Assembly: GCF_036588685.1 (NCBI RefSeq)
Contig: NC_086378.1
Span: forward strand, 28,458,001-28,522,000
DNA: 64,000 nucleotides
Reading direction: 5' to 3'
From: Mytilus trossulus
Taxonomy: Eukaryota
Shown: positions 1 to 64,000 of the stretch, in pieces
Layout: every line of letters begins with the position of its first letter
How positions within the stretch are numbered: the first letter of the stretch is position 1
Notes under the pieces: model-generated
What the model saw: only the letters and a program-made list of their open reading frames with translations
What the model was told of the DNA's origin: nothing
Databases searched by the model: none
Position numbers and translations under genes: made by a program

Positions 1-60
1 GCTTTAGAATCATTACGATCTCGGCAGAAGAAAGATTCTAGATTATCAAGTTTTCTTGCT
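1..60 (+). CDS. ARHGEF12: RhoGEF exon (DH domain, partial)
   Basis: ALESLRSRQKKDSRLSSFLA followed by GTGAGT donor at 61. Confidence 0.88.
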
Positions 61-3000
61 GTGAGTATAACAAACTTTTATATTATCTGTTCATTGTACA
101 GTAAAACATGCATTAATAGGTACTTATTTAACTTTTGCATATGAGAATGTATTGCCAAGGTTTTAATTTGATGATTTTAATATTCTTTCATTTGAGGATT
201 ATTAAAACTATTATTCTGGCCTATATCTTTCTAAACATGCATGCTATATTTCCCACTGAACTTAAAGCAACCAAAAATCAATCAGTATCCTCCTGGTCTT
301 CAAAATACTGCTGATGACAATTTTTGTAGGAAATTTGAAATTTTATGCTTTTGGGAAAATTTTTGCATTGAGTTTATATCAGGGAAAACAAAACAGCCTG
401 CTCATGCTCAGATAGTCATGACACACAATGATGTTACACTTGTCAAGAAAATTACATACCTTTTGCAGGAATCTTATATATATGTTTTAAAATTATAAAT
501 GATGTCATTGTTAAAATCATCATTTTAAATTTGAAGTTATCTTCCTTTGTCTAGAATTGTTGTAAGATCAATTGCTACCTATGCAATATTTAATTTTACT
601 TCCCACTGATAAATTGAAGCAATCTCTTTACCCCTCAGTGTTTACAAGTACTTTCATTTTTATTATAGGCTGCTGAGAGTAGTAATTTAATGCGACGTCT
701 CCAGTTAAAAGATCTCATTCCTACTCAAATGATGCGTCTAACTAAGTATCCATTATTGATAGAAAGCCTTATGAAATATACAAGTGGTAGGTTATTCTAC
801 TGTTGTATTAATTACTGGTACTTATTAGAGTGGTCAAAGAATCAATTCTAAACCAAACTGTACAGATATGACGAACATCATTTGTAGAGTTTCTTCTTTT
901 CAAAGTAAAATTCGATGGAAAGAAATATTTATGTATTTGCTCCTATTGCATCTGGACTGTACTAAATAGTATAGAATATTGTTCAAAAAGGACCAGATAT
1001 TTAAGTCTCAAAGGAGTTTCTGCCAGGACAAACAATTAAACATCAACTGGATCAAGTATATACTCATATATAAGTATGAGTCTGAAGAAAATAATAAGCA
1101 GAAAATTCAATTGGTACCAGATAATTGAGAACTGATGATGCTCCACACAAAGCAAAAAAAAAAGTGCAATCTGAAATAAAAAAAATAAAAATATACATGA
1201 GATTCATGTGCAAAATCTTGAAAAATCATTAGAGCTAATTTCCTTATGCTTGTAGATTAAAACTTTGGTAGACTTGTTTGCTTTATTTGCTCAGAGCTGT
1301 ATAATTTGTAAAAACAGATTGAATTGACAATTTAGTGACCCTTTTGGTCTCATCAAATACATAGATGTGTTATCAATTTATTAATTTTAAATTTGAATAT
1401 TTGTTGCAGCCCAATCAGAAGAACATACTAAATTAGAGAGAGCCTTACAATGTAGTAAACATATCTTAGAATATGTTAATCAAGCTGTGAAAGAATATGA
1501 AAATCATTATAAATTAGAACATTTACAACGCAAAGTGGAGAAAAAGTTAGATGGTCTTTCAACTGAGGAATTTGATTATAAAAAAATGAAGGTAAGTACA
1601 TGAATTACAGAATAATTGTTAAAAAAAATTGTTCATAAGACAGAAGTATTTATATTTTTGAATTTCTGATATAATTATATTGAAGATTTTCATAGTTTCA
1701 CATATAAGCCATGATTTATTTTTCACATTATTTCCAAATGGTTTACAGTATTTTAAAGATATTATGAGAATGATGAAGTAATGGACAACAACAATTCAAA
1801 CTTGTCACTTTTCTGTTTAAGTCCCTGATCATGAATAACTTGATGCAGGTCATAGAATATATATTTTTAATATCTTACAAATAAGAAACTTTTTGTGGAT
1901 TTTAGCAATAAAATGTAATCATTTAAAATCTATTATCTGGTTAAAAGCAGAAATTTATTTTAGCAATTTGATATAAAAAATTAAACTTGTCATTATTTTA
2001 TATTTCAGGAATTAGATTTAACGAAACATAAATTAGTGTATGATGGACTTTTGACATGGAATATAAACCAAAGAAAAACTGTTGATGTTCATGTTGTTTT
2101 GTTAGAGGATGTATTAGTGTTATTACAAAAACAGGATGAAAAATTAGTGTTAAAATTTCAAAGTACTCAGCTTGTGGCGGGGAAGGACGATAGTAAATAC
2201 ATGTTTAGTCCATTGTTAGAATTAAGTTCTGTTTTGGCAGCTAACAGTAAAGCAACAGGTATGTAAAGAGAAGTTTGTTTACCTGTATAAATTTAAAAGT
2301 TTCATTTATGAATGAAAAGACAATGAAATCTTAAGATATTGCCTCAACTGGGCCAATTCGCTTCAGAATCTAATGCATTCTGGGTAATATTTTCTAAAGT
2401 GTACACCAAAACGTTGTGATTAGTTAAAAAAGTTCTAAACAATAGAAATTGAACCAATGACGTATGGTTATTTTCATTTTGGTGTACAAACAATGAGATT
2501 ACCCATTGTCTTTTAGATTTTGAAAAAGCGAATTGAGCTATATTTTGTTGATGTCATCACATTTTTTTATTCAGCCATGTTGGATCTATGTGATATGAAG
2601 AATTTTTGTCAATGATTTCTTATCTTGATATCTTCCTTAATATCGATATACTTTATAGCTCATTTTAGCTTGAAGAGTGATTTGGTTCCTATAGCCTGTA
2701 GTTTGGAATGAAGTTTGGTCAACTATGGAATTGTTCAATATTTAACTACAAAACAGTAAATCAAATGAAAATTAAAGTTTAATTTGAACGTTTCTATTGT
2801 GTAATTTTGAAAATGTCTAGAATTTCTGTTCTTATACTTATATATGTCATACTAGTACAGAAACAGGAATAAGTGCAGTGTCTATGTTAAACACTCAACA
2901 ATTAGCACACGAGTAATAAGTTGTGCTCAATATATTTCACAACTAAAATTAGTGCTGACTTTATGCTTTTAATGTAAAAGACCAGGTGTAAATCATGAGC

Positions 3001-6000
3001 AGGTGCTTGCTTGGAATATTGAAGTTATATATCGAGAACCAACACCTGAAGTAGAAATAGTCCTGTAGGGTAGTAATGAACAGTACTGTTATAGTTTTAA
3101 TAAAAATCTTGATATAGGGAATGTCTAAATTTATAGGTGTAAACCAACCCTTTCTTAGAACAAAGTTCATAAGTTCATAGGTGTAAACCAACCCTTTCTT
3201 GGAACAAAGTTCATAAGTTCATAGGTGTAAACCAACCCTTTCTTGGAACAAAGTTCATAAGTTCATAGGTGTAAACCAACCCTTTCTTAGAACAAAGTTC
3301 ATTAGATATACTTGAGACTAAACTTTTGTAACCAGAAATATACATGATATATAACAAAAATTGAGAAGCTTAAACCCGAAGCATCAACAGAATAGCTAAA
3401 AACACATAGTAGATGTCCATTCATAGAGGTTTTCAGCGAATATTCCTTCCAAAAGAAATAAATACAGATTGTTTACACAATACACATGTACCTGATCATT
3501 TTTGTTGCATTGAAAACATCACTAAAAATTTAATAGTTTATCAAAAAATCCTCTGATTGAATTTTCAAATGTATATTGTATATGTTTCAGATAAAAAAGC
3601 CTTTTTTGTTGTGGCTAAATCACAGATTTATGAGTTATCAGCTCATACTGGGGAGGAGCAAAAAAAGTAAGTTATACAATGATCTATTGTAGATAGCTTA
3701 TTAACCAATGAAAGTAAGAAAGGAAATTGGGAGCATGATTAATTAAGAAACAGGGATCCATACGCGCATGTATTCAGCAATTTTTTGTAACCTGTTTATA
3801 ATATTGTACTTGCAAGAACCTTAGGAATTGTGTAAGGGATATCAAATCAGTAGAGTTTCTCTGCCCAAGCATGGAGAAGACCCCTCCAGTATATATTGTT
3901 AATACAGGCTGGTGCTTTAACTTAATGTTCTAATTTTGCCCTTCATATATTTCTTGGATCAATTAAATTTCATTCCCTTAAATTATTTCATCTAAAACTG
4001 GTGTTCATTTTGTATTAATCACATTGATTTATCCTTTTTACCGGTATACTGTGTGGCATTAGACATCGAACAAGCATTCAATAATTTATGACATAAATTC
4101 CCTGATTAGAATTCAGTAACACAAAGTTTCTTCATGACAACCTTAATTACATGGTTGGCCCTTGCATACTTTTTATGCCCCACCTACATTAGTAGAGGGG
4201 CATTATGTTTTCTGGTCTGTGCGTCTGTTCATCAGTCCGTTCTTTTGTTCCTCTGTCCTGCTTCAGGTTAAAGTTTTGGTTGAGGTAGTTTTTGATGAAG
4301 TCCAATCAACCTGAAACTTAGTATACATGTTTCTTATGATATTATCTTTCTAATTTTAATGCCAAAGTAGAGTTCTGATCCCAATATCACAGTCCACTGA
4401 ACATAAAAAATGATAGTGTGAGTGGGGCATCTGTGTACTGGGGACACATTCTTGTTTATGACATGTCAACAATTGACAACAAAAGAAAAACAAACAGATG
4501 GAAGCATGAAATAAAGTTTGGGGACAAAATCATAGAATCTGTTTTTCTGTCCTGATAAGTCCATACAGCAAAGAGGTGTTTGATTTCATTTCTGTTATTA
4601 GTACTACTGAAGAGAAGTGATGGAGTTGTTAAAAGGTGATTGCAATAAACGTTAGTGACTCAACATGGTCAAGTTACATAAACAAACATTTCAATCAGAT
4701 GAATTGATTGTGTGCATAAATCATGTAAATAGTGACACCCTTTCCTATTTATCTTTGCAGGTGGATAAAATTGATCAAAGAGTCTGCAGATTCACATAAG
4801 AGAAATAAATCAACTGCTAATCAACTCAGACCTTCCACAAGTCCTGGCAGGTAAGATAAACCCCTGGAAAAGCATGAGAAGATGCCACTGGTGTTGGTAA
4901 GATATGTGGCATCATATGTGTAGCATAAATGACCAACATGTGGTAAACTCAATATAACTTTAATGGTACTGACTTGCTATCTAAATCTTCCTAGGTTTAT
5001 CACTACTTCTGAGATACAGAAAATATAGTGCATGATCATTGATCATAATATTCTAAACATCCTATCCAAACATTTCCAGAAAGTTATGAATTTTATGATC
5101 AGATATTCAAGTTACAAAATTTCCTTCTTGTCAAGAAAATTACATAACTTGTGCAAGGTGCCGGAATCTTAGATCTGTTGTCACTGGCGGATCCAGATAT
5201 TTTCATAAGCCCCCCCCCCTAAATCCGCCTCTTGTTCTGAAAATATCAATGATGCCATTGTTATAGTAATCTTTAAAATTGGAGTTCCTTTATACAATGC
5301 AATGTTTAATTTTACCTTCCATTGATAAGTTAAAGCAATTTTTACTATCTTCTGGCTTACAAGCCCTTAGATTTTTATCAGTATTATGTGCAATTATTGT
5401 TAAATTGTAAAAGAGAGGCAAAGGATACAAAAGGGACATTCAAACTGTATCTGTTTATTACAAAAGGGACCTTCAAACTGTATCTGTTTATTACAAAAGG
5501 GACCTTCAAACTGTATCTGTTTATTACAAAAGGGACCTTCAAACTGTATCTGTTTATTACAAAAGGGACCTTCAAACTGTATCTGTTTATTACAAAAGGG
5601 ACCTTCAAACTGTATCTGTTTATTACAAAAGGGACCTTCAAACTGTATCTGTTTATTACAAAAGGGACCTTCAAACTGTATCTGTTTATTACAAAAGGGA
5701 CCTTCAAACTGTATCTGTTTATTACAAAAGGGACATTCAAACTGTATCTGTTTATTACAAAAGGGACCTTCAAACTGTATCTGTTTATTACAAAAGGGAC
5801 CTTCAAACTGTATCTGTTTATTTGCAGACTTGAGGAGAACAAGGAACCCACAAGGATCTTTTCTTCTGATATGGTGGCTCAAGCAGATGAAACTCAGGAA
5901 CCTGAACTAGAACAACCTGATAAATTAATTATTTCCAGTCCTGTTACTTCTGTAGCGGAACCAGTTCTCACACCATTAGGTACCAGTTATATTATTTTTA

Positions 6001-9000
6001 TTCTGATTTAAATTTGAGACTTTATAAATATCTATATTTGATTGAAAAATTGTAAAAAAAAAAGATTATGTTATGAAAGCGACAGATGGAGTAAATTAAT
6101 AAATTTATCTTTCTATGAAATTTTCTCTTTTAGATTCTCATAATTTTTTCTTTTAAATTTAGTTAAAACTGAAAAAAAACTATATTACTTAGAAATTACT
6201 GATGTCCAATAAAAAGTAACTAAGAAACACAGTTTTGCACTCTTTGAAAAAAAATAAAAAAAATAGAAGTTTGATTATCCTGCAAATAATAGAGCCAATA
6301 TTTTACCATAGCTTCTTTTCATATGGAAAACAACTCTCCTATAGATGTTTTTGTTGTTCTTGCATGCAGTTAATGATTCTCAATCTCAAATTCATGTTAA
6401 AGATGAAAAACTTCATTTTTGTTTTCAAATGTCAAGAAATATTCATAATATTCATAAAGTAATGCTCTATTTGATGTCATAGTACTGAATATTCAGAAAG
6501 GAAACCAATACTAACATTTTAAACATCAGCATGCTTTAGAAGCAAGCCATTTGTGAGAATTTGATAATCCGTGTATGTTATAACGTTAAAGTAAATGTAG
6601 ATGTATAAAGTAGAAATTTAGAGTAACTGACGTGTAGAGAAGTGTCTTTAACACATGCAAACCTATATCTGAACTTGTGCGAGATGTTACATTTGCCAGA
6701 AAAAAAATCAGTTCTGAATTGATAGCTCACAACTTCGTTGTTCCTGTAATTTTGCCTTTTGGTACACAGATAATTTAACACAGGTGATTTTCACTCCTAT
6801 AAATAATCATGTGAAATTATGTGAATTTCATGTAAAACTTTATAAATAGTTTAAGTTATTTTTGATTTATTTGAAATACTGTATCCACAAGAAAATTGAT
6901 GTCTGGATTTTAAGCACCCATCAATTAATTGATCATAAAGTTAATGTGAGTGAAATTTGCCTGTGTATATATAGTATTAAACTTCTTTTTAAAGTTAGAT
7001 ATGTTATATTTTAAGCATTATATTTGGCCAAGTATTTTTCTAGAGCCATTCGTAATGTGAGAACATGATATATAAATATATCTATCTAAAGATAGAAGGT
7101 GTTGGTTTTTCGTTCAACTACTTTCTGTACTGTTAATATTGTTGGTTTGTAAGATACCATTCCGTCACATTTCTTTAATATTATTTTTTTTGTTACCAGT
7201 TTGTTTTTAATTAAAAAATTGAGTTACAGGAAAAAAATATAATGAAATTTGGAACCCTCTGAAAAAAAATCAAAAAAATCATCTCAATGAAACAAATGCA
7301 AAGGTAATGAGATAAATATATATAAAACATTGTTATTATGTTTTTCAATTGCTGCAGTAACTGGCTTATTTGGAATTTTCAAAGTAGCTTCATATTTTTT
7401 ATTGGGTGAAGTAGTTGAAAGAAATGCAAACACACGATTCATTAAGAGCATGTTGATTTCCTTTCCCCTGCATGATATGTTACATGCTTGTTTTTAACCT
7501 GTCTAGAAAGAGCACGGAGATTGGATGAAGCAGTCAAAGAAAACTTGGAAGAAAAACGAAGACTGGTGGCACAAATTATTAATGATGTTGATGAAAGGGA
7601 TCGTCTAGAACAGGTCAGTTTTGGTCAGAATAAAGTAAAATCACAAAAATAATGAGTGCTGAGGAAATTTTAAAACGGAAAGACGCAAATCAAATGGCAA
7701 AATCAAAAGCTTAACACATCAAACGAATGGATAACAACTTCCATATTCCTGACTTGGTACAGGCATTTTCCCATGTAGAAAATGGTGGATTAAACCTGGT
7801 TTCATGTTTTCGTAAAGAATTGATTTCAGCTATATTTTTCTTAGATCAGACTACCTTTTTGAATACGTAATAGTGAAAATCTTCTATAATTTTCTATTTT
7901 TATCTACTGCGATTGTCTCATGTGAGGTTTTAGAGTCTTTGTCTGGCCCCTTAATATTACATAAACCACCTGGTTAATCCATCTTTACTTATATTTACAA
8001 GATAAAACAATTTCATTGGATGAAAGGCAATATAATAATAAATTTAATCAATATATTTTGAAGTTATTGGTAATGGCCTTTATAGAATTTGAACAAGTCA
8101 AATATGAGTAGTTTGTTCCATAAAAGATGGAACTTTAAATGTTATACTTTGATTTTTACAATGAAGCAAAGAAAATCTGAAAATTGATAAAAATCAGATT
8201 CATGATATTTTTGTGTCTTAATGGATAAGTTCAAATATTTTCTTTTCAACAGATCTCTATGTCTCCTGAAACAGAATCATTACACAACACCATCCAGGAA
8301 TCAATGGAGGAATGCTCCAGTTTTATAATTGAAATTTGTGATAGAGAATGTATGTTGTCACTACTAACATTGTCAGAAAAGTTAACTTGGTCACGGCACC
8401 AAAATATTTATATAAAAACCTATGAAGAAACAGGTTAATTCATTTGAGTACTGCATATATTGATATTATTATGATTATTAACTTACTTTTATTATTGACA
8501 TATGGTGCAGCAAAGTTTTTTTTTATAAGAGATTAATTACAACTTCCAATTTGAATATTTTATAGAAATTTACATTTGAAATGTTTTTAAATGAATCAGG
8601 TAAATGTAACAAAGAAGTCAACAGCATGGATATTGCACTGAACAAAGCATGGTGTGTATTGATAAGCATGATCTTAACAAAACACTAACTCAAAAATTCT
8701 TTCTGATAAATTCTTACTTGTGTTGATATGATGGATCCTGGGTAATTGATAAATAATTGTTTAATCATTGGTCTATTGATATTTTCAGCTGGTCTAATGC
8801 AAGAGAACATACAGATGCCTATACCTATGGACAAACTGAAGGAAATGGCTAATAGAATGAACCAGATACTTACAAATTTGTTGGTAAGAAATGGCATCCT
8901 CATATGTTATCGTTTCATTGGATAAAAAACTTGTTAGGTATAATAATAGTTTGACTTCTTACTTTATTATTGGTAAAGTTTGGATGTCTAAAAAAAAGTC

Positions 9001-12000
9001 GAAATAAACACTGATTACATGTTAAATCTAAGTTCCTTGTATTCTTTTGTTAAATGTTAAAGGTTGTATCTAGCTACTTAGAATTTTTAATAAGTAAGAA
9101 TACAAGTATAATTGATATAGACCATGTTATCATTTATGTTTATCTCTATGTACCTAACAAGTTTATAATGAAATGGTATCACAATCTTTTTAGCTGTTGC
9201 AAAATTGAGTAGCTTTCAATGTCAATGTACAAATTGTCTGATATGATATGTCAAAGTGTTAAATTATGTTGTACTGGTAGTTTATATTTATGAATATTGA
9301 AACATGTTAAGGAAAAAATCAGAGGACAAAAAAAGATTTTTGTTTTTAAGAATGTTAATGAAAAGGTACTTAAATTTTAAATCAACTTTAGAAATGCTCC
9401 ATTCATTTACATAGAAACAGGATTTTAGTTTTGAAACAATTTTCAGAAATTTTTTCTGTTTTTGGAAATCTGAAATTTTTCAATTGTCTAATGTCAACTG
9501 TCACTAAAAATCTTATTAGCTCAACATTTTATAGCTAAAATTTATATGTATTGTCTGAGCCTAACATTGCAATAATAGCTCCTCACACAAATGTTACTTG
9601 TTATTTAACTGACATGCTTCATTGATGCTAAAGCTATGACTAAGAAATACCATGGGCTATTTTCTTTGTCAATTTTAATTTTTTGAAAAAATGTCCCAGG
9701 GAATGAGATTTTTTATAAAATAAAAATGTTAATCTGATTCTTCTATTAAAAAAACCTGCAACTGAATTCAACATGTCTTGCTCATTTTAAAACAAGGTTT
9801 CAAAAATATGTATATGAGAGATTAGGGCCTGTGGATAGTGTTGAATACGCCTTATCGCTAATCCTGGCTGATCTGGCCCCTTGGAACTTTTGATGCACAC
9901 AACAATCACTTTTCCATTGTGGCATCAGACATTTTGTTTTATGATGTCAAAATTTTGTGAGAACCTGTGTGATTTCCAGTAATGGCGGACAAATAGCAAT
10001 AATGTGTATATGGACCTTTCATAGAAGTATGTTGGATTTTACAAGATATTTGGCTTGGGTAAATAAAAAAAGATCAATGAAAAAAATGACTTTCAAAGAG
10101 GAGAGGTAAAAAAAGGAAAGGAATAAATTATAAATCTTACTAAGAGTCTGAAAGGGGATGCTCCATGCATAAACTTTGTCTAGTTAAATGTATATTGATA
10201 GTTTACAAACAAACTCTGATAATTTGTAAAGTTAAGAGGAATTTTTGTCAGATTTAATGTTTTCACTATTCAGGAGAAGACAAGGGCTTATCATGCTCTA
10301 CGGGCAGCTGGACAGAATGAATCGGGCGTGAGTGATCAGCATTCAAGAATTTGCGATACTAATTATGATATTTTATATGCAATATTTGAATAAGTTTATA
10401 TTAACACAATAATATTTGCAACAATGGCTTGCCTATTTTTATTTCATGTTGGCATGCTTATGAAATAATTGGTAAATTTTACATGACGGGAAAACTGAAG
10501 TATATTCAAGAGAGACATCCCTTCATACAATCAAAATTTGCAGTCCTGAATTTTTTTACTTAGGCTATCGCTAAGCTTGACATGGTTTAAAAAAACACCT
10601 TTTTGTACTTGACCAATTGGCAATTGGAAGGAAATAGATTAATACAAGGCAACACTTGTATTTATGCGGTATTGTTTACGTTACTTTCCATAAAAAGGCC
10701 AGACCTTATCAATAGCCGTCTTTTGAGTGGTTTTAAATATAGAATATTTATTAATTATGTGTTCCTTTTGTCCATGAATTTCTATTCTTGTTCTGAAACT
10801 GCTGTTTCATTGTCAAAGCTTCTTTTAATATTTTCTTTTGCTTAGTCTATTGAACAATATGTCAGTGTACAAAAGTATCACTACAAAACAATGTGTCACA
10901 TGCCATCTTTTAGTCATATATGACCTTTGACCTTGAGATCAAATTGTTGATTTTTTGTTATGGCGTATTAAAGGGACTGGAACTGTTCATCTTTCCATAT
11001 ATCTTTTTAAAGGCATGTAGATGTAACATATAATAGGACAATGTATGGTATACAAGGGAGAACTTCATTTGACCTTACCTTGGATAGAATTTTACATCTT
11101 TTCACCATATAATAGGACAATATATGGTATACAAGGGAGAACATCATTTGACCTTACCTTGAATAGAATTTCACATCTTTTTACCAAGTTATGCAATTTC
11201 TATTTTTTTTTTCATGTTGATACATCAATATTCAACAAAAGGTTGAATCTTACACTTGACCTTCATAGAAAAGTTTTGTACTATAACAACCTAGACCTTC
11301 AGATTAAAGTTTTGTAATATGAAAAAGTTTGATATGTGACATGCAGGTTAAAAATTATGTTTTATATCTTAAATTTCAAATCTTACCTTCAGGTAAAATT
11401 ACAATTCATACTTATTTAAAATTTTATAAGGGAATATTTTTTTGTGGGCTAAAATACCTTACTCTTTGACATCCTTTTGAGTGATTTCACAAAAATGCAT
11501 TTTTTTGCCCCACCTACGATAGTAGCAGGGGATTATGTTTTCTGGTCCGTGGGTCCGTCTGTTTGTTCGTTCCTCCGTTCCTCCGTCTGTCCCGCTATAG
11601 GTTATAAAGTTTTTGGTCAAGGTTATTTTTGATGAATTTGAAGTCCAATCAATTTGAAACTTAGTACACATAATCCCTATGATATGATCTTTCTAATTTT
11701 AATACCAAATTAGAGTTTTTACCCCAATTTCACGGCCCACTTACAATAAAAAATGATAGCGGGAGTGGGGCATCCGTGTCCTATGAACACATTCTTGTTT
11801 GTACCTGTGTGTGTCAGTCATGAGTACTTCTATGAACCCTGTATCTGTAGATCAATTAGAAAGAGGCAACAACTAGTTGGTTTGTCAATATAAAAAGGAG
11901 TATTGAATAAATGATTAAATCAATGAATTAACACTTGGCATCAGCAGGGTAAATCTTAATTATCAATATTTATAATTTATTAGAACACAAGAAAATCTGC

Positions 12001-15000
12001 ATGACTTTTATTTCCTGGGTGGTTGATTTTTGAGGAGTGAAGTTTTTGAATTATTTTCATTTTCTGGAGTACACAGTTTATTATTTGAAAAAAAGTTTCT
12101 TTTCTCCCATCTTTGCTTTCTACGGATACTTTTGAAATAATTCATTTAGTTGCACATATTTTCTCTAACCATGTTTTTTTTTTAACTCCCCCCTTTTTTT
12201 CTGAAATATTATATTTATAATTTCTATAGTGTTAGAAAGGATTTGTATAGTATTAATATACGAATCCTGTTTGTTAGTTATTCAACTTGAGTTTTTAGAA
12301 GTAGATGGTCATTTAAGATGGAAGCTTAACAGCATTCAGTCAAGATTTATTTTACATAGAATAGTGTAGATATTACAATTTATTTTCATTTAAAGTTTTT
12401 CTAAATAATCAGCATGCAATTCTATATATATAAAAGGACTTGTAGAAACTAAAATTGGATTTAAGTTATCACAAAACTCTATTATTTGAATCAATTCAGT
12501 ACATGTTGTCAGGTTTGAAAGAAAATAATGTCCTTGTAGTTAGTCATGATATTTTATCTCTTTAATGGATGATTTGAATAGTTTGAAGAAAAAAGACCAA
12601 GTTTGTTATAGTCGTAGTCAGTGTTTGAATATTTATACTGCCAATGATTAAGAAACTTAAAATCTGGTAGGATGTTCATAAGCTTATCCCTATGTGACAT
12701 GTGAACTTTTTTTTGTTTATCTTATTCCATTAAATATTCAATAACTTTTACAAAATCTTCATAAAGCATCTACATGGCCACCAAACACAGAAATACCAGA
12801 TACTGTTGCATTGTATCAATTTTATGCAAAAAAGCCAGTTGAACTATCCAGCCTTCTTAGAGCTTCTAGTTTAGCATAGTATAAACATGTAGATTTATCC
12901 CAGTGTATTCTAGAAAAAACTTTTAAGTTAACAATTTTGATCAACTGTTGAAAAGAATTCCTGTTGGTTCTAAAGAAAATACAGAAGATTAATTTAAATT
13001 TTGTTAAGTGGTCCTTTCAATCTTTTCTTTTAAAACTTTATTTGATTGCATTTGTTTTCTACCAAATTTTCAGGCAGTAGTTGGAAATCGTGATGAGGAA
13101 AGAGAGAGGTTAAGAATGGAACTTAAAGCTGCTCAAGATGAACTGAACATGCTGAGGGAGATCCAAAGAAAAGTATCGTCAACATCTCCACCAGATATAG
13201 TGGCACCACTAGAAAGTGTCAAGCGGGAAAGACCTCAAAGTTTGGTGTCAGAGACATCAACGTTATCTTCAGATGATGGCACACCACAGCAAAGAGATGA
13301 AGGTAAGATTGAGAGATTGGTTTATGAAACTTTGCCATCTAAATATGTCTGTTAATTTCCTTTTTGTTATATAGTATTCTAAGCTATCTTGCACAATCAA
13401 AATAAGGAACAATATGTACAAAAATTTAGAAGGCTTATTTGAGTTCGGAAATCTTGAATTGTTAGTTTCATACTGGACTAATCTTTATTGGAATTCAAAA
13501 TTGGAATATGAAATTCAATATCTGAAAACGCTATAATACGAAAATCTTAAAAGTAATTTAGCTATATAGAAATTATATTAGAACAAATGGAAAACAATTG
13601 TCATATTCTTGACTGGGTACAAACATTTCTGTATAAGATATGCTCCTAGCCATAAGTTTGAAAAAACGAATGCTGCATAGAAATGTTATAAACTAGTTCA
13701 TGGAAAATTTATTAATTTAGTACTGTTGATTCATATTAATTTGTGGGGTGCAAATATTATTGATTTCATTTGTTTAGGCAAACAATGATTGAAGACGTTC
13801 AACACACTATAAAATTTACATAGTATTGTTTGCAGAAGTAAACAATTGCCTGAAAATACAATTTTCTACCAATCCACAATGGTAACAACGTAAATTAATG
13901 AATTCACAGTATTTTTTTTAACACCACATCAACAGTGATATATTGAAACCTCCCTCATCAGTTCAAAACCTTGTATGTCATAATTGTAATGCCATCTTAA
14001 CTCATAAACACAAAGCGAACACACTTGCAAACATAAACATCAAAGTAAAATAGCATATTTTTTTTTAAAGTTTATAAACAGGAAAGGTGCATTAATATCT
14101 TTATAAAAAAAAAAAACTACAGATGTATATGAATTATAGGTAAGTTGCAGTTATGAATTGTTTTGAGTCTGTATATCTTGAAGTGTCAAAGGTCATGAAT
14201 TAGCACCTTGATCATCCAAGGCACAATTTGTAAAAGTAAACCATCATAAGTCAAAGTACGTTCCTCAACACAGAGCCTTGGCTCATACCAAAAAGCAAGC
14301 TATAAAGGGTCAGTCACAAAAATGACATGTATCAATAAAGAACATCTTTATACTTACCCATTATTTCTAAGAATAATACTGACAATATTTTATTTCAGCT
14401 GAATCGGATAGTACTGAAGATATCCCAATGATGGAAGAATCCACAGAACTTATTGAACCGGAAGTTGCCATAGCAACTGAAATCCCTCAGTGCATAGACA
14501 CAAGTGACCTTCAAGAAATTGAACCCTCAGATGAAGAGACAATAGAGGATTTAGATGCTCCCCAAATTCCAGAAAATGATTTACTTCTCGATGCTGAAGT
14601 GCTGCATATATCTAATGTTCAAACAGAGTCAGAATTAGTTGAGGAAGTTCAAGATTTAGACTCATTATCTAACGACAATAAACAAGAATCAGATTCTTTA
14701 ACAGAAGAGGTTAAAAACAAGGACAATACTACAAATGAAAGCTGTGATATTCCTAAAGAATTCCACGACAGTGATCATAAGTCGCTGAATGACGATGTAT
14801 CGACTGATGTCGATGATACAAATTCTGACAGTGAAACAATATCAAATCAGCCAGATATAGAAACAGAAAGAAAAGAAGAAAACAAATCTGAACAAACAAC
14901 TGAAGAAAGTAGTGACAATGATTTTGAAAAAATTGAGAAATCAGAAATACCTAAATCAGATGATTCTGAAATGCATGGTGAAACACAGGATTCAAAATCT

Positions 15001-15228
15001 GAAAACATTTCAAATGAAACGGAAGAAAGTAAACAACAAATCCAAGAACAAAATGATAAATCTCAGGAAAATAATACTGTCACTGAAAGTGAAAGTGAAA
15101 GTAGACTCAATGGTGAGAGTAGCAAAATATCTGATACAGAAAAGTCAGAAGCTGACAATAATGAAAACATAGAAAAAAGTACTGATGCAAATATTAGTGA
15201 TAGCCAGACAATAGAACCTTCTTCATAG
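1..15228 (+). CDS. ARHGEF12: RGS-RhoGEF (LARG/PDZ-RhoGEF/RhoGEF2-like), 5'-partial multi-exon gene: join(<1..60,669..786,1410..1591,2009..2258,3591..3666,4761..4850,5828..5979,7507..7613,8253..8349,8789..8883,13074..13302,14399..15228)
   Basis: Spliced translation ALESLRSRQKKDSRL..RRLQLKDLIPTQMMRLTKYPLLIE..ILEYVNQAVKE..LDLTKHKLVYDGLLTW..LLEDVLVLLQKQDEKLVLK..FSPLLELSSVL..DKKAFFVV..QIYEL..KWIKLI matches the end of the DH domain and the PH domain of LARG/PDZ-RhoGEF. All introns are GT-AG with compatible phases. Invertebrates have one co-orthologue of ARHGEF1/11/12, so the symbol is approximate. Confidence 0.92.
669..786 (+). CDS. ARHGEF12: RhoGEF exon (DH domain CR3 motif)
   Basis: tag|AAESSNLMRRLQLKDLIPTQMMRLTKYPLLIESLMKYTS|gtaggt. 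Confidence 0.92.
1410..1591 (+). CDS. ARHGEF12: RhoGEF exon (DH C-terminal helix)
   Basis: tgcag|QSEEHTKLERALQCSKHILEYVNQAVKEYENHYKLEHLQRK..KMK|gtaagt. Confidence 0.92.
2009..2258 (+). CDS. ARHGEF12: RhoGEF exon (PH domain)
   Basis: tttcag|ELDLTKHKLVYDGLLTW..NSKAT|gtatgt; overlaps ORF 2036..2266. Confidence 0.93.
2354..2535. mobile_element. MITE
   Basis: Imperfect TIRs caattcgcttcagaatctaa / ttagattttgaaaaagcgaattg. Confidence 0.65.
3133..3303. repeat. 44-bp minisatellite, ~3.9 copies
   Basis: ataggtgtaaaccaaccctttcttRgaacaaagttcataagttc at 3133, 3177, 3221, 3265. Confidence 0.92.
3591..3666 (+). CDS. ARHGEF12: RhoGEF exon (PH domain)
   Basis: tttcag|DKKAFFVVAKSQIYELSAHTGEEQK|gtaagt. Confidence 0.9.
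4170..4457 (+). mobile_element. short Helentron-associated (HINE/pearl-like) element
   Basis: 5' T-run plus inverted repeat atgcccc..ggggcat, degenerate GTCC/GTCT microsatellite, 3' sub-TIR gtggggcat plus hairpin ending CTTGTT; second copy at 11500-11800. Confidence 0.72.
4761..4850 (+). CDS. ARHGEF12: RhoGEF exon (PH terminal helix with conserved Trp)
   Basis: ttgcag|WIKLIKESADSHKRNKSTANQLRPSTSPG|gtaaga. Confidence 0.88.
5430..5825. repeat. 33-bp minisatellite, 12 copies, abutting a splice acceptor
   Basis: Unit aaagggaccttcaaactgtatctgtttattaca; it produces the spurious periodic ORFs at 5384-6011. Confidence 0.95.
5828..5979 (+). CDS. ARHGEF12: RhoGEF exon (post-PH region)
   Basis: ttgcag|LEENKEPTRIF..AEPVLTPL|gtacca; phases 2/1 fit the neighbouring exons. 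Confidence 0.8.
7507..7613 (+). CDS. ARHGEF12: RhoGEF exon (coiled coil)
   Basis: ctag|ERARRLDEAVKENLEEKRRLVAQIINDVDERDRLEQ|gtcagt. Confidence 0.8.
8253..8349 (+). CDS. ARHGEF12: RhoGEF exon
   Basis: caacag|ISMSPETESLHNTIQESMEECSSFIIEICDRE|gtatgt; the 3' boundary is less certain because another same-phase donor lies near 8433. Confidence 0.65.
8789..8883 (+). CDS. ARHGEF12: RhoGEF exon
   Basis: tttcag|GLMQENIQMPIPMDKLKEMANRMNQILTNLL|gtaaga. Confidence 0.78.
9845..10009. mobile_element. MITE
   Basis: Imperfect TIRs atacgccttatcgcta / tagcaataatgtgtat. Confidence 0.5.
10274..10327 (+). CDS. candidate 54-nt symmetric cassette exon of the RhoGEF
   Basis: tttcactattcag|EKTRAYHALRAAGQNESG|gtgagt; phase 0/0, stop-free, GC-richer than its flanks. 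Confidence 0.5.
11027..11185. repeat. 79-bp tandem duplication
   Basis: catataataggacaat..acatctttt at 11027 and 11106. Confidence 0.85.
11500..11800 (+). mobile_element. short Helentron-associated (HINE/pearl-like) element
   Basis: Homologous to 4170-4457 over its whole length. Confidence 0.72.
13074..13302 (+). CDS. ARHGEF12: RhoGEF exon (C-terminal coiled coil)
   Basis: tttcag|AVVGNRDEERERLRMELKAAQDELNMLREIQRK..QRDE|gtaaga. Confidence 0.82.
14399..15228 (+). CDS. ARHGEF12: RhoGEF terminal exon, acidic low-complexity tail
   Basis: tttcag acceptor at 14398, phase 1, continuing into ORF 14428..15228 (E/D/S/N-rich) and ending TAG. Confidence 0.8.
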
Positions 15229-16245
15229 TCTTATGTCACATGATAGGGTCACATGCTGGTAATGTGTTTTGGTGCTTGTCATATGACACAAATTTTCTGT
15301 TGTTTGTCAATGCCACTTAAAGCCTTGGTATAACATTTTTTCCATTTTTCTGTTCTTGCTGAAAATGCTTCATTTAAGCCAAAACTCTAACTGTAAGTCT
15401 GGTTTCCTTAAATTGAACATGTTATGTGTTTGAATAACACAAATGACGTTTAATTGACTTGGAAAGAAAATTGTCAAAGAGATCTTCAGTAAGATGATAT
15501 AAAAAATATAAAGAAAAGCTTGCCATTAAGAATGGTGAACAAAACAATTACACCATACAAAATGTTTATAAGTATAACATAGTGCTACCAATCCATTTAT
15601 TATTATAATATATATTCATTTGGTTTTTGAAGAGTGCTTAACAATTAACATTTGTAGATATTGAATGGAAAATGTATTTGAAAATGGTCTCTATAAATGA
15701 GTTCATCGTAAAAACAAGAAATAAAACATGAGATCATAAAATCATTTAAACTTGCTTGACAGTGTTGACAAACAAACAGACAAAATTAAATGAATTGTCT
15801 CCCTTTTTTCCAAAATGATGATTATTTCCCTTTTTTCCAAAATGATGAGTTTTAGAAGGAGCTTATGTGTTTCTACTGATGCAATAGTTGATCATGTGAT
15901 AGATTTTATAAATACACGGATCAATCATACGCATGTCCTCATGAGGGACAGTTTTTGTTACTGTTTTACAAAGTTTGAATTTCTGTAGCATGGTCATTAT
16001 GTTTATCATATGTTTATTTATGTGTTAACAATTTTGACAATTATTTATCCATATGTATATTTGTATCATATGTACAATAGGAATTTCAGACTTGAGACTT
16101 TATTGTTATACTGTTTTAAAATTTCTTAGAAGTTACTCACTGTTAGCAATTTATGTGATTAATATGTCATGCAAACCCTATTTTCTCTTTTGTTTCAACA
16201 TCAATTATGAATTAATTTCACTTTAAAAAGATTGATTACTCTATA

Positions 16246-16392
16246 ACAGTGATGGATCCAGAACTTTTTATAAGGGGGTCCACTGACTGACTTAAGGGGG
16301 AGCTCCAGTCATGTTTCAGTGATTCCTTACAGAAACAACTTAATTTTTCTCAAAACAAGGGTTGGCCCTTGACCCTTCTGGATATGGCCATG
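16246..16392. mobile_element. degenerate MITE (CAGTGGCGGATCC-type ends) in the 3' UTR; internally deleted relative at ~5182-5231
   Basis: cagtgatggatccaga..tctggatatggccatg; cactggcggatccaga..aaatccgcctct. Confidence 0.5.
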
Positions 16393-18541
16393 AATATATA
16401 CCTTTATTTTAATGAATAAAGTGCATCAAATGAAGTTTTTGGGAGACTGGAAAATTTGGTCTGATTTCTTTTGTTATTTCAACCTGAGAATAATTTTTTT
16501 ATAAGTGTAAGTTTACTTATTTAAAAGTTTAACCTTACCATAGTGATACCCAGTTTCGATTTTGCTTTAAAAAATTATGATCTTTTCATCTGATTATTTC
16601 TCATAATGATATCATAGGTAGTTTAAAAGACGTTTTATATCATACATGAAAATAAAATCATTTCAACAACTTAATTTAAGTATATAAGTCTATTATTATA
16701 AAATCAAACTTTTTGAAGCATATATCCCTTTTGAATTTCTGTATCTTTAGTTTTGTTTGTGTGATTTTATTAAACCACTGCTAAAGATAATGATGGTAGT
16801 TTGTTTAAGACTAGTTGTACTGTTTGTCATGTGATTATTATTTTAATGTCTTTCATTTAAGGCCCAAACTTAGTTGAAAGTTTTCTATTGCAGTAGAATA
16901 AAGAACTTGTCTGAAGGTTGGCAAACGATTATGAAGGTTATTTATGTACAAAGCATTCTATTTGAAAATTTACCAAAATTAAAATCTTGCAATAGGAAAC
17001 ATTTTTTTTAGTCTAATGTTTTTTTTTTATATATTCAAAGATCTAACCTAGTTATGGTTGTGTTTTGATTAATGATATATCAAGTTATAATATTTTGCTA
17101 CAATTTTTCGTTAATTTCTAACTTTTATTTATTTATATCATGGATGATGATTTGCCCTAATGTCAGCTATTTCTTTTTTTGAGGTTTAAGAAATGGAAAA
17201 TTAGAAATCAGGATTAAATTTTTAAAGGTCACATTACTTTCAAATATTTATTTTCATAATTAACATTGTTCATGGATTTAAAAAAAACAGTCTTTTTGGT
17301 GGACAGTAGTTTTTTTGTAGATTTAACTGATTCTACTTAAAACATGTTAAAAGTGTATATTGAATTTGTACTCTGTTTAACTCATTTAAACATGCAGTAT
17401 TAAATTCAAACTACCAAATCCATAAAAATTAGTACCCCGGGAAAAACTTGGAATCAGCTATATATTTAAAATTAATTTCTTAAAACCTGGTTTGTTTACA
17501 AAATTTATGTTATTAGAAATACATAGCACAGTATATTCTGAATTTTTATTTTAGTTTTAATTAAATTATTTTTATAACTTAAAAATGTTACAACTATTTG
17601 GAAAAGGATATATATTTTATATATATTGAAACAAAACAAAGCTTTATATCGGAATCAAGCTGTTGAGAATACAAATTATTTTCGTGATAGTTTATTGACA
17701 TGGGAGGGACAACCTCTTAATTTTTTTTTAGAGTGAGTTTTATCATCCATTAATTGTGCAATATGTGACCAAACTTTATACATCATTATTTAATCATTAC
17801 ATTAACGCTACAGGGAGCACCTGTTTATAATACACAGGTATTACATTGGACAGGTAGTTCCATTTCTGATTCTGTTTGACTTGTTGTAATTCATTAAATG
17901 TTAATTATGAATTACAAAAAATACTGAAATTATGTTGATTTTCTTATCCATATTTAAAATTGTGCATAGTATGAAAGCTTTGATAATTAATCCTTACCAT
18001 TCATTAGCCTTGAACAAACAATATAATCTAGTTCTTTATATTATGTAAACTGGAATAGCTCTATACCTTTAGCTAGAATGTAGAGTTAATGAAAGGTTTT
18101 TATACTTTAAAAACAAGTACTTAACATCATTTAACAAAACAATGTCAATCAAAATTATATTTCCCAATATAACATTGGTTTTAACATGTTCTTACAACTA
18201 TTTCATAAGATAATGTTTTTTAAGCTTTTTCCCAGTCAGTATTTTGACTTTTTCAAACATTCTTACTTTAATTGATTCTCCAGTCATTTGATTGGTTGAA
18301 GAAATGTTCTAGTGTAAATTTTTGCTGCTGTTAAGTGTTTAGAGTAGAATATGACTAAGGTCTACTCAAATATATGACTAATGTCTTCTCAAAAATATAT
18401 TGAAAGGTCTACTCAAATATATGACTAAAGGTTTTCTCTGATGATGCAAGGTTAAATAATGTATATGATTTGTTAGACGTCTCTCTTTGTACAGTTGTAT
18501 ATAGAAATAATATTATTGTACAGACAAAGAAATAATGGAAA

Positions 18542-18547
18542 AATAAA
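18542..18547 (+). terminator. probable polyadenylation signal of the RhoGEF (3' UTR ~15229-18570)
   Basis: AATAAA preceded by TGTA motifs and followed by a T-rich tract; other AATAAA hexamers upstream are alternatives. Confidence 0.35.
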
Positions 18548-20058
18548 ATACAAATATTAAGTAAAACAGGCTTTTTATTGATACTTCTAATAATGAACAG
18601 GATTCTTTAATTAATCTGTTTACTGTAGAATGGGTTATGTCTACATTAATGTTTAAATTTCGTGATTGCAATGGCATAAATGTTTGTAAAGTTTTATTTT
18701 TGTCCCGTATTGTGAATAATATTAAGTAGGTGGTCTAGTTTTAGTGGCCAGGTCAAACCAAAAACGTTAAAAATTGATATTTCCTGCTTCTCTATCCAGC
18801 ATGCAGCTTTAAGGTTTAATAGCAAAGACTGGTCATTCCCAGTCAGAATAAAGTGTAAGGATAGGGTGATGCATCTTTCAGTGAACTGTGTTACCTTTTG
18901 TACTGGCACATTAAACATTAGATTTGGCCTATAGGTACACAGTCTAGTACAAAGCAGGGTTAATATTCATATTTCATCCTGAGTATTAATGCTGTTAATA
19001 TGTATATCAAGAAAGGAGTCATATTAGAGCATCATTTAGAATTTTGAGTGGTGCACCTGAGATACCCTGCCCCCTCCTCCTCCCCCTAGTTTTTTGTGGG
19101 GTTCGTGTTGCTCAATCTTTAGTTATCTATGTTGTGTTTTGTGTACTGTTGTGTGTCTTATTAGCCATGGCATTTCAGTTTATTTTTGACTTATGAGTTT
19201 GAATGTTCATTTGATATATTTTGCCCTCATTTAAGAAACGTGTAGATATTTTTCACCTGAAGAACTATTGTCCTCAGTGTCTGATAAGAAAACACAATAA
19301 ATACAGTACGGAAAAAGTTCTGACATCTAAAAACAGAAACTTAATAAGTCAAACTTGATTCGGATTTGGTATACTAGTATTAAAAAAACTGCAGCTCTGA
19401 TGAACTTTCCACCAAATAGAAAAACATGTACGGATTTTAAATAAATAATTAATTTTAAAACAATACTGTGAAACGACTGTGAGGTGACCTGGTAGCATAA
19501 TGAAACCACGAAATTCATATTGCAAAAGCAAGCTAGTTTGAAAACACGAAAATGGGTGGTCATGTATCAAATTATTTGCAAACAATACATTAACAGTCAC
19601 AACCACTCCTTTAACTCCTTAAATGAACAAAACTTGTAAATGTTTTCAGTCTAAAAATGCCCAGCTTGACATGGAATATCAACAAAACAGAAAAGATTTC
19701 TTACAATCTGTGATCTTTCTAGGATTTTAATGCATCTTGTAGTAAAACATCTTGTAGTAAAACACAAGAAATCAAAATTTTCCGGATTTTTTAGGTCTTT
19801 TATCCTATTTGCTTTAAAGAGTTTCAAATGATTATTTTTAATCTTTTACTCTCTTTCTTGTATTTATTTTCTAGCTAAAGAAGTTTTCCTCTGTACTAAA
19901 ATTCTTTCCCAATCACCAATTTCTTCACTTCCCATGATACAATGTTTTGGTGAAATTGAAATGACAAATGTTTTCCAAAGGGTTTTCCATACATCGAGGA
20001 CCAGAAAGTCATCAGGATTTCTAGCATTTTATTTTCACTGAACCACTCGATGAGCATT

Positions 20059-20233
20059 GAGGGGGATAGGACCTTTATCGGGACTCCGGGATCGGGTGTT
20101 TTTAAGCTCGGGATTTCGGGATTGACCTTTTCGGGATCCGGGATTTTTTTTCAACTTTCGGGACTTCGGGACTTCGGGATTTCGTGTTTTTAAGCCCTGG
20201 ATTTCGGGATTAGGACCCCTGCTACTCCCTCTC
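20059..20233. mobile_element. GC-rich MITE with 6-bp TSD
   Basis: AGCATT directly repeated at 20053-20058 and 20234-20239; ends GAGGGGGATAG / CTACTCCCTCTC; internal (TT)CGGGA(T) repeats. Confidence 0.7.
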
Positions 20234-21294
20234 AGCATTTGATGCAAATGACTGTGTAATGTAGATTTGAGACTCATAGACAGAACTGCTGGAAGACAGC
20301 TCACTGCTTACTTTAATTTGTTGTTTTCTGTATGAAAAATACAAAATGTTTGGAAACACATTACTTTTATATTTCTTGGTGAGGGTTTCACTCTTGTCGT
20401 CCAGTAAAATTAAAAACGTATACCAAATAAACTACCAGTAAAATCTTCAGAAACGCATTTTTCTAGATTTGCCTTCACCAGGAACGATAACACTTCAAAA
20501 GTTGCCATACCTAACACGTGGATAACTTTAAGATTGAAAGGATTAAAGGTAACGGTAGTATACCTCTATTCAATAGCGAAAACAAATTCGGGTCCCAAAC
20601 CAAAAGCGCGGGTAACATCAACTATTCGAGGAAAACATCGTAATAACCAAAACAATAATCTCCTACAAAAATAAAAAGTCGACATACATAGAAAAGGACT
20701 TTCTGATAACAACTTTCATATTCCCGAATTGGTACAGAACATTTAAATAAACACTCATCTGAATTTTACCATCATCAGGGAAGCTCACTCAGCAAACGTT
20801 GAAAGAAAATGCCGTATGACTAATAAAGTGGATAGCTTTATGACTAAAAAGAGTCGAGAGAATAACCAAACTAGTTCAAGGTCAATATTGCCTGAGGGGG
20901 TAGGCACCTAAGTTTTTCTAAATGATTTCCTAATTCATCAACGGACAATAAGTTTCACAAAGTATGTTATAAATCAAATCAGTGTAATAAGTTTAAAATT
21001 TCGTTAATTTCATTTCTCTTAAATGGGACGAGGGAAGTATTTTTTTCTAAAATTAGCAAAACGCTACAATGCTAACTCCTGCTTTCCTTTAATTGTGCAG
21101 ATTCTGAAGGCCATGTCATTTCACAATAACAATTGCTAAAAAGTTTTACAAAAAGCGATGAATCAAAATTACAATCCGATCATTTTCTTTTTTAGAATTT
21201 CACTACAAAGGTGTGAACAAGTGCACTTTAATGAAACTAATAATTGCCATCCAAATCGATTTTTTTTAAGGATGCTTCATTAAATTGAAATACG

Positions 21295-21580
21295 ACAATA
21301 ACAATCAAAACCAAGGAGTAAACAAAGACTCATAAAACCAAGACATTTACATCAACAGTTACAAATAATAAATAAGAAACAACACGAACTCCACTAAAAA
21401 CCGGGAGTGAAATCAGGTACTCCGAAAGGGTAAGCATTTTCTGTACCGTATAGGGCAACCGTCGTGTTATTTCTTTTTTCACTTCAGTAATGATGAAAGA
21501 TTATTATGATTGAGGAAGAATATCAGATATGAATTCTGACACACTTTTGTCATAATGGCAAGTCAGCTCATGATGTGGAC
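21295..21580 (-). mobile_element. 3' end of a Penelope-like element (RT C-terminus plus 3' UTR)
   Basis: Minus strand reads HHELTCHYDKSVSEFISDILPQS*, followed by the tgcttaccctt.cggag.acctgatttcactccc motif shared with 44250-44285 and 46030-46245. Confidence 0.5.
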
Positions 21581-21837
21581 TTAAATTATAATCCTGGTAC
21601 CTTTGATAACTATCAATGAAAATAAGATGCTGGAAATCCAGATGAATTTCTGATCCCCTATAGTTATACGATGATGACTGATGTACCCATATTTTGACTA
21701 TTTTATTAATTGTGACTGTTTATTTAAAAGAAACGCGCGTCTGGCATACTAAATTATAATCCTGGTACCTTTGATAACTATTGACATATAAAAACGTTCC
21801 GAATATTGTTAATTCAAGTAGGTAGCATTTTGTAAAT

Positions 21838-22341
21838 AAAGACAACAGTAGTATACCGATGTTCAAAACTTCTAAATTGGTAGATAACAAAAAACAAAAC
21901 CAGGTCATACACCAAAACCGAGGGAAACGCATTAAATACAAGGAAATGACGACACATCATTAAAATGTAACACACACAGAAACGAACTAAGCATTAGACA
22001 AAATCCGATGCGAATAACAAATATAACATCAAAACTAATTAAATGAATTTGGGATAGAAAAGTACCGTGACACCTCTTATAATAATGTGAATTCACACTC
22101 AATTATAAGTGGAAACAAACGACACAAAAGAAACACAACGTTTAAATGTAACACACTCAGAAACGAACTATAATATAACATATGACAATGACCATATTCC
22201 TGACTTGGTACAGTACATTTAAAAAAAAAAATGGTGGGTTGAACCTGGTTTTGAGGCATGCTAAACCTCCCTTTTTATGGCCATGTACATGATGTAAAAT
22301 ATAACATTAAAATGACAACATAACATAACAGGACTACAATA
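21838..22341. repeat. dispersed repeat, second copy at 37982-38530
   Basis: caacagtagtataccg.tgttcaaaact..accgagggaaacgcatt..caggactacaatac is collinear in both copies. Confidence 0.8.
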
Positions 22342-22411
22342 CCGGAAACGAAATATGTATACCTACACAAGCCTACACAAGAAATTCATTGATTTCTTTC
22401 GTACAAATTAA

Positions 22412-22760
22412 TAATGTGGATATTTTATTTAAATATGTTATTAATCATGGTTGAAATCGCAGGGCAGTGATTGCATTGCAATCGTATCTGGTAACTATGT
22501 ACATTGTTTATATCTCCTGCGCCTCTACATCATAACTTGTTCATATTGACCAATCAGGATGCAGCATAGGTACCGTTGATATGTCTGGCATTTCATATCA
22601 ACCAATCAAGAGCTAGTATTCATATTTCCCGCTTCATTATTTAGCCAATCAGTTTGTAGGTCAATTAACATCGTCTGGCATCATCGTCAGGTTCAGCATT
22701 CAAAATAATAACTTGCAGCAGCAAACACCTTGTTTAAACTAAGGCTAAAGATTTTTATTC
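22412..22760 (+). repeat. Ngaro split direct repeat A1 (349 bp)
   Basis: taatgtggatatttt..aaagatttttattc, identical by eye to 27362-27710. Confidence 0.95.
22550..22649 (+). promoter_or_regulatory. three CCAAT boxes in repeat A (putative element promoter)
   Basis: gaCCAATcag 22550, aaCCAATcaa 22602, agCCAATcag 22645, all fitting the NF-Y consensus RRCCAATCR. Confidence 0.5.
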
Positions 22761-23180
22761 TCATACTTATTAATTATAAGTTTAACAACCGAAAGTGGAC
22801 GTTCTATACAGTACGATGGAAAGCTTTCATTTACAGTACTATGTGATGAATTTACGATACTAACGAAAGTTTGATATCATCTGTGAAAAAACTTCTTGAT
22901 AGGAATACGGTGATCAATCCGAGGACGTCAAGATAATCTCGCGTGGTACAGCATAATAGTTACCGATGAAACAGTTTGGAAATTCGCAGAATTGTATCGC
23001 ATGTGCAAACCAGAACTTTTAAAGTTGATGAGCATTAAGCTGGAACGTTCTAGACATCCCAATGGATAATACCATACTTAGCGTAACTCCGGAAGCTGAC
23101 CTGGAAATCATGTTTTTTGTGCAGTAATCAACGACTGGATTTATTAACTTTGCTGTGATATTGTGTAGTCAGTTAGCAAG

Positions 23181-24299
23181 ATGACTTTTGAAGGCTCAAG
23201 CTCCAAAACCATGACAGACGTGGAACGGGTTTTGACCTGGGCAGATGCAAAAAAGCTTAGCGAGGCAACGGCAAATGCAGTGATAAGTCTAGGATTTGAC
23301 TCAATGGAAGCTTTGGCGCTTTTAGAAGGCGAAGATCTTCAGAAGACCAAAATACCGATTGGACAACAGAAGCTACTCCTGAAGAGTATAAGGCAGTCAT
23401 TTAAAGCAGAAACTGAAAACGCGCCAAAAGGCAGTAATGGTGGACTTCCGGCATGTCCGACTTCAGAAGATGCGTGCGCACCGGAAATTACAGACATCCA
23501 AGATGGCGGCAACAATAACAATAACAACCTAACATCCGGTTTGACAGACACATGTGTTGGCAATGTTTTAAACCAATTACAACAGCAGCAAGCAGCATCC
23601 GGTGTCATTAATCAAGGTAGTGCTTGTTTTAATAACATTCAGTCCTGGCAGGACCCACAAATATTTATTAAGTCATTAGGAAATAACAAAACTAACTCTA
23701 ATTATTTAGACATTGTTGATTTTGTCATGTTATCAGGGGTAAACAGTGGGGATAACGATGAACGGATTGTATCCGAATCAGGTTCAGGTCAGTTAATTTT
23801 AAAATCTGGACCTTCTAAACCTAAGCTTGAATCGTTAAATGTAAGCCAATGGTCAATGGCAAACTTGGCAATTTTATATAAGTTATTAGAAGAGGGTCAT
23901 CTAGTCCAGAATAACATACTGGACTACCTATCATATGCCACTCGTACGTACCAGTTGTTTCTTTCACATGATGTTACATCAGTTTTCTTTTATGATAGAG
24001 AGTATCGCAGGTTGCAAAAGTTCAGATGGGGAACTGATGTACCACATATTCAAACTGTGTTTTTAAAATCAAAGGGTAGTAATTCTACCAAGTTTTCCAA
24101 ACCTCCAGTGTCTACCTCTAAGGGTTTCAAACCATTTTCTTCTCACACAGCTGGTGGGAAAGAAATATGTAAAAAGTTCAACTCCAGGCTAGGTTGTTCA
24201 CTTAGTGGGTGCAAATTTGAACATGTGTGTAATGTCCCAGGTTGTGGACAAAGACACTCTGGCTCAGGGCATCAGTCTAGCTTTCCAAAAAACGGATAG
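23181..24299 (+). CDS. gag: Ngaro ORF1 Gag-like protein (N-terminal SAM-like domain, C-terminal CCCH plus Cys/His knuckle)
   Basis: 372 aa with ATG start; YDREYRRLQ..RW motif; C-x8-C-x4-C-x3-H followed by C-x4-C-x3-H at the C-terminus. Confidence 0.88.
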   Translation: MTFEGSSSKTMTDVERVLTWADAKKLSEATANAVISLGFDSMEALALLEGEDLQKTKIPIGQQKLLLKSIRQSFKAETENAPKGSNGGLPACPTSEDACAPEITDIQDGGNNNNNNLTSGLTDTCVGNVLNQLQQQQAASGVINQGSACFNNIQSWQDPQIFIKSLGNNKTNSNYLDIVDFVMLSGVNSGDNDERIVSESGSGQLILKSGPSKPKLESLNVSQWSMANLAILYKLLEEGHLVQNNILDYLSYATRTYQLFLSHDVTSVFFYDREYRRLQKFRWGTDVPHIQTVFLKSKGSNSTKFSKPPVSTSKGFKPFSSHTAGGKEICKKFNSRLGCSLSGCKFEHVCNVPGCGQRHSGSGHQSSFPKNG

Positions 24300-25933
24300 G
24301 CCCAGTAAAACCTCTGCGTGACCTTCACCTTGATGCTTGGGTTACTGAACTAAAGTATGACTTTGACAAGGAATACTTACTTCATGGTATAGAATTTGGG
24401 TTTGACATTGTGACCTCAGCAGCTAATGAGTTACCATCAGGAATAGTTGGTAAAAACCACCCATCCGCTTCACCTAACAACCCCCTTTACGAAAAAGCTC
24501 ATTTGCAAATTCTAAATGAAATAGAATGTGGCAACTATGTTTTTGCTGAAAAAACTCCCCGCATAATAAGTCCATTAGCAGTTATACCTAAACCAGATGG
24601 GGGAGTTCGTATTATTCATGATTGTAGTAGACCAGAGGGGTCTGCAGTAAACTCCTTTGTTGGCGAAATAGAAAAACAAAGATTTCAAACTTTAGATGAA
24701 GCATCAAAATTAGTTACTCCTAACTGTTATATGGCTAAAGTAGATTTAAAAACAGCTTATAGATCGGTGAACCTTAGCTCACAAAGTCAAGAAGTTACTG
24801 GTTTAAAATGGACCTTCCCTGATGGAACAGAATATACTTTTTATGATACAAAGCTTCCATTTGGATCAAAATTGGCACCCCATATTTTTCATAGGCTATC
24901 CCAAGCTGTCCGTCGTATGATGTCACGCAGAGGTTTTACTATCATCGCATACTTAGATGATTTTCTTATTTGTGAAACAACAAAGCAGCGTTGTATTCAA
25001 GCATTGAACATTTTACTCGCCCTTCTTCGCAAGTTGGGTTTTATGATAAATTGGTCAAAAGTGGTTGACCCCACCACTAAATTGACTTTCTTAGGCATAG
25101 ACATTGACTCTACTGCAATGGAGTTAAGGCTTCCAGGGGAAAAGCTTTCCCTACTTAAGCATGAATTGGCAGAATTTAGTAAGCGAAAAAGAGCATCAAA
25201 AAAGCAATTGCAATCTATAGCAGGCAAACTTAATTGGGCATCAGCAGTGGTTCATGGCGGGAGAGTATTCCTTCGCAGAATTATTGACGCGATTACCCCT
25301 TTAAAGCATGATTGGCATAAGGCAATCCTCCATGGCGAAATATGGCATGATATTGAATGGTGGAAAAAATTCCTAGAGACCTTTAATGGAAAGTCCCTCA
25401 TTTTAGAAAAGATCCCCTTGTCATCAGTATACACAGATGCATGCAAGGAGGGGGGAGGGGGTTTCTTTGGTTATGACTGGTTTTATACGAATTGGGAAAA
25501 TGATTTCCCTGTAGTGAAAAATCTCCATATCAATGAGCTTGAGGCTCTTGCAGTAGTCTTGGCAGCGCAAAGATGGGGGAAAGATTGGGAAAATAAAAAA
25601 GTTGTTGTTTTCTCAGACAATATGACCACTGTTGCATGCTTGAATAAGTGCACTTCACGCAGCAAAATTTTGATGTCTTACCTAAGGGGCTTGTTTTGGC
25701 TCTCTGCAACATATAATTTTCATATAACAGCCGTTCATGTGCCAGGGAAAGAAAATATTATGGCAGACTTCATATCTAGGTTACATGAGCCAAAGGCGTT
25801 TTACCAATTTATGAATTTTTATCTTCCCAAACCACTGTTTGTAAGGCACTTGGAATCCCATATGTCTAACCAAGCCCTATCCTATCTTTTATGTAGGCAT
25901 TCCAAGTGCAGGGCAGGTGCAGGAGTTGGATAG
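24281..25933 (+). CDS. pol: Ngaro ORF2 reverse transcriptase-RNase H; frame open from 24281 with no usable ATG (probable -1 frameshift from gag)
   Basis: Motifs YLLHGIEFGFDI, KPDGGVRIIHD, AKVDLKTAY, LPFG, AYLDDFL, TFLGI; RNase H YTDAC, INELE, SDN, NIMADFISR. Confidence 0.93.
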   Translation, partial: LSKKRIGPVKPLRDLHLDAWVTELKYDFDKEYLLHGIEFGFDIVTSAANELPSGIVGKNHPSASPNNPLYEKAHLQILNEIECGNYVFAEKTPRIISPLAVIPKPDGGVRIIHDCSRPEGSAVNSFVGEIEKQRFQTLDEASKLVTPNCYMAKVDLKTAYRSVNLSSQSQEVTGLKWTFPDGTEYTFYDTKLPFGSKLAPHIFHRLSQAVRRMMSRRGFTIIAYLDDFLICETTKQRCIQALNILLALLRKLGFMINWSKVVDPTTKLTFLGIDIDSTAMELRLPGEKLSLLKHELAEFSKRKRASKKQLQSIAGKLNWASAVVHGGRVFLRRIIDAITPLKHDWHKAILHGEIWHDIEWWKKFLETFNGKSLILEKIPLSSVYTDACKEGGGGFFGYDWFYTNWENDFPVVKNLHINELEALAVVLAAQRWGKDWENKKVVVFSDNMTTVACLNKCTSRSKILMSYLRGLFWLSATYNFHITAVHVPGKENIMADFISRLHEPKAFYQFMNFYLPKPLFVRHLESHMSNQALSYLLCRHSKCRAGAGVG

Positions 25934-26888
25934 CCTGGTTTTGTTTTTCCAAAGCAGGATGTTTGCAGACTCAACAAAAAAGACATATATGTTGTATTTT
26001 AGAAGTTATGAATCCTTTTGCAGAGGTTTATTAATTCCTATGGTCCCAATTAGCAAAGACAATTTGGCCAGATATATTGTTTTTCTAACGCAAAGGCTTT
26101 GTTATAACTCAGTTGTCAATTATTTAAATATTGTGCGCCTCCTGCATGAAGAGGCTGAGTTACCTTACCCTATTGATACACATTTTGTCAAAGGTGTCTT
26201 AAAAGGGGTTAAAAGAGTTCTAGGGGCTGAAAAACGCCCCAAATTACCCATAACTCCTAAAATACTGTCTGGCATTTTTACCACTATAGACTTAAATGAA
26301 AGTTTGGATATAACTTTTTGGGCAGCTTGCTTAGTAGCATTTTTTTCCTTTTTCAGGAAATCAAACCTTTTTACACCATCTTTACAGGAATTTAATCCTG
26401 ATCGGCATTTAAATAGGGCATCTGTTAAGTTTTCGAAGGAGGGGGCCACTTTAACACTCAGGAAAACAAAGACCATACAAAATAGGGAAAGAGCTCTCGA
26501 AGTACCTTTACCTATAATTCCAGGTTCCCCCTTCTGTCCTTGTCAAGCTTTGAAACTATCGTTTGATATATGTCCTTCCACTCATAATTTGGTGTCAGCT
26601 TTTATGTTTTCCTCCAAGTCCAAGTTAATGCCCCTTACATATAATGGGTTTTTAGCCAGATTGAAACAGTCTTTAAAATCTCTGGGATATGACAGTTCTA
26701 AGTACTCCGGGCACAGTTTTCGTAGAGGCGGGGCAACTTTTGCATTAGAATGTGGCGTCCCTTCTGAAATTATCCAAACACAGGGGGATTGGAAGAGTGA
26801 TGCATACAAAAATTATTTAGATCCTTCTTTCACTAACCGACAGACTGTCATGAATGTCTTTGCAAAAGCACTTCCCAAAATGGTATAA
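25917..26888 (+). CDS. Ngaro ORF3 tyrosine recombinase (phage integrase family)
   Basis: Catalytic residues R (FFRKSNL), K (KTKT), HxxR (GHSFRRGGAT), W (GDWKS), Y (AYKNY). The track start is GTG; the first ATG is at 25959. Confidence 0.95.
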   Translation: MQELDSLVLFFQSRMFADSTKKTYMLYFRSYESFCRGLLIPMVPISKDNLARYIVFLTQRLCYNSVVNYLNIVRLLHEEAELPYPIDTHFVKGVLKGVKRVLGAEKRPKLPITPKILSGIFTTIDLNESLDITFWAACLVAFFSFFRKSNLFTPSLQEFNPDRHLNRASVKFSKEGATLTLRKTKTIQNRERALEVPLPIIPGSPFCPCQALKLSFDICPSTHNLVSAFMFSSKSKLMPLTYNGFLARLKQSLKSLGYDSSKYSGHSFRRGGATFALECGVPSEIIQTQGDWKSDAYKNYLDPSFTNRQTVMNVFAKALPKMV

Positions 26889-27006
26889 AATGGTTTTCTA
26901 ATCATAAATTTTTTAATAACATTGATATCTAAGTTTTTATTATTCTGTGTACAAATATTTATATACTATCCCCTACCTCTAAATACAGGTTTGGATTTCT
27001 ATTTTG

Positions 27007-27367
27007 GAGAACCACAGTTTTTATTACACATCATTTATCTTTTGTATTCATGCATTACTTACATTTTGTATTTGCCTTAATTCATTTAGCATTATCTTCA
27101 ATTATTGTATAATTGAAATAATTACATGCATACTTAATAAACTGTGGTTAGTTTTCCCAAACCTGTCTTTGTTCAAATATATAACCAACACTGCCTTATG
27201 TTCTATTTGGCCGCTGAATCCTTCGGGTGTATCCAAACTTGATATGGGACGTTATATAAGTCATACCATATCAAGCGTTGGCAGGGAGGCTGAAAAGAGG
27301 CAGTGTTTAACATCATTGGCAAAGGGGGGAAGGGTGGGTCCTTATTTTCATAACATAAGATTAATGT
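27007..27367 (+). repeat. Ngaro split direct repeat B1 (361 bp)
   Basis: gagaaccacag..cataagattaatgt, identical by eye to 27870-28230. Confidence 0.95.
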
Positions 27368-27710
27368 GGATATTTTATTTAAATATGTTATTAATCATGG
27401 TTGAAATCGCAGGGCAGTGATTGCATTGCAATCGTATCTGGTAACTATGTACATTGTTTATATCTCCTGCGCCTCTACATCATAACTTGTTCATATTGAC
27501 CAATCAGGATGCAGCATAGGTACCGTTGATATGTCTGGCATTTCATATCAACCAATCAAGAGCTAGTATTCATATTTCCCGCTTCATTATTTAGCCAATC
27601 AGTTTGTAGGTCAATTAACATCGTCTGGCATCATCGTCAGGTTCAGCATTCAAAATAATAACTTGCAGCAGCAAACACCTTGTTTAAACTAAGGCTAAAG
27701 ATTTTTATTC
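27362..27710 (+). repeat. Ngaro split direct repeat A2
   Basis: Copy of A1; overlaps B1 by TAATGT. Confidence 0.95.
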
Positions 27711-27869
27711 CCACCCTCCCAACCCTCATTCATGTATTTATGTAATGGCAATCAGTTCATGAACTGTCTTTTAAGTTTGTATCTTGTCATGTTTATTTTT
27801 TTTTTTGTACTGTTTATTATATAATATTGTATTCATTGTATTTTCATGTGTAGTTTAGTCTTGATGTTT

Positions 27870-28230
27870 GAGAACCACAGTTTTTATTACACATCATTTA
27901 TCTTTTGTATTCATGCATTACTTACATTTTGTATTTGCCTTAATTCATTTAGCATTATCTTCAATTATTGTATAATTGAAATAATTACATGCATACTTAA
28001 TAAACTGTGGTTAGTTTTCCCAAACCTGTCTTTGTTCAAATATATAACCAACACTGCCTTATGTTCTATTTGGCCGCTGAATCCTTCGGGTGTATCCAAA
28101 CTTGATATGGGACGTTATATAAGTCATACCATATCAAGCGTTGGCAGGGAGGCTGAAAAGAGGCAGTGTTTAACATCATTGGCAAAGGGGGGAAGGGTGG
28201 GTCCTTATTTTCATAACATAAGATTAATGT
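27870..28230 (+). repeat. Ngaro split direct repeat B2
   Basis: Copy of B1; similarity ends after taatgt at 28230. Confidence 0.95.
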
Positions 28231-30269
28231 CAAGATTTGGACTGTTATTTGCACAGACTGATATTCTTATTGTTAAAAACATTTACTATCTTCTATCATC
28301 TTATATTTCAGAGAATACAGGGAGAAAACTAAAATTTTAAACAAATGGTAATGTTTCTGATTAACATTACGATGACATACAGTGGTCAAACAAATGCAGA
28401 TTACACTTTATAAAGCTATTGACATTTTGTTTATATCAACCTGAAGACACACCTTTGATAACATTTCAAGCATATGCTTATGAAAACTATCTCATTGATG
28501 GTTGTGTTCTCGATAACTATGTTCACACTTCCGTGAAGTGTAAAACATTATAAGTGGAATAATTTAGTTTAGAGGTTTTTTTTAATTTCAAAAGCCGTGT
28601 AAGAACTATGTAGTACAACAAGTAAATCACACAGAGTTTAAAACCAAAGGAAATCAATTTGTGTCGTGAAATTCTTAAGACATCTAGGTTTAAATTCCTT
28701 ATGGTAAAGTTTACCTCAGATGATTGTTTTCAAAATTATCAAGCTAGTGGTCACGCAGATGGTAGCAAGACTGTGTAGGTGTATATTTATCTCTATGGAA
28801 GTATGATAATCTCGGTATTATAATTTAAAAATTGTTATACGATGATGACTGATGTACCCATTTTGACTATTTTATTTATTGTGTCTGTTTAGTTAACGCA
28901 TCAATGTAAATATAACGGAATTTGATGAGACTGTTATCAAAGTTAGAGGATTACCGCTATAAAACCAGGTTTAATCCTCCATTTTCTACATTTGGAAATC
29001 CCTGTAACAAGTCAGGAATATGACAGTACTTGATTATTCGTTTTTAATGCGTTTTGTTATTTGATTTTGCCATGTTATTATGGACTTTCCGAATTGAAGT
29101 TCAGTATTTTTGTGATTTTACTTTTTACAACTGTTAGTAATCATATACAATTTGTCAACTGGTACCAAGTTTAGTATCTGCACCATGTGCTCCACACTTT
29201 GTTGTCTGTCGTCGTCAGGGTTTTTACCATAGGAGTCGAGTGTTGATGGTTGGTTGTGATGTTCAACTTTTGTGGTAACTTCTGTATTCGTTTTTATGTG
29301 TATGTTTGTATTACCATTATCACCTCATATATATATATACCCTGCACTTGGCAATATTCAATTCCAGCCTGTCAAATATTAAATATTCTTTGGTATTTTG
29401 AAGTTCGTTATACAATCAAGTAATTTCACACCTAATTATTAGCAGCACCTTTTTATTGAGCAGGTGATTTTTAAGATTATGTAAAAAATGACCATTTTAT
29501 AAATTAACTTTTAAATCGAATCGATTTAAGATTCTTTCATATTTCCTTAACACTTGATAAAACGTGACAAAAAAATCATAAAAATACCAGGCTTACAATT
29601 AACAGTTTCACCTTTGTATCTAGGCCAAATAATAGAATGAAGATGTAGAGCATTTAGAGCCAACATTTAAAAACAATCTAATGAACATAAAAATAAAGAG
29701 ATGTAGTATCATTGCGTAATGACAAATAACCACTGACGTGCTAACTGCTGGGTTGGTGAAAACATCGAAAGCGGAGGGTAAAAAACACAACAGTTTCAGG
29801 ATGTATGTGAAACTCCTTAAATTGTAAGGAATTATACAGAATCAATGAAAATACTGCCTGTTTAAACAATTCAATTGTCAATAAAGGTTTGAAAATGTTC
29901 TTTTCCTATCTAGAATAAAAGGTTTCACTAAATCTTGACTGATATAACGGTTTGAATTTTTTTTTGACATTGTAAGAAATAAAAGACATGTTTATAAGAC
30001 AAATATTGCAAATTACCGTTATGAAGTTTGCTTGATCCAGTTTGGATTATTTCTACTGTAACACAATCGTCATAAACCTACATAAACAGAGGAAATTTTA
30101 ATCACAATTTTGTTTTATTCCAGAAAAACCACATTTTGTTTTTATTTTAATCCTGTCAGACACAGATGAGATATATATTATAACCACTGTTTAGATAACA
30201 TGTCCATATTAATAACAATTAGAGTGCTATTGGAAGAATAAATAAACTCAACATATATAGGAGAATTAA

Positions 30270-31440
30270 ATTTTGAATTTGCGCCATACTCGCGTCTACA
30301 GGGCCGAGTTCAATTCAAACTCTCGGAGCTCACTCTCGAGTTAACTATACTTACTCGGGTTTCAACAATACGATTTTATTTGAACCACTCGAGTTAACCC
30401 CTCGTACTCTCGTTCATACCCTCAGCGAGCCAGGGTTAAACTCGAGGAACTCTTGAATGACGTCAAACCAATGAAAATATTTTATTTTCTAATGCTTGGT
30501 CAGGGCCTTACCCTAGAGTTACTTAGAGTTGTTCCGAATATCAACTCAAGTGCGTTCACGTGATAATCTATTAACTCTGAAGTCGATTGTAGAGTTTGAA
30601 GTGAACTCGGCCCAGAAGACTCATCAGTGACGCTCGAATAAAAATATGTCAAAAGGCAAAATAAAATACGAGGTTGAAGAGCATTGAGGACATAATTTTT
30701 AAAAAAGTATACTTTTAAAATAAAAGTAAAATAAAACTAATGTTATCTATTCCTGAGAAAGAAAATAAACTCATCATAGATACCAGGACTAAATTTTGTA
30801 TATACGCCTGATGCGCGTTTCGTCTACAAAAGACTCATTAGTGACGCTCAAATCCAAAAAAGGTAAAAAAGCCAAATAAAGTACGAAGTTGAAGAGCATT
30901 GAGGACCAAAACTCCTAAAAGTTTTGCCAAATCCAGCTAAGGAAATATAAGCCTTAGTATTTCAACAATTCTAAATTTTGTAAAAATATAACTTATAAAT
31001 ATAACCATATCAATGGTTATTCATGTCAGCACAAAAAGTGCTGACTACTGGGCTTTTGATATCCTTGGAGGAAATAAATCTCCACCAGCAGTGGCATCGA
31101 CCCAGTGGTAGTAAATAAACTCATCATAGAAACCAGGACTCAATTTTGTATACACGCCAGGCGCGCGTTTCTTCTACAAAAGACTCATCAGTGACGCTCG
31201 AATCGAAAAAGTAAAAAAAAAAAAGCCAAATAAAGTACGAAATTGAAGAGCATTGAAGACCAAAATTCCTAAAAGTTTTACCAAATCCAGCTAAGGTATC
31301 GCATTAGTATTAAAAAAAAATCAATATATGATTATGATCATATCAATGATAATTCATGTCAACATCTATAGGACTGAAGATACCCTCAGGGAATAAAAAC
31401 TCCAACATCAGTAGCATCGACGCAAAATTGTCTTTTAAAT
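30270..31440 (-). mobile_element. tandem retrozyme array (~350-nt units, three degenerate hammerhead motifs)
   Basis: aaataaactcatcataga.accagg at 30763 and 31113 (period 350). Hammerhead remnants at ~30282-30632 (MITE-interrupted), 30805-30846 (CUAAUGA) and 31155-31196 (GCC site). Confidence 0.8.
30302..30612. mobile_element. PIF/Harbinger-like MITE with CAG TSD
   Basis: TIRs ggccgagttcaattcaaactct / agagtttgaagtgaactcggcc; CAG at 30299-30301 and 30613-30615. Confidence 0.8.
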
Positions 31441-34400
31441 ATTCCCCGATTTAAATCATTTAATCTGTAAAAACTCCTCAAAAATACCAGGCTTATCGTA
31501 AACGCAAGACTCGCGTTGCTGCTAAATAAATGTCTTATGTAATAGAAACTTAAGACGGTTTTTAATAATTTCAGTAATTTTGTCAAACCCTTTGTACAAT
31601 TAAGTGATTTTGAAAATCCCTTATCATTTTAGTAGTGATACAATACTTCTGAATCATTGGAATCATTGTTTCATTCAATCCAGTCACGTCTCAGTCATTA
31701 CAGCTGAACGGACGTGCTGGGCCAGCTCTCCTTTACCCGCTTTCTTCGATGAGGGTTTACAGTTAGATATCAACGACTTACTACTTAAGATGACAGAAAC
31801 CAATCCATGCTGTACAGAGAGACGTAGTAGTAGGTGTACCCGCGTTAACATGCACTCCAAAACCATTGTATCATGGGGAGTGTCATGCCGATTAACGTCC
31901 GAGGGCTGTATCCTAGACTGTTGGGTGATACGACCTTCATTTCACTGCCTCACGGCTTTGGTCCTGATAACGCTTCCTGTCATCTTTTGAACTACGTCCG
32001 AGATCATCTACCAGTACTCCATCATCGAGGCTAGCGGGCTGACAAGCTGACCAGCTGACCAAACTGGCCCTGAAAGCAGCCGTTAGTGAAGAAATAACAT
32101 CAAAATAGTCAAAAAGAAAAATCTACTCACCAAAACCAAGATTGCGGCCTACATATTGCGACCTCCACTACTTGTTCCTGACCCATGGCATCAAATCATT
32201 TAAAGCTCACCAAACGCCTTCGGGCACCGAGCCGACCGTGCGAGGGCTGAAAAGCCAGTCAAGGTCGTTAAACACTTCCATATATAGACTTCTGAAGCTT
32301 CATTCATTTTAAGAAATCATTATTTGTAATGTATAGGTCTTATATTTACCAAAATAAGGGAACTCATAATGTATGTTTTATAAGTATATTTACAGCTATC
32401 TCGATGAATCAGTTGTCAGAAATATCATAGTAAGTAGTTATTCACACCATTTTAGTATACGATGAAAACAAATATAATTGTCCTTCAAATCTTTCACGGT
32501 TTTGGTTATCGTTCACTACTGTGCCCATCTTTCAGCTTAATTTTGTCTTTATATGGTTTTGAAAAATTGTAAAATATTGTTTTGGTCAATGAATGAAGTA
32601 AACAAATACAACTGTCCTTCAAATCTTCCGTGTTATAGAATTACATTCAGTACTATTCTTCTCCCACCTGTCAGTTTTTGTTTCTGCCTTGATGTGGATG
32701 TTGAACTTAGAAATTCCTTTTTTGGTAAAATGAACATTAAAATTGAATAACTTTAAAGACAGTAGTATTTCCATATGTTAACTGTTATTTAAATTAACTG
32801 ATATTTTAGGTACAAAAAAAATAGTTTGAATAACAGATGGAATCGTTTATAAAGCTGAAACACATCAAAAGAATTGACATCAACTTTTATATTCCTGACT
32901 TGGTACAGGTATTTTCTTATGTAGAAAATGGTGGATAAAATCTTGTTTGATTGCTAGCTAAACCTCAAACTTGTATGACAGTAGCATGCAATTGCATTAT
33001 ATTGACAACAATATGTCCTTTAATTTTTTTGTGTTAAAGGGACTCATTCAGTACTATTCCTCTTCCACCCGTCAGTTTGTTTCTGTGTTTATATGGATGT
33101 GATACGTTAAATCATTCTTTTTGTACATTTAAGGAATGACTGTAAATGTTGTCCACACTGAACAATATGCGTAGCGGTTTTTCGTAAAGTGTTCATCACA
33201 TTTTTTTAATGTTATTTTGAATACCCGGTATACACAAAAAATATGACAGTCATCACTTATTATTTAATTGTAAATTCCATTTAAAGTAGGATTCAATCTT
33301 GTAAAAACGATGAAGAGAGATTACCCCCTGTTTTTGTGGGGTCGTGTTGCTTATTCTTTAGTTTTCTATGTTGTGTCTTGTGTAGTATTATTTGTCTGTT
33401 TGTCTATTTCTTTTTATAGCGATAGCGTTGTCAGTTTATTTTCGATCTATGAGTTTGACTGTCCCTTTTGTATCTTTCGCTCCTCTCTTTTATGTTGATG
33501 AGCTGATAGACAAAACACTGTCAGCCAATCCATTAGACGTGTAATACCCAAAATTAAATTATTGAATGATAGAATTGAATAATTCATGACCAGTAGTTTT
33601 TCCATATATCAATAGTTATTAATTTTACTAATTATTTTGATAGCAAACACATATTTTATTATCATATTGAATGATATATAAAACGAGCGGTACTCGTTTT
33701 AATTTCGGGCGTACTCTTTATTGTAAGTTTATAAATATAAATCGTATCGGCCAAGCCATTTGTGAAGGGAATCGTGAAAAGTATGTAGTGTCGATTTCAT
33801 TATTTTTTTTCTCATAATTAGAAATAAGATTTGGTATGAGTGCCAATGAGACAACAATCCATCCATGTCACAATGTATAAAAAGTTAACAATTAATAACC
33901 ATATTAATAGAATGTATATCTCATGATCACGTATCTTAAATAGTAATTATCGAATTCCATGAAATTCCAATGTAGTCTCAATTTTTATTTGATAATACAA
34001 TTTGTGAGGACAATACCACTAACAGCTTATTAGTGTCTTCAACTGTAATAGAATTTATGGAGTCAATCTTTACCGACCAGCCTTCAACAAAAACAAACGC
34101 GACAAAGATCCCGACAATTTAATGAAGATAGGATGGTAATTAAAATAGCTCTATAATAAGTCAACATAATGTTTAAATACATTTGTACTAACATCTTGGC
34201 CTTCAGATATTTGACTTTTAGCTTTCCTGATGAAGGTAAACCATGAAAAGATTTTTTGACTCATGTTTGTTTTCATTTTTGTTATGAGACATCATTACAC
34301 CTCTTGGCATTGATAACTGCTATTTTTTTTAAAAACATCTTAGTGCGTGACAAAGTCTGGGTATATGCAAAAAATATTGCTCGTATTGTTTTTCTTTGTT

Positions 34401-34763
34401 TTTCCCTCTCTTATGAGTAACCCTATATAGTAACCAGCCCAATATTCTTTAGGACACCCTATATCAAATTTATATAGTTACCACGTGTAGTCCTTTAACC
34501 AATCACATCCCCATAAATTCATAGGAGGTTGCTGAACTATGCAAGTTATTTTTTTACCTAACCAACATAAGGACGAGGCAGGAAAATAGTGTACCCACGT
34601 GAAACTGATTTAACCAATACACATTCAGTGCTGGAACAAAGTTCAGCTATCTTCGCCATACATTATGCTTTATTGCTTTCATTAATTTGGAGTTTTCTTC
34701 ACAAAAGTGGGATGAGGGTCCGACTGTTGAGGTTGGTTTAAGTGTGATCTATTACTTTTTCTA

Positions 34764-35332
34764 AAGGAGAAGGTCCGGTAAGAACTGAAATGGCCTCAAA
34801 TTTCAGGTTCATCTGACGATAGATTTTGACCATTTTTTAAACACTTAAGTGTCTATTTCACTTGATTCAATTAGTTTATGTGAAAGATTTTAACTGATTT
34901 AGTCATTAAAAACCATCCGATTCAAGCTCAAATATGAAAAATTTACCAAACATGCCGAAAAATGTGCTTTTTGCCAAAAATGAAAGTGGCCGCATCCGTG
35001 TTCATCCACAACCTTTAGATATGTTATGTATTATCATAAAATACAACATACATTTCAATATTAAGGATGAACACGAATGCGGCCACTTTCGTTTTACACA
35101 GAAACTGTCTAAAATTTAACTAAAATGCTAGAATTTTGAAGATTTCAGTAATTTAGCATGACTTAATGGTGCTACAACTCGATATATGTGCATTTTATTG
35201 TCAAAAACAGCCGATATTTATGCAGCAGGAGCATTCTTCTGTCCAATAAATAACTAAAAATCTATAATTTAACAATTTTGTAAAACTGCTATATTTTGGG
35301 GCCAAAAAGTGGTCTTACCGGACCTACTCCTT
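34764..35332. mobile_element. MITE with 4-bp TSD (Kolobok-like ends)
   Basis: TIRs aaggagaaggtccggtaaga / tcttaccggacctactcctt, flanked on both sides by TCTA. Confidence 0.78.
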
Positions 35333-36654
35333 TCTAAATTATCTTTTCCTTTTTCTGTATACATACATGTACTTATAACCATTAAACTCTTATGTGTGTA
35401 CTTTCACCTGGAAACACTCAACTCCAGTATTTCAAATTAAATGTTATTTTGTAGAACAGTTTGTTATACAAGTGATTTATTTCATTCCTTATAACTAACA
35501 CCTTACTTTATCGAGCAGATATTTTTATGATTTCGTGAAAATTAACCTTTTCATAAGTGAATCTTTAAAATTAAACGGATCCCAGCTACATGTACTTCCA
35601 TCTATTCTTACACAATGCAAAAACTAACTAAGTAAGAACCTTTTCCCCGATATTTTCCTATATAAATAATGGTTGTAAATAGTATTGATTGACCGGACAA
35701 TATCTATTTGTATATATCATAATGTGATTTAAACTTTGTAAACAAAACAAATGAAAATCATGTGTTTGTTAATTTAACAATGCACAGGTTCTTCTGTACT
35801 TATAGTAAATTTTTTGAATGTAAACACCGACATATTCTAATTTCTTCTAATGAACCTTAGTTATTTTATTGAACCTTTACCGGCTGTTTAATTTGTCCTT
35901 CTCAGTACTGTACTGTATGTCAGGTTATATGCATTGAGCCATCAGGTTCATGTGGATCCGTTGGCTAAATTGATGTTAACACCACACAATTAACTCTGCG
36001 TGCAGACATATCTGGACTGTGCTGTTCAATTTGTTCAGTCCTGTAGAAGGTGCTAAACCTCAAATGAGCATTATTGTATATTGAAACTTGAACATGGCTT
36101 CCGTAGAAGTCGAAAGAAGTCATATTAAAATGCATTATATGAACATTGTATAGGTTGTATGAATATGATTGTGCAAGCTGTTTTTGCTGAAACTTGCCAA
36201 TTTTCAGAGAGAAACAGAGCTAGCAGGGGAGTATTTTTTTTATTACATTAATCGTATGTTGTAGAACGGTGAGTCACACCTTTTGTATTGCTCATATAAT
36301 TTATAGGATTATGTAAAATATAACTGTCTAAGTTTCATTTCATAAATTAACACTTTGAAGTCATATCGACCTATCGATGCAATTTCACAGGAAATCATAT
36401 AAACACATTGAAAAACATTTGTGCATTGTCTTATTTTCTTGCGAATTTTTAATAAGGCTCTTGTTTTTCAATAGTCCGTTTTTATTTCTGGCTATGTTTT
36501 TGTTCGTCTTGTGTCTCAACTAAGCGCCGAGTTAATCGGTGCAATATTTAAAAACAAGTTCACTACATTTATTAACTGAACTGTTTTTGAAATCCTTAAC
36601 TTTTTTCTAAACAGTACTGAATTAAATAGTGGATGAATAAGAAACTGAAAACCA

Positions 36655-37115
36655 AACCGATCTGGCCAGACGAAAATTACTAATCAAAACAGACACAAGA
36701 TACCAATCTGACCAGACAAAACATTAATGTGGTCATTTTTATAAATTTCCTGTTCACAAAACTTTGAACTTATCGAAAAACTAAGGATTGTCTTATTCCA
36801 GGCATAGATTACCTTAGCCGTATTTGGCACAACTTTTTGGAATTTTAGATCCTCAATGCTCTTCAACTTTGTACTTGTTTGGCTTTATAAATATTTTGAT
36901 ATGAGCGTCACTGATGAGTCTTATGTAGACGAAACGCGCGTCTGGCGAACTAAATTATTATTTACCAGAAAAAAATATACCAATCCGACAAAACAAAAGA
37001 TACCAATCCGACCAGACAAAAGTTACTAATCCAACCAGACAAAAGATGCCAATTTAACCAGACGAAAATTACCAATGCAACCAGACAAAAGACACCAATT
37101 TGACCAGACAAAAGT
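36655..37115. repeat. degenerate ~23-25-bp minisatellite interrupted by a retrozyme fragment (~36722-36960)
   Basis: accaat.cgaccagacaaaag units lie on both sides of the insertion. Confidence 0.75.
36906..36947 (+). ncRNA. type I hammerhead ribozyme (intact core) in a retrozyme copy
   Basis: CGUCA-CUGAUGA-GUCU(UAUGU)AGAC-GAAA-CGCGCG-UC^UGGCG; helix I CGUCA/UGGCG; predicted cleavage after C36942. Confidence 0.88.
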
Positions 37116-37429
37116 AACAAATTATTCACATACAAGTGAATAATTAATCATCAATGGTTTTTAGTTTATTTTAACAGAATTACTGATAAAAAGCGAATTT
37201 TTATTTTACAATTTCACTTTCATAAATGATTAAACCAAACAACATCATATTTGATTTTTTTTTATTGATCTCGTAGACCTTTAAGGGTTTTACTTCAATC
37301 AATCCATTGGTTTTCTGTTAACTTTGATCACATTCTGGAACCTCTATAATTTACGACACGGTATGGATTAAGGTAATGATTGTAAACCATTAGGTGACTA
37401 ATAGCCTATTAACGTATTGTTATGCATTT

Positions 37430-37767
37430 ACTTTTCTACATAGGCTAGAGGTATAGAGGGTGGGTTGAGATCTCACAAACATGTTTAACCCCGCCGCATT
37501 TTTGTGACTGTCTTTAAGTCAGGAGCCTCTGGCCTTTGTTAGTCTTGTACTATTTTAATTTTATTTTCTTGTGTACAATTTGGAAATTAGTATGGAGTTC
37601 ATTATCACTGAACTAGTATATATTTGTTTAGGGTCCAACTGAAGGACGCCTCCGGGTGCGGAAATTTCGCCTCATTGAAGACCTGTTGGTGCCCTTCTGC
37701 TGCTGTTTTTTTTCTACGGTCGGGCTGTTGTCTCTTTGACACATTCCTCATTTCCATTCTCAATTTA
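37430..37767. repeat. dispersed repeat; other copies at ~52240-52405, 52950-53345 and 60898-61022 (reverse)
   Basis: ggctagaggtatag..aaacatgtttaaccccgccgcatttt..ctccgggtgcgg..tctctttgacacattc is shared. Confidence 0.75.
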
Positions 37768-39221
37768 ATTGTCCATTTATATTGGTCTTTGCTGGACAGT
37801 TTTCTATTGGGCCATCATACAACTCGTTCATTCTTTTTCGTCTATTTGTTGTTGTTGTCTAAATCGAGTTCGATTACTAAAGGAAAAACTCGAATGCATA
37901 TCAAGCCGTAACTCCTATGTGTTACTTCCATCAAAGTATGTGTAAACATAAACTTTTTTTCAAATTATCTTTTAAACCTAAAAGTAAATAAAGGCAACAG
38001 TAGTATACCGCTGTTCAAAACTCATAAATCCATGGACAAAAAACAAAATCGGGGCAACAAACCAAAACCGAGGGAAACGCATTAAATATAAGAGGAGAAC
38101 AACGACACAACACCGAAACGCAACAGCACACAGACACGGACCAAGCAACAGACAATACACCACGAGAATAACAAATATAACATCAAAACCAAATACATGA
38201 ATATGGGATAGACAAGTACCGTGCCACGTCTTATCTAAAAAATAAGAGAAAACAGAAACGACTCAACGTTAAAATGCAACACACACACAGAAACGAACAA
38301 TATTATAACAATGGCCATCTTCCTGACTTGGTACAGGACACTTTTAAAGGGGAATAAAAGTGGTGGGTTGAATCTGGTTTTAAGGCATGCCAAACCTCGC
38401 ACTTTAATGGCACAGTTAAATATAACATTGAAATGAAAACAAAATATTACAGGACTACAATACAAATAAAAAGCAGAACATATTAGACAAAGAAAAGCAT
38501 GATTAATAGATAACAAAAAGCATCAGGTTTAAAATTCAATACGCAAAAAACGCGTCTAGTCCACACGAGACTCACCAGTGACGAAAAAAATACAAAATTG
38601 TACAGCACTGAAGATCAAAAGTTGAAAAGGTTTTACCAAATACGGCATCGTTTGTATGCCCAGGATAAGAACATTCATATTATATAAAACAAAATTCACA
38701 CTATAGCAAACAGTAAATTTTAACAAATGAATATGAAAGAGATATACATAATGAAACTGAAGTAAAAACTAATTATAGAAAACTAAACCCGAATACATAA
38801 CGCCCAGATATACAAGATCGAAAGTGAAAAAAGTACAAAGTTGTAAAGCACTGAAGATCAAAAGTTGAAAAGGTTTTGCTAAATACGGCATTGTATTATG
38901 CCCGGGATAAGAACACTATTATATAGAACGATTCATGCTATTGCAAACAGTAAAACATTAATCTTTACTAGTACTTGACTTTCGATTCGAAATTTAAAAG
39001 ATAACCTTGAAATTGATCTCGGGTTCTAGCTAGAACTTGGTTCTTTTTTGAAACTGAAAAAAAACCAGTCGTCCTATTTTCTCTATCTTCCATTGGATTT
39101 GGGACATATTATTAGTCCAAAATCAACTAGGGACTTTCAATAGCTATACCAGCATTGGTAAAAATTTCGTTGTTATGAAACATGTTGTTACACACATTTG
39201 TTTTTTAAACTTCTTATTTAT

Positions 39222-39405
39222 AATAGTTATCATAGGTACCAAGATTATAATTCAATACGCCAGACGCGCGTTTCGTCTACAAAAGAATCATCACTGACGC
39301 TGAGATCAAAATAATTATAAAGCCAAAACAAGTAATAAGTTGAATACCAAAAATTCCAAAAAGTTGTGCCAAATACGGATTGATCTTTTCCAAGGATAAG
39401 AAAAT
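39222..39405 (-). mobile_element. retrozyme fragment with mutated hammerhead (GUGAUGA)
   Basis: Homologous to 56128-56498; motif at 39258-39299. Confidence 0.7.
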
Positions 39406-39445
39406 CATATATAAAGAGCAATAGATAATATGTATATTTTGTATT

Positions 39446-41072
39446 TCATTTTATTTGGTTATTTAGAGATGTCATCCGTACAATAGAATGTCTGGTTTTT
39501 GATATAGATGTCTCAGAACGACTTAAACGTCTTATACTTCTTTTAAATAAATGTTTGAACCCATGTCTGTATTTTTTGTTAACCCAGAAATACAATAATG
39601 GGTTTGCTAAACAATTGGCGAATGTAAGCCACTGGAACACACACCACGACATGTACACACTCGTTGTTTTGAGAAAAAACGGATTCTCTTCACCTATAAC
39701 AGTTAGTATCTCCATGGGTAACCATGACACAGCAAAGGTTGTTACCATAGACACCAGTATTTTCACACTCTGTAATTAGAAAAAAACTTATATCACGAAA
39801 AATTCCTATAGCATATTAGTCCGGAAGACACCAACAATTATCACTATGACATTGTATTAATGTATTTTCAAATACTTTAGGATACATAATTAATAAAGGT
39901 CAGAAGATTATTTTCAAGGAAAACTTAGAAAACAATAAAACTTTTAATCCACTAACTTTCGAATTGGTAATTTTCAAGTTTTTTATGTTCATGGCCATTT
40001 CATACTTTTTTCATTGGCCATTTACGAGTTATCTATGTAAATATCAATCCAATAACTTTTTTAATAGGTCATTTTCAAATGATCTGTGTGAATGGTCAAT
40101 CCATTTTACTCTGTCGGTATTTTTGAAAAAAATCCTTGAGAGTTTTCTATGTCGGTTACTTGGAAAACAAATAATAAAGTTTAATCTCAATTAAAAACCT
40201 TAACTGAAAAAGTACTTCAAATATGTAATAGAATTTGACAGATAGCTGAATTAAGCGAAACACTAATAACTGCTTACCTTTCGTTTAGAAGAAGCTATCT
40301 TTTTATCTCTTTTTAAGTCTGCTTCACCAGGGGTTTTCTTAGTAAGTAATGTATAAGCTATATGCGTGTTGCAGATAGTCATGAACATTAGTGGTAGGTA
40401 AAAATGAAGGAACATTAAACTGTAAGTATAAAGCTTCCTTCGAGACATCGATGACCATATTTCTGTACAAATTCCTATAGAGTCTCCCTTGAACATGACA
40501 AATACCACACTCGAGGTTGATGCTGAAGGTAATGCAATTATTCCTGCTACTATATACGTGAATAACACGATTATCTGGGCTTTTCGCTTACTTAATCTCC
40601 GTTTTAATGGTCGTGCGACAATCAAATGTCTATCTAGTGTTATTGCCGACATATTAAACGACTTTTGTAAGACTAATATCCATTGAATATATTGAATCAT
40701 TGAGCATGCAAATGATCCAAAAGGCCAGCTTCCTATGAGAATGGTACTTATTTTGGTGAACGGTACAGAACAAATTATCATTACAATATCACCGATGGCA
40801 ATGCTTGTCATGAAGAAATTACTTATTGTTGTAGATTTACGTTTCACGGAATACTTCAGAACGATGCAAAATCCTATATTTCCCAAGAATGCCATGGTGA
40901 ATGTCAACACATATATAATTATCATCACTATAACAAAAGTATATGGCACTTGGTGATGATCCACCATACTTAATTCATTCTCATATAACAATTGTAAGTC
41001 AGACAAGTTGTATGTAACATTTGATCCGTTGGGAAAATCCCAGTACAGATCATCCAAAGATATGCCATCCAT
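39446..41072 (-). CDS. rhodopsin-family neuropeptide GPCR, luqin/RYamide receptor-like; complement(join(39446..39769,40278..41072)), 372 aa
   Basis: TM motifs LGN, IAIGD, WPFGSFAC, LDRH, CTEIW, FYLPL, FAVSWLP, NPLLY; ICL3 TPGEAD..RD..SKRK typical of RYamide/luqin receptors; phase-0 intron AAG|gtaagc..tacag|AGT. Confidence 0.88.
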
Positions 41073-42104
41073 TTAGAGTAACAATCGTAAGCTGTTTAAA
41101 GATGCTGAAGCAACCAAAACTCACACATCAGAATGTGTTACATGTTTAGCACATTTGTGTCAAGTGTTAATTGAGAGTGGGCAAAATCAAGATAGGCACA
41201 ATTTTATCAAACTGAATTTACACAAAGGTTAGGATGTTTTAAACTATACTTTCGTTTAATCTTCTTCCCTGTTCTTTTTGACAATGAAAATAATGTTTGC
41301 AAGTAGCATTAGTGGTACCATTTAAAAAAAAATTAAACTAGATGCGCATTTGAATATTTAATATCTCTTGAGTGGTGCTCGAGGCAAACACAATCGAAAG
41401 AACAAACGTTGTAGAATTGATACAACCGAAAGAAGACAAAAAGTAGAGCAACGGTTAATGGAAGCAAACAATCAAGTGTTACGTAACATGTGAAATTTTT
41501 CCCTTTCTTCGAGTATTTGGTACCCATATTAAATGTAAAATCTATCCCTTTAGTGAAGTTTTTTGGTTCACATATTACATGTACAATGTATATTTTAAGT
41601 TGAGTTTTTGGTACCAAAATAACATGTAAAAAATCTATCCGCTTTAAACAAAAATCATCACATACAGTATAAATTATTTAGCCAATAACCGTCCATGCCT
41701 CTCATTTACTACGGAATATTTTTGTATTGTAAACTTTTGAAATAACTGTATTATATTCTAAATTCGAACGGTTGAGAAAGTTATCCACCTACGACGAAAA
41801 ATCATGGAAGGATGATAACATTTCTAAGCTTAGGATAATACCTTGCGATAATAATGTGTATTCTTTGGTAGTCTCTTTGAGAATATTATCGGTGTACATT
41901 TCAGAAGGACAAAACCTTTTGAGGTGTAATCTTAACCGATATAAAATTTCTTCTTGCTTGTACGATGTGCTAACATTTTAATTGGCCATGGAAACAACGC
42001 CAGCATGGTACATATGAACATAAAATTTTCTTGCAATAAGCGATATATCACTTTATCTGCCTAGTGTTGCAATATGAATATTTACGCGCTCTTCTTGTCT
42101 ACTT

Positions 42105-42300
42105 ATATGTCTAGTGTTTAACTAAAACTCTTTCGTATGTTATGTTCTTTTATCGTGTCCTCCTCGTGAACAGGTACTTATATATTTCTAGTGTTCAACT
42201 AAAACTCTTTCACATGTTCAAATGCATTTATCGTGTTCTTCTCGTGTTCATGTACTTATATATATCTAGTGTTCAACTAAAACCTCCCACGTGCTTTTAT
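42105..42300. repeat. ~78-bp degenerate tandem repeat
   Basis: ctagtgtt.aactaaaac at 42111, 42188, 42266. Confidence 0.75.
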
Positions 42301-43298
42301 CATGATCAGATACTTATCTACCTAGTGTTACATTAATAACATTAACGGTACCAATTTTCCTGCAACAGATGCACATTTTGACAATACATGTCTCTTCAGT
42401 GATGCTCGTGGCCAAAATATTTGAAATCCAAAGCTTATATAAAAGATTAAGAGCTATAATCCAAAAGGTCCATAAAGTATAGCCGAATCCGTGAAAGGAA
42501 TCAGAGCTTTGCATGAGGAAGATACATTCCTTAAAGTCATATGAAATGAGTGATTGGTGAATTATAACGTTATTCCAATTCTTGAACCAATGCATGTATA
42601 TATCATAAACCAAGTCCTCTGTGCACGATTTTTTATTTTTTATTTACGTAAATATATCGTATAATCGTCAATGTTTTTTTCTCTCTGTCTGTTATGATTT
42701 AACAAATATGGCTGCTCATTAAATGCCGTGTTTTAGTACCTTTGATAACTAATTAAAGCCGAAGTTTACCGATTGTCACCTTATAGTAAACAAATAACAA
42801 AAAGCATGGGCATTGAGCACATGTTTAACATGTACAATCAGATAATTGTTTATTTTAATGACAGATCCATGCGTATTGCGATCACCGGATTTTTACGAAG
42901 AGGGTTACGCTCAGGTCACTATGCATACGGAAAATATGTCGGCGAATTGCTTCCTGGAAGCAAGCAATTAAAAATAAGTAAACTTCTTCTAAATGTGGGC
43001 AAATTGAAGAATTGAAGAAAAAGTATATGTGCATTAGTTTTATAGTGAAAACAATCCATTTTGTTATATAAAAACATGTGCATATTTTTTTTTTAATTTG
43101 AGGTTTCTTATGACTTTAATTTATAATAATTTCTAACATTTTGTAACAGCTTATTTTAATAACACCAAAAAAATCCGTATTTTCATGCCAGTACCGAAGT
43201 ACTGGCTACTGGGCTGGTGATACCCTCGGGGACTAACAGTCCACCAGTAGAGGCATGGACCCAGTGGTAGTAATAACATTAACGGTACCAATTTTCTT

Positions 43299-43342
43299 GC
43301 ACCATATGAGCATTTCGACAATACATGTCTCTTCAGTGATGC
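43299..43342 (-). ncRNA. type I hammerhead, second retrozyme family (CUGAAGA core); degenerate sister copy at 42362-42405
   Basis: Minus strand GCAUCA-CUGAAGA-GACA(UGUAU)UGUC-GAAA-UGCUCA-UA^UGGUGC; helix III is weakened. Confidence 0.65.
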
Positions 43343-43824
43343 TCGTGGCCAAAATATTTGAAACCCAAAGCTTATAAAAGATGAATAGCTTTGACAAGCA
43401 ACAATACAAAACAAGCTTCACAAAACCTAGTATTTACTGGGTGTGGATCTGTGGTGCAAAATACACAAACAAACGACCAAAGGACATTTTCATTTATTAT
43501 GTTCATAATTGTAAATATTGTGTCTAGCTAACCATATAAAACTAGAGTACATGTCGATTCTTTTAGGTGTAAATCGAAATATAAACAGTCTACGTTTGAA
43601 TATGTATGATCAAAGTTTAGATGCATTAACGGATACATACCTTTAATTATTGTATCTTGCTGATAGTAATGACACAAGTACTTCAGTGGTAGTTTCAACT
43701 GGTTATAAAGCATTGAATGCTTAGGAAATCGGGTTCAATACCAATACTACTGCATCTTAAAACTTTGTATTATGGCAACACCATCTGTCCCATCGAACTA
43801 AGAAATTGTCATATCCTGTCTTTG

Positions 43825-44290
43825 TCTTGACATTGTCAATGATGGTCGGTTGAGCACAAAATTTACTACAAAAAAGATGATTAAGCTTTACCAATTGTGA
43901 ACGTACTATCTTTATGTAACAAAATTCCAGCAGCGTCTGCATATGGAATATATATATCCCTGTTACTATTCCATAGCTTTCATTGCCTATTATGATTTCA
44001 TCGATAAAGTGTTGCTGCTTACAAGAAAGTAATTAAACCAAGGGCTCCAAGTTATTAAGTTGAAATCACCAATTCGAAAAAAAAAAAAAAAAAAAAAAAA
44101 AAAAACGCCATCACAAGTTGGTTGGCTGTAATCAAATATCTGTTTCAAAGATGGCGACGGATCTGAATCAATTGTCGCTACAACAGTCTCGTTCTGTATT
44201 CCACGAATGTGACTTACTACTAGGTTTGTATCAACATAAGCAACACAACGAGTGTCACATGTGGAGGAGGATTTGCTTACCATGCATTCA
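43825..44290 (+). pseudogene. degenerate Penelope-like reverse transcriptase C-terminal fragment plus 3' UTR
   Basis: Frameshifted pieces read NDGRLSTK / PIVN / KIPAASAYGIYIS / DFIDKVLLLTRK*LNQG.QVIKLKS / HHKLV, resembling the PLE RT thumb region (from recall). Confidence 0.65.
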
Positions 44291-46029
44291 AAATTTAATT
44301 TTTGTTTTAGAATCTACTTACTAATTGCTACGAATTTGGTGATGTATTGTTTTTTTCTCTATCAATTTATGAATTTTGAACAGCGGTATACTACTGTTGC
44401 CATTAGATTGAAAACGAGTCAATAACGTATCCGCTATTGTATGATTCCTTATCAGTAGGTATAGATGAACTATTTTGAAAGAGTAGCACGCTGGGTCTGA
44501 CATATCGAGCAGGATCTGATAACTCTTTCGAAGCACTAAGTCTAAAGAGGAACATAATTAATTCTGACGAACCAGATTTGTAAAATATATACGTTAGAAC
44601 TATCCTGAACTAATTGCAAATACTGAAAAACCTCTTTTGCACCCGTAATGATAAAAAGGTTGCAGTTTTATTCTTTGTCATATTCATTGACCAATTTTTT
44701 ATTTTCTTTCCTTATGCTGCTCTTGTTGCACACAATTTGTGCCTTAGTATATTAGTAATAAATATGTTGACATTTTTGGGATGACTTTTTTTTTGTTGGG
44801 ATCGTGTTGCTCAGTGTTGTGTTTTGTATAATGTTGTGATTCTTTTCATCGTGTTTGTTTATGCATTGACATTGTCAGTTCTTTTTTCAACAAATGATTT
44901 TGAATGTCCCTTTGGTGTCTTATTTTGTTTAATCTTTTACCTGTACTACTAAGATTAAATTATAGAATAATGCAACACAAAGTCAATAGAAGGTTTTGAA
45001 AGCCAGATTAAATGCCTTCTTAAAACTTAATATTTAGGCTATAACAAGATACAAGACTGAGAGTTCCTGTCATATATATGGGAATTATGGCATACCTCAA
45101 TACGAATTAAAACGTTACAAAATTTACTGGAAATTTATGCCAACAGACATGTTGATGCCTTCAAATTAAAACAGCTCGATTAAGAAGATGAATTTAGATG
45201 AAACAGTTAAAAAAAATGAATTTAAAAAGGCAGAATTTGATAAGAAATTAATATTAGAGAGGAGAGCAGAAAAGACAAAAAAGTAGATGAATTTAAATTA
45301 AAACAGACAAACCACCTTTCCTAATTCAGGAACCTGATGTTAAGTGGTAGTCGTTTTCTTGATACAGTTCATAAGTGTTTCTCGTTTTTTGTCGTTCTTT
45401 TAATATATAGATCAGATCGTTGGTTTTCCCGTTTGAATAGTTCGACACTAATAAGTGTATCCCATTATAGCTTGCTGTTCATTGTGAGCCTTCGTGCTGG
45501 AGACCGTTCTTTGACAAATAATGATTTACTTTTATAAATTGTGACTTATCGGGGCCTTTTTTGCTGTCTATGCGGTATGGGCTTTGCTCATTGTTGAAGG
45601 CCGTACGTTGACCTATAGTTGTTAATGTCGATGTCATTTCGGTCTCTTGTGGACAGTTGTCTCATTGGCAATCATATCACATCTTCTTTTTTTATATTGG
45701 AAGGAGATTTGTTTCATTGGCACTCGCACCACATCTTAATATATCTATTGAAAAGGTTAGTATTCAATTCTCAATATTTAAGGAACGATTCAGTTGAGTT
45801 TGCCATGTAGCTATGGGCGAATACCTCATAATACTGGCAAGTATTGAAAATAGAAGGTCGTCAAAATATCAACAAGTAATGAGTAGATTTACCCAGTTAT
45901 TTTACTGACAATGGTAAAAATGTTCAGATAAAATGTGTACAATCTGTCAATTTCGTGTCGAGTTCACCGATGCGACACAAAATTACAAGTGCCAAACAAA
46001 CAAAAAAGCATAAAATGCATGGACTCGTT

Positions 46030-46246
46030 ATAAAAGAGGGACGAAAAAACCCAGAGGGACAGTCAAACTCATAAATCGAAAATAAACTGGCAACGCCATT
46101 GCTAAAAATAAAAAGGAAAACAGAAAAACAATAGTACACATGACACAACATAGAAAACTAAAAAATAAACAACACAAGCCCCACCAAAAACTAGGAGTGA
46201 TCTAAGGTGCTCCGGAAGGGTAAGCGATCCTGCTCCACATGTGGCA
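46030..46246 (-). repeat. abundant dispersed repeat resembling a PLE 3' UTR; other copies at ~19050-19232, 33320-33490, 44790-44925, 60298-60365 and 5410-5447
   Basis: ggg.tcgtgttgct..tttagttttctatgttgtgt..tatgagtttgactgtccct..gtatctttcg is shared. Confidence 0.75.
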
Positions 46247-49200
46247 GTGTCAGTGAAGTTTTTATAGTGATTACATTTTGATCTTTATGAGTTTCTTGAC
46301 ATTACCTGATTTCAAAGACTTATTCTAGGGAGGTCAACACATCACTTAAAATGACCTCTCAAGTATAATAACACAAAAGGGAAACATTCAAAGACAACGT
46401 ACTAGTTACGTTAATAACATTAACAAACTAAGTTAGAACAATCGTAATACACAGGACAGTTTGAAACAAGGTATCTAATACACATTCCAATGACCAGCTT
46501 CCCAAATATCGGATATTATCCCAGATATAATTAAAAGAAATTCATTTGCGATTACTTTTTTTGAAATTTGACAATGAAATTAACACTTGCGAGTCAGGTC
46601 AGTTTTTTTCTGAATTTCAAAATTTTGTTTGTCTTAACCTTAATTGTAGACTAAAACAAGGAAAATCAATGTTGTATTCTGATGTCAGTTTAATCTTTAT
46701 TGCTTTTCGCGTGACACCTTTAAATATAATGTGTTTTTCTTCATGCCAACATAATTATATTTGTTAGTTTTTATAGGAGTCATTTTCTACTCTTTTTTTT
46801 TGTTTGACAATGGTATATCATTTGTAATGTTTGCCACATATTTCAGTACTTGCTAACAGAGAGAAAGATACAATATTGAAGCTTCAATCAAGTAAGATAT
46901 ATTGATATTGACATGATAAAGAACATAAACATTTGACCAACAACGTCACAACCATTGTAAATAGCATTTTTTAGTAAAAGGTTCGGCATGGTTTAACAGA
47001 ATGACCATTTAACAAAAACCATAACCTTCTTAACTAAGAGGTATAGAATTTTAAAATTATTTATTATTTAGAAGGATTATATGAGATGACTTGGAAAGCA
47101 TTGAATAACTGGATGATAGCAAGAAGAATAAAAAAAACGACACAAGCATGACGATGAAGAAAGAAGATAAAAAGTATCGAAATCAAGCTAGAAAATGTAA
47201 GGTATATTTTTTGAAACATTAAAGCTAAATATGTTGTCCAGCTTCTTGTAGTTTAGTACGGCATGATTAAAATCAACTAGTTAGGTATGATGATCGAGTT
47301 TGCTTTGAGTTACTACTAGCATTTTTTTATGTCATTTGTTCTAAAGTGATGCTTGTTAGTGTGTATTTGATTTAATTGTAACGTGATTACAAGTGTGCCT
47401 ATTCTGCATTGTATTATATTGGTCCTACTATGTACCTTTTTAAAGTATACTGACTGGTATTGAAAGGGCGTTGTGGTTGGTTACCCTTTTCAAAACATGT
47501 TAATCAGGTGTATTCCAACTCTATCAATATGTTTTCATAATATCCAGTACTTGTTATACACAAAGTAAACCACTAGATTAAAGCCAAAATAATTAGATGA
47601 AACAAACTTCTTGACACACATTTGTAACATCTGTTAGATGAAGTTGCATGACATCCTAATGTCAATTTTGAAAATCTCTTAGTGGTTGGTTAACCTTTTA
47701 AAATGTTTATCACGTGTATTTGAAAAATATAAAGGTCTTTTTCTAATAAACTTGCTATACACATTTTGCTACAAAATTACTATACAAACTACTAGATTTT
47801 TTTTTTATTATTATGATCTCTAACATGACAGTTATTTGTTGATAAAATCAAACCAATTCAATTAGATAATACAGATTTCTTAGTGGTTAGTTACCCTTTT
47901 CAAAAGACTGTTAATCACTTGTCTTTTAAACCCTTTAAATGAAAGAGACCAAAATGACACAGAAATTAACAAGTATAGGTCAACAATGAGCAAAGCCCAT
48001 ACCGCATAGTCAGCTATAAAAAGACCCGAAATGACAATGTAAAACAATTCAAACGAGAAAACTACCGGCCTTATTTATGTTTAGCTGTTAATATCTGTGC
48101 CATTTAGTCTCTTGTGGAGAGTTGTCTCATTGCCAATCATTCCACATCATCTTTTTTTTTCATAGTTAAGTATAATGAGTTTGCTTTCAGTTACTGTGAT
48201 TGATATTTTTAACATCCTTAGTTCTATTATAACACTTGTTCTTGTGGTTTTTTTTTCTCCATCAATTGTGCCCTCATTACAAGTGTGCATTTTATTACAT
48301 TGTTCATTCAACTATGTACGTTTTCTAAGTACCTTGAATGAGATTGAATGAGAAGAGGGTTGCGGTCTTAGAGAAATACGTTAACCTCTGCACCTATTTG
48401 TAGGACACAAATTCTCTTCGATGGTTTTATCAAGTCGTATCTTTAATTTATTTGTCCCCTTTGTGTTAAAGGCGGATATTTGATAAACTGTAAATTTATG
48501 CGAAAATTGTCTAGACATTTCGAGTATCACAATTTGGCCAATTGTAAAGGCATTTGTAATTCTTTGAAGACCGGACACTGACCTCCAAATTTCATTTGTA
48601 TTGTGCCGGTCTTTTTGTTGGTTCATTGCCGTAAATCTGAAATATCCTGTTCTCTTAGTGGTTTGTTACCTTTTTAAAAAAAATGTATATTACGTGTATT
48701 TAAAACATATAAATGTCTTTTAAGACAGACAGACAGACAGATACCATAAACTTATTGACATATAAACATGCCAGCCAGAGTTTGAGCTTGTTTTGCTATA
48801 TCTATAAAAACAAGATTGACGAAAAAAGGTCATTTATTCAAAATCATAAAATGCAAAAAATTACAATTTGCAAATAAAACATTTGACATAAAAGTTCATA
48901 ATTAATATTAATTTATTTTGTTTTAGAATCACAAGTTATCAAGACGAAAGTTAATGATAAAAGGAAGTGTACACATGGCACGTTAACTTGTGCTGACCCC
49001 GCAAGATCATTGACCAATAAGAAGTAAGTGAAAAAGTGTTATACAATTTAGACAATTAATCAAATAATCAAATAGCAATGTTATACAAATCTGACCCACT
49101 GGTCACTTCAGAGACATCGTAAAATTTACAATATAAAGTTCTCATTCTTTACATCAGTTAAAGCTATAAAACTACAAAATTAATCTTCCCTGCTGTCTTA

Positions 49201-49380
49201 AATCATTTTATTCCGCTTCTTAATTAGCAAATAAAATTGTTTTTTCAAATATCTAGTTATCTTGTTAAGCATAATGCAAACTAAATTCATTTTCATTTTT
49301 ATATTTAACATGACAGTGTTTTGTTAATAAAAGCATAACATTTAGATAAAACACATCTCTAAGTGGTTAGTTGCCCTTTT

Positions 49381-52300
49381 AAAAAATGTTAATACATGTA
49401 TTTAAATCCTATCAAAAATATATTTTCCTAATATCAAGTACTTGTTATATACAATGCAAACTTCTAGATTCCTTTGCATTTTAATCTTTAACATGACAAT
49501 TATTTTTTAATAAAATCTAACCAATTAGATGAAACAAAGTATTTGACACATATTAGTGACATCTGCCTAGTGATATTGTGTGAAAGTTTGATGTCAGTTT
49601 TGAAAGCTGTAAAATGCATATTGGCCCCTTTTTAGCTCACCTGGCCCGAAGGGCCAAGTGAGCTTTTCTCATCACTTGGCGTCCGGCGTCCGTCGTCGTC
49701 GTCGTCGTCCGTCGTCCGTCGTCGTCCGTCGTCGTTAACTTTTACAAAAATCTTCTCCTCTGAAACTACTGGGCCAAATTGAACCAAACTTGGCCACAAT
49801 CATCATTGGGGTATCTAGTTTAAAAAATGTGTGGCGTGACCCGGTCAACCAACCAAGATGGCCGCCACGGCTAAAAATAGAACATAGGGGTAAACTGCAG
49901 TTTTTGGCTAATAACTCAAAAACCAAAGCATTTAGAGGAAATCTGACATGGGGTAAAAATGTTTATCAGGTCAAGATCTATCTGCCCTGAAATTTTCAGA
50001 TGAATCGGTCAACCCGTTGTTGGGTTGCTGCCCCTGAATTGGTAATTTTGTGGAAATTATGCAGTTTTTGGTTGTTATCTTGAATATTATTATAGATAGA
50101 GATAAACTGTAAACAGCAATAATGTTTAGTAAAGTAGGATTTACAAATAAGTCAACATGACCGAAATGGTCAGTTGACCCGTTTAGGAGTTATTGCCCTT
50201 TATAGTCAATTTTTAACCATTTTTCGTAAATCTTAGTTATCTTTTACAAAAATCTTCTCCTCTGAAACTACTGGGCCAAATTGAACCAAACTTGGCCACA
50301 ATCATCATTGGGGTATCTAGTTTAAAAAATGTGTGGCGTGACCCGGTCAACCAACCAAGATGGCCACCACGGCTAAAAATAGAACATAGGGGTAAACTGC
50401 AGTTTTTGGCTTATAACTCAAAAACCAAAGCATTTAGAGGAAATCTGACATGGGGTAAAAATGTTTATCAGGTCAAGATCTATCTGCCCTGAAATTTTCA
50501 GATGAATCGGTCAACCCGTTGTTGGGTTGCTGCCCCTGAATTGGTAATTTTGTGGAAATTTTGCAGTTTTTGGTTGTTATCTTGAATATTATTATAGATA
50601 GAGATAAACTGTAAACAGCAATAATGTTTAGTAAAGTAGGATTTACAAATAAGTCAACATGACCGAAATGGTCAGTTGACCCGTTTAGGAGTTATTGCCC
50701 TTTATAGTCAATTTTTAACCATTTTTCGTAAATCTTAGTTATCTTTTACAAAAATCTTCTCCTCTGAAACTACTGGGCCAAATTGAACCAAACTTGGCCA
50801 CAATCATCATTGGGGTATATAGTTTAAAAAATGTGTGGCGTGACCCAGTCATCCAACCAAGATGGCCGCCACGGCAAAAAATAGAACATAGGGGTAAACT
50901 GCAGTTTTTGGCTTATAACTCAAAAACCAAAGCATTTAGAGGAAATCTGACATGGGGGTAAAAATGTTTATCAGGTCAAGATCTATCTGCCCTGAAATTT
51001 TCAGATGAATCGGTCAACCCGTTGTTGGGTTGCTGCCCCTGAATTGGTAATTTTGTGGAAATTTTGCAGTTTTTGGTTATTATCTTGAATATTATTATAG
51101 ATAGAGATAAACTGTAAACAGCAATAATGTTTAGTAAAGTAGGATTTACAAATAAGTCAACATGACCGAAATGGTCAGTTGACCTGTTTAGGAGTTATTG
51201 CCCTTTATAGTCAATTTTTAACCATTTTTCGTAAATCTTAGTTATCTTTTACAAAAATCTTCTCCTCTGAAACTACTGGGCCAAATTAATCCAGACTTGG
51301 CAATCATCATCTTTGGGGTATCTTGTTTTAAAAATGTGTCCGGTGACCCGACTATCAAATCAAGATGGCCGCCACAGCTAAAAATAGAACATAGGGGTAA
51401 AATGCAGTTTTTGGCTTATAACTCAAAAACCAAAGCATTTAGAGCAAATCCAACACGGGGTTAAATTATTAATCAGATCAAGATCTATCTGCCCTATAAT
51501 TTTCAGATGAATCGGTCAACCCATTGTTGGGTTGCTGCCCCTGAATCGGTAATTTTAAGGAAATTTTGCTGTTTTTGGTTATTATCTTAAATTTTATTAT
51601 AGATAGAGATAAACTGTAAACAGCAATTATGTTCAGCAAAGTAAGATTTACAAATAAGTCAACACGACGGAAATTGTCAATTGACCCCCTAAGGAGTTAT
51701 TGTCCTTTATAGTCAATTTTTAACAATTTTCATAAAATTTGTAAATTTTTATTAACATTTTCCACTGAAACTACTGGGCCAAGTTCATTATAGATAGAGA
51801 TAAATGTAAGCAGCAAGACTAGTAAAGTAAGATTTACAAACACATCACCATCACCAAAACACAATTTTGTCATGAATCCATCTGCTTCCTTTGTTTAATA
51901 TTCACATAGACCAAGGTGAGCGACACAGGCTCTTTGGAGCCTCTAGTTGAATATTAAAATCAAACACAAAAAGCAATACAAAAGTCTTTGTGTATTTCAA
52001 ATGTTAATCTTCATTAACAAAATGTCCTCAGATGAATGCATATTAGCAAGTCAATTGCCAAATTTACAATGCAAAAAATCTAGCTACATAGGATCGATAA
52101 TGTGGAGAGGTACTAATGAAACACTAAAATTAATAATAACTTATAAAAAGGCCCTAAAGGTTTACAGTTGATATGCACAATGCTGACACGTTTGTTTACA
52201 ATTAAAAGTTATTTTGTTTAGTTTCTTTTATTACCAATTCTGACACTGGACTCGATTAACTGATTTTTATTTTGCGTATGATTGTGTGTTTGTTTTTCTA

Positions 52301-53125
52301 TTTTGGCTAGAGATAAAGGGGAAGGATTGAGATATAATAAACATGTTTGAGCCCGCCGCATTTTTGCGCCTGCTCTAAGTTAAGAGCCGACTTTGTTAGT
52401 CTTGTAAAAAATGTTAATAACATGTATTTAAACCCTATAAGAAATAGATTTTCCTAATATCAAGTACTTATTATATACAATGCAAACTTCTAGATTCCTT
52501 TGCATTTTAATCTTTAACATGACAGTTATTTGTTAATAAAATCTAACCAATTAGATGAAACAAAGTATTTGACACACATTTGTCACATCTGCCTAGTGAT
52601 ATTGTGTGAAAGTTTGATGTCAGTTTTGAAAGCTGTAAAATGCATATTGGTCCCTTTTTAAATATTAAAATCAAAAACAAAAAGCAGTACACAAGTCTTT
52701 GTGTGTTTCAAATGTTAGTCTTCATTTAACAAAATGTCCTCAGATGAATGCATATTAGCAAGTCAATTGCCAAATTTCAAATGCAAAATATCTAGCTACA
52801 TAGGATTGATAATGTGGAGAGGTACAAATGTACTAATGAAACACTAACATTGATAATAACTTATAAAAAGGCCCAACAGGTTTACAGTTGATATGCACAA
52901 TGCTGACACGTTTGTTTACAATTAAAAGTTATTTTGTTTATTTTCTTTTATTACCAATTCTGACACTGGACTCGATGAACTGATTTTTACTATGCGTATG
53001 ATTGTGTGTTTGTTTTTCTACTTTGGCTAGAGGTTAAGGGGGAGGATGGAGATCTAAAACATATGTTTGAGACCGTCGCATTTTTGCGCCTGCTCTAAGT
53101 CAAGAGCCAACTTTGTAAGTCTTGT
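49381..53125. repeat. ~710-bp tandem segmental duplication (copy 1 = 49381-49633 + 51949-52405; copy 2 = 52406-53125)
   Basis: Collinear similarity on both sides of the HINE. Confidence 0.85.
49629..51948 (+). mobile_element. non-autonomous Helentron (HINE) with internal 502-bp tandem array (~4 copies)
   Basis: 5' TTTTT-AGCTCACCTGGCCC gaa GGGCCAAGTGAGCT hairpin; (CGT/CGTC)n at 49680-49734; repeat starts near 49741, 50243, 50745, 51248; 3' sub-TIR CCAAGGTGAGC plus AGGCTC-tttg-GAGCCT hairpin plus CTAGTT; no TSD. Confidence 0.9.
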
Positions 53126-56100
53126 ATGGATTCTTTTTTTTTTTTTTTTTAATTTTTCGGAGTTTAGTATTACGTCCATTATCATTGAAGTAGTATACAT
53201 TGTCGTTTCGGGACAAGATGAAGTACACCTCCGGGTGCGGGAGTTTCTTGCTGTATTGAAGACTCTTTGATGGCCTTCGGCTTTTATCTGCTCTTTGGTC
53301 GGATTTTTGTCTCTTTGACACATTCCCCATTTCCATTCTCAATTTTGCATTGTAGTAAAATAAGATACTGCCTTGGTATTTATTATGATTTCAAGTGATG
53401 TTTCAGTAGACAATTTCAGAGGTAACACTTTTTGTATATAACCATGTGGACAGGTGAAGAAGACGGATGCTCGCTGTTATAAGATCTACGGTCATGACAT
53501 TTCAAAAGCCTGTGATATTGGGTAACTTCATATATATTGAATCTGTTAATGTCAAATATATATTATTTTTCGAGTATATTACACATATATGTTGCTAGTA
53601 ATTTAAGGCTATGGGCAAATACTACCAATTTGTTTTTGAGATTTGATTATTATCTAAGATATGTTTCAGTTACACAATCTGAAATTTGTAATATATAAAA
53701 AAGCCGAACTCTGATGAAAATGCAAAAGAGAACTCTATCATCAAATGGCAAAATTAAAAAGCTCAAACTCATCAAACGAATGGATATACGATCCCTTTAT
53801 AAATTTGCTTGCTTGAGTTGTAGATGTAAAACTTAACATGCTTTAAAACTAATAATTTCATCATGTGCGAATATATATTCAAAACTGCCACAGCGGAATT
53901 CAACACTTCTCGAGGGATAAGTTTTATTCTTATTTCTGAAATTGTTTATGTTTAGTTACTTTTAAAGAAATATAAACTTAATATAATTTTGCAATCTTAG
54001 GTCAGTTAAATCTTTACCCTATATTGATTTTCGCTCAATACTTTTTACTTGTAATTCGTTGTATGATGACATGCTCACATGATGGTAAATAATAAAATTG
54101 AGAATGGAAATGGGGAATGTATCAAACAGACATTAACCCGACCATAGAGAAAACAACAGCAGTACATGATGGTAAAGATCAGTTGTACTTTAAGATATGT
54201 TAACAAGAACTAATAAATAACTCTATTTTGTTTGTCATTTGAGTAGCATAACTTATAACAAATATTTTGCCCCTTGTTTCATCGTACGCAGTCAGAGAGA
54301 TAAATAAAATTTTGAAGATTCATCAAGTCTCGTTATTTTGGCATTGTGATCGTCACGAATAACAAATTATGACCAACACCGTCACAGCCATAGTATACAA
54401 TCTTGTGAGGTGAAAATACGACATAGTTCAGCAGGAGTACCATAAAGTAAAAAAACACAAAGAAATAGGCGAAAACAAAAGTCAAAAATGGAGAGTCCTC
54501 CAATTAAAAAAAAATCTAATTAAGTAACATAAAAATCTGAAAACTTAGGTATTGAATAACCCGATGATACAAAGCAGAAACGCAAAACGACAAAGGAGTG
54601 AAAAATAAAGAAAATATAAATTAAACAGAAATCATACTAGAAATGATAAGTTATTTTTCTTTTCTTTTTTAGTTATTGTCCATCTGATTTATATAAACAT
54701 TTATCAAATATGTGCAGTTTTCTCTCACTAACCGTGAACAGTATTTCATAAGTTTTTAATTTATTGGTGTAGAAGTATGATTTTTATAAACGTTTACTTG
54801 TCATTTGGTATGAAAATTTTTGGTGGTAACAGCTGATTTCATGTCTTTATCGATGTTCATTGTCTATAGATGATCACTCCTGAGTCACATTTTTAACAAA
54901 ATCGTATAAAGCTCTATCAGAATAGGAATATGTGATATGATTGTCAATGGGACATATCTACAACAGACCAAATGACATGCACGATATCCACCTTGTAGTT
55001 CTTTCTTATGGCTTTTCTTATTGTTCTTTTTCAATGTTGCAATCCAGACATTTAGAACTGGGTCTCCTTTCTGTTTCGTAGGAACGTCTATTATATCCAT
55101 CTGTTGAACATTACAAATACTGTGTATATAGATTGTAGATAATTTGTCAAATACAATCATAAACTTGTTTTACAGTCTGTGCACTTTAAACCAGTAAGTA
55201 AAAGGTTTATTAACACTCTGCCTTATTAAGACCGCAATTAGCATTGGTTATGATCTTATTTTTTCTGTCTTGTCCTTTGTAGAGAACAGTTCCAATTCCA
55301 TTCAGACTTGTATCATTGAAATTAATTTAGCCCCGGCACATGTTCATGTGCCTATCCAAAGTCGATAGTTGTAGGTCTATCGTTTTTATGTCATTTGGTG
55401 TTCAAGTAGGATCACTGAAAATCTAATGTTTCATGACTGTACTGAGAAGAATCTGAGGAGAATTACAAATTAATCGAAGACCTTTCGGTGACCACCACAT
55501 ATTTGTTTTTTAGTCATTAGGTACATGGACGTATATCTGACATCTCTAGTATTTGCTATAAACAAACTCAAACTATTAGTTGTCTATTAACTTGAATGTT
55601 TGCACATAAAAGTTTTTTTTAAAGTGAAAGTCAACCGATTAGAAAACACAAATAACTTGACACATAATTGTGCCATCTGCCAAGTAAACATGTGCGAAAG
55701 TTTGATGCCAGTTCTGGAAGCTGTTTTACGCAACTACTATTTTTTTCACATCATGAAAATAAAAAAAGAGAAAAAAAGCAATTAAGAACCAAGGTCAACT
55801 ATTTTCACAGGAAACCTTATAGACGCGAGGAAATTCCCCAAAAACTCATAACATACGTCGAGCAGCAGCTGCACCCACGGCGATATCATCAACGATAAGG
55901 TCTTAAGACACAAACAACCAAACTAATATGTTATGTTTTGGAATTGCACATTCTCAAAATATTTTATGATTTGAAATAAAAAATTGGATAAAAAACCTAA
56001 GTGACATGGAATCGCCCAAAGATTTAAAATCTGACTATTTTACAAATTACATTATATTCTCATTAAGTACTTTATTTATACACGAAACCTTAACGATAGT

Positions 56101-56127
56101 AACCCTTCCTCTATTGCTACATTGAAG

Positions 56128-56498
56128 ATAGTTATCAAAAGTACCAGGATTATAATTTTATACGCCAGACGCGCGTTTCGTCTACATAAGACTCATCAGT
56201 GACGCTCAGATCAAAATAGTTAAAAAGCCAAACATATACAAAGTTGAAGAGCATTGAGGACCCAAAATTCCAAAAAGTTGTGCCAAATACGGCTTAGGTA
56301 ATCTACTCCTGGGGTAAGAAAATCCTTAGTTTTTCGAAAAATTCAAAGTTTTGTATACAGAAAATTTATAAAAATGACCATATAATTGATATTCATGTCA
56401 ACACCGAAGTGCTGACTACTGGGCTTGTGATACCCTCGGGGACGAAACGTCCACCAGCAGTGCCATCGACCCAGTGGTGTAAATAGTTATCAAAAGTA
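56128..56498 (-). mobile_element. complete 355-nt retrozyme monomer with 16-nt terminal redundancy
   Basis: atagttatcaaaagta at 56128 and 56483; contains an intact hammerhead. Confidence 0.85.
56163..56204 (-). ncRNA. type I hammerhead ribozyme (intact core)
   Basis: Reverse complement is identical to 36906-36947; predicted cleavage between 56168 and 56167. Confidence 0.88.
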
Positions 56499-56566
56499 AG
56501 AAGCATTAACCATTGTCCTTCAGTAATTATAGACACAATTCCGAAGTGGTCTGTTAAAATACTATA

Positions 56567-57123
56567 CAAGGCTCGGGCCTATTCGAATTATCTATCAGAA
56601 ATGTCGTATTTTTTGTTATTTTATTCTTTACAGAAAGTGATTCAAATTGGTCGAAAAAATAGGTGGTCACGGACCTTTTAAGCTCACAATTTAACTTTTA
56701 AACAGGTATGTAAAAGGGACAATTTTTCAATATAATGATAGGGAAAAAAGAGGTGTTGAAATATTTTTATCGGAATATCAAAAAAATGTTATATGACACT
56801 TGGTCCAACACTGTAATATAAAAAGCTGAAATATAGCTTAAAAATAATGAGTAAATAAAAAACATAGGTAACCGATAAGGAAACAAAAAAATTTGCCTTA
56901 AAACCCAAATTTTAGCGGGAAAATGGTGAAGATGGGTGAAATGTCATTTTGACTCTTTAACAAATATGGATAATAACGGAAATATTCTATTATTTACATA
57001 ACTACAATTATTTAACATTTCCAATCAATCAAAATATTTAAAAAAAATTATATCGAATTTACCGCAAATACTTTTGTAAATCATGCATAAAAATAAGCGC
57101 TGTCGAATAGTCCAGAGCCACCA
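56567..57123. mobile_element. MITE (possibly Tc1/mariner-like, TA-flanked)
   Basis: Imperfect TIRs ggctcgggcctattcga / tcgaatagtccagagcc. Confidence 0.55.
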
Positions 57124-59069
57124 TAATCGGTCCGCATTGCTCTTTATACTTTATTTGTTTTTTTTACTGTTTCGATTCTAGTGTCACTATAGAGTCTGTT
57201 GCGGACGTAGGTTTGTCGTACACAATTTTGATCCTGGTATGGACTACGAGTGTATTCACATTTTCTTTTCTTTTTATTTCCCCCTCACACTTGATCTGTG
57301 TGGATGGCGATCTTCTAACAAGATGTCACGTATACAAGGTCAATGCATTCAGAAAAGTATTGTCGAATTACAGTATGGGAATTCAATAGTTTAATAGCAG
57401 TACATTTTATGAAGATTTTGATAAGATAAAGTATATTCTTTCACATGCAAGTCCCCGTACACTTGTTTTAGATTGAACATTCTAGTACATAAGGCATATT
57501 CAACTTTTTATTTAAATTGGAAGTATCATATGACTTTATAAGGGAGTGTGCAGATTTTATGAAGCAGTTTTTTTTTAACTTTAATTGCATGATTGGATAA
57601 ATGAAATTATCAATCTGGCCAATGAAGCGTTTTAACTGAACACCATTTGATTATTATGGATTTTTTCTTGAAATTAAAAACAAACAGAGAAAGTGCATTA
57701 TTAATCACATATGAACAGAAAAGTTATGACACCAAAACCATTCGATGCTAATCATCTATTATATGATAGAATTTATTGCAATTACCATGTTATCAAGCTA
57801 AGTTCAAACTTATTGCATATGAATTAAAATATACTGTTTTTTTAAGTTAGGTCTAATAAAGTTCAGTGTCTAATTCGAAACTCTACAAAAGGCATCTGGG
57901 ATTTTATGACTGCCTATGTAACCCGACAGATGACCACATGTACCAGATGTTTTAAATGAACAACTATATGAGATTAATGAAATTTCACACAATTAAAATA
58001 CGTAGTAGATTTCTTGATCTTTCTTTTATCAACAAATCAAGTGATAGGGCATCATGCGAACTTTCTCACCTATCTATGCAATTGACCGAACAATTTCTGA
58101 AAAAAGATAAACATTAAACAGCTATCGAAACAAAGAGATATCGATGCAGAATAATGGAAAAACTGAGATCGTGATTTTATTATGCTGTTTTTTGTGAAAT
58201 GTCGTAGACTATTGTATATATTTGTTGTAATTCAGTGGATAACATGTTGAAATATACTATTATATTATTTTTTTGTGTATTTCCCTGTCCTGAGTGTGCT
58301 TGCATTTATTTGTGTTATATTCCTGACATGTAATAATGTCATTTTAGTGGTTTATCTAACATTGCTATAAAGCGTTAGGTTTGGCTAACCACAAAACCTG
58401 GTTCAACCCAACATTTTGTCTTTAAATGTCCTTTATTAAGTTCGGAATATGGCGGTTGTTTTTTTATAGCTCTTTTCTATATATGTTGTATTGTCGTTTG
58501 TTTTTTTTGCACTTTAGTGTTTCTGGTTTTTGTAGTTGTTTTCCTTTCGATGACCACCACAAAGATGATTCTGTGTTATTAGGTACATTGACGTATATCT
58601 GTCAACTAAAGTATTTGCTATAAACAAATTCAAACTATTAGATTTCTATTAACTTGAATTTTTTGCACCAAAAGGTGTTTTTTTTAAATGAAATCAACTG
58701 ATTAGAAAACACAAATAACATGACAAACATGTGTGAAAGTTTGATGCCAGTTCTGGAATCTGTTTAACGCATCTGCTGTTTTATTTTTACATTATAAAAA
58801 AAGAAAAGAGAGAAAAAAAGCAATTAAGAAGCTTGCAATTGTTGAATGTTTAAAAAAATGTATTCTAAACGATAGTGAGAACGAAGGAAAGGTTCGGGAT
58901 CATCAAAACTATTCAAAATGTTCATATGTAAAATTACATCTTTTATTTTTAAAAATTTGTAAGAATATGCATTCTGTTCTAAATACAGACAAAAATTGTC
59001 AAAATTGACAACATGTTAAATTTGAAAACGAAAAAGCATCAAAATACGATAAATCTGTCTTTTAATAAT

Positions 59070-59215
59070 TAGTTATCAAAGGTACAAGGATTATAATTTA
59101 GTACGCCAGACGCGCGTTTTGTCTACATAAGACTCACCAGTGACCCTCATATCAAAATATTTTTGAAGCCAAACAAGTACAAAGTTGAAGAGCATTGAGG
59201 ATTCAAAATTACAAA
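59070..59215 (-). mobile_element. retrozyme fragment with inactivated hammerhead
   Basis: CUGGUGA and AAAA replace CUGAUGA and GAAA at 59104-59145. Confidence 0.7.
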
Positions 59216-61021
59216 ATTTACCTTTAGTTTTTTTAGTTGAATTTTTTCAGATTGGTCCACTTCTTCTTTATGGAAAGTATGAACAAAAATGTATTTGTGA
59301 AAATTGGGTATTTTCAAAGGGCCGTAGCAAAAATAGAAGTGCATCACCATATGATTTTTGTTCATCAAATTATCTTTTACAGTTATTAAAGAATCAAACA
59401 CAATAGTTAGACTGTTTATAAAACCATTTTCCTTAAGTAATGATAGACACAAACTCGAAATGGTCTGTATTAAGGATTACGATACAGGGAGAGAAAGTCT
59501 ATTTTGTTTTATTGAGAACAATGGTTGGTTATACCCATTATACAATAAGGACACAAGAAAGTGCTTCATACACAATCACGTAAAAAGAGGTAACTGTCAA
59601 CATATAATTCAATTGTATCTCTTTATTTTTTATTAGCTTGACAAATTAGGGGGGGGGGTGTGGTGACTCAACAACTACTCCAAATGATATTTGTTTATTA
59701 TTTTTTTATCTCAGGAGAAGTTTCGTAAAAATGTAGTTTATAGATTATAATTGTTTCACATTATCTAATCGAAGCCTGTTATAGCATATAAAACGATCTG
59801 CGTTTTTATCATTGTTAAAGGCCGAACGGTTGCCTTTAAGGGTTTAAATCTACTTCGTTTAAATTCTAGTGAATAGTCTCCTCATAGGTCATCATACATC
59901 TCTTCATTCACATATATATTTACTGTCCAAAATTTCTATACAGAGTTGTAGTAATTTCAAATAATTCGTTAAAAACGAGTATATGTTTAATGATCGACTT
60001 AAAATTACTGAAAGTTGAAAATCAACCTTTGTTTTTTTTCAGGAACAAGACGTTATATAAACTTTAACAACAAAATATATTATCTTGAACGGAATGTGAC
60101 GGAATGAATAGACAAATCACATACAAGTGCTAATTTTGAATAATATGGAATTATTTGGAAGATGAGTGTGTAAATATATAAATTATTCCTTATGTGAATA
60201 TGAAAAATACAAGTTTTGTTAAAAAAACCTTACAGCTAAATAATTTGTGTTTGTAGTGTTGAAAAAATTATCGAAGCTATACATGCATTGCTACCAAAAG
60301 AGGGACGAAAGATACCAAAGGGACAGTCAAACTCATAAATCCAAAACAAACTGACAACGCCATGGTGCCATGGCGTAAATTACGTCCTCATCAATGTATT
60401 ACTGACAAACAATATTTCATTAAGTGATTGTTGATTGCAGGTTCCTTTTAAAACTATACTTTTTTCATATTTTATATGCGATCTCATTTGTTCATTATAT
60501 TTTTTATATAACAGTTGCTAAATGATTTTTTTTAAAGTTGTTTATTAAGAACACATGGACATTTTTTTGTCTTATGTAGTAGGTGTAACGCGCGTATGGC
60601 ATACAAGATTGTAATATCGGTATCTGTGATGATATTATGTTCAACCAATAGGTCAATGCAGCTAATGATGGAGGGTTCAAAGGCGATCACCAGTCATGTA
60701 GTCATTACGTCTATATTGCCATGAGTTATTATTGAAATGGTCATTATGATAACTCATTGTTAAAAAAACTTTTTTTTAAATACTAAAATTTTTCGTTCGC
60801 ATTAACGGTCCCTCATTTTTCTTCGCGTTTGCACTTATTTCAAGTATCACGAAATTGTCTTTTGTGAGTTTTGATCCTTATATCGATGATGAGAGTAAAA
60901 TTAAGAGTGGAAATGGGGAATGTGTGAAAGAGACAACAATCCGACCAAAGAAAAAAAACAACAGCAGAAGGTCACCAGCAGGTCTTCAATGTAGAGAGAA
61001 ATTCCCGCACCCGGAGGTGTC

Positions 61022-64000
61022 CTTTAGGTGTCAGACCACCAATTACTCCCTCCAATTTAGAATGTATGTAAAAGTAGCCCTACTCTGACACAAAATAGTG
61101 CTTTTGATGTCCTTGTTTACTTAAAATAACCAACAAATTTGCAGAAATGAAACTTTTGGTGAAAGAGAAATATATCTAGATCATTTTGAGCCAAAATTTA
61201 CTTGTCTATGAGTTTGCATTAAAAATTGAGGATTAATGCGCTCCATAGTATACTAATTTTAGATTTCCAGAAAACCAGTTTTTTTTTTGGAGTACCTCTA
61301 TTTGGAGGTCAGTTATTTTGTTAGAAGGCTTTAAAGGTATGGTGAAAATTGGCATGTAGAAAGCTGATACATGTACAATTAAGGATATACCTGGTTTCTA
61401 TGAAGTTAAACTTAAGGTAAAATATTTAGAAAGCTGTGAAAATTGCAAAATTTGGTTGAACAGATAGGGATTTTTAATTGGTGGTCTGACACCTTTAAGA
61501 GAAATGCGGTGAAACCCAAAATTCAGAAAACAATTGATTTTTTGGTCTTAACTGATCATTTGATATAATAGTAGCCACATTTTAATCTTTTTTGGAGCAA
61601 AAAGTCACATATTGCAAATTTAGAGCCTTAAACCTGAATGTGTGCTATTTTTAGCTTTTCCCACCCTGACAATATGCTTTCATATAAAAAATGTAATAAA
61701 TTGTTATAAATGCACAGTAAGTTGTTTCTGTGGTGTTAAACATTTAAACCTAGGTTGATTGCTACCCCAAAAAAATTGTCGTCATGAAGATTTGATGAAA
61801 TTATTTGATTTTTACCCCTTATATCATTGCGGCATACCATGTATATGGCAGTTAACATAGCCTGATATAAACACTGCATAAACTCACAAAAATCTCATTT
61901 ATTATCCCAAATGAAAGTTTTATACTTTAAATTTTATTGACTGATAGTACAGAAAACAGTTAAATGACCATGACTGCACTTTTGATCAGTTAATAGTCCC
62001 ATTACTGACACCAGGTGTAAAAAAGGGGGGTCAATATTCCTTGACTCTTCAATACCTTGGATTTTTTATTAAACTCATTGTAAAAATTGTGGAAAGTCTT
62101 TAAAGCAGTAGAACAAACAAGGAAAAATCAACAAAAGCAGGTCTTGATATTGAAAGTTTATGTTTCTCTAGTCCATAATGAGATTTTCAAGTATTTTCTA
62201 TCAAAGGCTTACATTACAGTCAGTTTAAATTGAGCTGTTAAATTTGTAATATGAGTCGCATTTTGCTCAGAAAGGATGTTTTTAACTTCAAATTGACTAA
62301 GGATTAAGAATTAACAAAACAAAAGATTTCAGATCAACTTTTTTTGCTCTTTAGGTGTCAGACCACCAATTACTCCCTCCAATTTAGAATGTATGTAAAA
62401 GTAGCCCTACTCTGACACAAAATAGTGCTTTTGATGTCCTTGTTTACTTAAAATAACCAACAAATTTGCAGAAATGAAACTTTTGGTGAAAGAGAAATAT
62501 ATCTAGATCATTTTGAGCCAAAATTTACTTGTCTATGAGTTTGCATTAAAAATTGAGGATTAATGCGCTCCATAGTATACTAATTTTAGATTTCCAGAAA
62601 ACCAGTTTTTTTTTTTGGAGTACCTCTATTTGGAGGTCAGTTATTTTGTTAGAAGGCTTTAAAGGTATGGTGAAAATTGGCATGTAGAAAGCTGATACAT
62701 GTACAATTAAGGATATACCTGGTTTCTATGAAGTTAAACTTAAGGTAAAATATTTAGAAAGCTGTGAAAATTGCAAAATTTGGTTGAACAGATAGGGATT
62801 TTTAATTGGTGGTCTGACACCTTTAAGAGAAATGCGGTGAAACCCAAAATTCAGAAAACAATTGATTTTTTGGTCTTAACTGATCATTTGATATAATAGT
62901 AGCCACATTTTAATCTTTTTTGGAGCAAAAAGTCACATATTGCAAATTTAGAGCCTTAAACCTGAATGTGTGCTATTTTTAGCTTTTCCCACCCTGACAA
63001 TATGCTTTCATATAAAAAATGTAATAAATTGTTATAAATGCACAGTAAGTTGTTTCTGTGGTGTTAAACATTTAAACCTAGGTTGATTGCTACCCCAAAA
63101 AAATTGTCGTCATGAAGATTTGATGAAATTATTTGATTTTTACCCCTTATATCATTGCGGCATACCATGTATATGGCAGTTAACATAGCCTGATATAAAC
63201 ACTGCATAAACTCACAAAAATCTCATTTATTATCCCAAATGAAAGTTTTATACTTTAAATTTTATTGACTGATAGTACAGAAAACAGTTAAATGACCATG
63301 ACTGCACTTTTGATCAGTTAATAGTCCCATTACTGACACCAGGTGTAAAAAAGGGGGGTCAATATTCCTTGACTCTTCAATACCTTGGATTTTTTATTAA
63401 ACTCATTGTAAAAATTGTGGAAAGTCTTTAAAGCAGTAGAACAAACAAGGAAAAATCAACAAAAGCAGGTCTTGATATTGAAAGTTTATGTTTCTCTAGT
63501 CCATAATGAGATTTTCAAGTATTTTCTATCAAAGGCTTACATTACAGTCAGTTTAAATTGAGCTGTTAAATTTGTAATATGAGTCGCATTTTGCTCAGAA
63601 AGGATGTTTTTAACTTCAAATTGACTAAGGATTAAGAATTAACAAAACAAAAGATTTCTGATCAACTTTTTTTGCTCTTTAGGTGTCAGACCACCAATTA
63701 CTCCCTCCAATTTAGAATGTATGTAAAAGTAGCCCTACTCTGACACAAAATAGTGCTTTTGATGTCCTTGTTTACTTAAAATAACCAACAAATTTGCAGA
63801 AATGAAACTTTTGGTGAAAGAGAAATATATCTAGATCATTTTGAGCCAAAATTTACTTGTCTATGAGTTTGCATTAAAAATTGAGGATTAATGCGCTCCA
63901 TAGTATACTAATTTTAGATTTCCAGAAAACCAGTTTTTTTTTTTGGAGTACCTCTATTTGGAGGTCAGTTATTTTGTTAGAAGGCTTTAAAGGTATGGTG
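61022..64000. repeat. 1327-bp head-to-tail macrosatellite (2.2+ near-identical units, truncated by the window); each unit begins with a 469-bp MITE
   Basis: ctttaggtgtcagaccacc at 61022, 62349, 63677; 20-bp TIRs aggtgtcagaccaccaatta (61026) / taattggtggtctgacacct (ends 61494) followed by TTAA. Confidence 0.93.

Follow-up and report, generated by a model that had tools for sequence, protein, structure and literature searches.

A candidate −1 frameshift site between gag and RT/RNase H in a Ngaro-type tyrosine-recombinase retrotransposon of Mytilus trossulus

Results

Structure and copies of the element

The window, a whole stretch of 64,000 nt from the mussel Mytilus trossulus (forward strand of contig NC_086378.1, positions 28,458,001 to 28,522,000), contains at 22412-28228 what, judged from its sequence, is an intact and young Ngaro-type (split-direct-repeat) tyrosine-recombinase (YR) retrotransposon. 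Its open frames follow one another in the order gag (23169-24299), pol (24281-25933), and YR (25845-26888), and its main features are as follows:

22412-28228, + strand: whole element, Ngaro-type YR retrotransposon, A1-[gag, RT/RH, YR]-B1-A2-B2, with TAAT at start and end
22412-22760, + strand: repeat A1, 100% identical to A2
23181-24299, + strand: gag-like ORF of 372 aa, counted from its first ATG, 249 homologues
24168-24257, + strand: Cys/His zinc-finger-like motif at the Gag C-terminus, a pattern match and not a Pfam match
24281-25933, + strand: pol frame, −1 relative to gag, with RT (Pfam RVT_1, 9e-22; YLDD at 24950) and an RNase H-like domain
25897-26888, + strand: exon for the tyrosine recombinase, in a frame +1 relative to pol and open from 25845
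27003-27367, + strand: repeat B1, 99.7% identical to B2
27362-27710, + strand: repeat A2
27867-28228, + strand: repeat B2

Split direct repeats placed as A1-ORFs-B1-A2-B2 around gag-like, RT/RNase H, and YR ORFs in that order are the layout given for the Ngaro superfamily (order DIRS) in the accessible parts of PMC8547959, PMC3783388, and PMC9210276. As in that superfamily, the element has no Pfam match to a protease or DDE integrase, and none to a methyltransferase, at E values up to 0.1. The Ngaro assignment is based on layout and ORFs; our trees contain no named references, and PAT elements also have split repeats. The gag product has no Pfam match, the RNase H domain scores under the curated Pfam cut-off, and the recombinase falls just under it (Phage_integrase, 1e-5) with its H-x-x-R and Tyr motifs present.

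Four more copies with 92-99.6% identity were found in assembly G000, and the closest named proteins belong to Mytilus mussels (84-99%). All three copies with both ends have unrelated flanks and are bordered by TAAT on each side apart from AAT at one 5' end, which points to insertion at a short core with no duplication of the target site. The viral contigs that were scanned held no relative. Elsewhere in the window lie a GPCR-like exon recognized by eye (40263-41072, − strand), an acidic low-complexity ORF (14383-15228, + strand), a 33-nt tandem array (5327-5920), and tandem repeats of 502 nt and 1328 nt at 49.7-51.8 kb and 61-64 kb.

The gag/pol junction

The junction between the first two frames contains three features of interest:

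24278-24280, + strand: TAG bounding the pol frame on its 5' side; copy L008 has TGG here, hence not invariant
24287-24293, + strand: slippery heptamer A_AAA_AAC in the gag register
24297-24299, + strand: gag stop TAG, 3 nt past the heptamer, a candidate stimulator

A first-pass annotation, made from the letters of the window, had proposed that Gag is fused to RT/RNase H by a programmed −1 ribosomal frameshift stimulated by a downstream RNA stem, and its description of the junction agrees with ours. The pol frame opens directly after the TAG at 24278-24280 and overlaps gag by 19 nt (24281-24299), and within the overlap the heptamer lies in the X_XXY_YYZ register of gag (CCA AAA AAC), followed by the single sense codon GGA and the TAG. 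A −1 slip would lead into pol with the predicted junction ...FPKN-RIGPVK (or FPK-KRIGPVK). The first ATG of the pol frame is codon 151 (24731), 107 codons past the GTG at 24410, beyond the GGVRIIHD motif (codon 107) and beyond the start of the RT domain. The mouse mammary tumor virus uses A_AAA_AAC at its gag-pro junction. The same heptamer is listed among the shiftiest for mammalian ribosomes in the part of the frameshifting review PMC5009743 available to us. Within the window alone the heptamer is weak evidence, because this gag holds four other X_XXY_YYZ heptamers in register; the chance of finding one in the overlap is about 0.07.

Conservation of the heptamer among relatives

For relatives within assembly G000, 150 of 791 candidates were scored as matches, and 30 loci and 39 hand-picked stretches were used together with a gag search. 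Relatives outside this assembly comprised eight loci from metagenomes and nine from prokaryote assemblies apparently holding host DNA, 14 of which were kept after leaving out L083 (without gag), L078 (matching the G000 family L057), and L122 (outside the clade). Together with one representative for each of seven G000 families they make up a comparison set of 21 elements, which form one clade (100/99) in a tree where L019 replaces L061. The loci L114-L122 are retrotransposons of animal type, and the contigs that carry them, which are filed as bacterial MAGs, are probably host DNA.

Conservation at the ORF1/ORF2 junction of sister families was a check set beforehand, and it favored the proposed site. 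The pol frame is at −1 in 19 of the 21 elements (7 from G000, 12 from other assemblies), whose pol identity to the window is 38-67%, and all 19 have an in-register heptamer inside the overlap, with 0-30 nt between it and the gag stop (scoring window ≤45 nt). Fifteen of these are A_AAA_AAC, one is A_AAA_AAU, one U_UUA_AAC, and two C_CCA_AAA. No heptamer occurs near the gag stop in any of 18 outgroup families of G000 (pol at +1 in 15, in frame in two, gapped in one), and A_AAA_AAC does not recur in register elsewhere in the gag frames of the 19 elements (roughly 6,000 codons); the heptamer is therefore present above chance. These 19 elements amount to fewer than 19 independent trials because of their kinship (L119 is close to L120 and L056 to L057, and four come from one assembly), for which reason we set aside the naive product of chances over them (10^-23.7). 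L115-L118 have a TGA in the pol frame right beside the heptamer, so that the 10-nt overlap consists of little more than heptamer and stop. A_AAA_AAC is kept in all five G000 copies of the element itself. It has been lost from the single copies L018, L024, and L097, in which pol is broken, short, or absent.

It could be argued that a Lys-Asn pair is kept for the function of Gag and that the heptamer is a by-product, since the pair is conserved at the protein level: among 108 Gag proteins (the best 120 of 249 homologues minus 11 without the zinc-finger pattern and one fused protein), Lys-Asn occurs within the last 16 residues in 90 and as the C-terminal end in 62, against 1.3% for other windows, and oyster proteins are among those carrying it. 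The pair is absent near the C-terminus of the other 18, of which the DNA was examined for L080 only. Synonymous codons are nevertheless avoided: where the junction encodes Lys-Asn, 16 of 16 elements have A_AAA and 15 of 16 have A_AAA_AAC, for which codon use predicts about 0.08. Other heptamers moreover bring other residues (Leu-Asn, Pro-Lys), and the heptamer is gone where the pol frame is 0, which makes a by-product of Gag function extremely unlikely.

The two clade members with gag and pol in frame, L080 (nested in a 97/99 subclade) and L121, are without a heptamer and have TAG CTAG and TGA CTCA, respectively, at the junction. A stop followed by CUAG is a readthrough motif. In L080, L121, and the separate clade formed by L052 and L071, a lone stop separates gag from pol, with CTAG after it in three of them and CTCA in one, and all four are candidates for readthrough. 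They resemble the gag-pol stop readthrough of Moloney murine leukemia virus (PMC5009743, in part) and Candida Tca2, a mechanism different from that proposed for the window. Other layouts also occur in G000: pol lies at +1 with an overlap of 158-746 nt and an ATG inside it in L036, L040-L045, L048, L054, L062, L064, L068, L070, L073, and L075, the YR families L046, L047, L055, L069, and L072 have a single fused ORF, and L051, L062, L064, and L071 have a fourth ORF of 187-219 codons 3' of YR.

Start codons in the pol frame

Pol could instead be translated from a start of its own, either by re-initiation after the gag stop or from a near-cognate codon, of which the window offers ATA at 24296, CTG at 24314, and GTG at 24410. 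Five of the 19 elements do have an ATG before the conserved Trp of pol, in three cases downstream of the heptamer and in L058 as a TAATG stop-start. Yet the remaining 14, the window included, have no ATG this early, the five that have one still keep the heptamer, and a start at GTG 24410 would leave out 39 codons that have aligned counterparts in the relatives; we consider an independent start very unlikely. In L058 and L098, a TAATG stop-start overlap lies right after the heptamer, and re-initiation may there add to frameshifting.

Transcript evidence and splicing of the recombinase

Transcripts were assessed on assembled contigs, which drop rare forms, of four runs from four studies (X1, X3, X7, and X15; three taken to be RNA by guess, one of unknown type). 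These contigs implicate two splice sites:

23616-23622, + strand: splice donor in gag, G|GTAGTG, phase 1, about 145 codons from the ATG, seen as a contig joint and a loose end
25866-25896, + strand: YR splice acceptor made up of CTAAC, a pyrimidine tract, and TAG

One X7 contig (depth 2) skips 23617-25896 with GT..AG borders and joins gag in frame to YR, giving 475 aa, and the same join (NQG-IPSAG) is found in two RefSeq models (P0017 and P0195; XP_063402490.1 and XP_071165966.1). In relatives, acceptor-like sites are found 3' of the pol H-M-S codons, and a phase-1 AG with a pyrimidine fraction of at least 0.65 is present at the YR start in 14 of 15 elements, a count made without a null model. 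YR lies at +1 to pol in 13 of the 15 elements with a YR start, four of these copies having a broken pol. Frameshifting into YR is not supported at this +1 position, and the joint, the RefSeq models, the acceptor features, and the frame together make it probable that YR is spliced. Splicing from gag, and not the frameshift that a review proposed, thus seems to produce the recombinase, and part of this route is directly visible in the X7 joint.

Further observations concern gag in the same contigs. An X3 contig leaves the donor at 23616 onto a host exon that is absent from the window and that we take to be septin-like, and a copy of the element may splice from the gag donor into a host gene. X3 and X15 contigs start at 23732 and 23734 next to an AG with a pyrimidine tract, as would fit an in-frame gag intron of 120 nt (23617-23736), for which the contigs contain no joint. 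The window gag lacks 9 nt in frame at 24017 that are present in contigs of all four runs.

The element does splice, as the YR joint demonstrates, and the main rival to a frameshift is that pol is reached from a gag donor through an acceptor at the start of pol (the TAG at 24297-24299 or at 24278-24280). The gag TAG is in phase with the donor at 23616 and is automatically an in-frame phase-1 acceptor, the stop is TAG in 14 of the 19 elements, an X7 contig starts at 24299 among the contig pieces listed, and four database models (P0001, P0003, P0006, and P0024) join gag to pol by predicted introns, P0006 with the gag TAG as acceptor. These models, however, enter pol at four different points, and two of them cut the conserved N-terminus. 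The gag TAG is preceded by an A-run with a pyrimidine fraction of 0.35-0.47 in all 14 elements, against 0.76 at the YR acceptor of the window, and in L057 and L058 the Trp is not preceded by any phase-1 AG. In X1, X3, and X15, contigs span 24281-24350 continuously, and among the joints listed for the four runs none ends near the gag/pol junction or leads into pol, whereas one run has the YR joint. These crossings, in three of the four runs, count in favor of the frameshift. Splicing would also leave unexplained both the heptamer and its loss in the in-frame members, and we regard it as very unlikely.

Six A residues make a short run for polymerase slippage. An RNA polymerase could still slip on the A6 and add a base, so that an edited mRNA fuses gag to pol, and runs of six or seven A are indeed found at most junctions. 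But U_UUA_AAC and C_CCA_AAA keep the ribosomal register and not the A-run, the C at position 7 is kept, and the contigs of the four runs, in which rare forms are dropped, have no indel at the A-run; transcript editing is accordingly exceedingly improbable. Against these alternatives, we assign a probability of about 0.85 to a programmed −1 ribosomal frameshift at A_AAA_AAC as the predicted link between Gag and RT/RNase H.

Search for a stimulator

The part of the earlier proposal that did not hold up concerns the stimulator of the frameshift, for which the following stem had been named:

24303-24347, + strand: stem CAGUAA/UUACUG, present, neither significant nor conserved

Its two arms (24303-24308 and 24342-24347) are present and complementary (6/6), but the fold of the region is matched by 62 of 200 shuffles (z −0.48, not above chance), and only 1-4 of the 6 pairs are retained in each of 15 relatives compared (three with different spacing excluded). 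We therefore rejected this stem, while the frameshift site itself stands with the heptamer kept in sister families. Folding 3' of the 19 junctions gave a mean z of −0.03 over 45 nt and −0.12 over 70 nt, not different from the background of 95 windows taken from pol, and in a simple H-type search no predicted pseudoknot beat shuffles (best p 0.08); these methods detect pseudoknots only crudely and long-range pairing not at all, and not all sites have a 3' structure. A single element, L061, had a stem that beat 100 of 100 shuffles. Pro and Trp codons can account for a recurring CCC/UGGG pairing.

No 3' feature is more constant than the gag stop itself, which directly abuts the heptamer (0 nt) in 8 of the 19 elements and lies within 6 nt in 14. 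We infer that the adjacent stop, rather than an RNA structure, may act as the stimulator. A comparable arrangement is known from the pea enation mosaic umbravirus, where the shift at G_GAU_UUU_UGG_UAG depends on a stop 3 nt downstream (PMC5009743, in the part available). The window likewise has its stop 3 nt past the heptamer (A_AAA_AAC_GGA_UAG); the virus differs in also having 3' structures.

Discussion

The expression scheme that we propose starts from the register, the short overlap, the lack of an early in-frame ATG, and the conservation of the site, from which we infer the slipping, its rate, and its stimulator. On unspliced RNA, ribosomes would start at the gag ATG (23181), and most would stop at the TAG (24297-24299) to yield the 372-aa Gag, while a minority would slip by −1 on A_AAA_AAC, with tRNA-Lys in the P site and tRNA-Asn in the A site, and continue into pol to give a Gag-RT-RNase H fusion about 917 aa long. 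The recombinase would be produced separately by splicing from 23616 to 25897 as a GagN-YR protein of about 475 aa. The N-terminus of Gag would be common to all three products and could serve to recruit both enzymes to the particle, and the fusions may stay whole, because YR elements have no protease (PMC3783388, in part).

The predicted mechanism is a known one, placed in an order for which we found no such site described and in an unusual overall layout. It shares with the −1 frameshifting of retroviruses and LTR retrotransposons (PMC5009743, in part) an X_XXY_YYZ heptamer in a short gag/pol overlap and a Gag-Pol fusion as the minor product. It differs in belonging to another retrotransposon order, in having no pseudoknot or stem that we could find, in lacking a protease to cut the fusion, and in an integration enzyme that is not part of Pol.

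In the portions of text covered, a literature search found no recoding or slippery site described for YR retrotransposons. DIRS, Ngaro, and tyrosine recombinases are unmentioned in the portion of PMC5009743 examined, and the portions of PMC6681497, PMC3266345, PMC9210276, PMC7192593, PMC5633606, and two preprints held nothing bearing on the site. The idea of gag-pol frameshifting is probably not new, since Goodwin and Poulter 2004 or Poulter and Butler 2015 may say the same; in the same search we came across no published account of this site or of its conservation, nor of a change to in-frame stops or a spliced YR. As quoted in the accessible part of PMC13003380, Poulter and Butler 2015 describe a YR frame that overlaps RT/RH at −1 and is probably reached via frameshifting, whereas in the window YR is at +1 and apparently spliced, and the frameshift signal lies at gag-pol.

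More broadly, and tentatively, a widespread clade of animal Ngaro elements may express from one transcript three proteins with a common Gag N-terminus, namely Gag, Gag-RT/RNase H by a structure-free, stop-driven −1 frameshift, and GagN-recombinase by splicing, with some lineages swapping the frameshift for readthrough; we give this whole picture somewhat less than even odds. As the site, products, and junction peptides are named, each can be tested by a short reporter or on existing RNA data.

For the expression of overlapping ORFs in YR retrotransposons, the literature accessible to us offers only a guess of frameshifting, made for the recombinase. If the frameshift proposed here is true, that guess would be reversed for this clade, and retrovirus-style gag-pol recoding would extend to an order without protease or integrase. 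The junctions would then represent natural heptamer-plus-stop sites without evident structure, and gene models that now span the junction by inconsistent introns would be corrected.

Follow-up and report, generated by a model that had tools for sequence, protein, structure and literature searches.

Splicing probably joins the tyrosine recombinase of a Ngaro-type retrotransposon to the N-terminus of Gag in the mussel Mytilus trossulus

In a Ngaro-type tyrosine-recombinase (YR) retrotransposon of Mytilus trossulus, located at 22412-28230 (5.8 kb) and containing a predicted intron, we consider it highly probable that removal of this intron (23617-25896) gives an mRNA for a fusion between residues 1-146 of Gag and the recombinase. 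Positions are counted from the first letter of the window, that is, the whole stretch of 64,000 nucleotides that was analyzed (GCF_036588685.1 NC_086378.1:28458001-28522000), and exon boundaries are marked by a slash. The features of the element are the following:

22412..22761, + strand: split direct repeat A1, the 5' end of the element, starting with TAATGT (end coordinate approximate)
23169-24299, + strand: gag ORF (first ATG at 23181), with a SAM-like N-terminus, a low-complexity linker, a conserved core and a Cys/His finger
23217..23405, + strand: five-helix SAM-like domain of Gag, retained in the spliced product (AlphaFold mean pLDDT 87.9)
23614..23622, + strand: 5' splice site AAG/GTAGTG, phase 1, at the end of the linker (junction contig, gene models P0044 and P0131, homologues)
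23617..25896, + strand: GT..AG intron of 2280 nt, which takes out the Gag core and nearly all of pol (RNA contig and gene models)
24281..25933, + strand: pol ORF (RT, RNase H)
24287..24293, + strand: slippery heptamer A AAA AAC in the gag frame, candidate site of a -1 frameshift to pol
25845-26888, + strand: YR ORF
25866..25870, + strand: candidate branch point CTAAC, not conserved
25875..25896, + strand: pyrimidine tract and TAG (25894-25896), the 3' splice site, with phase-1 entry to YR
25897..26888, + strand: YR exon, 329 codons past the split codon, with a Cre-like fold
27007..27367, + strand: split direct repeat B1
27362..27711, + strand: split direct repeat A2
27870..28230, + strand: split direct repeat B2, the 3' end of the element, its last letters being TAATGT

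Judged by the structure of its sequence, the element is an ordinary Ngaro-type member: its repeats run in the order A1 ... B1 A2 B2 without inverted terminal repeats, and gag, RT/RNase H and YR follow one another on a single strand, a layout described in passages of PMC4157794, PMC6681497 and PMC9210276. Gag was assigned by position, Cys/His finger and homology, a Pfam search giving no match, and pol ends about 50 codons past the last RNase H motif, with no Pfam match to a methyltransferase after RNase H at E 0.1, which sets the element apart from PAT-like and DIRS-like ones. Four further near-complete copies, 93-100% identical, lie in the same genome (G000), and Mytilus mussels are the source of the named homologues at 99% identity.

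Several side observations concern the element, its relatives and its surroundings. The copy in the window misses 9 bases (3 codons) at 24017, in the gag core, which are present in runs X1, X2, X6 and X9 and in close genomic copies. Its leader (22412-23180) holds 14 ATGs ahead of the gag start and an acceptor-like site at 23124 (score 15.0); the leader may thus contain an intron, or transcription may start later, and contigs of X1 and X2 traverse the leader unspliced. A multi-copy subfamily (L101:4990-5250, L102:4740-5000, L104:5600-5900) has kept gag, pol, donor and acceptor and lost YR about 25 bases past the acceptor. The copies L063, L052 and L053 have internal deletions between intact terminal repeats; in the first of them, a tandem array of 506 bases replaces gag-pol and the acceptor reads AAG. 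Two loci (L079:6426-6986 and L078:6501-7046) carry a fourth ORF 3' of YR that matches a GDSL-like hydrolase (PF13472). Upstream of the element lies a host RhoGEF-like gene, assigned by eye, on the + strand (1985-15228 and about 15229-18600), whose last intron (13303-14398) is spliced and whose long 3' part is covered by contigs; a GPCR-like gene is found on the - strand at 39446-41072.

The original prediction, made from the sequence of the window, had pointed to CTAAC (25866-25870) and TAG (25894-25896) inside the end of pol, to a YR frame open from 25845, to a possible start at ATG 25959, and to two donor candidates in gag, namely AAG/GTAGTG (23616/23617) and CAG/GTCAGT (23787/23788), the hexamer GTCAGT of the latter being shared with a host donor at 7614. 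All these positions are correct, the acceptor and both donors are in phase 1, and either junction leaves the frame open as far as the stop of YR. By itself the motif is not rare: CTAAC followed by a tract and YAG occurs twice on the + strand of the window, and when the 3.7-kb coding part was shuffled 500 times with its dinucleotides preserved, 17% of the shuffles contained one or more occurrences (mean 0.18), so that outside support is required; what raises it above chance is its position, its phase, its conservation and the junction contig described below.

The conservation of the acceptor was assessed with a score based on pyrimidines, a YAG and the absence of a nearby AG, applied 20-130 nt ahead of the conserved YR start. 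Within an own-genome sample made of 40 of the 129 YR matches in G000 and the window element, a phase-1 acceptor was chosen in 39 of 41 loci, both exceptions being decayed copies. With one representative per family, the best acceptor falls in phase 1 in 20/20 own families (mean score 14.6), whereas no phase exceeded 14/20 in 25 control windows, where the means were 11.1-14.2. This rule had been written after the own-genome sequences were viewed, and it was applied unchanged to an outside set, drawn from the best 80 of 201 metagenome relatives, of which 14 were dropped for a late match start, a short flank or an early stop and the 66 that were kept formed 57 families when clustered at 75% identity. 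There, a phase-1 acceptor was found in 53/57 families with a mean score of 14.9, when 13 control windows gave at most 53% and means of 10.9-13.3. The expectation that CTAAC..YAG would be kept before YR is consequently borne out for the acceptor and its phase but not for CTAAC itself, which occurs in 1/20 own families only, with the looser YTRAY in 8/20. The last RNase H motif extends over the acceptor in L068-L072, where coding could therefore contribute to the pyrimidine tract, but in many other families the acceptor lies 3' of the pol stop.

These results bear on how the recombinase has been thought to be made. According to Poulter and Butler 2015, as cited in PMC13003380, YR lies in -1 relative to pol, which it overlaps, and is probably reached by a programmed frameshift, and one could hold that YR is mainly made in this published manner, by frameshift or readthrough at the pol end into a Gag-Pol-YR protein, the splice being minor noise. 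The pol and YR frames were compared in the 65 of 77 families with an intact pol ORF, and some of what was found agrees with such a scheme: 24 families overlap in -1, 8 have a stop separating both ORFs within one frame, the pol-YR overlap of the present element measures about 86 nt, and unspliced contigs predominate. However, 20 families overlap in +1, this element included, for which a -1 overlap with a heptamer is not what is found at the pol/YR junction; 13 have no overlap at all; and a slippery heptamer in the pol frame occurs in 0/24 of the -1 overlaps. The frame relation between pol and YR moreover requires 23 changes on a YR tree of 64 families (L060 left out; bootstrap not fully settled), whereas 61 of the 65 families have a phase-1 acceptor, a constancy that frameshifting leaves unexplained. 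We thus regard this manner of making YR as unlikely.

By contrast, the gag/pol junction shows clear recoding signals in 13/13 own families examined (gag stops at loci L048, L049, L050, L056, L061, L065, L068-L070, L072, L078 and L079): three have A AAA AAC in frame, and the ten others TGA-CTA or TGA-CTG. We take A AAA AAC to be a frameshift signal and TGA-CTA/TGA-CTG a readthrough signal, and TGA followed by CTA or CTG at the gag end, with the frame continuing into pol, is likely to act in this way. The idea that the element would use both frameshifting and splicing is supported as to splicing, when the putative frameshift to pol rests on the in-frame heptamer, after which the predicted hairpin in the window is not better than in shuffles (z -0.21).

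As regards the protein, the splice opens a fused frame of 475 residues from ATG 23181, and the likely product is predicted to be a 475-aa fusion between the SAM-like Gag(1-146) and YR. The predicted structure of the YR exon is Cre-like (mean pLDDT 88.3; TM 0.76; against Tre/Cre, Z 23.9 and rmsd 3.3 over 292 aligned residues), and its catalytic set, R153, K191, H272, R275, W298 and Y303, is complete, as in a tyrosine recombinase. On the Gag side, the N-terminus best resembles SAM domains (Z 9.9, rmsd 1.8, 64 aligned), which occupy the top 11 rows of the fold list (Z 8.9-9.9), with RAD51 N-terminal domains tying at 8.9; the best Foldseek hit was not significant (E 0.12) and Pfam gave no match for this N-terminus.

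The structure of the YR exon also bears on the possibility that the acceptor is used but that YR is translated alone, starting at ATG 25959, its RNA being either spliced or initiated internally. This ATG coincides with the start of the Pfam SAM_5 match, and 6/20 own families have a Met at most 15 codons after the acceptor. Yet a predicted helix (residues 4-19, 25908-25955) lies upstream of ATG 25959 and would be lost, residues 11-20 of YR being within the range aligned to Tre/Cre from its residue 25; the Met is not conserved; and 10 ATGs precede it from the gag start. The first Met after the acceptor comes at residue 33 or later in 13/20 own families (L060 being counted at its second-ranked acceptor, and L053 and L060 having an ATG just before the acceptor), and no in-frame Met is found between the upstream stop and the conserved YR start in 36/57 outside families. 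With this helix lost and a Met late or missing in many families, a stand-alone YR, which moreover would not need a constant acceptor phase, is very improbable, and the start at ATG 25959 envisaged in the original prediction finds no favor here.

Turning to the donor, a phase-1 AG/GTA is found 6-12 codons ahead of an SW..PQ motif in 4/4 subfamilies of the window's clade, whose gags are 41-52% identical and whose linkers are otherwise unconserved; a decayed copy at 81% has CG/GT at the homologous place. The other proposed donor, 23787, lacks its GT in L044, L046, L101 and L102 and shows no junction in the RNA contigs of the four-run mapping described below, and we no longer retain it. On a broader scale, 22 alignable Gag ORFs (4 own, 18 outside) were chosen and the 40 codons ahead of the core anchor were searched: the best donor there is in phase 1 in 19/22, scores at least 6.5 in 18/22 and is the top of the whole gag in 14/22, when nine control windows reach a donor of at least 6.5 in no more than 9/21. 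The phase of the donor alone is weak evidence because glycine codons favor phase-1 GT, whose density is 0.46 per 100 codons in gag and 0.36 in pol, and control windows give phase 1 in up to 16/20. Within its own gag, the donor of the element at 23616 ranks 3rd of 69. That Gag types not alignable to this core have such a donor as well is a guess. In the gag of L191, at the position homologous to the donor, 7 codons ahead of the core anchor, G-GCAAGT forms a possible GC donor, which was scored as a miss.

In RNA, the junction was sought in 8 of 24 listed sequencing runs, taken as assembled contigs, the kind of each run being guessed. One contig of run X9 joins 23616 to 25897, skipping exactly 2280 letters with GT..AG ends; it has a depth of 2 and 30 letters on its short side, one under the 31-letter bridging rule, and 3 letters fit either side. 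The same joint was not seen in X1, X2 and X6, so that 1/4 runs shows it; the table of joints from this four-run mapping of the element (X1, X2, X6, X9) has two rows, and a contig of X1 passes both splice sites unspliced. In a second mapping (12900-28300), the host intron at 13303-14398 is spliced in three of four runs (X10, X15, X12), and X9 is probably RNA since X10, from the same study, splices this intron; in X20, the host splice was not seen and the run may be DNA. Among 15 of the 68 joints of this second mapping, in which repeats prevail, the element junction is neither repeated nor excluded. As to genomic copies already bearing the junction, none was found among 40 of 56 scored candidates, beside more than 900 unscored YR candidates, and no spliced copy among 30 YR loci. 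The intron has the attributes of the U2 type, that is, GT..AG ends, a pyrimidine tract and removal in RNA, and the junction ending at 25897, by which the prediction was to be judged, is found weakly in RNA (a single contig) and strongly through conservation.

Two other contigs were noted at the donor. Another contig of X9, at depth 14.9, has a T>A change at 23618, the second base of the donor, so that a copy devoid of the splice site must be either transcribed or present in that run. A contig of X2 departs from the element at the donor (23616-23618) and continues in frame into a septin P-loop-like sequence, which has no match in G000 at 1 mismatch; the nearest exon start in G000 (C6:11011661-11011769; L095, L099) follows a phase-1 AG and matches 25/30 letters. 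This contig may reflect the splicing of the element donor to a host septin exon in another animal, and it was dropped as evidence of splicing, the sole similar exon start matching at only these 25 letters.

The same junction is already held, unremarked, in public gene models. Indeed, six RefSeq-type mussel models under four species names join a Gag N-terminus to YR: P0044 (XP_063402490.1) and P0131 (XP_071165966.1) consist of Gag 1-146 and the YR exon with the exact junction of the element; P0004 (XP_076108317.1) and P0133 (XP_063434478.1) join the Gag of family L044 to the YR of L044 at homologous sites, the L044 donor and acceptor having been chosen before these two models were seen; and P0136 (XP_052101984.1) and P0014 (XP_052069783.1) show the same Gag-YR build in a third family, known from the models only. 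Models of this type are usually built with RNA-seq input, and in both families that could be checked they use a donor that does not have the highest score (3rd of 69 in this element, 10th of 68 in L044), a choice that is less likely to come from an unguided predictor. Predictors can nonetheless invent donors, as the same acceptors are paired with donors within pol in P0008 and P0011, and P0044 is not independent of the family of this element, its sequence matching L041, the frameshifted copy at C10. When the N-terminus of Gag from family L079 served as the query, 5 matches were obtained, none of them an evident YR fusion as judged by length and Pfam. A spliced Gag-Pol, as in P0123 (donor 23787 to an AG at the start of pol), was rejected for this element, its acceptor scoring 6.5 versus 15.5.

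That there is no real splice, the contig having arisen by a template switch or from a genomic copy with a deletion, and ab initio prediction having produced the gene models as artefacts, would fit with a depth of 2, a 3-letter microhomology, a single run and the other donors picked by other predictors, but is hardly credible given that the contig has its GT..AG ends at both sites named beforehand, that the scored candidates and YR loci yielded no such genomic copy, and that an artefact cannot produce 53/57 phase-1 acceptors in unrelated samples. Contig, models and conservation together support the 3' splice site at 25896/25897, the donor at 23616 and the SAM-like Gag-YR fusion that had been predicted.

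Splicing of the Gag N-terminus to YR would give the following picture. The unspliced RNA would serve as the genome and would also be translated to Gag and, with a -1 shift of frame at A AAA AAC, to Gag-Pol; the weak donor would hold the spliced Gag-N/YR RNA to a minor share; the Gag(1-146)-YR fusion would be the working recombinase; and its Gag N-terminus would bring the recombinase to the Gag particle or to the cDNA. We tentatively extend this picture, as a conjecture that may well fail, to animal Ngaro-like elements in general: YR would be the second exon of a Gag-N/YR protein, this being the sole route to the enzyme, and Gag-N a self-association tag delivering YR to Gag particles and cDNA. 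Under this extension, the Gag-N module would be SAM-like here and a coiled-coil or something else in sister clades, Gag would come directly from the same transcript that yields Gag-Pol through recoding and Gag-N-YR through splicing, the latter process acting as a switch on integration that the host could control.

How YR is produced and delivered in YR retrotransposons has so far been a guess, the published one being a frameshift. If the splice model were true, the annotated YR ORFs would be incomplete across the whole superfamily, reconstitution and recombinase assays would gain a defined protein to express, and both the free variation of the pol/YR overlap and the start-less YR frames would be explained. 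Moreover, an intron in an element that replicates through RNA would imply that full-length RNA must escape splicing, which would offer the host a control point.

With Ngaro-like elements (order DIRS), the present one shares the A1 ... B1 A2 B2 repeats, gag, RT-RNase H and YR on one strand and the absence of a methyltransferase match, as well as the GDSL/SGNH hydrolase ORF that some of its sister families carry; it differs in that YR is apparently a second exon here, when in print, in the part of PMC13003380 concerned, it is reached by programmed frameshift. A literature search outside supplements, the Poulter reviews and Repbase did not reveal, in the portions of text covered, any description of YR splicing in Ngaro or DIRS elements (PMC7192593, PMC9341512, PMC6681497, PMC4157794, PMC9210276, PMC3783388, PMC13003380), and portions of the literature on Xenopus, fungal, nematode and kinetoplastid YR elements make no mention of element splicing. 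The closest known scheme appears to be the SD' RNA of MLV (P50/P60), in which, according to passages of PMC10496198, a gag-internal donor is joined to an acceptor at the pol end and the N-terminus of Gag is fused to the end of integrase; the gag donor, the pol-end acceptor and the fusion of Gag-N to an integration enzyme are common to both. However, P50 is described there as accessory and holds only the last 116 residues of the DDE integrase, the working integrase being made in Gag-Pol, whereas the second exon of the present element comprises the entire recombinase, for which no alternative route is evident in many families. Foamy viruses, in the sections of PMC7828637 concerned, likewise express an enzyme gene from a spliced subgenomic RNA with a suboptimal site, but their Pol is separate from Gag and includes RT, which here lies within the intron. 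Finally, in the Ty1/Copia element EVD of Arabidopsis, a conserved alternative splice sets a protein ratio according to parts of PMC5580714, with the difference that its short Gag splice makes Gag only, through an early end, when the splice described here would make the integration enzyme; foamy virus pol and the Copia short Gag are thus looser parallels than MLV SD'.
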